A DNA stretch of 40,404 nucleotides. Origin: Candidatus Woesearchaeota archaeon. Lineage in GTDB: Archaea > Nanobdellota > Nanobdellia > Woesearchaeales > UBA583. A program made the position numbers and the translations under genes. How positions within the stretch are numbered: the first letter of the stretch is position 1; every line of letters begins with the position of its first letter. Below are positions 1-40,404 of this stretch, in pieces. Where the stretch lies: contig JBLKOJ010000006.1 in assembly GCA_047602745.1 (NCBI GenBank), positions 1-40,404 on the forward strand, given 5' to 3'. The notes under the pieces are model-generated. The model did not search any database, was not told where the DNA came from, and saw nothing but the letters and a program-made list of their open reading frames with translations.

Positions 1-182
1 ATTTTGCAAAATTTTATTTTGCTTCTTAGTTTCTATAAAATTAAAAATTTCAGTAGAAATTTTACTAATTTTTAATTGATATTATAGAAATTATTGATTC
101 TTAATTTAATTTTTAGTTAGGAACTGGACAGAGCCATATAACACAAACTTTTTTAAACTTTACTTATAAGAGTTTAGTAGCT

Positions 183-845
183 ATGAAAATTGCTCTATTA
201 GATTGTGGAATTATAAAAGACCCTCTAAGAAGTAGAAGTTTAAGAATTATTGAAAAAGTTAATCAACTGGGGTATGATATTTTAAGAGTTGAAGTTCTTG
301 AAAATCAAAAAATCGAAGAGGGATTAGAAAATTTCACACATATTATTATTTCAGGTTCGGGTCTCGACTTTGATTCTCATCAAATTAATATTGAGTACAC
401 TCGTGAAATTATAGCTAGGTGTAAAATATTAAATATTAATGTTTTAGGAATTTGCTTTGGTGCTCAATTAGTTGCTCATGTGTTGGGGGGAGAAGTTGAA
501 AAACAAAAACAGCAAGAGTTTGGATTTGTTGAATTAGAAATATTAGAAGATGATGAATTAATTAAAGGTTTGCCAGAAAAATTTCATGTGTTTGAGTATC
601 ACTTTGATTATATTAAATCTCTTCCTCCACATTCAAAATTAATTGGTAAAAGTAATAAATGTATTCAAATATTCAAATATAATAATTTTTATGGAGTTCA
701 GTTCCATCCCGAAATAGATTCGATGTTTGCTCATAAAGAAATTGAATTAATTGAGAAAAATCAATTACAAGAAAAAGTAATTTTAAAAGATTTGAACTAT
801 ATACTACCTTCTAAAATATTTGAGAATTTTTTAAACATTAAATAA
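183..845 (+). CDS. Class I glutamine amidotransferase (GMP-synthase-like GATase domain), stand-alone
   Basis: IIISGSG oxyanion strand, nucleophile motif LGICFGAQ, His-Glu motif GVQFHPE; no synthase domain. Confidence 0.9.
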   Translation: MKIALLDCGIIKDPLRSRSLRIIEKVNQLGYDILRVEVLENQKIEEGLENFTHIIISGSGLDFDSHQINIEYTREIIARCKILNINVLGICFGAQLVAHVLGGEVEKQKQQEFGFVELEILEDDELIKGLPEKFHVFEYHFDYIKSLPPHSKLIGKSNKCIQIFKYNNFYGVQFHPEIDSMFAHKEIELIEKNQLQEKVILKDLNYILPSKIFENFLNIK

Positions 846-868
846 AGTTGAATTAAAATTAAAATAAA

Positions 869-1246
869 ATGAAATTGATAAGAAAATTAGAACAAAAAAC
901 TTTATCACATTCGTTTAATAAACGGGTGTATGAAATAGTATCTCAAATTCCAAAAGGTAAAGTTATGACATATAAGCAAATTGCAAATTTACTAGGATGT
1001 AGTGCATATAGGACTGTAGGAAATGCACTTAATAAAAATCCCTATAATGTCTCAAAAGTACCCTGTCATCGAGTTATAAAAAATAATAGTGAACTTGGAA
1101 AGTATGCTTGGGATAATAAAATAAAATATGAGTTATTAATAAGTGAGGGTATTGAATTTGAGATTAAGAAGATCAATTTAACTAAATTAGATTTTCAAAA
1201 ATTAAAAATTAAACCTCAATTTTTATATGAAATAAATTCTATTTGA
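869..1246 (+). CDS. ogt: Methylated-DNA--protein-cysteine methyltransferase (MGMT/Ogt C-terminal domain only)
   Basis: IPKGKVMTYKQIA HTH, RTVGNALNKNP, active-site VPCHRVI. Confidence 0.9.
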   Translation: MKLIRKLEQKTLSHSFNKRVYEIVSQIPKGKVMTYKQIANLLGCSAYRTVGNALNKNPYNVSKVPCHRVIKNNSELGKYAWDNKIKYELLISEGIEFEIKKINLTKLDFQKLKIKPQFLYEINSI

Positions 1247-1258
1247 TAAATTTTATAT

Positions 1259-1924
1259 CTATCTTCTATAGTAAAAACTTAATTCAAACTCAAATCTTCC
1301 TTGATTAGTTGGAATATTTTGAAACTCATTTGAAACTCTTGAGTACCCTTTTCTTAAATAGTAATTTTCATCACTAGGGTTAAGAGATAATTCAAATTCT
1401 TGTAAATTATCCATCGTTACATTTAAATGTGAATACCTAATATCGTTACTAGGAATTACTCTTAGGGCGAATGCTTTTGGACTATGAAGAGGATTTTGTT
1501 CACTTGTACCATTAAATAGTGAATGTAGACTTGTATTTATTAAATTTAAAAATGTTGAGCAAACTTTTAATTCAAGGGGAGGATTTCCTTTTTCACAAGT
1601 GATTGAAATTTCTTTTTGAATTAAATCAGTATTATCAACACATAAATTAAGAAGTCCTGTTCCGTCCATTATTCTTGAATTATAACACTCAATTCTGAGT
1701 GTTTTTAAGTGTTCAATCATACTTTGAGCTATAATTTCATTTTCACTAATTAAAATTGCATCTTGTTGTTGAACTGTAAATACGTTCCTAAATTCAGAAT
1801 ATAATAAAAATCCTAGTATTAGAATTACAAAAAATAACATAATTCCAAATATTTCACCTTGAGATTTTGTAGGGATAATTTTTTTAATTATATGAAATTT
1901 GAAATTTATTTTTTGAAATGCCAT
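1259..1924 (-). CDS. Pilin-like membrane-anchored protein with putative class III signal peptide
   Basis: Basic leader then KSQGEIFG followed by hydrophobic helix IMLFFVILILGFLLY; four Cys in the extracellular part. Confidence 0.55.
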   Translation of the reverse strand: MAFQKINFKFHIIKKIIPTKSQGEIFGIMLFFVILILGFLLYSEFRNVFTVQQQDAILISENEIIAQSMIEHLKTLRIECYNSRIMDGTGLLNLCVDNTDLIQKEISITCEKGNPPLELKVCSTFLNLINTSLHSLFNGTSEQNPLHSPKAFALRVIPSNDIRYSHLNVTMDNLQEFELSLNPSDENYYLRKGYSRVSNEFQNIPTNQGRFEFELSFYYRR

Positions 1925-1949
1925 AATATATTACTCAGTAATAATAAAA

Positions 1950-1958
1950 TTTTATAAA
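1950..1958. promoter_or_regulatory. Shared TATA box (TTTTATAAA) between divergent genes
   Basis: About 26 nt from the minus-strand ATG at 1924 and about 25 nt from the plus-strand ATG at 1983. Confidence 0.5.
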
Positions 1959-1961
1959 TCT

Positions 1962-4277
1962 ATGTTGTTAAAATTACGTAGTATGATTATTTTAAATAAA
2001 TTATTTTTAAAGTTATTCAATTTTTGTTTGATATTTACATTTTTATTATTTCCAAATATATTTTCAATAGATTCAATATTTTCAGATTCCCTTACTCTTG
2101 AAATTGAACATTCTTTAGGTATTGATATTGAAAAAAATTATGATAAAGGCGTTATTGAAAGTTTAGATTTAATTTCATATTATACTATTTTAAATAATCC
2201 TCCTTATCAAAAAATTAATAATTTTCAAATTTTTCCTAGTTTTGTAAATTATGAAATTTCTAAAGATTCCCATTCAGAAAAAATAAGATATAAATTTACA
2301 AATAAGGATCTCAAGAGCTTTCAAACTCAATTAAATACCTTTGAAGTTGAAGTTTTAAAAAGGTATGAAATTGAATCTATGGCTACTTTTCCAAAAATTA
2401 ACTCATACAATTTTTATCCTCTTGAAAGTGAATTATTAGAAGAAAATTCAAAGTATCTACAGTTTACTGAAATGATAAATACTAATCAAGAATTACAACA
2501 AAAAGCTTTTGAATTGGCTTATGGTGAAGATGATGTTTTTGTTATTGCAACTAAAATTGCAAATTGGTTAGAGCAAGAAATAGAATATGATTTATCAACA
2601 ATTTTTGAAAATCCTAATCAAAATGCAATTGAGATTTTTAATTCTAAAAGAGGAGTTTGTAAAGAGCTCTCAATTATTTATATCTCAATGTTGCGTTCAT
2701 TACAAATTCCTTCAAGAGTAGTTTTAGGGTATGCTTATACAAACTCTCAAGAGATAATCGATTTTGTAGGAAGTAATTGGGGGGGACATGCATGGGTTGA
2801 AGTATTAATAGGAGATAAATGGGTTCCATTTGATTTAGCATATAGACAATATGGGTTTGTAGGTTCAACTCATATAGCATTTCAAAAAAATTATGATATT
2901 AATGACTTAGGAATCTTAGTTGAAATGAGTTCAAGAGGATTTGACTTTAACCCTAATTCGTTATTTTCAAATGTTGAAATTGAAATTATAGATTCTAAAT
3001 ATTCTAATTTAAATGAATCAACTCAGATTAATGCAAAAATTAATTTAGAATTTGAAGAATTTCAGAGTTCTTCATATATATTTTTAGAGGTGGAATTAGA
3101 AAATCCACACTCACATTATTTGGCTCAAGAGATTCAATTAATATTTCCTAATGAATTAGAAAGTATAACTAATTCTCAAAAATTATTGACTATAAAGCCT
3201 AAGAGTTTAAAAAAAATAGGATTTATTTTAAAAGTTCCAGATAATTTTGATAATTTCATACTTCCAATTTCCCTTTACTCAACATCAAATTTAGAGTTGA
3301 GGGAATTAGATCAAGTTAAAATTATTACAAGACAACAAGGAGCATTACTCACCAGAGATTATGTTGAGCTTAAACAAAAAGAACTTGGTGAATTTAATCA
3401 AATGAAAAATAAAGAACAGACTGACAATCTTTTAGAAGGTATATTAAAGAATAATGAAGATTTAGAAAATACTAAAAGTGTTGGAAAAAATAACACTACA
3501 CAAAATTTTAGTTTAAATGAGACTATTTATGATATTATCTCTAAAACTATTTCAAATTCTCCAGATATTATAAATTTGAATTGTAATATTATATTTGAGT
3601 TTGATAGTAGTGAGACTTTTTTTAGAAATTTATCCCGTCAAGAGTTTGAAAATATTCCTTTGCTATTAGAATGTGATTTACAAATGCTTTTAGAAGAAGT
3701 GAAGCACGAGTTTGAAAGAAATAATTTTGAAATTGATAATAATTCGTTATTTACTATTAACTTATGTTCAAAGAATTGTACTTCAAAATCTGTAAGTTTG
3801 TATGGTTTGTTTAATAACTCTCTTAATTTGAAAATACGGGTTCTCTGGGCAATTCAAATGAGTTCGATAATGAGATTTGGTCCAGTATCAATACCGATTA
3901 AAACAAATTTTACAGAGATAAATTTTGAATCTCTAAATCAAGTTTATGACATTGACATGAATGATAATAAAATTCAATTTCAAAAATTAATTGATGAAGA
4001 TGTTGAAAATATATACTTACATTTAGAAGTTATAGATGTGTCAGATTCTCAATTAGTTGCATATAATAAAGTATTAAGTTTGAAAAATGGTTCTGTTGAA
4101 TTAGATCTCGACATTGGAGAATATGATTTTCATATTACTTTATTTCATTATAATAAACCTATAGAAGAGAATATTAGAACTATTAGAATTACTCAAAAAA
4201 AATCAGATAATCAGATATTGAGTTTTTTAAATTTAATAATTAATTCAATTTCAAATTTTTTCATATCTTTATTCTAA
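1962..4277 (+). CDS. Secreted transglutaminase-like domain protein (likely start ATG 1983)
   Basis: N-terminal signal peptide; catalytic triad motifs GVCKE (Cys), GHAWVEV (His), WVPFD (Asp); amphipathic C-terminus ILSFLNLIINSISNFFISLF. Confidence 0.85.
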   Translation: MLLKLRSMIILNKLFLKLFNFCLIFTFLLFPNIFSIDSIFSDSLTLEIEHSLGIDIEKNYDKGVIESLDLISYYTILNNPPYQKINNFQIFPSFVNYEISKDSHSEKIRYKFTNKDLKSFQTQLNTFEVEVLKRYEIESMATFPKINSYNFYPLESELLEENSKYLQFTEMINTNQELQQKAFELAYGEDDVFVIATKIANWLEQEIEYDLSTIFENPNQNAIEIFNSKRGVCKELSIIYISMLRSLQIPSRVVLGYAYTNSQEIIDFVGSNWGGHAWVEVLIGDKWVPFDLAYRQYGFVGSTHIAFQKNYDINDLGILVEMSSRGFDFNPNSLFSNVEIEIIDSKYSNLNESTQINAKINLEFEEFQSSSYIFLEVELENPHSHYLAQEIQLIFPNELESITNSQKLLTIKPKSLKKIGFILKVPDNFDNFILPISLYSTSNLELRELDQVKIITRQQGALLTRDYVELKQKELGEFNQMKNKEQTDNLLEGILKNNEDLENTKSVGKNNTTQNFSLNETIYDIISKTISNSPDIINLNCNIIFEFDSSETFFRNLSRQEFENIPLLLECDLQMLLEEVKHEFERNNFEIDNNSLFTINLCSKNCTSKSVSLYGLFNNSLNLKIRVLWAIQMSSIMRFGPVSIPIKTNFTEINFESLNQVYDIDMNDNKIQFQKLIDEDVENIYLHLEVIDVSDSQLVAYNKVLSLKNGSVELDLDIGEYDFHITLFHYNKPIEENIRTIRITQKKSDNQILSFLNLIINSISNFFISLF

Positions 4278-4356
4278 AAATTATTTTAAAATTAAATTAA
4301 TTCAATGTATAGTGAATACATATTTTTAAATTTGATTGATTTATAATTTCAGTATT

Positions 4357-4908
4357 ATGGTTGTTTGCGAATTTTCTGGGGAAGAGTGTGATAAGATTAT
4401 TAAAGTTGAAATAGCGGGTGCTATTATGAATGTAAGTTCTAAATATGCTCATTTAGGAAAAATAATTGAGGCTACTCCTGCAAGTAATTCTTCATTAAAT
4501 AATAAGACTAAAAGCATAATTCTTTCTCAGTTAGAACATCCTCATTTAAAAAAATCATTTAAGTCAAGTTCAAACTTTGTGAAAACTCAATTAAGAGTTG
4601 TCGATAATGCTGTATCATTAATTCAATCTCATATGTCAAAAAATAATTTAACTATTAAACATATCTCTCATAATGCAAATGTGAAAGAAGGAACTCTTCA
4701 AAAAATGCTTTCAAATAAAATTCAGTTTGACATTAAAGTAGCTCAGCAAATTCAAAAAACTTTCAAAATATCTTTAGTTGAAGAAGTTGAAATTAATGAA
4801 GAGCAAAATACAAGTCCTCAGGATTATATTATTGATGATTCACCTACTAATTCTTCAGGCACATCAATGGAGGATTTGTTAAAAGGAGTTTTAAAAAATA
4901 TGAAATAA
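4357..4908 (+). CDS. mbf1: Archaeal multiprotein bridging factor 1-like protein (degenerate Zn ribbon + Cro-like HTH)
   Basis: MVVCEFSG..KVEIAGAIMNV N-terminus; LRVVDNAVSLI and LTIKHISHNANVKEGTLQKM HTH; acidic tail ending TSMEDLL; ATG at 4357 preferred over TTG 4336. Confidence 0.7.
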   Translation: MVVCEFSGEECDKIIKVEIAGAIMNVSSKYAHLGKIIEATPASNSSLNNKTKSIILSQLEHPHLKKSFKSSSNFVKTQLRVVDNAVSLIQSHMSKNNLTIKHISHNANVKEGTLQKMLSNKIQFDIKVAQQIQKTFKISLVEEVEINEEQNTSPQDYIIDDSPTNSSGTSMEDLLKGVLKNMK

Positions 4909-5094
4909 TTATAATATTTATTTTATTTATAATAAATGTTTTTTAAATGAAATTTCTATATATCTAATATTCTACATTTGGGAATATAAATATTAGAAAT
5001 TGATAAATGAGTAATATTTAAAGATATTTGATTTATATTTACATTTAAATGAATTAAAATAATTTTTAACAAATAAATAATAGTAATCTTAATC

Positions 5095-5268
5095 TTAGTA
5101 TTGTTCTAAAATTTCAGCAGTAATTGCTGCTTTACCTCCTCTTGGAACTGCTAATACTGCACCACATTTAGTACATTTAATTTCACTAGCTGCTCTTCCA
5201 AAGATTACTTGTTCGTGCCCACATTCATGACATTTAACTTTAATAAATCCTGATTTTTTTTCTTCCAT
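5095..5268 (-). CDS. rps27e: 30S ribosomal protein S27e (eS27), 57 aa, absent from the ORF track
   Basis: Manual translation MEEKKSGFIKVKCHECGHEQVIFGRAASEIKCTKCGAVLAVPRGGKAAITAEILEQY; C2-C2 zinc ribbon and P-x-GGKA motif. Confidence 0.95.
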   Translation of the reverse strand: MEEKKSGFIKVKCHECGHEQVIFGRAASEIKCTKCGAVLAVPRGGKAAITAEILEQY

Positions 5269-5290
5269 TTTTAATAATATAATTTAATAT

Positions 5291-5707
5291 TTAACGATAT
5301 GATTTTTGTCTCTTAGCTCTTGCATGTGAATTATTAGGTTTTTTAGTTTCTTTGAATCTAGTATCAGCTACAACCAATGTTCTATCATAATTAGTGAACA
5401 TTTTTTTAGTGTCTTCTCCTAACATTTCAATAAGACCTCTTGCAATAGCCTGTCTTAGAGCATCAACTTGTGAGTTAAAGCCACCTCCTTGCAATTTAAT
5501 TGAAATATTTATTTTTGATTGCATATCAGTTAAGATTAATGGTTCGATAACTCGTAATTGTAAAATTGGATTCTTAACAACTTCTTCTAAATCTTGACCA
5601 TTAATTCTCATAACTCCTTTTCCAGTTTGCATACTGCTTCTAGCAACACTTGTCTTTCTTCTTCCAACTGTGTGGATTATTTCTTTTGATGTTTTTTTAG
5701 CTGGCAT
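5291..5707 (-). CDS. rps9: 30S ribosomal protein S9 (uS9)
   Basis: GRRKTSVAR, GGGFNSQVDALRQAIARGL, C-terminal RAKRQKSYR. Confidence 0.97.
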   Translation of the reverse strand: MPAKKTSKEIIHTVGRRKTSVARSSMQTGKGVMRINGQDLEEVVKNPILQLRVIEPLILTDMQSKINISIKLQGGGFNSQVDALRQAIARGLIEMLGEDTKKMFTNYDRTLVVADTRFKETKKPNNSHARAKRQKSYR

Positions 5708-5708
5708 T

Positions 5709-6161
5709 TTAGTTCACCTTTGTATATCCAAGTACTTTACAAATATCACCCATATATGAATAGTAAAATACACTTTTTTCATCCATTTTAGCACTATCAA
5801 TAATCTCTTTTTGTGAATTTAGTAAAATTGAAGGAGTACTATTATAACATTTTAACCTTTTGTACGCTTCTATTCCTCTTTGATTTTTATATGGAAGCAT
5901 ATTTCTAAATGATCTTCTTACCATGTCAGCGGGACTTCTTGAGTAATATGGACCTTGTTTAACTACTTTATTACTTAACTTAGATTTATATCTATCAACT
6001 AGATATTTTTTATTTCCAAGTACGACTATATCTTTACAGTTAACGATTTTAATTTCTTCGCCCATTAATAATCGTTTAGCAACAATACTGCCTAATCTAC
6101 CTAGAATCAAATCTTTAGCATCAATGATAGTTGCTTTTTGTGTTTTATTTTCTTGTGTCAT
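5709..6161 (-). CDS. rpl13: 50S ribosomal protein L13 (uL13)
   Basis: IIDAKDLILGRLGSIVAKRLL, GPYYSRSP, RNMLPYK; ATG at 6161 lies just after the Rpo3 stop. Confidence 0.95.
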   Translation of the reverse strand: MTQENKTQKATIIDAKDLILGRLGSIVAKRLLMGEEIKIVNCKDIVVLGNKKYLVDRYKSKLSNKVVKQGPYYSRSPADMVRRSFRNMLPYKNQRGIEAYKRLKCYNSTPSILLNSQKEIIDSAKMDEKSVFYYSYMGDICKVLGYTKVN

Positions 6162-6162
6162 T

Positions 6163-6762
6163 TTACAACTGTTTTTCAACCTCTTCAACTTTTGAAATTA
6201 AAATTTCTAGAGCTGAATTAAATGTTTCTTCAGCACTTAATTGTCCATGTAATTCTAATACCAGATTTATTGAATCTGAGTCCCCTTCTTTTAAATAAGC
6301 ATGTGCAGGACTCCATTTAGCATGTTCTCTTCCTTCTCCTAAAATTGCTTTAGCTTTTATGTGAACTCCTTTATTACCAAAGATTTTAGTAATTGGAATT
6401 TCACCCCCAACGGGATAAATTTGAGGATCATCTGACTTTAACTCTTTTGAATACACATAACCATTATCTTGAGTTTGAAGAGTAAATGTAACTTCACACA
6501 ATGCACACCCAACACCCTTACAACTACATTTGCTTTTCACATTATAATCTTTTAAATTTGTTTTTAAAGGAATTAAACCAAGTCTATGAGCAAGAGTTTC
6601 ATCATATAGAGGAGTTTCATTTTTAATAATTTCAACATCTTCTATTGCAAATGTTAATACATTATCAATAATAGTTCTTCTAATTGAATTCACAATTTCA
6701 TTTTTTGTTTTATTAAATGAAAATATTGCTTCATTGTCTTGTTTTTGAAGAGAAACTGACAT
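6163..6762 (-). CDS. rpoD: DNA-directed RNA polymerase subunit D (Rpo3), short form without the ferredoxin-like Fe-S insert
   Basis: NSIRRTII, LYDETLAHRLGLIPL, CSCKGVGCALC, GREHAKWSP; position in the alpha-like operon. Confidence 0.95.
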   Translation of the reverse strand: MSVSLQKQDNEAIFSFNKTKNEIVNSIRRTIIDNVLTFAIEDVEIIKNETPLYDETLAHRLGLIPLKTNLKDYNVKSKCSCKGVGCALCEVTFTLQTQDNGYVYSKELKSDDPQIYPVGGEIPITKIFGNKGVHIKAKAILGEGREHAKWSPAHAYLKEGDSDSINLVLELHGQLSAEETFNSALEILISKVEEVEKQL

Positions 6763-6766
6763 TTTT

Positions 6767-7261
6767 CTATACCCTCCTACCTCTTCTTCCGCCTTTAGGT
6801 CTACACTTATCGTGCGGAACGGGTGTTACATCTTCAATTCTTCCTAGTTTCATTCCATATCTAGTTAAGATTCTAATTGCAGCTTGAGCACCAGGTCCAG
6901 ATGTCATAGGTCCATTATGACCTCCAACTGCTCTGAGTTTAACATACAGTGATGTAACTCCTTTAGTTCGACATTGTTCAGCCACCATTTTAGCAGCAGC
7001 CATTGCAACATTTGGAGTAGCTTTTAATCTATCTGATTTAGTAACCATTCCTCCAGTTACTTTACAAATAGTCTCAGTTCCAGTAATATCAGTTACGTGA
7101 AGATGAGTATTATTATACGATGAATAAATATACAAAATTCCCCAAATTTCTTGTGGTTTTTGTTCTTTTTTAACAGACTTTATTGGAGCTTGAGTTTCTT
7201 GAACTTGCTCTTCTTGAATTGAAGTTGTAACTTCTTCTTTTTGAATTGTCTCAGTTGCCAT
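6767..7261 (-). CDS. rps11: 30S ribosomal protein S11 (uS11) with acidic/Gln-rich N-terminal extension
   Basis: [43 protein letters not shown]. Confidence 0.97.
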
Positions 7262-7263
7262 TT

Positions 7264-7932
7264 TTATTGTTTAACCTCCTCTTCTTTTTCAGCTGTAGTT
7301 GCAACTTGCTCTTGCTCATCATCCATTTCTTCTTCTCCTTTTTTAAGAGAAGCTTCGACATTTTCCATTGTTTTTTCTTCAACATCAACTACCTCTTCAA
7401 CAACTTCTTTTGTTGATTCAAGTTTTCTCTCAGGATGTTCTTCATCAAATAGTGCAGATGTATCTCTAAAAGAAATAGTTTCTACTTCACTAAGTCCTAC
7501 TAAATAACTCGGAGAGTTAATTACTTTGTTTCCAACTTTAATATGTTTGTGAACTACAAATTGTCTAGCTTGTTCAGGAGTTTTAGCAAGTTTAAGTTTA
7601 TACACAACATTGCTTAATCTTCTTTCTAAAAAGTCAACAACAGTAATGTCTAATACATCATCTAGTGAAGTTGTATTTACATCAATAATTCCCATCTCTT
7701 TTAATCTATTTAAATAAGCAACTCCTTGTTCACTTTCATTAGGGTTATCAAGTCTGTTTAATTGCTTAGCAAGAGTTTTATATTTCTTAACTAATAGCTC
7801 AAGTTTTCTAATTTCTTTTTTGTTTTTAAGAGCATAATTTTTAACTAATTCTTTTTCATCAAGAATAGTTTTTTTATCCCATCTTTTTTTGTGAGAGATA
7901 TATTGTTTTCTTCTTTTAGCAGGTAGTCCCAT
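7264..7932 (-). CDS. rps4: 30S ribosomal protein S4 (uS4) with long acidic C-terminal tail
   Basis: [37 protein letters not shown]. Confidence 0.95.
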
Positions 7933-7940
7933 TTTTTAAT

Positions 7941-8411
7941 TTATTTTTTACCCCCCACTTTTGATTTTTTAGACGCAAGCATTCTGTTTCTCCTAAAGTT
8001 AGAAGCAGTTCTCTGCCCTCTCACTGTAAGTCTTAACTTAGAACGTAATACTCTGTAGGACTTGATTTTTGACATTCTTCTTTGTAATTGTAGAGCTTGA
8101 AAATCCAAATCTTTACTTACAAAGTGTTTATCTTGTCCTGTTAAAACATCTTTTTGTTGATTTAACATCCAAGTTGGAATTTTTGAAAAATCTCCCTTTG
8201 AAAGATAATTCTCAATTATTTCAATTTCTTCTTCTCTTAAACTTCCAATTTTTTTATTTTTATCCATATCAAGAGCAATACATACAGCATTTGAAAACAT
8301 TACTCCAACTCCTTTGATTTTTGAAAGTCCAAAGAGTAATGAATGATTTGCTGGAATATCAGTTGCCATGATACGAATTAACTCAGCAGATTTATTATCT
8401 TTTTTTGCCAT
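7941..8411 (-). CDS. rps13: 30S ribosomal protein S13 (uS13)
   Basis: LSKIKGVG, IPTWMLN, VRGQRT; first gene of the S13-S4-S11 operon. Confidence 0.95.
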   Translation of the reverse strand: MAKKDNKSAELIRIMATDIPANHSLLFGLSKIKGVGVMFSNAVCIALDMDKNKKIGSLREEEIEIIENYLSKGDFSKIPTWMLNQQKDVLTGQDKHFVSKDLDFQALQLQRRMSKIKSYRVLRSKLRLTVRGQRTASNFRRNRMLASKKSKVGGKK

Positions 8412-8593
8412 TGTTATAGTCTAAACAAATAGAATTTGCTTTATAAAGGTTTGCTAGTCAAATAGTTTATATATCTCGTGTTGTATTTTTGCATGACACA
8501 AGTCATTTATTTAACTATGTCTTTATTGAAAACATTAATTTATTATTAAAATGTAAAAAATATTATATAATATTAGAAGCAGTATTTAAAAGT

Positions 8594-9130
8594 TTATTCT
8601 TCATCAAAATCATCATCTGATGAAACAAGACCTTCTACTCTTCCTCCTGCTTCTTCAATTGATTCTTTAGCACCTTGTGAAATTTCATCTACAATTACTA
8701 CTAATTTTCTTGATAATTTTGCTCTTCCTAATAATTTTTTAACCTTTAGTGCTTTTAAATTTACAATAAATGAATCTTTATCTTTTGAAACAATTCCTTG
8801 TTCTTCAAGAGAGTTAAATTGTGTTTCAATGTAACTTAAGGATATAGTTTTAATTGATTTTTTATAAATTGATGTAAATCCTTTTTTACCAAAATAATCA
8901 TTACCTAGTTTAATTTTTGAAATTTTAATTCCTCTTTGAGCACCAATTAATATTTTTAATTTTTTAGATTCTGTTAAAATTGATGTTTTTTTAACATCTC
9001 CTCTAGCTCCAGTTCCTGCAAGACCAAATCCTCCCCTACTTCCTGAACCTCTGTGTTTTTTTTTATGACCCCATCCATGGGAGTTTGTTCCCCTTAGTGA
9101 TTGGGACTTTTTTCTTTTTTGTTTGAGCAT
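8594..9130 (-). CDS. rpl15: 50S ribosomal protein L15 (uL15)
   Basis: RGTNSHGWGHKKKHRGSGSRGG, YFGKKGF, AKESIEEAGG. Confidence 0.95.
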   Translation of the reverse strand: MLKQKRKKSQSLRGTNSHGWGHKKKHRGSGSRGGFGLAGTGARGDVKKTSILTESKKLKILIGAQRGIKISKIKLGNDYFGKKGFTSIYKKSIKTISLSYIETQFNSLEEQGIVSKDKDSFIVNLKALKVKKLLGRAKLSRKLVVIVDEISQGAKESIEEAGGRVEGLVSSDDDFDEE

Positions 9131-9150
9131 ATTCTAAAATAACTAAGTAT

Positions 9151-9162
9151 TATTTATAAATA
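9151..9162. promoter_or_regulatory. Perfect palindromic TATA box TATTTATAAATA, putatively bidirectional
   Basis: 12-bp palindrome whose centre (9156.5) is the exact midpoint between the uL15 ATG (9130) and the oxidoreductase ATG (9183). Confidence 0.65.
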
Positions 9163-9182
9163 TTTAGTAATTATTGACTATT

Positions 9183-9932
9183 ATGGTTATAAAAACTCAA
9201 GCAAAACTTATTGATAAACAACAATTATCTCAAGATGTGTTTTCATTTACATTTGAAGCTCAAGATAATTTTATCTTTAAATCGGGTCATTTTTTAAACT
9301 TTATACTTCCTCTTAAAGATCAACAAAGGCCTTTGAGAAGAGCATATTCAATTGCAAGTAGGCCTTATAGTAAGTTAAAGGATGAACAAGGTTATAAAAA
9401 AATTTTTGAGTTATGTGTAAAAATAGACCTAAAAGGACAATTTACTCCTATTTTACAAAATTCAGAATTGAAGTCAAAGTTTGAAATTATGGGTCCTTTA
9501 GGTTTATTTACATTAAAAGATATAGAAAATACATCAATTTCTCAAGTCTTTATTGCAGCAGGAACAGGAATTGCACCAATGAGATCATTTATTTTAGATT
9601 TGTTAGTTAATAAAAACTTTAAGGGGAAAGTTATTTTATTATTCGGAGTTAGAACTCATGAAGATGTTTTATTTCAAGATGAATTTACTCAGTTAGCTAA
9701 AAAATATTCAAACTTTAGCTTTTATTATACGCTCTCAAGACCCGATGAATCTTATCAAGGTTTGCAAGGATACGTACAAGACAATTTACATATTTTAAAA
9801 GGAGAAGATATAGATATTCAAAATTGTAGATTTTATATTTGCGGAAGAACAAAAATGGTGGATAGTGTTCATGAAAAATTAGATGAATTGGAAGTTTCAA
9901 AAGAATTAAGAAGTCACGAAAAATTTGGCTAG
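9183..9932 (+). CDS. FAD/NAD(P)-binding oxidoreductase, ferredoxin-NADP+ reductase superfamily, no Fe-S domain
   Basis: RAYSIAS (FAD), GPLGLF, AAGTGIAPM (NAD), YICG, C-terminal HEKFG. Confidence 0.9.
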   Translation: MVIKTQAKLIDKQQLSQDVFSFTFEAQDNFIFKSGHFLNFILPLKDQQRPLRRAYSIASRPYSKLKDEQGYKKIFELCVKIDLKGQFTPILQNSELKSKFEIMGPLGLFTLKDIENTSISQVFIAAGTGIAPMRSFILDLLVNKNFKGKVILLFGVRTHEDVLFQDEFTQLAKKYSNFSFYYTLSRPDESYQGLQGYVQDNLHILKGEDIDIQNCRFYICGRTKMVDSVHEKLDELEVSKELRSHEKFG

Positions 9933-10016
9933 TTAACAAGTAAATGCCTTCTAATACTTTTTTAATTTATTAAAATTAAGTACGTTGAAAAAAATATAAA
10001 AATAATTTTTTTGATT

Positions 10017-11255
10017 TTATTCTTGAATAATTTCAAGAACTGCGGTTGTTAACTTATGGTCTAGCGATTTTTCATTTAGTTTTGAAATAAAATATAATGA
10101 AACGATGTGGTCTCTAACATTGGTTTTAACTCTTGCTGAATTTTTAATATCACTCATACCTCTTAGGTATTTGTCTAATTCAAAAAACACTTCTGGAGTC
10201 ATCCATCTTAGTGTTTCAGTATAGTATCTTAATGTGTTTCTTGTTTCTTCTATTCCAACTTTTTTAATTAAGTATTCCATCCAGCTTAAAATAATGACTA
10301 ATGCGTTAGTATTATTTTTGATTTGTGTTAGTGGAACTGCATCTGCTGCTGCTGCTTCTATGTTTAATGTATCTAATTCTAATAAACTTTGTGATATTTT
10401 TGAAACGTGCTTTATTTCACTAGGAGTAGCCGTATTATGTTCATTAATTTTATTGGATTCTAATTTTATTTCATTAGAGGTAGTCGTATTTTGTTCATCA
10501 ATCTTATTGACTTCTAGTTTAGGCCCCAGGAGCATATTTTCTATACTGATTTCTTTTTCAAAAGGTAATTCTTTTTTGTCATCTTCAAATTTAAACTCTT
10601 CATTATCATGAATCATTTCAAAGTAAGTTCCATCTCCATTCTCATTTAAATTAGAAATTTCAACGGGTTCATTTGCCACTTTTTCTTGTTCTTGAGGTTC
10701 TGTTTTATTAGTCTCTAATTGAGTTTGATTTATCTGAGCTACAGGAGTATTCTCTTTAGATACAAAAGGGTTGTATTGATTATTAATTAGTTCATAAAGC
10801 GATAAAAATTGAGTTAGATTCGAGTCGATTTCCTTAAATTTGGAGTCAGTATCTTTTGATTTTTTATCAAGTGAGTCAACCCTATCATTTAATGTACTTA
10901 CAGAATTTTCAAGCTTTTTTATGTCAGTAACTAACTTCGTTAGACGTTCGTTAGTTTCTTTCATTTCTTTGTGTACTTTCATCAATACTTCTGAAACTGA
11001 TTTTTTATTAGATGAATTATTTGAAGTTGTAGTAGGCAGAGGTTTATCTTGATTTGTAAGTGGGACGTTTACCTTAGATGAACTTTCCTGTGTTGTGAGT
11101 GCCTCTTGGGGGTTTGATTCATTTTTGTTTACTGTTTGATTCTGCACATTTACCTGTTTATTTTGAGAATTATTAGCGGGTACAGCACTTGTTGCTTTTG
11201 TCTCTTTTTTTTTACTTTTTCCTCCTAATAAAAATTGAATTAGTCCTAATGCCAT
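10017..11255 (-). CDS. arlCDE: Archaellum accessory protein, ArlC(FlaC)-ArlD/E(FlaD/E) fusion
   Basis: Coiled coil ending FLSLYELINNQYNPF (FlaC-like); C-terminal SWMEYLIKKVG..LRYY...W..DHIVSLYFISKL (FlaD/E-like). Confidence 0.8.
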   Translation of the reverse strand: MALGLIQFLLGGKSKKKETKATSAVPANNSQNKQVNVQNQTVNKNESNPQEALTTQESSSKVNVPLTNQDKPLPTTTSNNSSNKKSVSEVLMKVHKEMKETNERLTKLVTDIKKLENSVSTLNDRVDSLDKKSKDTDSKFKEIDSNLTQFLSLYELINNQYNPFVSKENTPVAQINQTQLETNKTEPQEQEKVANEPVEISNLNENGDGTYFEMIHDNEEFKFEDDKKELPFEKEISIENMLLGPKLEVNKIDEQNTTTSNEIKLESNKINEHNTATPSEIKHVSKISQSLLELDTLNIEAAAADAVPLTQIKNNTNALVIILSWMEYLIKKVGIEETRNTLRYYTETLRWMTPEVFFELDKYLRGMSDIKNSARVKTNVRDHIVSLYFISKLNEKSLDHKLTTAVLEIIQE

Positions 11256-11311
11256 TGTTAATTTTCCAAAGTATTGAAATATTATATAAGTATGTTACCA
11301 CTTAAAAATAT

Positions 11312-11902
11312 CTAATTATTTTGTTCAAATTTTCTTAGAGCTGTGTCGATTTTGGAGATTCTACTTTCAACATTTGATTGTATTCTACTCGTGTTTGTAT
11401 CCATTTGATTTTGAACTGGAAAGCTCTGGGTGTTTATACTAGTTTGATTAAACTGAATTCCTTCTTGTATCTTAGTCATTATTTGGTTTTGAGTTTTTAT
11501 GTCTCCAATTTCTTTTTCCAAATAATTTATTTTTTCATGAAATTGAGAAAATTCATTTTTAATTTCTTTAACGTGTTGAGTTCTTGAAATCATTGATTCT
11601 TTTAAAATTTTAGAGAAAGAAGATTCAATTTTTTCAAAAAATTTTTCTTGTTGGGAATTAATTTTCTTGTGTGTATATGATTCTATGTCACTAAATAAAT
11701 TTCTTCTCAATATAGAAATTTCATCTCTAACATCTTGAATGAGAGTTAATAATTCTAGTTCATTAAAAGTCAATCTGTCAGAATCAAATTCTTGATTGTA
11801 TAAAATTTTTTCAGGTATGTTTAGATTTTCATTATATATTATTTCAGATAACTCCTTGTTGAGTTTTTTTAATTCATTTTTAATTTCTTTTTTTTCAACC
11901 AT
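11312..11902 (-). CDS. Hypothetical coiled-coil protein
   Basis: 196-aa ORF, heptad-rich K/E/Q/I composition. Confidence 0.6.
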   Translation of the reverse strand: MVEKKEIKNELKKLNKELSEIIYNENLNIPEKILYNQEFDSDRLTFNELELLTLIQDVRDEISILRRNLFSDIESYTHKKINSQQEKFFEKIESSFSKILKESMISRTQHVKEIKNEFSQFHEKINYLEKEIGDIKTQNQIMTKIQEGIQFNQTSINTQSFPVQNQMDTNTSRIQSNVESRISKIDTALRKFEQNN

Positions 11903-11926
11903 TTTGCTTTAGATTTATGATAACAT

Positions 11927-12283
11927 TTAGAATTTGGGAAGTGGTGGAGAATTTTGTTCTTCTGACTCTTTTTCTTCTTTATCTTTGTTAGTAGTATCTT
12001 CTGTATCTGTTTTTTTTTCTAATAATTCTAGTATTTTTTCAATATTTTTTTCTAGTGTTTCAATTCTATTGTAGATATTTAATTGTTCTAACTCTTCATA
12101 ATTTTTACTTTGTCTATTAAATACTATTTGAAATGAATCATAAAGGGATTGTATTAATTCATCTTTGTTATTATTATTCTTATTGTTTTTTAAAGACTCG
12201 ATTAATATCATCTGCTTGAGTTTTAAAGATTCTAAATCTTTCATCAAATCAATGTCATCTTTAAGAGAATTTTTTACTGCCAT
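11927..12283 (-). CDS. Hypothetical small coiled-coil protein with Pro-rich C-terminus
   Basis: 118-aa ORF, RIETLEKNIEKILELL, ends SPPLPKF. Confidence 0.55.
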   Translation of the reverse strand: MAVKNSLKDDIDLMKDLESLKLKQMILIESLKNNKNNNNKDELIQSLYDSFQIVFNRQSKNYEELEQLNIYNRIETLEKNIEKILELLEKKTDTEDTTNKDKEEKESEEQNSPPLPKF

Positions 12284-12329
12284 GAAAATTTGTTGGTGTA
12301 TAAAATTAATAAACTTTAGTAACTCCTAT

Positions 12330-12902
12330 TCAATTTAGAAAAGTAATGCATTGGCTTTGAGTTGAATTTACAATTTCAAATACGATTTTATTATTACTTA
12401 TTATTTTAAATTGGAGGACTTGTTTCGCATTTGATTGATTTAATTCTAAAATTTCATTTATAATTGAATTTTTTTCAATTTGATTGTTAAATATTGTTGA
12501 AAGTTGAATTGAAATCACTTCTGAGGATTTTATTGAGCTACAGGGAACACATATATTTGGATTTTCTTCAATAAAGTTTCTCTGCTGTATTATGTTCTGA
12601 GCTCTTGAGTTACATATTTTAATCTCCTCTACAAATTGCTGCTGATTATTAATTTTAACTTCTCGTAATTTACAATATTGATTAAATCTTGCTCTAAGCA
12701 ATTCTAAGTTTCCATTTTTGATTATTGAATCAATATTGTTGATTAAAGTTAAACATTGACGTTCATCTGAGGCTGATGTAAATGAATCAAACACACCTCT
12801 TTGTGTAAATGAAACAAGAATAAATATGACAATTATGATTATAAAAACAACAATCCAATAAATTTCCCCCTTCTTGCTAAAATTAATTATTTTTGGGTTC
12901 AC
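12330..12902 (-). CDS. Pilin-like protein with putative class III signal peptide
   Basis: FSKKG|EIYWIVVFIIIIVIFILV; several Cys; GTG start with a TTTATAAA box about 23 nt upstream. Confidence 0.6.
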   Translation of the reverse strand: MNPKIINFSKKGEIYWIVVFIIIIVIFILVSFTQRGVFDSFTSASDERQCLTLINNIDSIIKNGNLELLRARFNQYCKLREVKINNQQQFVEEIKICNSRAQNIIQQRNFIEENPNICVPCSSIKSSEVISIQLSTIFNNQIEKNSIINEILELNQSNAKQVLQFKIISNNKIVFEIVNSTQSQCITFLN

Positions 12903-12950
12903 AATAAGAATTAAATTTGCTAAGTTTATAAATATATTTAAAAATTTAAT

Positions 12951-13754
12951 TTATTTTTTTTTCATTTCTCTCCATGCAACTTCAAATAATTGTTGAAGTG
13001 CTTGAGCAAAGAATGGCGTATTTACCCAAACTCCTATATCATAAGCAGGATAAATATCCTTGTCATGTAAAGTCATAAACAGTACTTCTTCTCCATCAAT
13101 TACACAAAATCTTGCTTCAATTTCATCTGTGAATCTTACTTCTGCCACATCTTTTAATTCTTCTTTTAATTTTTCAGCTTTTTCAGTATGTGCTGTAGCA
13201 ATCTTAATGCTTACTCCTCTTTCAACTAATGTTTCAAAAATTCCTCTTAAAGCTTCCATTTTTCTTAAAAACCCTGTCGAAGTTGTCATTAAAATTACTT
13301 CAGTCTCAGCATTTTTAACCATGGCCTCTAAATGATTATATAGATTATATCTTCCTTTGAGTGCTCCTGATAAATCGCTGGGTTCAACTAATTGAATTCC
13401 TTGCTCATGGAGTTGTTCAAGATCTTGCAATACGTCACTATCTCTTAAAGACTCAAGTTTTCCAATTTTCTCTTCTGATTTTTCAGCAACTCTTTTTTTA
13501 ACTCTATCAATTACATCCTTTGGAGAAATGGCAATGTATTTGATAGGTTTTCCCAGTTTTACCATCACAAATCCTTTTTTTTCCAATGATTCTAAAACAT
13601 CATAAGTTCTTGACCTAGGTACGATTGCTAAATCACTTAATTCTCCAGCAGTTGCAACTTTTCTTGACAAAAGAGCAGTCCAAATTTTAACCTCATATAA
13701 ATTTAAACTGAAGTACTGTCTTAACATGTTTAAAAACTCTTCTTTGACAATCAT
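12951..13754 (-). CDS. trmB: TrmB family transcriptional regulator
   Basis: LNLYEVKIWTALL..ATAGELSDLAIVPRSRTYDVLESLEKKGFV wHTH, GKPIKY, C-terminal effector domain ARFCVIDGEE. Confidence 0.9.
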   Translation of the reverse strand: MIVKEEFLNMLRQYFSLNLYEVKIWTALLSRKVATAGELSDLAIVPRSRTYDVLESLEKKGFVMVKLGKPIKYIAISPKDVIDRVKKRVAEKSEEKIGKLESLRDSDVLQDLEQLHEQGIQLVEPSDLSGALKGRYNLYNHLEAMVKNAETEVILMTTSTGFLRKMEALRGIFETLVERGVSIKIATAHTEKAEKLKEELKDVAEVRFTDEIEARFCVIDGEEVLFMTLHDKDIYPAYDIGVWVNTPFFAQALQQLFEVAWREMKKK

Positions 13755-13929
13755 TTTTATTATATTTTTAATCGCACAGTATTTATAAAGTTTCTTTTTT
13801 CTCTAAATAGAGACACATAGTTTTTTGAACTATTTAACAAGAACTTTATGTAACTGGTTTTTGATAGTTATATTATTAATTTTTTATTTTATAAACTTTT
13901 GTATCTCAAAAGAGTAGTACTACAAGGTA

Positions 13930-14478
13930 TCAGGAGTAAAAAGAAATGTTAGTTTTTTTAATGGTTATTTTATGATATGTGGTGTTTAACTGCTCTTGCA
14001 TTGCTGGAACAATTAGTAGTAAGATAGAAAATAAAAAAAATAAATAATAAAACTCGGTATAATATCCAAAAATTCCTAGACTTCCAATAAAAATAGATCC
14101 AAACCAGATAATTGGTTTAGTGCTCGTAATATGGGAAAAACTTAATGTGAATTCGTATAAATATTTTAAAATTAATATGTATAATACAATAAATATTGTA
14201 ATTTGAATAAATTCAAAAATTATTGAGTTACTCAATACTCTTAGATATGTACTGATAAAAAACCAAACTAAAGGTAAAATAAATAATAGCATTGCTCCTC
14301 TGATAGAACTAGGTGCATCAGAGTCTAAATTTTCTAAATCTTTATTTACTGAATAAATCCATGTTAAAACATAGAGTCCAAGAGATATAATAATTAGTCC
14401 TAATATATATGCTGAATTTTTTTCTTGATAATTTTTGAAATAGGCATTTAAATCTCTTGAATTAAATTTGGGATTCAT
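13930..14478 (-). CDS. Polytopic membrane protein (DUF4234-like)
   Basis: About 5 hydrophobic segments; IISLGLYVLTWIYSVNKDL and PAMQEQLN motifs. Confidence 0.5.
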   Translation of the reverse strand: MNPKFNSRDLNAYFKNYQEKNSAYILGLIIISLGLYVLTWIYSVNKDLENLDSDAPSSIRGAMLLFILPLVWFFISTYLRVLSNSIIFEFIQITIFIVLYILILKYLYEFTLSFSHITSTKPIIWFGSIFIGSLGIFGYYTEFYYLFFLFSILLLIVPAMQEQLNTTYHKITIKKTNISFYS

Positions 14479-14535
14479 ATACTAGAAAGATAAAAATTTA
14501 AATTTATTAAGTTATGCTACTACTACAAAGATTTA

Positions 14536-14706
14536 TTAAAAAAACTCTGTATAAGAACATTTTCCACAATGATATCTGTTAGGGTTTGTATATTTTCCAA
14601 GATAAACTCCTTTTCCACAATTCGGACAGATTTTTCTTCCTTCTTTTATCATTTCCCATTTTTGAGATGGTTTTGATGATTTTGCTTTTTCTTTAGATTT
14701 TCCCAT
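14536..14706 (-). CDS. rps27ae: 30S ribosomal protein S27ae (eS31), 56 aa, absent from the ORF track
   Basis: Manual translation MGKSKEKAKSSKPSQKWEMIKEGRKICPNCGKGVYLGKYTNPNRYHCGKCSYTEFF; CPxCGxGVxL...RxxCGKCxYTE motif. Confidence 0.93.
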   Translation of the reverse strand: MGKSKEKAKSSKPSQKWEMIKEGRKICPNCGKGVYLGKYTNPNRYHCGKCSYTEFF

Positions 14707-14708
14707 TT

Positions 14709-15200
14709 TTATTCAATATCCTCACTTAATTCATTCACATATTTTCCAGCTTTAATGTCGGCTATAAATTGTCTGGGTTTTTTACCATCAACAGTAACTC
14801 CCAGTGAATAACATGTTCCCGCTATTTCTCTGACTGCTGCTGATTGCGTGTTTGCAAGTAGGGAGTCCATCTTCATTCTTGCAATTTTTTTAATTTGCTC
14901 AATGCTTAAATCTCCTACGTATGAAATGTTTGGTGTTCCAGAACCTTTTGTGAGTTTAAGTTCTGATTTAATTAATTGCGAAGCAGGAGGAGTTCCAATT
15001 TTAATTATATATTCTTTAGTTTCAGTATCAACAGTTACTTTTACAGGAACTTTCATTCCTTTAAAATCTTGAGTCTTTGCATTAATATCTGCGACAACTT
15101 GTCCAATATTTACTTTTAAAGGACCTAGTGCAGGCCCAAGAGGCGGTGCAGCAGTTGCTTTTCCTCCTTCAATTAAAACATCAATAGTTTCTTTTCCCAT
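14709..15200 (-). CDS. rpl11: 50S ribosomal protein L11 (uL11)
   Basis: GGKATAAPPLGPALGP, GMKVPV, GTCYSLGV; ATG at 15200. Confidence 0.97.
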   Translation of the reverse strand: MGKETIDVLIEGGKATAAPPLGPALGPLKVNIGQVVADINAKTQDFKGMKVPVKVTVDTETKEYIIKIGTPPASQLIKSELKLTKGSGTPNISYVGDLSIEQIKKIARMKMDSLLANTQSAAVREIAGTCYSLGVTVDGKKPRQFIADIKAGKYVNELSEDIE

Positions 15201-15368
15201 TTTTCTTAAATAATTTAAGCCACCTTTCAAAAATATCTTTTGATTAAAAGGTTAAATAGGCACTAATTTAATAATACCTATGTAAGTTAATAACATGTAC
15301 TTTATAAATTAATTGATTTAATTTAAAATGCTAGAAGAGTGATTATAATTTATTTGGTGATTTGATCT

Positions 15369-16964
15369 TTAATTATCTACATTAAAAGAGTTAGGTTCAA
15401 TTTTTTTAGCAGCAATAATATCATCTATTCTTAGGATTAATGAAACTGCTTCTTTAGAACTCATAAGAATTTGTTTTGTAATTCCAATTGGCTCTACTAT
15501 ATTGTGTTCTAGTACGTTGCTTACAATTCCTCTTGTAGCATCAATTCCAGATAAACAATTGCTAGTATTCAAATGCGAATATTTCAAATCTGAAATTATC
15601 TCCAGTTCATCGAGTCCGCTATTTTGAGCTAAAATTTTGGGAATTGATAAGTAACTATTTGCAAAATCTTCAATAATTAATTTTTCTTTGCCATGCTTAT
15701 TTTTTGAATATTCGATAAGTCTAGTATGTAAAGCCATAAAATTACATCCTCCTCCTCCTACTATTTTCATTTCATTTAATGTATTTGAGATATCTCCTAC
15801 ACTATCTTCAACTGCTCTTTCTATTTCATCTAAAACATGTTTTGTTGAACCACATATGATTAAACTTAAAAAATTTGAATTTTCAATTTCAAAACTAATG
15901 ACCTCTTCTTTTTCAAATTCAATAATTTGTGTTTTTAATATCTTATTTACATAATTTTTATTTAGATGTGATAAATCACTTAGTATTTTTGTATTTGAAT
16001 GAGTACTCAAATTATCAATATCACTTTTTTTACACCTTCTTAATACTAAAATATTGTGTTGTGAGAGTTTTGATACTACTGTATCATCAACTCCTTTTTG
16101 ACATATAACGATATTTATGCCCAGTTCAATTATTTTTTGAGAGATTAAACTTAGATAATTTTTTTCTTGACTTATAAATTCTTCATATTGTTCATAATTT
16201 GAAATTTGAATTTGGTGAGAGTTTTCAATTTCAGGAATTTCAATTGGGCAAGAGCAAATTAAAATGTTAGGATATCTATAATTCAAATCAATATTTTTAT
16301 TAAGTCTTCTTTTATCAAAAACAACTCCTCTGATAATTTTTGAACTTTGAATATCAGGACCCACAATTTTAATATTTTTAAATGATTTTTTAGAAAATCT
16401 ATTTTTTAGCGATTTACTATGATTATTGATAATATTTTTAACTAATAATTGGGCAAGAAATGGACTAAACTGTTCACTTGATTTTCCTCTCATTGCAGTT
16501 AAAATAATTTTAGTAAGGTAGTTTTCCAAATCTTTTGAGATATCAATACTTAAATTTTCAAGTTCTAAGAGTGAATAATTAATTGCTTCTATAAAATATT
16601 TTGAAATTAAATTGGGGTGAATTCCTCTGAGATATAATTTTTTAGCTTCTTCAAGCATTTGTGCAATTAAAATTACACAGCTAGTAGTGCCATCTCCTAT
16701 ATTTAGATCCTGAGCTTTTGCAACATCAATGATTATTTGTGCTACAGGATGGTCTATATCAATTGATTTTAAGATTTCAACTCCATCATTTGTGACAATA
16801 GTGTTTCCAACTGAGTCTATTAGCATTTTATCCATTCCCTGTGGACCTAAAGTTGATTTTATAATTTCACTCAACGCAAGTACAGCATTAATATTATTTA
16901 TTATCGCATCTGAGCCTTTAGTTCGAGTTGTTTCATTTTTAAGAATTGAAGTATTTGCTGACAT
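15369..16964 (-). CDS. Group II chaperonin (thermosome) subunit, divergent
   Basis: STLGPQGMDKML, TNDG, GDGTT, DEIERAVED, ILRIDDIIAA. Confidence 0.9.
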   Translation of the reverse strand: MSANTSILKNETTRTKGSDAIINNINAVLALSEIIKSTLGPQGMDKMLIDSVGNTIVTNDGVEILKSIDIDHPVAQIIIDVAKAQDLNIGDGTTSCVILIAQMLEEAKKLYLRGIHPNLISKYFIEAINYSLLELENLSIDISKDLENYLTKIILTAMRGKSSEQFSPFLAQLLVKNIINNHSKSLKNRFSKKSFKNIKIVGPDIQSSKIIRGVVFDKRRLNKNIDLNYRYPNILICSCPIEIPEIENSHQIQISNYEQYEEFISQEKNYLSLISQKIIELGINIVICQKGVDDTVVSKLSQHNILVLRRCKKSDIDNLSTHSNTKILSDLSHLNKNYVNKILKTQIIEFEKEEVISFEIENSNFLSLIICGSTKHVLDEIERAVEDSVGDISNTLNEMKIVGGGGCNFMALHTRLIEYSKNKHGKEKLIIEDFANSYLSIPKILAQNSGLDELEIISDLKYSHLNTSNCLSGIDATRGIVSNVLEHNIVEPIGITKQILMSSKEAVSLILRIDDIIAAKKIEPNSFNVDN

Positions 16965-16991
16965 TTTTATTTCTAGTTGTATCTCTTAAGA

Positions 16992-17426
16992 TCAGTTTTT
17001 AATATTTAACTTTTGTTCCAATTCTTTAATTTGTTTTTGTAATATGTGATTATGTGCCTTAAGTTTGTGATTTTCATTTAAGTTTTTTATTTGAAAATGA
17101 GCCATATCATTGAGAACCTCTGTGAGTTGTTCATTACTTACTTTTACTGAGTTAGGTTCTATAATTTCAACTGATGTGGGTAGGTATTCTATAATAAAGT
17201 TCATTGCATATCGAATATTTAAAAATTCTAGTTCGACTTCTAAAAACGCAGTGTACATTCCTGACTTCTCGTCTTGTAAATCAGGTTCTGCTTTTATCAC
17301 ATCAATCACTGTGGCGTTTTCTTCCTTTTCTAATTTATTAAGGACTTGGTCTAGTGTTTTTGAAACAACCTCACTTGGTTTACCAGCAATATCAATTATA
17401 GCCTTGAGAATTACTTTGTTATTCAT
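16992..17426 (-). CDS. Hypothetical protein resembling a conserved DPANN family, with C-terminal coiled coil
   Basis: IIDIAGKP..V...YTAFLEVELEF...YLPTSVEIIEP pattern; co-oriented directly upstream of the thermosome gene. Confidence 0.6.
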   Translation of the reverse strand: MNNKVILKAIIDIAGKPSEVVSKTLDQVLNKLEKEENATVIDVIKAEPDLQDEKSGMYTAFLEVELEFLNIRYAMNFIIEYLPTSVEIIEPNSVKVSNEQLTEVLNDMAHFQIKNLNENHKLKAHNHILQKQIKELEQKLNIKN

Positions 17427-17483
17427 ATAGTATTTAAATAAATTTCAAAGTTTATAAATTTTTGTTAATAAAAATACATATTT

Positions 17484-17798
17484 TTACCAATATTTATTAA
17501 TTAAATTTTTTGCTTGTTCATCAGTTACTCCAATTTGAATTAGTCCTTGTTGGATACTTTCTTTTGGGTATTGATTTTTATATGATTGGATGTAATTTTT
17601 GGACATTTCAAGAATTTGAATTGGTATTTCACTCTCATCAAATGAGGTTACTTCTGAACTTTTGATGGGATTTAATTCTCCATACAATTCTTCTTCGAGT
17701 TTTTTATTTTTAATCCTTTTTTGATTCCAAATTCCTCCTACACTTACAATTATTAATGCTATAATTAAATATGGTCTTAATACTACTAAATCTATCAT
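17484..17798 (-). CDS. Small N-terminally anchored membrane protein
   Basis: One TM helix then small helical domain YIQSYKNQYPKESIQQGLIQIG. Confidence 0.55.
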   Translation of the reverse strand: MIDLVVLRPYLIIALIIVSVGGIWNQKRIKNKKLEEELYGELNPIKSSEVTSFDESEIPIQILEMSKNYIQSYKNQYPKESIQQGLIQIGVTDEQAKNLINKYW

Positions 17799-17843
17799 TT
17801 TAATTTCAAAATATTTTTTAATAATTTTATTTACTTGGAAATA

Positions 17844-18542
17844 TTAATAACCTCCTATTTCAATAATTAGTCCATCTCTAGGTTCAACTCTAAATGCGAT
17901 TCTATCTATGTAAATTCCCTTTGGTCTCTTAAACCTTTTAATATTCAATATTCTTGTAGTCTCACCTGCAAAGTTTCCTAAAGTTATTTGGATGAACATA
18001 TCGGCCATATTTCTTAGAAGCATTAAAAATCTTTCATCAATTTGCGAGGGGTCTACAGTAAATATTACTGTTTTATTTAAATTATTGAGTTTTCTAAAAA
18101 AATTCATTATTGTGTAGTACGCTTCTTCTCCTGCATTTTTTTTAACTAATAAAAAAGATAAAGTATCAAAGATAATCACTTCTTTTTCAAATAACTTGGG
18201 AGTTTTTATTATTTTATCAATAAAGTCCTCTTCAAATTTTACTGTTCCAAGAAATGGAACCATAGTAATAAATAATAATTTTTGGTAAAGTAAATCGTTT
18301 TTAATTGAATAGTTTAAAGAGTTCATTTGCTTGATAAAATCTAGCGTATTAAGTTCAGTACTTATATATGTAACTTCAGTTTGGTTTCGAAGAAGTGAAT
18401 AAATAAGTCTTTGGCATAATATGCTTTTTCCTGCCCCATCAACGCCTTCTAGTAATATCAAACTGTTTTTAGGTATTCCGCCTCCAAAATATCTATTAAG
18501 CTCGTCTCTTTCAAGATCTATTAAGAAATAATCTTCTAACAT
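17844..18542 (-). CDS. arlH: Archaellum-associated ATP-binding protein ArlH (FlaH), KaiC-like
   Basis: RDELNRYFGGGIP, Walker A GVDGAGKS, YISTE, Walker B IIFDTLS, C-terminal IAFRVEP..GLIIEI. Confidence 0.9.
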   Translation of the reverse strand: MLEDYFLIDLERDELNRYFGGGIPKNSLILLEGVDGAGKSILCQRLIYSLLRNQTEVTYISTELNTLDFIKQMNSLNYSIKNDLLYQKLLFITMVPFLGTVKFEEDFIDKIIKTPKLFEKEVIIFDTLSFLLVKKNAGEEAYYTIMNFFRKLNNLNKTVIFTVDPSQIDERFLMLLRNMADMFIQITLGNFAGETTRILNIKRFKRPKGIYIDRIAFRVEPRDGLIIEIGGY

Positions 18543-18703
18543 ATATTCAAAATATAAAGAGTAGTTTTATAAATTTAGATGAGTATTCAAAAGTGATAAT
18601 TCCCATCCCCGTACACATTTACTGATGTTCATTTATTAAATCTGTAATAATCTCTTAATAGTGATAGATTAATTTTATAAGCAATTTTTATCAAAAATAA
18701 TTT

Positions 18704-21445
18704 ATGCAAAAATTAGTAAGTATTTTCAAACATAAAATTAATCTTAATACTGCATACTTGTTTGTTATTTGCGTAATTTTATTAAATTTATTTTTACATA
18801 ATACTTATTCTTCTGTTGTTTGTGAAATTGATTTTGCTCAAGTTGAATATACTGTCGTTTCTGGAGATTATATTTATGTTCTAGAGGAGACAGGTCAACG
18901 AGTAATTAAAAATAATCTCTCATCCCATCCTTTAAATATAATAATTTCTCAACCTACTAGCGAGTCTAATTGTCATACGCAAGAAGATATAGTACTAGTA
19001 TCATCGGGGACAGTGTCATTTCCAAAAGATTTTTCTATCCAAACTGTTGATGAAGATAATTATTTGGCAAATTGGATATTTGAAATTCCTGAAGATGAAG
19101 TTTTTACAAGTGATATCTCATTTAAATTTAGTAGCTATGAAGAACGTCAGGAAAGTGATGTATTATCTCTAAGGGTGGACACTCAAAATCCTTCAATTAA
19201 CTTTGAAAATGTTAAACGAAATAACGATTTGATAGACCTAGAAAATCCGGTTAGACAATCTCAATTAAAATCAGGCGATATAATCACAATTAAATTTAAT
19301 ATTTTAGATGATATCTCTGTAAATTCATTTCAAATTCGTTCTATACAAGGAGGGCAATTAGTATCAAATATATCCCAATATAACTCTATAGATAATATGG
19401 ACTTATTTGTTGAAATGATTCTAGAAGATTCTCCTTTAAATTTTGAAGTTGTAGCATTTGATGAATTTGGTTCATTTGAAACTCAACAATTTTCAATTCA
19501 TTTTGATTCATTTGACCCCGTGATTTCATCTCTTGATATTACTGCTTTAGAAGTAACTAATGATTTAAAACACATTATATCTGGTGAAATAACAATTCGA
19601 GATGATTTTGAAATTGTTAGTAATGCTGTGACTTTAGTTTCAAGACTTGAAGATTTAATTCTAAATTATGAAATTTACTCTTGTTCAACTCAGGATAGTG
19701 AAGATGTGTTAAAAACTACAACTTGCTTATTTAGGAGTCAACCAGTACATGTAGATTCTACATTTCAAACAAATTTTTCAGTGAGAGTTTTTGACATAGT
19801 TAGAAATGAAGTTGTTACAAATTTCACAAAGACTATTGAAATTGAGAACCAAGGTCCAGAAATTCATAATTTTGAACTATTAAATCCTATAAATAGGTCA
19901 AATATTTTATCTTCTTTTAACAATGAAAATTCAAAGATAATTTTGGAGTATTCAAATAATTTACCTTCTTTGTATATAGATTCAAATTCTAATAATCCTC
20001 AAAGAGTGAGAATTCAAACTAATTTTCAACCTTTTTCAAATATGCCTTCTCCTGATTGTGAACAAGTTGAGATTAGAACTAATAGGAAAAGGTGTGTTTG
20101 GGAAGTAGAACCTCAATATGTTGCGGGATTTCAAGAGTTCAATATCTCAGTTGTTCTTACTGATATAGCTGGGAATAGTAACACAGAAGAAATTTCAATA
20201 ACTGTTAACAACAAAGTTCCTAAAATTACTAATTTAAGAATTGTTGAGAGGGGGAATGAAAGAAACTCGATTTTAGAATCTTATGAAAGAGTTAGAATTG
20301 AATTTTTTGTAAGGGAAGTTGGTTTAGAAGATGAATTTGAGGTTAAAATTGATGGGTCAAATATTATTTTTAGAGAGTCGCCAGAGGCTATAAATTTTGT
20401 TTGTCAATATGTACAACAAAGTGAGCTGGGAGAAGATGGTCAAATTTGTTTCTCTGATGAGTTTGAATTAAATAGAGGATTTGAAGGGGACAGAACTGAA
20501 GATTTAAGAATAATAGTAACCAATTATGCAGGAAATAGGGATGTAGCTACAAAAGAAGTAAAAATTTTTAAAATTCATGAGGGAGAAGCAATAGATTACT
20601 TTGATTTGGATTTTGTGGAGCTTTTAACACCTCTTAACAGAAGAGTGGTTCAGCAACAAGGAATGGATGTATATCATTTTTTCAGATTAAAACCCAAAAA
20701 TAGTAATCAAGAGTTTAGAATTGTAAGTGTTCAATTAATGGGGATGGGCACTTCTTTAGAAGATAATAATGAAGATGTAAGATTAAGTTCTTTTGAACTT
20801 CAAAATGAAAATTCTCAAGGAATTGTGGCAGGAGATAATCGAGATTTTTTTTTAAAATCATTTATGCCTAGATTACTCTCAGCACATGAAATGCAAGGAA
20901 GAACACATTCGACAGTTGTTTTGTCAATCGTTAAAACTGATATTGATACTATATATAAAGACGAGAATGTCACAATTAGACTTCCAATTGAATTTTATGA
21001 TCTGCCTAGAGATTTAAATTCAAATATTGCACTGGCTCAAAAAATTTTAGGAGATATTGAAGGAGTGAATGAAAATATAAGAAAGGGAAAAAGTCTTTAT
21101 GATTATTATATGATGTATTATAATATTTGTAGTGTGTATAGTGGAATTTCAGGAGCGATACAATCACTCTCTCTTTCATGGAAAACTATTAGTTTAGCAC
21201 TTAGTTCAATGGCACCAGGAATGTTTGCATCTACTGATAATGCAGTTGGAAATACTGGTAAAGTAAATTCTATGCTTAGAAATATAAATAATGTAATGGG
21301 TAAGATATGTATGCTTGCATCTTGTGACTTTTCTCAAAATTTAATGGGTAATGCTCTTAATTCAATTTCAGGAGATTTAAGAGTGGGTGATTATTTAACA
21401 GGACAACGTTCTTTTTTAGGAAATATGTTGTGTAGGCCTGAGTAA
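18704..21445 (+). CDS. Large secreted protein with tandem Ig-like beta-sandwich repeats and a C-terminal Cys-containing helical region
   Basis: Signal peptide; repeat junctions DTQNPSI, DSFDPVI, ENQGPEI, NNKVPKI; TDIAGN/TNYAGN turns. Confidence 0.7.
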   Translation: MQKLVSIFKHKINLNTAYLFVICVILLNLFLHNTYSSVVCEIDFAQVEYTVVSGDYIYVLEETGQRVIKNNLSSHPLNIIISQPTSESNCHTQEDIVLVSSGTVSFPKDFSIQTVDEDNYLANWIFEIPEDEVFTSDISFKFSSYEERQESDVLSLRVDTQNPSINFENVKRNNDLIDLENPVRQSQLKSGDIITIKFNILDDISVNSFQIRSIQGGQLVSNISQYNSIDNMDLFVEMILEDSPLNFEVVAFDEFGSFETQQFSIHFDSFDPVISSLDITALEVTNDLKHIISGEITIRDDFEIVSNAVTLVSRLEDLILNYEIYSCSTQDSEDVLKTTTCLFRSQPVHVDSTFQTNFSVRVFDIVRNEVVTNFTKTIEIENQGPEIHNFELLNPINRSNILSSFNNENSKIILEYSNNLPSLYIDSNSNNPQRVRIQTNFQPFSNMPSPDCEQVEIRTNRKRCVWEVEPQYVAGFQEFNISVVLTDIAGNSNTEEISITVNNKVPKITNLRIVERGNERNSILESYERVRIEFFVREVGLEDEFEVKIDGSNIIFRESPEAINFVCQYVQQSELGEDGQICFSDEFELNRGFEGDRTEDLRIIVTNYAGNRDVATKEVKIFKIHEGEAIDYFDLDFVELLTPLNRRVVQQQGMDVYHFFRLKPKNSNQEFRIVSVQLMGMGTSLEDNNEDVRLSSFELQNENSQGIVAGDNRDFFLKSFMPRLLSAHEMQGRTHSTVVLSIVKTDIDTIYKDENVTIRLPIEFYDLPRDLNSNIALAQKILGDIEGVNENIRKGKSLYDYYMMYYNICSVYSGISGAIQSLSLSWKTISLALSSMAPGMFASTDNAVGNTGKVNSMLRNINNVMGKICMLASCDFSQNLMGNALNSISGDLRVGDYLTGQRSFLGNMLCRPE

Positions 21446-21465
21446 GTAAAGAGGAAAATATAAAA

Positions 21466-22167
21466 ATGATATATAAAAATATAATAACTATGAGTATGAA
21501 ATTTTTGAATTATTTTTTTATCTTGAGTTTGATTTTTTTGTCTTTTTCTTTTGTCTATGCAGATTTAGGTTCTCAGAATGTAGGTAATTCAATTACAGTC
21601 TCAGAATGTCAAGGATTGTTCGCAGCAGGATTTGACCCTCATGATAATTTAAAATCTTCAATTATGGGTCTTTGTTTATCGGGAATTATAGTTAACCTAA
21701 ATAAATTAGAACAAAATCAATGTGAGAAAATAATTTGTGAGTATAATGCTGCAAGACAAGGACTCTCTCCTATTGCCTGTGCTAAACAAAGTGCTTTTAA
21801 TACATGTATGATTAAAGGAGGGGGATTTGAAATCGTTGAGGGTATTTTAATTGGAGCTTTAAGACGTAATATCCGCCAAGTTTTAGAAGACCCTATTGCA
21901 TTTGGAATTTCTAGAATTCAAGATGCTTTAAAACAACAAGTAGCCACATGTCCAAGAGGTGTATGTACCTCACCAGGATCTAAGGCTGCTTCAATTGCTT
22001 TAGCAGTATTAGAACTTCCGCATGTGGTAGAAACTGTTGAACACTTAATTAAACAATTAAAGTCTTTAGGTTCGATTTTTGATGATAGTGCTTGTGAGCA
22101 ACTTGAGGATATCAAAAAAGAATTAGAACAATTAATTGAGGAGTATGAATTTCAATCTCAAAGGTAA
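21466..22167 (+). CDS. Secreted Cys-rich helical protein, homologous to an internal domain of the 1671-aa protein
   Basis: Signal peptide ending SFVYA; DPHDNLKSSIMGLCLSGIIVNLNKL; nine Cys. Confidence 0.7.
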   Translation: MIYKNIITMSMKFLNYFFILSLIFLSFSFVYADLGSQNVGNSITVSECQGLFAAGFDPHDNLKSSIMGLCLSGIIVNLNKLEQNQCEKIICEYNAARQGLSPIACAKQSAFNTCMIKGGGFEIVEGILIGALRRNIRQVLEDPIAFGISRIQDALKQQVATCPRGVCTSPGSKAASIALAVLELPHVVETVEHLIKQLKSLGSIFDDSACEQLEDIKKELEQLIEEYEFQSQR

Positions 22168-22178
22168 TTAAGTTAACA

Positions 22179-23033
22179 ATGGATATAAATATTATTAATG
22201 CTATTTCAAATGCTTCTTTAGTAGATATATTAAAACTTTTTATTGACGCTGATTATTTTGAAATTTTATTTCCATTTTTATTATTGTTTTCTGTGTATTT
22301 TCATGTTATTCAAAAATTTTTGGGTAAAAAAGGTTCAAAAATATTTTCAAAATCTGCAAGCACAATAATTGCTTTAATAGTTTCATTTTATTCTATAGCT
22401 TTTGAGTTTCCAAGTGGATATTCAATTGCCAATTTAATGATGATGTTATTTCCAAATATTTCAGTTATATCAATAGGAATTTTAAGTTTGTATGTAATAG
22501 GTTCAATATTGGGATTTGATTTCTTTAAAAATATGTTTAGAAAAGATTTAAGTGCTTATTTAATATTTTTTTTTGGAGCTTTTGGTTTAGGTTCTGTTAT
22601 ATTTTATGGAGGAATTGTACTTGGACTTTGGGATTTAGATCCTTTTAGTCAGGCTGATTGGATTTCTGTTATAATTATAATTGCTTTTTTGATATTAGGA
22701 GTTGTGTTTTTAATTATTGGTTGGTTTGCTTTAGCTTTATTACTTTTATATGTATCAATTTCTTTTATTTATAATGTTGGGAATGTAGGCATTACTACAC
22801 TTCTATTTGACCCATATTTATTTATTTTAGTCATTTTTATAGGTCTTGCTAGTTGGTTACTTAAAGATAAAACTTCAGAGAAAGAATTAGTGCAAAGCAT
22901 TGAAAATAGTAAATTAACTTTGAAAAATATTGAACAAAATTATGGAGGTTCTGCTCCTCAAAGGGGAGAAGATTTAATTTATGATATAGTTAGTCAAGGA
23001 AACGAATTTAGAAGGAAAAAATTGAGGAAATAA
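22179..23033 (+). CDS. Polytopic membrane protein (about 7 TM)
   Basis: EILFPFLLLFSVYFHVIQK first helix; multiple hydrophobic segments; 11 nt after the upstream stop. Confidence 0.7.
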   Translation: MDINIINAISNASLVDILKLFIDADYFEILFPFLLLFSVYFHVIQKFLGKKGSKIFSKSASTIIALIVSFYSIAFEFPSGYSIANLMMMLFPNISVISIGILSLYVIGSILGFDFFKNMFRKDLSAYLIFFFGAFGLGSVIFYGGIVLGLWDLDPFSQADWISVIIIIAFLILGVVFLIIGWFALALLLLYVSISFIYNVGNVGITTLLFDPYLFILVIFIGLASWLLKDKTSEKELVQSIENSKLTLKNIEQNYGGSAPQRGEDLIYDIVSQGNEFRRKKLRK

Positions 23034-23114
23034 TTTTTATTTATGAAATGAAGTTTTATTTTACTTTAAAGTTGTGTCATAATATTATATATACTTAGTT
23101 CTCATTATTTGAAT

Positions 23115-24743
23115 ATGAATCAAAAAATTGCTTATTTTAGTGCAGAGATAGGATTAAATGAATTAATTAAAACATACTCAGGGGGACTAGGTCTTCTTGC
23201 AGGAGATACGATTAAAGCTTTTGCAGATTTAGAAGTCCCAGCATGTGCGGTAACATTATTGTACAAACAAGGGTATTTCAAACAAAAAATAAATGAGGAG
23301 GGAATTCAAGTTGAACTTGCAGATACTTGGAGATATGAGGATATTTTGACTAAATTACCTAATACCATTAATGTTAATATTTATGGCGAAGATATTACAG
23401 TTAGTGTTTGGATGTACGAGTATGAAGGAGTAACGGGGCATAAAGTTCCTATCTTCTTCTTAGATACTAGTCTTGAAGATAATTCTTATTTTGCAAAATC
23501 ACTCACAGATCATCTATATGTTGGAGATAGAATTGCTCAAGAAATTGTACTAGGAATTGGAGGAGTAAGAATGCTTGAGAGTTTATATCTTCCTATTGAA
23601 TTATACCATATGAATGAGGGTCATAGTGCATTTTTAACACTTGAATTATATAAAAAATATGGTAAAGAGACAGGTAATTGGTGTAATTCTAATGTTATAG
23701 ATAGATGTGTATTTACAACACACACTCCAATTGCTGCTGGCCATGACCATTTTGAATATGAGAAAGTTGAGTATGCTCTTAGTGGAGAAAAAGATATTAT
23801 TCCTTTTCATTTACGTGAATTAGCGGGTGAAGAGATATTTAATACCACTCAACTTGCAATGACTTTATCAAAAGCAACTAATGCGGTTTCACAAAAGCAT
23901 GCTGAAGTGACCCGAGAAATGTTTCCAGGATTTGATGTTCTTGGAATCACTAACGGAGTTCACGCAACTACATGGGCTCATGAAAAAATGGCCCATTTAT
24001 TTGATATGTACTGTCAGGGTTGGAGAGAAGATTCTTCAAATTTAAAAAGTGCTTTTAAAATTCCATCTTCTCAATTATATTCAACTCATCAAGAAATAAA
24101 AAAGGAGTTAATTGATTTTACAAATGAACATTCTATAACACCAGTAAAACTTAAACAAGATGTTCTCACAATTGGATTTGCAAGAAGATTTATTGAGTAT
24201 AAAGATGCTGAGATGATATTTTATAATATGGGTAATTTGATTAAACTTGAAGGAAAAGTTCAATTTATTTTTGCAGGAAAGGCTCATATGCATGATATGC
24301 AAGGAAAGGAAATTATGCAAAGAATCATTAATCATGCAAAAGAATTAAAAGACCATATTTCAATTGCTTTTTTAGAAGATTATAATATAGCAGTTGCTAA
24401 AAAATTAATTCGTGGGTGTGATATGTGGCTAAATACTCCTGTCCCTCCCAATGAAGCTAGTGGTACAAGTGGTATGAAAGCTGCTATTAATGGGTGTATT
24501 CATGTATCCAGAATTGATGGATGGGCCATTGAGAGTTTTAAAATGAATGGGGGAGGATTTCCAATGTATCAATATCATGATTTTATTACAGCTTTAAGAT
24601 ATAAAATTATTCCGATGTATTATAGTGATAATAAAACTTCATGGGTGGAGGAAATGAAGTTAAGTATTGGAAACTCGGGGAGTTATTTTAATACTCATAG
24701 AATGGTTAAAGAGTATTTAGAAAAGTCATATGGGTGGAAGTAA
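23115..24743 (+). CDS. glgP: Alpha-glucan (glycogen/maltodextrin) phosphorylase, short form
   Basis: YSGGLGLLAGD, HMNEGH, FTTHTP, ITNGVH, GFARRF..YK, PLP-lysine motif EASGTSGMKAAING. Confidence 0.95.
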   Translation: MNQKIAYFSAEIGLNELIKTYSGGLGLLAGDTIKAFADLEVPACAVTLLYKQGYFKQKINEEGIQVELADTWRYEDILTKLPNTINVNIYGEDITVSVWMYEYEGVTGHKVPIFFLDTSLEDNSYFAKSLTDHLYVGDRIAQEIVLGIGGVRMLESLYLPIELYHMNEGHSAFLTLELYKKYGKETGNWCNSNVIDRCVFTTHTPIAAGHDHFEYEKVEYALSGEKDIIPFHLRELAGEEIFNTTQLAMTLSKATNAVSQKHAEVTREMFPGFDVLGITNGVHATTWAHEKMAHLFDMYCQGWREDSSNLKSAFKIPSSQLYSTHQEIKKELIDFTNEHSITPVKLKQDVLTIGFARRFIEYKDAEMIFYNMGNLIKLEGKVQFIFAGKAHMHDMQGKEIMQRIINHAKELKDHISIAFLEDYNIAVAKKLIRGCDMWLNTPVPPNEASGTSGMKAAINGCIHVSRIDGWAIESFKMNGGGFPMYQYHDFITALRYKIIPMYYSDNKTSWVEEMKLSIGNSGSYFNTHRMVKEYLEKSYGWK

Positions 24744-24819
24744 GTAATAGTAAGAGATAGTTAAAGTATTGAAAATTTCAAACACAAATATTTTTAAATA
24801 AAAATCAACAAAATATTAT

Positions 24820-26367
24820 ATGAGTGACTCTCAAATAAAATCTTTAATTTATAGACTTCATCCTCTTGCTCGAAAAACACTTGTGTATTGTATTGAATTT
24901 AAGGGGGACAAAATTTCATCTCCTCCACAAGAGATTTTAGATGGTGCATATTTACTTGAACAGGATTCTTTAATTTCAATTGAAATTTTAAAAGAAGAGT
25001 ATGTTGAATTAGATACATTAGGACTTAAATTTTTAGAAGAAGAAATGCCGGAATATCAAGTATTAAAAGCATTAAATGAAACTTCTAAAACTCAAAGAGA
25101 ACTTGGAATTTCACAAGAAGTACTTACTTCAGCTTTAGGAGGATTAAAAAAACGTAAATATATTGAAATTTCAAAAAATGTTCAAAACGAACTTGTAATT
25201 ACTCCAACAAAAGAAGCACAAAATTATCTTAATATTTATTCAAATCCTCTTTTATTATTCAAAGAGAAAAAACAGGTTAATAGTTTAAATATTCAAGAGC
25301 AAAAAGTATATCATGAGCTTCAAAAAAAAAAAGGATTTTTAAGTTTAAAAAGAGAGAGTACGGTCCAACTTTCACTTACTAGCTTAGGAAAAGAAGTAGC
25401 TAAAGAATTAGTATCTACGTTTAAAGATTTAGATTTAGTTGATATTGTCACTTCAGAGATACTTAAAAAGAAAGATTTTAAAAAAATAGAATTTAGACAT
25501 TATGATATATCAATTCCAACCTCAATTAAAAATATTGGAAGATTACATCCTATGCATGAGGCAAATGATATTTTAACTCAAGTATTTGTCGAATTAGGTT
25601 TTAAAGAAATGGAAGGACCAATTGTGGAGAGTGAGTTTTGGTGTTTTGATACACTTTGGATTCCTCAAGATCATCCTGCAAGAGAAGACCAAGACACATT
25701 TTACATTGGAGATGAGGCAGATGTTGATAAGGACTTACTGGAAAAAGTAAAAGAGATGCATGAGAGAGGGATTGATGAAACACATACACAAGAAGGAGAT
25801 TTTAAGAAGAGTGTCACAAGAAATACGATACTTAGAACCCACTCTACAGCTACTACGTTTAGAACATTATATGATTTAGGTAAAAAAGTACAACAAGGAG
25901 AGAATATTGATGGGAAATATTTTTATGTGGCTCATAATTTTAGAAATGAAGCAGTTGATGCAACACATTTAGCGGAGTTTTTTCAAGTTGAAGGGATTTT
26001 AATTCAAGATGATTTATCTCTAGCAGGACTTATTGGATTTATGAAAGAGTTTTATGGAAAATTTGGACTTCATAATTTAAAATTTAAACCAACATTTAAT
26101 CCATATACAGAACCTAGTATGGAAATTCACTATTTTGATGATACAATGAATAAGTGGTATTCAATTGGAAATTCAGGAATTTTTAGACCTGAGTCGTTAA
26201 AAGCATTTGGCCTTGAAAATAAAAGAATATATGGATTTGGACTTGGAGCGAGTAGAATTGCTGCATTACTAACAGGAAGAAATAATATGAGAGAAATTAC
26301 AGGTGCCACATGTGATCTAACTTGGATTGAAAATCATCAACGATTAAGTAGAAATATTTTAAGATAG
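24820..26367 (+). CDS. pheS: Phenylalanine--tRNA ligase alpha subunit, archaeal long form
   Basis: GRLHP, FDTLWIPQDHPARE.QDTFY, LRTHST, FRNEAVDATHLAEFFQVEG, FNPYTEPS, GNSGIFRPE. Confidence 0.96.
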   Translation: MSDSQIKSLIYRLHPLARKTLVYCIEFKGDKISSPPQEILDGAYLLEQDSLISIEILKEEYVELDTLGLKFLEEEMPEYQVLKALNETSKTQRELGISQEVLTSALGGLKKRKYIEISKNVQNELVITPTKEAQNYLNIYSNPLLLFKEKKQVNSLNIQEQKVYHELQKKKGFLSLKRESTVQLSLTSLGKEVAKELVSTFKDLDLVDIVTSEILKKKDFKKIEFRHYDISIPTSIKNIGRLHPMHEANDILTQVFVELGFKEMEGPIVESEFWCFDTLWIPQDHPAREDQDTFYIGDEADVDKDLLEKVKEMHERGIDETHTQEGDFKKSVTRNTILRTHSTATTFRTLYDLGKKVQQGENIDGKYFYVAHNFRNEAVDATHLAEFFQVEGILIQDDLSLAGLIGFMKEFYGKFGLHNLKFKPTFNPYTEPSMEIHYFDDTMNKWYSIGNSGIFRPESLKAFGLENKRIYGFGLGASRIAALLTGRNNMREITGATCDLTWIENHQRLSRNILR

Positions 26368-26447
26368 ATTGTTATTCTAAAATTTATTTGAGATTTTCAT
26401 ATATTCTTAATAAAATTTAGATTTTTTTAATTATGCTAAAATTTCTA

Positions 26448-27992
26448 TTAAGATTTTTCTTTAATTGCGTGTAAGAGTTCTTCAAAATAATATTCACTAT
26501 TTTTAATTCTCCTAAGAATGCCATCAAATCCTTCATTTCCTGCTGTGTAAATTAGGATAGTTCCTTCTGAGAATACTCTTTGTAAATATAATGGTCTATA
26601 AAGTGATATATATTTAATATTTGAGATATAAATCTCACTTCTTGCAATATTGAAAACTCCTTTTTGAATAATAATTTTATTATAATATAATTCATAATTA
26701 AAGTTGTTCCATGCAATGAATCTATATATTAAAAATAAGATATATAAAAAAATATATACTGAACTTCCAATAACAATTATTGTATTAAATTCTTGAAGAT
26801 AAGGAATATCAATTAATAAGTATAATATAAATATTTTTATGAAAAATGAGATTGGTATAATTGGTTGTACAATATATGAAAGACCTGGTTTTAATTCAAA
26901 TAATGGTTTATTAGTATCTAGTTTCATATTAATTTCACTAATTTTTTCTTTAGAGAGTCTATTTTTGGGATCTTTAACAAGAGATGATATTGTGGGGATT
27001 ATAAGGGAGTTATTATCTAAAAACCAAAATTGGGGGTCTTTATTTCCACCGGTGTAAATAACACAACTACTTACTTTAAACAATGTGTAGGAGATGAGAT
27101 TTTTGTACTCAGAACTATTGGTTATTTTTCTATATGGAGTTAATTTTTCTGAATTTTTTAGAATATAAGAGTATTCAATATGGGCCGACTCTTCATATAG
27201 TTTGAAATTAGTTTTTTTAAGTTTAAGAAATTCTATAAACTTGCCACTTATTATTAAGAAAAATATCAATACTAAAGATAATGGAATTAAGCTCATTGTA
27301 GGTGAAAATGTATGCCCTATGACAATACTACTAATAATTAATAATAATGTTGCAATCAAATTTAAAAAAATTGAAACTTGAATAGGTTTTGTGTTTGGCT
27401 TTTCTAGAATTTGAATAGTATTATATGAAATATTCATTCGACTACAAATTTCATTAAATACTTCATCTCCTTTTTTAATATGTTTAAATATTGGTAAGAT
27501 TGGTTGCCTATTATTACTTTGTCCAGTATTTTGTACTCCTACTCCTCCAAATATATTAAATTCAACGCTATGCAAATTAAATATTTTTTGAATAATGGTC
27601 TGACTTCTCTCAAGACTAGTTATCTGGTCTATACGATAAACTTTAGAAGTTTTTGAAATAAATTCTTTAGTGATAATTAGCTCGTTTTTATTAGTTATAG
27701 TATATTTTGTCACATATAAATCAATTATTGAAGCAATTACTCCAACAATACTAATAAAAATGATGTATCCTAACACAGAAGCAGTTGCTGTTAAAATTGT
27801 GTAATTTTCAAAAATAGTTGACAATATTAAAGCTATTAGACATACTAAAATAAAACTAATTGTCGCAATACCAATATTAAAAAATAATGGTCTTAAACTT
27901 GGTTTTAAAATAATGTTCTTCTTTTCATTTTTAGAATCTTCATTTATTTGGGAGATATTATTAATATGGTAGTCATTATTATTCATGCCCAT
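26448..27992 (-). CDS. Membrane protein with three bacterial PH (bPH_2, YdbS/YdbT-like) units
   Basis: Three repeats of KP + 2 TM + Y.I....I...G + I..I + G.I.I.TAG; ATG at 27992 follows the upstream stop. Confidence 0.75.
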   Translation of the reverse strand: MGMNNNDYHINNISQINEDSKNEKKNIILKPSLRPLFFNIGIATISFILVCLIALILSTIFENYTILTATASVLGYIIFISIVGVIASIIDLYVTKYTITNKNELIITKEFISKTSKVYRIDQITSLERSQTIIQKIFNLHSVEFNIFGGVGVQNTGQSNNRQPILPIFKHIKKGDEVFNEICSRMNISYNTIQILEKPNTKPIQVSIFLNLIATLLLIISSIVIGHTFSPTMSLIPLSLVLIFFLIISGKFIEFLKLKKTNFKLYEESAHIEYSYILKNSEKLTPYRKITNSSEYKNLISYTLFKVSSCVIYTGGNKDPQFWFLDNNSLIIPTISSLVKDPKNRLSKEKISEINMKLDTNKPLFELKPGLSYIVQPIIPISFFIKIFILYLLIDIPYLQEFNTIIVIGSSVYIFLYILFLIYRFIAWNNFNYELYYNKIIIQKGVFNIARSEIYISNIKYISLYRPLYLQRVFSEGTILIYTAGNEGFDGILRRIKNSEYYFEELLHAIKEKS

Positions 27993-27994
27993 AT

Positions 27995-29086
27995 TCAATT
28001 TTCACCCGCCTCTTGAAGAATTTCTAAAATCCTTTTATTTATATCTTCTCCATTTTTTACATACTTAATTGAAATTACAGAGTTATGTGATCCTGCAGTT
28101 TCAATATTAATTGTGTATACATTAAAAAACCTCTCAATAATTCCTTGATAAGAATTTGAATTAGTAATTCTTTCATAAGGTATTGTATGCTTAATTATAT
28201 TAAAAAAACCATCATAATATTCCACTTTGTTAGGGAAAAAATAGTAAGTTATTTGAGAGTATCTCTTTTTTAGAAGCACATAAATTCCAATCATTAGACC
28301 AATACTAACGCCTATTATTGTAATCCCTACTCCTACAACAAGTAAGGGTCTTTGAGAGGTGATTAAAAGACTAATAAAACTAATTAAGGCAAATGTTCCA
28401 AAAGTAAGTATAAATATTATTGCTCCAACTAGAAATTGAAAAAAATTTATTAATATTGCACTTTTGATATCAGGTTTAATTATGAGAAGTTTTGTTTGTA
28501 AATCTTGAGATTTCACATCTGCTTGAATATCTGTCTCTATTTTTTTAGAAGAAGTTATATCATTATGATATCTTGTTTCTTTTTTATGATGTTGTATAAA
28601 AGAGTTTAGTATTTCATATTGTTTTTGATAGGAGTTAATATAGTTAAACGAAATATCAACACTTGAACTTCCACTAGTATAAATATTTAGAGTTCCAGTT
28701 TTAAAGTTTTTATCAAGTATAAAACTTTCAAAAGAATCAATGTTAGTAATTTGGTATGTTGGTATAATTATTTTTTCAATATTAAAAAAATTATTAGTAT
28801 ATGTAACTACATCTTTTGAAATCGTATAAGTGGTATTTTTTAAACGTATAATATCAAATATAAGTTTAGAAATGATAAGTAGTAATAATGTTACGTATAT
28901 TGATATTGTAATTAAGATTTGAAATTTATTATTTAAACCAATTAAAAGGGTTGTGAAAAAAACTGAAATAATGAGAACTAAGATAATTATAATTGGCACA
29001 ATAATGCTAGAAAAAGCTCCTCTTAACACATTTGGTTTTAAAACTATGGTTTGTTCTCCCATTATTCCATTAGTATTTGAGTTCAT
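27995..29086 (-). CDS. Membrane protein with two bacterial PH (bPH_2) units
   Basis: IPTYQITNID..GTLNIYTSGS and IPYERITNSNSYQGIIERFFNVYTINIETAGS, each preceded by LKP/IKP + TM hairpin. Confidence 0.8.
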   Translation of the reverse strand: MNSNTNGIMGEQTIVLKPNVLRGAFSSIIVPIIIILVLIISVFFTTLLIGLNNKFQILITISIYVTLLLLIISKLIFDIIRLKNTTYTISKDVVTYTNNFFNIEKIIIPTYQITNIDSFESFILDKNFKTGTLNIYTSGSSSVDISFNYINSYQKQYEILNSFIQHHKKETRYHNDITSSKKIETDIQADVKSQDLQTKLLIIKPDIKSAILINFFQFLVGAIIFILTFGTFALISFISLLITSQRPLLVVGVGITIIGVSIGLMIGIYVLLKKRYSQITYYFFPNKVEYYDGFFNIIKHTIPYERITNSNSYQGIIERFFNVYTINIETAGSHNSVISIKYVKNGEDINKRILEILQEAGEN

Positions 29087-29286
29087 TTTATTTAGTATAG
29101 TAATTCAAATTACTGATAATTATATTTATTAATAATTTTTAACTTGGCTGTTATTTAAATATATGTTTTATATTACTAATTAATTAATTAAACTTTTATT
29201 TAATCTTGTGTATATTTTTAATGTATTTTTATTTTTACTAATAAATTAAACTATATTTTTTTAAATAGAATTAATCTTAATTTAAT

Positions 29287-32200
29287 ATGAATATATTAGA
29301 ATTGAATTCTTCTCTTAAAAATTTAATTGTAATTAAACTATTAAATATTGTTTTATTATTTTTTATTGTATTTTTATCTTTTTCTTATGCTCTTAATTAT
29401 CCAAATTTTAATTTAAATACTAACCCTGTATTTGATGAAGAAGGAAATATACTCATTATAAGTGGTCAGACATGTTATAATTGTGAAATATCATTAGTAT
29501 TAAATTCCCAAGTAGTTGAACAAAAAAAAATTCAATCTCCTGTAAAGATAATCAATTGGAACGAAATTGGAGATACAATTAGTTTATTTCCAAACCAACA
29601 TTTTGTAATAAATTACTCTCGTAATGAGTTAATAGATGGTGAGTCTTCGTATCAAGTAGATGTATTTGAACAAGATAATTTTAGGTCTTTTCAAGTAAAT
29701 CATACTTCTAGTGAATTTAGAATGTCTTCAGTTGATTTTGATTTGTCAAGAATTGTTTTAGAATATAATGAAGAGCAGGAATCAAAAAGTGTTTCAATTG
29801 AAAATACACTCATAGATTTTAGTTTTACAAGTATTTCTAGAGATGATTTAATTTCAGGAGAAAATACGATTGCAGTTATTGTTAAAAAATCAGATGATTT
29901 CGATGGAGGAAATGAAGAACCTTTAGAGGAAGGATTTGTGTATGATTTTTCAAAATATAATATTCAATTTATAATGGATACAAATAACAAAAATGCAATA
30001 AATCTAAATGGGGGGTACTTGGCTGGAAGAGTTGTGGGAGTTGATAATTATGATGATGTTGGATTTTCGTATTTAGTTAATGGCCCTGGTGAAATTATTA
30101 CAAATACGGGCTTAATGCGAAGTTTTCAAGTTAATCAAACAACGGGTGAGTTTAATTTTTCTCTTAGGGCTAATGAGTTTAGAGAAGGAGAAAATACTAT
30201 TGATTTAATTGCACACCGAGCAGAGAATAAAGGAACTTTTGTAGGTTTTAACAGAGTCGATATAATTAGGGATACAAGACCTCCTACTTTGGAAATTAAT
30301 TCAATTAAATTGTATGATGGAGGAGAAGTAATTACCCAATTGAGGCCTCAGGAAATAGGGAGGGAGATTTTTACGGGTTATCAAACAGTTGAGTTAAATA
30401 TATCTGCTGATGCTGAAATTATTACTTGGGAATATGACTCAAATCCTCAAGAATTGGTAGGAGTAGATGGACAATTTCCTCCTTTAAGATTTAATGCAAA
30501 AAGAGGAGATACTTTAGTAAGAGATATTTCAAATGAATTAGTAAAAGAGAAAAGTATTGAGGAGATAGCTCAAGAATTAGAAGTAAATAGAGAAACTGTT
30601 GAACTTGTAAATGAAGCATATCAAAAATTGATAGAAGAAGGAAATTCTCGAAAGAGTTTGTGGTATAGAGAGATTGCAAATCAATTTGGAATTGGATATG
30701 ATTTGATTTTAAGGGCTCAAGATGTAGCTGGTAATGAAATTTTAAGGTCATTTAGAGTTGTATTTAATGATGAAAATCCGGAACTAGTGTTAGATGAAAT
30801 GAGACCAAACTCGATATTTAAAGATAAAGAATCGTTTAATGGTGTTGAGAGAATTGAAGGTAGGACTAATCAACCAAATGTTGATATTAGTATTATTGCA
30901 ATTGGGCCTGATGATTTTGTACAAACAGATGCTGGAAATAGAGTGAGGGTTACGTGTCAAAATATATATGAATATTATAGAAGAGGAATTTGGAGAAATT
31001 ATGAAGATACTTCAACATTAGATGAGCATTTATCTTCTGGAACAGTGGGTGGTAGTTTTTCTCTTCAATTCTCAGACTTGCTAGAATTTATTAGAGGTTC
31101 TCTTGAGTTTAGAAGTGATAGTCAAGGTAGGTTTGGAACTTCAAATATACTTAAAGCTATCGTAGGAGGGGACTATATTACATTTAGAACGGGTAATAAT
31201 CCAAATCAGAGAACTGCACAGCATAGAAATACTCTTTGTATATTTATGAAAAATAGTTTTGGGAGAACAAATATGCAAGAGTTTAATGTGAACTATTTGA
31301 CAGGTAATTATGATTGGAAAGTTGATGGTATATCATTTAATAAAAATTCAATTAATCCCTATGAAATTGAAAGTTCTGTGAGTAGAACAGGGGGGGGGTA
31401 TAGAACTTCAGTAGTAATTGAGATGACATACCAAGGTCAATTTGGAGAAACTGGAGAGTTAGATATTAGAAGAGTTGATGTGAGAAAAAGAGGAACTGAA
31501 CCTAGAAATGTAAGAGTTATCAATTCAGAAGTTGTATATTTTTATCAAATGGGAAGATTGAATTTATATGTTCCGCTTGAATTTACACGAAGAGGTATTC
31601 CTGTTCAAGAATATCCTAACACTGAAAGACTAGTACTTGAAATCATTCCAAGAGCAGTTGTTCAAGGGTATGAAATTGATAATAGAAATCCTGAGTTTGT
31701 AGAAATTGAGATTTTTTATGATACCAATTTACTCACTAATTGGTTAACTCCAAGTATGATTGATAGAGGTATTAAATTTTTAAGTTCTACTCTTCAAATA
31801 ACAGGGACTCTTAGAGATACAACTAGGAATTTAGTTCCCGTTGGAGTTTTAAGTTGTACAGGAGCAAGATTTTGGTTTACTTTACAATCAGCAGGTTTAG
31901 ATTCTAATGATCCTAAAGATAAAGAGAGATTGAACCAACTAAAAGAGCGACTGTTTTACGTTTGTGATAGAACATTTTGCTCAGCAACCCCTCACGAATG
32001 TACTCCTGATGATAGTAGTGGGAGATTGCTAGGACTTAAAAAAGACAAAAGTAAAAAAATTTTGGGGGTAGAAATTCCCCAGGATTTAGCGGAGTTAGAT
32101 AGAGTTTCTAGCGCACAAAGTGGACAAATTCTTCAACGATTTAATTATTTAAATGATGGGCCAGAGTGTGTGGTTCCAGGAAGTAGTGGGATGAGGGGGA

Positions 32201-34302
32201 GATTGATGAATTGGGGGGTTACAAGATTTGAAGAAGCGGGGAGTCTTTATTACACTCCTATTGAATCACAAACAGATTTAAGAACTAGATTTGTATGTGT
32301 TCCATATACATACTCAGAGAAATTAGACGAAGAATTAGAAAAATGTAGTGAGCATAAAACAGCAAGTGAGAGAAGTAACTGCAGAAATGCAGCTTATTCT
32401 AATTCTAATTTAATTGAAGGAATTGATATTCAAACAATAAGTAATGCATGCTATTCTGAAGAAGCTCCAAGAATGGATCAAACAAGATGTTTTGGACAAA
32501 AAGGAATGGACCCTAGTGATACAATTATAGATTCAGTTATGTGTGGATGTATTCCTGAGACGTATCAACATTTAAATAAATTGTATCGAATTCAAGAAAA
32601 TATTATTGATTGTTTAGAGGACGTTAAAACAGCTACTGTTGAAGGAACGTATTGTGAGAGATTAATTAGTGTTTCTTTGTGCGATGCAGTCACTGGAGCG
32701 GTATTTAGATTTATGGAGCATAGAGCTGCAAATTCTCCTGCACAGCGTGAATATGATGAAGCCGGAGGTGATGGGGCGTTATCTTCAGTACTAAGTAGTA
32801 TGCAACAAACTCAACAAATAATGGATAATAGGTACGCAGGACAGAGTTTTTATGACTCTAGGAGTGGGTTTAATACTCGGATGATTGTAAACAATTTGTG
32901 TTTATTTGCAATTAACAGAGATTTTTCAATGTTTGAACAAGATATAATAGGAGATTTAGATAGAAGTGTTCAAGTAAGACCTGAGTATGCAAGAACTATT
33001 CCTCAAGTGAGATTTGAATCATATAATCCAATTAGTAATGATATGACTATTTCTTATAGATTTACACATAATGGGATTTCAGGAGGAAGTCCTGTAAGAT
33101 TTACGTATGAATTGGTTTGTGACGCGGATAGAGAAAATGGTGAATACTGTCCTGATGGAGTTACACGTGCAATTGATATTAATCCTTCTATATATAGACC
33201 TCTATTAAGAAATATTAGGGCGGGAGGACAAGCTCAAGAATTAATTGAAGTTAGAGATACAAGTGCTCGATTTGTATTTAATGTTTTAAGAACAACTGTA
33301 GAATATTCTATTGATGAACAGCAAAAAACAAGAGTTCATGAAGAAATTATTAGAAGAGGTCCAGGAGATAACATTGGTTCAGGAATTTTCTCATTTTGTA
33401 ATTTTAAAGAAGGGTCTATGGAAGTAGCAGGAGTTGGGATTACGTGTAGTTCTCAGTTTGGTGCTATGAGTGATATTTCTTATTTTGAAATTTTACAAAA
33501 TTCAAGAGTGGTGCCTAAAGGAGATGATGGAAGAATAATATTTAAACCTGGTGAAAGTGTGGGAGTGAATATTAGATATTCTGCAAGAGGAGACACTTCA
33601 AATGCTCATAGGGGAAGATTATGGTATAAATCAAGTTGTGGAAATGAATTTGGTTCGCATCAGTTAGATCAATCTTTAATAACTTCACAAAATGGTAATT
33701 TTTATGTAGAACTATTTACAATTCCAACTTTAGATTCAGTTCAACAAACTAATAATAATGGGGGTAATGAGCAGGAGCAGCAAACTCCACAACTAAGAGA
33801 AGGGGGTTGTAGATTAGAATTGAGAATGACAGGAAGTGATATTATGATAACTCCAGACAACTTCCAAAAAGATATTTTAGAGGAGAGCGGAACTCAAGTC
33901 GACCCTCAAACAACTAGAAGAGTAAATCAAGTATTTACTACAAACTTTGAAATTAGAAGCAAAAGAGGAGATGAAAGACCAATTGAGTTTATAGTTCCAA
34001 GAGAAGGTTCAACAATTTGTGTAAATGAGCAAGGTCAACCGACTCGGAGTTCTGTTATTCAATTTGCTGCATTAAATTTAACTAATGAGAGGGTGTATTC
34101 AATTGAAATGCATTTAAATAGGTATCAACAAGAGCCAATAAATTTTAGTATTAACAACTTAGAGAGTTTTGAAAATTTATATGTTTCAAACGAATTTAAA
34201 GGACAATTTACAGGAGTAGAGTATCCGACTCCTGCAACGTTGAGAATTAGATTTGATGGTTCAACTATTGCATCAAGAGAAGTGGAGTTAAGAATTTGTT
34301 AA
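29287..34302 (+). CDS. Giant (1671 aa) secreted Ig-repeat and Cys-rich protein
   Basis: Signal peptide FFIVFLSFSYA; DTRPPTL, QDVAGNE, NDENPEL Ig-like motifs; dense Cys pairs in the second half; DPSDTIIDSVMCGC domain. Confidence 0.75.
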   Translation: MNILELNSSLKNLIVIKLLNIVLLFFIVFLSFSYALNYPNFNLNTNPVFDEEGNILIISGQTCYNCEISLVLNSQVVEQKKIQSPVKIINWNEIGDTISLFPNQHFVINYSRNELIDGESSYQVDVFEQDNFRSFQVNHTSSEFRMSSVDFDLSRIVLEYNEEQESKSVSIENTLIDFSFTSISRDDLISGENTIAVIVKKSDDFDGGNEEPLEEGFVYDFSKYNIQFIMDTNNKNAINLNGGYLAGRVVGVDNYDDVGFSYLVNGPGEIITNTGLMRSFQVNQTTGEFNFSLRANEFREGENTIDLIAHRAENKGTFVGFNRVDIIRDTRPPTLEINSIKLYDGGEVITQLRPQEIGREIFTGYQTVELNISADAEIITWEYDSNPQELVGVDGQFPPLRFNAKRGDTLVRDISNELVKEKSIEEIAQELEVNRETVELVNEAYQKLIEEGNSRKSLWYREIANQFGIGYDLILRAQDVAGNEILRSFRVVFNDENPELVLDEMRPNSIFKDKESFNGVERIEGRTNQPNVDISIIAIGPDDFVQTDAGNRVRVTCQNIYEYYRRGIWRNYEDTSTLDEHLSSGTVGGSFSLQFSDLLEFIRGSLEFRSDSQGRFGTSNILKAIVGGDYITFRTGNNPNQRTAQHRNTLCIFMKNSFGRTNMQEFNVNYLTGNYDWKVDGISFNKNSINPYEIESSVSRTGGGYRTSVVIEMTYQGQFGETGELDIRRVDVRKRGTEPRNVRVINSEVVYFYQMGRLNLYVPLEFTRRGIPVQEYPNTERLVLEIIPRAVVQGYEIDNRNPEFVEIEIFYDTNLLTNWLTPSMIDRGIKFLSSTLQITGTLRDTTRNLVPVGVLSCTGARFWFTLQSAGLDSNDPKDKERLNQLKERLFYVCDRTFCSATPHECTPDDSSGRLLGLKKDKSKKILGVEIPQDLAELDRVSSAQSGQILQRFNYLNDGPECVVPGSSGMRGRLMNWGVTRFEEAGSLYYTPIESQTDLRTRFVCVPYTYSEKLDEELEKCSEHKTASERSNCRNAAYSNSNLIEGIDIQTISNACYSEEAPRMDQTRCFGQKGMDPSDTIIDSVMCGCIPETYQHLNKLYRIQENIIDCLEDVKTATVEGTYCERLISVSLCDAVTGAVFRFMEHRAANSPAQREYDEAGGDGALSSVLSSMQQTQQIMDNRYAGQSFYDSRSGFNTRMIVNNLCLFAINRDFSMFEQDIIGDLDRSVQVRPEYARTIPQVRFESYNPISNDMTISYRFTHNGISGGSPVRFTYELVCDADRENGEYCPDGVTRAIDINPSIYRPLLRNIRAGGQAQELIEVRDTSARFVFNVLRTTVEYSIDEQQKTRVHEEIIRRGPGDNIGSGIFSFCNFKEGSMEVAGVGITCSSQFGAMSDISYFEILQNSRVVPKGDDGRIIFKPGESVGVNIRYSARGDTSNAHRGRLWYKSSCGNEFGSHQLDQSLITSQNGNFYVELFTIPTLDSVQQTNNNGGNEQEQQTPQLREGGCRLELRMTGSDIMITPDNFQKDILEESGTQVDPQTTRRVNQVFTTNFEIRSKRGDERPIEFIVPREGSTICVNEQGQPTRSSVIQFAALNLTNERVYSIEMHLNRYQQEPINFSINNLESFENLYVSNEFKGQFTGVEYPTPATLRIRFDGSTIASREVELRIC

Positions 34303-34349
34303 GTAAAATAAAATGATAGATTGATTTTAATAAAGTTTATTAAAAAAAT

Positions 34350-36563
34350 TTAAAAATTAATTGGAATTTTATATCTTTTTGCTTTTAATTCTTTTAGTGT
34401 TAAACTTCCTTTAGTACTCCCTCTTTGAGTGATTAAATGAGCCGCGTTAATTGTTGCAAGTTTCATAGATTCTTCAAGAGAATATTGTTTAGCTAAAAAA
34501 TAAAAACATGTTGCTGCATAACAATCTCCAGCTCCGGTGGTATCAACTATTTGTGAAGATGTGGAAGGAGATTTTTGATAATTGATTTCATTAGAATTAC
34601 TTGAAATTCCATAAGAACCTTTTGAACCATCTGTAATAATAACAAATTTAGGACCTAATGATGATAGGAGGTGAAGATTATTATTGATTCCTTCTTGATG
34701 TGTAAGCAACTGTGCTTCTTCTTTATTGAAAATGAGAACATCAATATATTTTAAATAATTCATAATTTCTTCTTCATGTAATTGTATGGTATAAGAAGAA
34801 GGATTATAACAAATCATAGTACATCCTTGTTGTTTTTTAAGTTTTGAAATAATATTCATTTGAGTATTAAAAGCAGTTTTAGTAAGTCCTGAAAAATAGT
34901 AATTAGAGTATGGCAAATCTTTTGGAACATCACTCATGGAAAAATCTTGATTTTGACCTCTGTGTGTAAAAATAACTCTATCTTTAGACGGTGTCTCAAT
35001 TAAAATACTTTTTGAACTTGGGGTATTATGACTTTTAGTTGTTAAAATTTGAACTTCATTTTCTTTTGTAGATTTTTGTACTAACTCTAGACTTTCATTA
35101 GAGAGTCTGGTAATGAGTCCCACTTTTCCTTGAAGTTTTGAGAGAATAGAAGAAACATTAATTCCTCCTCCTCCAACACTCATTGTAAAATTATCATCTA
35201 CTTTTATTTTTTCACCTAGAATTGATGAGTCAATATCTACACTTGAGTTAATAAATGTATCAATAACATTAGACCCAACTACGACTGTATCAAAATGCAT
35301 TGAGGAATTTAAATGAGAATTTAGTTTTGAACTAAATTTAGAGTATGAATCTTCAACTGCTTTTATTCCAGGGAGTGTTTTTCCTTCTAAGAATTGAACT
35401 AATGCCCCTCCAGCTAAAGAGACATAGGAAAATAAATTTTTAGTTTTTGATATTTCAGCAGCCGTGAGAGTATGTCCTCCTCCCATAAATGAAAATGTAT
35501 CTGAGTGAACAATTGTTCTAAATAGAGTGTATGTTCCAACTTCAAGTCCTTTTTTTTCAAAATTTCCAATAGGTCCTTTTACATAACATGATTGTGATTT
35601 TTTAACAATTTTGGAAAATGCTTCAATTGTTAGCGACCCTATATCTTCAATTAAGTATTCTTTAAGTTGAGTATTATTTTTTGTAAGTTTATTTATGGGA
35701 ACTTCTACTCGTTTATTATTGGAGTCTAAATATGCAACATCAAGAGGAAGTTGAAATTGTTTAGGAAATTTTTCAAGTAATTGTTTCAAATCATTAAGTG
35801 CCAAGTTATATTCATTCTTATCAATCCAATCCCATTTTTTACCCAAATAGTATCCTTTGATATGAAGTGCAAGTTCTCCAATAACTCCTCCAAGTAAAAT
35901 AGTATCAACTGAGTTATTTTCTAAACTTTTTTTTAAAAGTGGAATTAAATCGTCAGGTTTTACTCCTCCCATCATAAAAATTCTGGGGTGTTGGGTATGT
36001 TCTAAAATATTTAGAGGTTTTAATTCTTTTTGTAATAATCTTCCTGCAATGAGTGGAACTTTCGGGTTCCCTAAAACTGAACTGTGAGCTCTGTGTGAAA
36101 TAGAAAATGCGTCTAAAATGTATAAATCACAGAGTTCAATAATTTTAGTAATTTCGTTTTGTATTAATTGTCCTTTAGGAGTAAATTGAGGTTTTTGTTC
36201 AACATCTAATTCACGCAAATTTTCAAGTAAGAAAAGTTGTTGTTTGGGATGTTTTTTTAGACTCTCTTCCACACTTCTTTTTGAAATTGTTGAAATCATC
36301 TCGATTTGAGTATTTAAAATATGTTCTAATGCTTCTTTATGGAGTGTAAGAGAAGTAAAATCGCTTTTCCCTTTCCTACCTTGATGAGCAAAAATAAGTA
36401 CTCTAGCACCCTTATCTAAAAGCTCTTTAATGGAACTACACGCTTCTTTAATTCTCCCACTTACTTCAACTTTCCCATTAATAATTGCAGAATTGATATC
36501 AACTCTAATTCCTACAATTTTTTTAATAACAAGTACAGAATCTAATGTTAAATATTTTTTCAT
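34350..36563 (-). CDS. pgk: Phosphoglycerate kinase (archaeal type) fused to a C-terminal PfkB/ribokinase-family kinase
   Basis: PGK motifs RVDINS, HQGR, ENLR, DAFS..HR, GGVK, GGGH, SLAGGA; PfkB motifs GGGGINVS, NKEEA, ITDGSKG, DTTGAGD; single open frame. Confidence 0.9.
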   Translation of the reverse strand: MKKYLTLDSVLVIKKIVGIRVDINSAIINGKVEVSGRIKEACSSIKELLDKGARVLIFAHQGRKGKSDFTSLTLHKEALEHILNTQIEMISTISKRSVEESLKKHPKQQLFLLENLRELDVEQKPQFTPKGQLIQNEITKIIELCDLYILDAFSISHRAHSSVLGNPKVPLIAGRLLQKELKPLNILEHTQHPRIFMMGGVKPDDLIPLLKKSLENNSVDTILLGGVIGELALHIKGYYLGKKWDWIDKNEYNLALNDLKQLLEKFPKQFQLPLDVAYLDSNNKRVEVPINKLTKNNTQLKEYLIEDIGSLTIEAFSKIVKKSQSCYVKGPIGNFEKKGLEVGTYTLFRTIVHSDTFSFMGGGHTLTAAEISKTKNLFSYVSLAGGALVQFLEGKTLPGIKAVEDSYSKFSSKLNSHLNSSMHFDTVVVGSNVIDTFINSSVDIDSSILGEKIKVDDNFTMSVGGGGINVSSILSKLQGKVGLITRLSNESLELVQKSTKENEVQILTTKSHNTPSSKSILIETPSKDRVIFTHRGQNQDFSMSDVPKDLPYSNYYFSGLTKTAFNTQMNIISKLKKQQGCTMICYNPSSYTIQLHEEEIMNYLKYIDVLIFNKEEAQLLTHQEGINNNLHLLSSLGPKFVIITDGSKGSYGISSNSNEINYQKSPSTSSQIVDTTGAGDCYAATCFYFLAKQYSLEESMKLATINAAHLITQRGSTKGSLTLKELKAKRYKIPINF

Positions 36564-36652
36564 ATAATAGTAATTTTAAGTGGGAATGATATATTTTTAT
36601 GTTTCAATTTAGAAGTAGTGGACTTTAAGGAATATATAATTGTTAATTAATG

Positions 36653-38335
36653 TTAAAAAAAATCAAGTAGATTGTTTAATTCTTTCTTTTTTTCTTCTTC
36701 ATATTCTATTTGATTTTTAAGAAGGATTTCTACTTCTTCAGAACTTACTTCTCTTGCTCGAATTTCTTGAGGTTTTCCAATTTTAAGACTTGTAGCAATT
36801 TCTTTTTGACTTTGAGAATTGAGAGAATTTAATAATGTATTAGCTCGTTTTTCTCCCATTACTTGAATAATGGTCTCTTTTGGTAGTTCTTTTATGTTAT
36901 TTGGACTTTTAATTCCTCTTTCATATAAATCTCTTGCTCTTTTTCTTCCAATACTTTTAAGAGTAAGTAATGGGAGTAGTTCTAATCGTACTCCATATTT
37001 AACTCGTACACGTAATTTTTTAATTTGAGATTTAGAATATAATTCTTTTTTTAAGCCTAGGAGTTCTTCAATACAATATAGTAACCAATCTAATATATTA
37101 AGTTTGTAATTAAGTTCACCAGGAGTTATGTTATATTGGTCATGTAATAAACTTTCAGGAAATTCATTAATCCATTTTTGATAAATTTGTGCAGTTTTTA
37201 AAATTGATAAAAATTCTCCAATCTCTTGTTCAAAAGGGTCATACTCAGTCAATAATTCACTTTCTAAGTCTTGAGCTAGCATATATATTTCATCTTCTTC
37301 TTTTTTTTTTATATAAAAGTAGGGTTTCATTTCAATAACATTACAAATACTATGTAGAAGAGCAAGTTCAGAATTTTTGTTCATATCAACATTTGCTTCT
37401 TTGAAGGAGAATTGTTTAAATAACTCAACAATTTTAGGAAGTAGTGTTAAATAATAATGAGCAGTATCAGGATTTAAATATAATTCTGAAATTTTTTTAC
37501 CCATTGGAGTTGCAATATAATAATTATCATTAACTCTAATAAAGCCATATCTTTCAAGCACATGTAAAATTCTAAATATTTGATTAAAGAGCTGTTTCTT
37601 GTCTTCAAATTGATGTCCATACAAACTGTGTAAAAAAAAATCTTCAATTTCCTCTTTAGAATTAATACTATCCATTGCAATTAACGATAGAAGATACATT
37701 TTCAGTGTTGGCTCAACAGCAAGCTTGGAGAATATCTCTTCACTCTCTCCGTGAATAAATTTAGTACTAACTCTTTTTTCTTCATCATCACTATCTTTGA
37801 TATGAATGACACTCACACCAATGGTTTCAACCCCTGGGCGTCCTGCTCTTCCCGCCATTTGTTGATACTCTAAAACAGGAATGTCTTGATATCCTCTTTG
37901 GGAAAATCGTTTATAATCTTTAATAAATGTGACACTTGCGGGTAAATTTAGTCCTGCAGCTAATGTTGGTGTAGAAGAAATTGCATGGAGAATTTTTTGT
38001 TTAAATAAATCTTCTATAATGCTTCTTTGTTTTGCAATAAGTCCTGCGTGATGAAATGCAATGCCGTATTTGATACAGTCACTGAGTTCTCGACATTGAC
38101 TTGTTGGAGATGAAAGAGCAACAAGAATTTTTTGACTTGCTTCTTCAAGTTCAGGAGATATATTAATTTTTTGTTTCTTAAAGTGTTGAGCAACTTTTTT
38201 AGCAGTACTTTGAGCTGTTGATTTTGAGGCATTAAATATGATAATTTGTTTATTATCGTTTATACAATCAATAATTAAATTAATAGGACTCTCTGGAGTA
38301 TGTCCAGTAATTTTTTCTTGCTCAAGTAATTTCAT
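36653..38335 (-). CDS. hel308: Hel308/Hjm (Ski2-like) helicase C-terminal part lacking the RecA1 domain
   Basis: Motifs IV-VI IIIFNAS, AFHHAGL, TPTLAAGLNLPA, QMAGRAGRPG; winged-helix, ratchet and HhH (IGRKRARDLY); no Walker A or DExH. Confidence 0.85.
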   Translation of the reverse strand: MKLLEQEKITGHTPESPINLIIDCINDNKQIIIFNASKSTAQSTAKKVAQHFKKQKINISPELEEASQKILVALSSPTSQCRELSDCIKYGIAFHHAGLIAKQRSIIEDLFKQKILHAISSTPTLAAGLNLPASVTFIKDYKRFSQRGYQDIPVLEYQQMAGRAGRPGVETIGVSVIHIKDSDDEEKRVSTKFIHGESEEIFSKLAVEPTLKMYLLSLIAMDSINSKEEIEDFFLHSLYGHQFEDKKQLFNQIFRILHVLERYGFIRVNDNYYIATPMGKKISELYLNPDTAHYYLTLLPKIVELFKQFSFKEANVDMNKNSELALLHSICNVIEMKPYFYIKKKEEDEIYMLAQDLESELLTEYDPFEQEIGEFLSILKTAQIYQKWINEFPESLLHDQYNITPGELNYKLNILDWLLYCIEELLGLKKELYSKSQIKKLRVRVKYGVRLELLPLLTLKSIGRKRARDLYERGIKSPNNIKELPKETIIQVMGEKRANTLLNSLNSQSQKEIATSLKIGKPQEIRAREVSSEEVEILLKNQIEYEEEKKKELNNLLDFF

Positions 38336-38453
38336 AATTTATTAAGGTGATGTATATTTTTAAACTCTTGCTTTAAGAAAAATAGAGTTATTTGATTTTT
38401 TAATCTTTGAAGTAATTAATAAGATTTATTAATATTCTTTTTATATTTATAAT

Positions 38454-38918
38454 ATGTTAGAAAATTTTAATGTGTTATTGTTTGTTTATTTATTAATATA
38501 TACTATGTGTTTACTTATAGGTTTTAAAATTCAATCTTCTCAAAAATCCCAACTTAATAAAAAATATAAGTTATTTAAACCTTATTTGACGTTCATGCTT
38601 ATTTCAATTTTTTCAATCACAGCAGGAATTTTAGCATTTTCTACACTTATAAATCATATATTTAGTATTTTCTTTACACTTCATATGCTATTTGTTGTAT
38701 ATATGATTTGGGGACTAGATAAAAATACTCGATGTTGGAAACAGCATAAGATAGTATACTATAATTTTTATCTTATTATTTTAATGTATGTATGTTCTTT
38801 ATTCATTCAAGGAGTGGAGTACTTATTTTATTTTATATTTATACTAATATGTATTTATACTATTTTAGAGTTTCAATTTGCCAAATTCAACTTAAAACAA
38901 ACATTAATGTGGGATTAA
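38454..38918 (+). CDS. Small polytopic membrane protein
   Basis: About 5 hydrophobic segments in 154 aa. Confidence 0.55.
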   Translation: MLENFNVLLFVYLLIYTMCLLIGFKIQSSQKSQLNKKYKLFKPYLTFMLISIFSITAGILAFSTLINHIFSIFFTLHMLFVVYMIWGLDKNTRCWKQHKIVYYNFYLIILMYVCSLFIQGVEYLFYFIFILICIYTILEFQFAKFNLKQTLMWD

Positions 38919-38979
38919 TTTTTTAAAAGAGTTTAATTATAATAGTAAATTTTAAAAACACTCTTCTTTTTATTGTGTT

Positions 38980-39690
38980 ATGTCAACAATTAAACAACAT
39001 CAAGAGATGGGATATGATAGGTCTGTTGGAATGTTTTCCCCAGATGGATTAATTTTGCAAGTAGAATATGCCGAAAAAGCTGTTCAGTTAGGTTCAACCG
39101 TACTTGCTATCACTACAAAAGAAGGAGTGGTTTTTATAGGAGATAGGAAAATAGCTTCAAAACTCTTAGTAAAAGAATCATTAAAAAAAGTATTTCAAAT
39201 TGAGGATCATATTGCAGTAACGGGGGCTGGTGCAATGAGTGATGGGAGAAGATTAATCGAGCATTCTCAGTACATCGCTCAAGATCACCATACAAAGTAT
39301 CAAATTCCAATTGATACATTAGTTATGGTAAAAGAAATTGCAAACATTCAACAGCATTATTCTCAAAGTGGGGGGCTTAGACCTTTTGGTGTTGCATTAT
39401 TGGTAGGAGGATTTGAAGGTGGAAAAGCTCATTTATATCAAACAACACCTAGTGGGATGTATATGAAATTTTTGGCAAGAAGCGTAGGTTCACATGCTCA
39501 AAAAGTAAATGAACATTTGGAAAAAGAATATAAAGAAAATTTAACTTTGGAAAAAGGGGTTGAATTGGGAGTAAAAGCCTTCAAGCAATCTTTAGAAAGT
39601 GATTTTGATATAAGTAGGCTTGATATTGCTACATTGACAGGAGAAGGATTTAATAGATTTGATGAGAGTAAAATTAAAAAATTAATATAG
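38980..39690 (+). CDS. psmA: 20S proteasome alpha subunit
   Basis: YDRSVGMFSPDGLILQVEYA, GGLRPFGVALL. Confidence 0.97.
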   Translation: MSTIKQHQEMGYDRSVGMFSPDGLILQVEYAEKAVQLGSTVLAITTKEGVVFIGDRKIASKLLVKESLKKVFQIEDHIAVTGAGAMSDGRRLIEHSQYIAQDHHTKYQIPIDTLVMVKEIANIQQHYSQSGGLRPFGVALLVGGFEGGKAHLYQTTPSGMYMKFLARSVGSHAQKVNEHLEKEYKENLTLEKGVELGVKAFKQSLESDFDISRLDIATLTGEGFNRFDESKIKKLI

Positions 39691-39745
39691 TAATTATTAG
39701 GTAGTTGTAACAACAATTTAAATCATTTTTAAATTTAGAATTTTT

Positions 39746-40198
39746 ATGAGAAAAATACTAGTAATTTCAACAATAATGTTATGCATATTTTCTTTTATCT
39801 ATGCAGATAGTAATGGAATCTGGACATATCCCGAAGATATTAAAGCAGGAGTTTTTGGAGCTCGTGAAAATTTAGCAGAAACTGAATATTTCACATTTAA
39901 TAACGAGGTATACTTTAATAAGGATATTGAATTGAGGTCTAACTTAATAATTGGAGATGAAGGTCATATAATTTCACAAAATTTAAATAGCTTAGTTCTA
40001 TTTCCAAATCGTATGGGTAGTGGTAGTTTTCGAATTAGAAGTCATGAAAATGGGGCTAATCTACGAACGGACTTTATTATAGATAGTTCTGGAAATTCAG
40101 AAATGCATGGAAATTTACGTTTAGCTGGAGGAACTTTAACTGCAAATAGAATAATAAGTAATTCACCAAATGGTAATGTAGTAATTCAACTAGGTTAA
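39746..40198 (+). CDS. Small secreted beta-strand-rich protein
   Basis: Signal peptide ending SFIYA; GIWTYPEDIKAGVFG; Gly-rich short beta repeats; ends NVVIQLG. Confidence 0.55.
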   Translation: MRKILVISTIMLCIFSFIYADSNGIWTYPEDIKAGVFGARENLAETEYFTFNNEVYFNKDIELRSNLIIGDEGHIISQNLNSLVLFPNRMGSGSFRIRSHENGANLRTDFIIDSSGNSEMHGNLRLAGGTLTANRIISNSPNGNVVIQLG

Positions 40199-40404
40199 TT
40201 AATGAGTCTTGGGACTTGGTATTTACATAATTTGAATAGATGAGAATTTTTTCAGATTATTTTGAATATATATTAAATATGTAATTAATGATGATAACAA
40301 TTATTGTAATGTAAATGTTATTAAATATATGAGAAATGAATGTTATACAAATTAGTTCCCAGATATTAATACTTAGTATAAGTTTAATACTATCAATAAA
40401 TTTA

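Follow-up and report, generated by a model that had tools for sequence, protein, structure and literature searches.

Two Adjacent Genes Encode the Halves of a Conserved Ig-Rich Protein with a Cysteine-Rich Helical Head in a DPANN Archaeon

Introduction

Why would a single archaeal genome encode a cysteine-rich, Ig-like secreted protein both as one very large polypeptide and as two shorter neighbors? The question is raised by a window of 40,404 nucleotides from a Candidatus Woesearchaeota archaeon, which is the whole stretch of DNA analyzed here. A sequence-only reading of this window had taken a 1671-aa giant to be the unsplit counterpart of a 913-aa and a 233-aa protein. That assignment did not hold. 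The counterpart, which we call B, is instead a ~1050-aa protein encoded by most genomes of the order, and the giant belongs to a paralogous family, B'. In a gene cluster that is conserved in this order of DPANN archaea, B is the first of the large secreted proteins. The new findings are that B is cut inside its head and that its second half has gained a signal peptide, that the giant is a B' protein, and that the head fold has no significant match in the databases searched. We found no description of the B family or its cluster in the literature, including the accessible parts of PMC11537232, PMC13705601 and PMC7906910, whose supplementary files could list them.

Results

Gene layout

All four open reading frames named in the sequence-only reading (913, 233, 284 and 1671 aa) are present, each on the forward strand. 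The 913-aa protein (18704..21445, +) is the N-terminal piece of the split module-1 protein B, as assigned from its ORF, an iterated HMM, alignment and orthologs. It has a signal-like N-terminus, a stalk of Ig-like repeats at about residues 38–756 and the first half of a helical head at about residues 757–913. This head half (nt 20972–21442, +) carries an FYD motif, a lone Cys in a helix and a CxxxxC. A 20-nt spacer (21446..21465, +) with a purine-rich GAGG-type stretch ahead of the ATG leads to the 233-aa C-terminal piece of B (21466..22167, +), and the coordinates place the two ORFs in different reading frames. The 233-aa protein starts with its own signal-like peptide (residues 1–32, by eye) and holds the second head half, with 9 invariant Cys, at residues ~50–211 (nt 21613–22098, +). 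Directly downstream of the split pair is the gene for a 284-aa polytopic membrane protein (22179..23033, +) with six hydrophobic segments and no Cys.

The giant, an ortholog of B', occupies 29287..34302 (+) and also has a signal-like N-terminus. Profile alignment matched its residues 290–1275 (nt 30154–33111, +) to B', and the shared Cys-rich helical domain core lies within them at residues 1063–1145 (32473..32721, +). On the other side of the split pair, the archaellum KaiC-like ATPase gene arlH (17844..18542, −; NF052589 ArlH, 229.7 bits, cut-off 215) is divergent to the 913-aa gene. This arrangement is kept in two close relatives and was not seen beside unsplit B genes in the loci examined.

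Protein B in relatives

Most relatives make B as a single chain of about 1050 aa. It starts with a Sec-type signal, continues in about seven Ig-like domains and ends in a compact all-alpha head of some 300 residues, in which about 11 cysteines are conserved, and it lacks a membrane anchor. We defined the family by three profiles built in this analysis (A3, A6 and A8) and judged Sec-type signals by eye and hydropathy rather than with a predictor. The domain of the 233-aa protein forms the C-terminal end of one Sec-type protein of 970–1548 aa in 19 of 20 same-order loci, and the N-terminal part of these same proteins is matched by the 913-aa protein. An iterated HMM seeded with the 913-aa protein, whose entry match had E 2.4e-7, reached the N-terminal parts of the same 20 relatives in collinear fashion and stopped just before the domain. 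It never reached the giants.

The unsplit form is common. A profile of the 233-aa protein matched 94 of 151 genomes of the order, nearly always within open frames of ~1000–1500 aa, and a wider profile recovered 1813 cluster representatives among 1.84 billion proteins. Full-length proteins of 950–1260 aa make up 96 of the best 150 of these 1813 representatives (median 1052 aa and 28.5 Cys); the N-terminus is hydrophobic in 86 of the 96. Across a phylum-wide sample, the wider profile matched 187 of 251 genomes; the 64 without a match had all passed the 80% completeness filter.

Three sets of sequence signatures mark the family, and the split pair carries all of them. An N-terminal array of Ig-like domains with AxDxxGN turns follows the Sec-type signal. 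The upstream part of the head is marked, in this order, by PExExV..FYNxPLGE, a lone Cys in a helix and FCxFxxC, and the third signature is the C-terminal Cys-rich core described below. The C-terminal region of the 913-aa protein could be aligned with 16 relatives, and alignment positions C70, C130 and C135 are nearly invariant or invariant. These results bear out the earlier description of the window proteins as exported, Cys-rich and rich in Ig repeats.

A cysteine-rich core shared with the giant

The sequence-only reading had aligned the 233-aa protein by eye with an internal segment of the giant (about 32506–32690), and the searches agree. BLASTP paired residues 55–125 of the 233-aa protein with giant residues 1073–1144 (nt 32503–32718; 28.9 bits, E 5e-4, 19/72 identical). 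Comparison of the two families by hhalign was weak (probability 17%, E 1.4e-3, 35 columns). When the giants were excluded, an HMM of the 233-aa family and 20 relatives still found giant residues 1063–1145 at iteration 2 (E 1.8e-10), along with 8 of 9 other giant-family proteins in a database of ~660 sequences. A 15-sequence profile of unsplit relatives gave a probability of 87.6% against the giants (E 3.5e-6, 72 columns). The relation between the 233-aa protein and the giant is therefore significant because intermediate sequences bridge a weak direct comparison. Within this genome, the A3 HMM matched the 233-aa protein at E 2.2e-46 and the giant at E 1.6e-25. The core has the consensus ~SLxxSxxxLCxPGIxxNLxKxRQIxCxYxxC...C...C, and four Cys in it do not vary among B, split B, B' and the giant.

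The 913-aa protein behaved differently. Its best BLASTP match to the giant had E 0.33, which is not above chance, and a profile of its C-terminal region gave a probability of 0.4% against the giants in hhalign. The DxAGN turns, FYD, lone helix Cys and CxxxxC that had suggested a resemblance between the 913-aa protein and the upstream part of the giant are nonetheless conserved signatures of the unsplit-relative family.

The giant is a B' protein

The giant is this genome's copy of the second-module paralogue B'. It aligned with B' over 770 columns in hhalign (99.4%, E 9e-22), and B' in turn aligned with B (98% for the N-terminal part, 92% over 555 columns). The collinearity that had been proposed between the split pair and the giant is therefore supported indirectly, from the giant through B' to B. 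The domain tree places the giant alongside three B' domains (support 97/93) and all split forms in the B clade; the 233-aa and 913-aa proteins lie outside the B' family. B' measures 1345–2182 aa in relatives, and an HMM of the giant detects only 2 of 5 full-length B' proteins. What the giant does share with B is the collinear plan and the core of about 80 residues with its four invariant Cys.

If the giant were instead the unsplit form and the 913-aa and 233-aa proteins a collinear paralogue of it broken in two, one could point to the ~80-residue core common to the giant and the 233-aa protein, to the identical order of motifs by eye (FYD, lone Cys, CxxxxC, core) and to the collinearity of B and B' at profile level. 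We regard this as improbable. Most genomes of the order encode single ~1050-aa proteins to which both halves can be matched, whereas the giant aligns with B' and groups with it, its comparison with the 913-aa protein is not significant, and the roughly 520 residues of its tail after the core have no counterpart in the split pair. We also considered the giant as a fusion of a pilin-type A' protein with B' and rejected this, since B' alone already reaches 1345–2182 aa and the match of the giant to B' begins in the giant's N-terminal region.

The split of protein B

Nucleotides 18704–22167 encode both pieces of B as two genes. In the predicted structure, the cut falls mid-head at a variable linker of low confidence, leaving the stalk and the first helices in the 913-aa product. 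The remaining helices, with the 9 invariant Cys, are in the 233-aa product, which has gained a signal peptide of its own. Searches of the protein database returned nine orthologs of the 913-aa protein (902–930 aa) and eight of the 233-aa protein (248–261 aa), at 43–83% identity. In one MAG, the two half genes have adjacent locus tags (LAT82_02320 and LAT82_02325). The two-gene form was also found in three of our loci (L029, L034 and L035), with the gene order seen here in L034 and L035. Read by eye, the 233-aa protein and its 8 homologues each have an N-terminal hydrophobic signal-like segment, as the sequence-only reading had said of the 233-aa protein, and all 9 Cys of this half are invariant among the homologues. 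The fission inferred in that reading is thus real: relatives retain the two halves as separate genes, and the second half has gained a signal peptide.

An artefact (frameshift, nonsense error, pseudogene or misassembly) would look similar in a single genome, and one relative does resemble this: G015 (L046) has overlapping 890-aa and 204-aa ORFs, the second without a signal peptide, in a frameshift-like arrangement. For the pair studied here, we give that explanation almost no credence. Its second ORF begins with a signal-like peptide of ~32 residues that is absent from unsplit proteins, the two-gene form recurs in the database relatives and in the three loci, and all of the Cys are invariant. 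Furthermore, the junction is contained in 7 DNA runs from 2 studies, in which every sampled word of nt 20800–23000 is present, though some of these runs may be the source sample. One lake-water metatranscriptome run contains 13% of the sampled words of this region.

A second split with its own signal peptide was found in another family of the order (G124, 1060 + 238 aa). In an AU test, a single clade of splits was not rejected (p 0.39); the underlying trees used 81–140 columns and had many unresolved forks.

Modeling of the 913-aa and 233-aa proteins as a complex, which had been suggested along with the idea of fission, returned ‘weak support’, a grade that according to the tool is more often wrong than right unless the pairing is likely beforehand. 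The median score was 0.33 and the best of three controls scored 0.00. At least 23% of contacts agreed among runs, with a partner pLDDT of at least 53. Among solved complexes, 116 of 157 reach the mark used, as against 2 of 215 mismatched pairs. Both of these mismatches, and only 18 of the 157 solved complexes, passed with a score no higher than 0.60. MAFFT had placed the tail of the 913-aa protein (GDYLTGQRSFLGNMxC) on the first helix of the second half, as if it were a duplicate of that helix. We dropped this idea, as an HMM of the unsplit domain gave no signal at the tail in 10 of 10 orthologs.

Predicted structure of stalk and head

The AlphaFold model of full-length unsplit B (pLDDT 84) comprises about seven Ig-like domains followed by a disulfide-rich, all-helical head of about 300 residues. 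The beta-sandwich domains run from residue 25 to about 700, and in this model the stalk is clearly Ig-like at the level of fold. Modeled alone, the head was predicted with a pLDDT of 84.1 and a pTM of 0.76. Its lowest-confidence stretch (mean 70, module residues 141–150) coincides with the mapped position of the cut.

The head had no significant match in the structural databases searched. Foldseek gave a best E of 0.4 against the PDB, a wide VIA-align search gave a best Z of 7.4 with helical hairpins in all rows, and the best E in a viral structure library was 0.27. In the ESM Atlas, the 233-aa protein and the head of an unsplit relative had best scores of 0.77 and 0.82, which is chance level. 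Sequence searches were similar. None of the four window proteins or of 36 cluster proteins from relatives scored above cut-off in Pfam or NCBIfam, the giant profile had no matches to PDB sequences, and the B-family profile had weak Ig matches only. All Pfam scores for Big_3_3, Big_13 and DUF4625 were below the gathering cut-off, including those of the 913-aa protein on DUF4625 (15.3 bits, cut-off 27) and of relatives on Big_3_3 (17–24 bits, cut-off 27). The earlier statement that no named family could be assigned therefore stands across Pfam, NCBIfam, PDB sequences, Foldseek and VIA-align.

Matches to the whole model were led by titin, LILRB3 and DSCAM at TM-scores of 0.1–0.2, and therefore reflect generic tandem Ig. 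EA1, Sap and SbsB, all S-layer proteins, appear in the same Foldseek list at E 1e-12 to 1e-14.

Pilin-type neighbors and the 284-aa protein

The B and B' genes of relatives lie in multi-gene clusters with proteins carrying pilin-type signals and occur as duplicated modules. In 15 of 20 loci, the gene immediately before B belongs to the A family of ~700-aa proteins with a pilin-type signal. Archaeal type IV pilins and other class III signal peptide proteins have a short charged N-terminus and a [KR][GA] cleavage site ahead of a hydrophobic helix, with Q at +1 in EppA-type substrates. The motif [KR][GAS]Q[IVLFA][TSA]x[FYW], which we defined after inspecting the sequences, occurs in 29/33 A-family proteins, 0/24 B-family proteins and 0/219 other locus ORFs, and it is absent from the 913-aa, 233-aa and giant proteins. 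Pfam, including its class III signal family, had no match in the seven A-family proteins scanned. This genome has four A-family genes, all on other contigs; two of them, whose products have a KGQ/KSQ site, lie at C22:14868–17012 and C2:57538–59598. A T2SSE ATPase and T2SSF platform proteins are encoded too, and contig C24 carries an A24 peptidase gene. Beside the cluster itself, none of the loci examined had a gene for an assembly ATPase or a platform protein. The split pair of this lineage lacks a pilin-type gene beside it, and the evidence for pilin-like partners is drawn from other genomes.

The 284-aa protein is syntenic beside the split pair in two close relatives (L034, E 1.7e-142; L035, E 1.5e-116). 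Its gene occupies the position of the 6-TM protein of the ancestral cluster. No homology with that 6-TM protein was detectable (hhalign 0.3% and 1.8%).

Discussion

Our preferred reading is that the 913-aa and 233-aa proteins are split B, that the giant is B', and that the halves are exported and reassembled as a stalked head for contact at the cell surface. Taken as a whole, we consider this likely. Each half would pass through Sec on its own and fold oxidatively once outside the cell, after which the two would come together again as a complete head. The Ig-like stalk would hold the head at a distance from the cell, and partner proteins would keep the complex on it. The likeliest partners would be the ~700-aa proteins with pilin-type (class III-like) signals, whose genes lie beside B in relatives and at other places in this genome. 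The head may serve in cell-surface contact, with attachment to a host as the most plausible form of it. Lacking a functional analogue for the head fold, we infer adhesion from the architecture and from the DPANN lifestyle, as described in the accessible part of PMC7906910.

A more ambitious version of this reading holds that the head is a new extracellular fold, the host-contact business end of Woesearchaeota-type DPANN archaea, built as a two-part module that is assembled outside the cell and possibly locked by a disulfide. The two-part idea follows from the head having been cut into separately secreted halves at least once and perhaps twice. A candidate intermolecular disulfide would join the extra invariant Cys48 of the 233-aa half to a conserved Cys near the C-terminal end of the 913-aa protein. 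In this full form, the proposal is rather doubtful.

B and B' might instead be S-layer-like proteins of an envelope lattice, not adhesins, with the head serving as a lattice or anchoring contact. They are Sec-type secreted proteins without an anchor, have long Ig-like arrays and are present in 187 of the 251 genomes sampled. In addition to the Foldseek matches to EA1, Sap and SbsB, the Deinococcus HPI surface-layer protein is weakly matched in sequence (E 0.048). The S-layer rows, however, sit below titin, LILRB3 and DSCAM and reflect generic tandem Ig. The B/B' genes cluster with pilin-signal proteins and are duplicated as modules, the B family was not found in the other 64 genomes, and no S-layer family in Pfam or NCBIfam matched the window proteins or the relatives scanned. 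Archaeal S-layer proteins are usually Cys-poor, and the ~28 Cys of B proteins argue against this reading. On balance, we think a lattice role unlikely.

The Cys-rich helical head could also be a membrane-active module, a fusogen or alpha-helical pore-former that breaches or fuses with the host membrane. An all-helical extracellular module on a stalk would suit organisms thought to draw on host cytoplasm. A crude hydropathy scan showed a hydrophobic stretch in the head region of several unsplit proteins (e.g., residues 750–1030), and YaxA appears in the Foldseek list of the head. That YaxA row is at noise level (E 0.64, TM 0.11), though, and neither the helical hairpins of VIA-align nor the viral library yielded a fusogen or pore-former; class II fusogens (fusexin/HAP2) and alpha-helical pore-formers of the ClyA/Yax type had no meaningful scores in the fold searches. 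The eight to eleven disulfide-forming Cys favor a rigid structure over a refolding one. We find this role very hard to credit, and cell-surface contact remains our preferred role for the head.

The cluster is similar in part to archaeal type IV filament loci, which, in the accessible part of PMC13705601, have a large secreted, Ig-rich, adhesin-like protein beside proteins with pilin-type signals. According to the same part of that source, type IV filament systems are widespread across most archaeal phyla except DPANN and Asgard archaea (PMC13705601). This genome also has class III signal peptidase, ATPase and platform genes. In contrast to those loci, the pilin-signal proteins of the cluster are about 700 aa, far above structural pilins, no assembly ATPase or platform gene lies by the cluster in the loci examined, and the helical head of B has no counterpart.

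Giant BIg adhesins such as Salmonella SiiE share with the B stalk its tandem beta-sandwich domains with Dx(A)GN-type turns and the sub-threshold Pfam matches to Big_3_3, DUF4625 and Big_13. The B-family profile has a weak sequence match (E 2.8e-4) to PDB 2yn3, an entry titled ‘putative inner membrane protein’ that we take to be SiiE of Salmonella. Unlike these adhesins, B is archaeal and Sec-secreted, has many cysteines and ends in a novel helical head. Sap and EA1 of the two-component Bacillus anthracis S-layer are likewise secreted multi-Ig proteins with no anchor of their own that need a partner to stay on the cell. They differ in that TM-scores are only 0.09–0.13, B has no SLH or other anchoring domain, the B genes form an operon with pilin-signal proteins, and the head is helical and Cys-rich. 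SlaA/SlaB of Sulfolobales form a two-component S-layer with Ig-like arrays in which a partner is needed for retention on the cell; none of our searches matched them.

These results correct the annotation of the window. The giant (B') and the split pair (B) are two module proteins of one ancestral cluster, and not a whole protein plus a broken copy. The B family is large (1813 representatives; 187 of 251 genomes) yet invisible to Pfam and NCBIfam, and its head is confidently predicted without a significant match among solved or viral structures. To our knowledge, the molecular means by which DPANN archaea hold other cells are largely unknown. The natural split marks a domain boundary in this head, and a secreted half of ~200 residues with a partner region of ~160 residues would be an easier test system than a protein of 1000–1700 residues.

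Gene Calls and Genomic Setting

All four open reading frames called in the sequence-only reading were confirmed exactly: those for the 913-aa (18704..21445, + strand), 233-aa (21466..22167, +), 284-aa (22179..23033, +) and 1671-aa proteins (29287..34302, +), the last of which we refer to as the giant. They belong to a 1.09-Mb genome in 56 contigs, 90.6% complete. The window has a GC content of ~25–35% and its genes include archaeal ribosomal, thermosome, proteasome and archaellum genes. Database relatives of the studied proteins are labeled Nanoarchaeota or Candidatus Nanoarchaeia archaeon, and all seven DNA runs containing the split-pair region are lake-water metagenomes.

The divergent neighbor of the 913-aa gene is arlH (17844-18542, −). 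This synteny is kept in two loci from relatives, L034 and L035, which share the order thermosome, two small genes, arlH and then, divergently, the 913-, 233- and 284-aa genes. L035 (CAZULG010000015.1) is titled “uncultured Methanosarcinales archaeon”; the title probably reflects an error of binning or taxonomy, since the order and sequences of eight ORFs (7.8 kb) match the Nanoarchaeota-type window. Archaellum genes are scattered, with an ArlC/D/E-like fusion at 10017-11255 (−), 7 kb from arlH. Two adjacent polytopic membrane proteins of 516 and 363 aa, both containing bPH_2 domains, are encoded between the split-pair operon and the giant (26448-29086, −). The window also encodes a 737-aa protein in which phosphoglycerate kinase (residues 11-395) is fused to a pfkB-family sugar kinase (residues 442-718), at 34350-36563 (−), and a 560-aa archaeal Hel308-type helicase (36653-38335, −). 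Helicase_C starts at residue 65 of the latter, so its first RecA-like domain is seemingly missing or separately encoded.

A Cysteine-Rich Core Common to the 233-aa Protein and the Giant

The 233-aa protein had been aligned by eye with an internal segment of the giant. On its own that match was borderline, because pairwise BLASTP gave E 5e-4 over 72 residues and direct profile–profile comparison of the two families was weak (probability 17%, E 1.4e-3). Intermediates settled the matter in its favor. The 233-aa-family profile matched 94 of 151 genomes of the same order, a tally that takes in the unpublished genome G121. We fetched 20 matching loci and iterated an HMM on the 233-aa family and the relatives’ domains, leaving the giants out. 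This HMM matched residues 1063-1145 of the window’s giant at E 1.8e-10, along with 8 of the 9 remaining giant-family proteins, and a profile of 15 unsplit relatives aligned with the giant family at an hhalign probability of 87.6% (E 3.5e-6). Four cysteines are invariant in 31 of 31 aligned core sequences. In the window’s genome, only the 233-aa protein and the giant carry the core.

The Unsplit Counterpart and Its Distribution

In 19 of the 20 fetched loci the domain lies inside a single protein of 970–1548 aa, here called B, at the C-terminal end in most and mid-protein in two (L023, L027). The sole exception is G040, a genome of the same genus as the window’s, with proteins of 897 and 224 aa. 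Starting from the 913-aa protein, an iterated HMM matched the N-terminal parts of the same B proteins, collinearly, and ended just before the domain; it never reached the giants in five rounds. Its first distant match came at E 2.4e-7 and its recruits were B proteins only, though some drift via the Ig repeats may have occurred. Three motifs align the last 174 residues of the 913-aa protein with the B relatives, namely FYNxPLGE, a helix with a single Cys, and FCxFxxC; they are the very features that had been matched by eye to the giant.

Among 1.84 billion representatives, the domain profile matched 1813 at E ≤ 1e-3, 1117 at ≤ 1e-10 and 424 at ≤ 1e-30. Full-length proteins of 950–1260 aa made up 96 of the best 150 of these 1813, with medians of 1052 aa and 28.5 Cys and a hydrophobic N-terminus in 86 of the 96; all but one of the short matches in the best 150 look like fragments. 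A broader profile found a match in 187 of 251 sampled genomes of the phylum, including the unpublished G325 and G326. Among the matches listed, 152 genomes were of the same order (the window’s own included) and 35 were of other orders of the class, at weaker scores; other classes of the phylum had no match among those listed. One genome (G070; L050:3714-4685) encodes a 323-aa “stalkless” member consisting of a signal peptide and the core domain only, with 19 Cys, flanked by an A-family gene (see below) and a gene for a 773-aa secreted protein.

Fission of B

The claimed fission is real. The 913- and 233-aa ORFs lie in different frames, separated by 20 nt. The second ORF has its ATG just after a purine-rich stretch and begins with a ~32-residue signal-like peptide absent from the unsplit proteins. 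The two-gene form recurs in relatives: the small half has eight homologs of 248–261 aa and the large half nine of 902–930 aa, at 43–83% identity, and all 9 cysteines of the small half are invariant. In G124, from another family of the order, the split is 1060 + 238 aa; again the small half bears a signal peptide of its own, and the large half terminates with a proline-rich tail, its break point differing from the window’s. A B gene in G015 (L046:1310-4464) is broken into overlapping ORFs of 890 and 204 aa. The second of these lacks a signal peptide, and the break looks more like a frameshift or sequencing error than true fission.

A 140-column tree placed the G040 split as sister to the window’s clade (94/93) and G124 outside; a single origin of the splits was not rejected by an AU test (p 0.39). 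The 913-aa protein ends in GDYLTGQRSFLGNMxC (21389-21445), conserved in 10 of 10 orthologs, which end 0–3 residues past the Cys. A likeness of this tail to the first helix of the second half was visible by eye; the domain HMM found no signal there, and we do not retain it.

The Giant Groups with a Second Module Protein

The clusters of relatives encode a second large Cys-rich protein, B′, that matches the domain profile weakly. Full-length B′ proteins from five extended loci are 1345, 1346, 1680, 1828 and 2182 aa long. A profile of six B′ sequences aligned with the giant family at an hhalign probability of 99.4% (E 9e-22) over 770 columns, covering giant residues 290-1275, and the giant HMM directly matched 2 of the 5 full-length B′ proteins. 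Between B′ and B, hhalign gave 98% for the N-terminal part and 92% for an alignment of 555 columns. In an 81-column core tree the giant grouped with three B′ domains (support 97/93), and all split forms fell inside the B clade. On these alignments and groupings, the window carries the two module proteins that go back to an ancestral two-module cluster: the split pair is B and the giant is B′. The sequence-only reading, largely right in its observations, was thus wrong to see the giant as the unsplit form of the pair; the unsplit forms are the single B proteins. The nearness of pair and giant is not conserved, since in a relative with visible locus tags the B and giant genes (LAT82_02320 and LAT82_04955) are ~500 genes apart.

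Cluster Partners

The recurring cluster order is A, B, C, D, A′, B′, where A is ~700 aa, C is a secreted protein of 500–950 aa and D is a 6-TM protein of 250–300 aa. An additional 6- to 7-TM protein follows B′ in 2 of the 5 extended loci. In 15 of 20 loci B is immediately preceded by an A gene. Proteins of the A family have a pilin-type N-terminus in which K-R/K-G-Q-I/V-T-x-F typically precedes a hydrophobic helix. This motif, defined post hoc from the sequences themselves, is carried by 29 of 33 A-family proteins, whereas the 24 B, 6 B′ and 7 C proteins and the 219 other locus ORFs all lack it; Pfam did not recognize it.

The window’s genome has four A-family genes, all on other contigs, and no C-, D- or B′-type members besides the giant. 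The 284-aa membrane protein encoded just after the split pair holds D’s position and has no detectable relation to D. Genes for an A24 prepilin peptidase, a T2SSE ATPase and T2SSF platform proteins lie elsewhere in the genome, the sole T2SSE and T2SSF genes being on another contig (C5:43052-45808).

Other surface-protein loci of this genome lie at C22:12618-26896, C35:8507-10145, C49:11151-13017 and C2:62688-68407. A 1975-aa protein with 42 Cys is encoded 4 kb from an A-family gene, and there are tandem near-identical pairs of a 261-aa short A-family protein, a 276-aa protein with 18 Cys, and 271 + 619-aa membrane-anchored proteins. In one relative (G022, L030:10796-12772), an STT3/PMT_2-like oligosaccharyltransferase-type membrane protein is encoded directly after the 6-TM gene, a hint that the secreted cluster proteins may be glycosylated.

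Predicted Structure and Possible Role of B

An unsplit B protein of 1026 aa (L015) was modeled by AlphaFold2 with a 70-sequence alignment. The model (mean pLDDT 84) has an N-terminal helix, beta-sandwich domains to approximately residue 700 (the stalk) and only helices thereafter (the head). The 337-aa helical part is predicted to be one compact unit, because its separate model gave a pLDDT of 84.1 and a pTM of 0.76. Within this unit, confidence is lowest at module residues 141-150 (mean 70), which is where the window’s cut falls. For the window’s two halves, given separate alignments, the complex prediction had a median score of 0.33, the best of three controls reaching 0.00; the method grades this as weak support. 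It adds slightly to a pairing that was already likely because relatives carry both halves as one domain.

The chief alternative to a role in cell contact is an S-layer-like one. The S-layer proteins EA1 and Sap do appear among the fold matches of the whole model, but their likeness to B is that of generic tandem Ig domains, as with titin, LILRB3, DSCAM, GhpA and alpha-2-macroglobulins (TM-scores ~0.1–0.2). For the head, Foldseek against the PDB found nothing below E 0.4 and a viral structure library nothing below E 0.27; VIA-align gave no row above Z 7.4, its rows being helical hairpins at a level common for helical models. We found no support for a membrane-active role. As the sequence-only reading had it, no named family applies: none in Pfam, NCBIfam or the PDB fits, and the text returned by a full-text literature search contained no description of the B family. 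Three points are new here: the head is cut and a signal peptide gained, the giant is assigned to B′, and the head fold is without a match.

According to excerpts of a 2026 census (PMC13705601), type IV filament systems occur widely across most archaeal phyla, the exceptions being DPANN and Asgard archaea. Our best reading is that B-type proteins would be stalk-and-head surface proteins, retained on the cell via pilin-signal or membrane partners and used in contact with another cell. Such a role would fit the episymbiotic habit of DPANN cells, for which pilus-mediated attachment is reported (PMC7906910).
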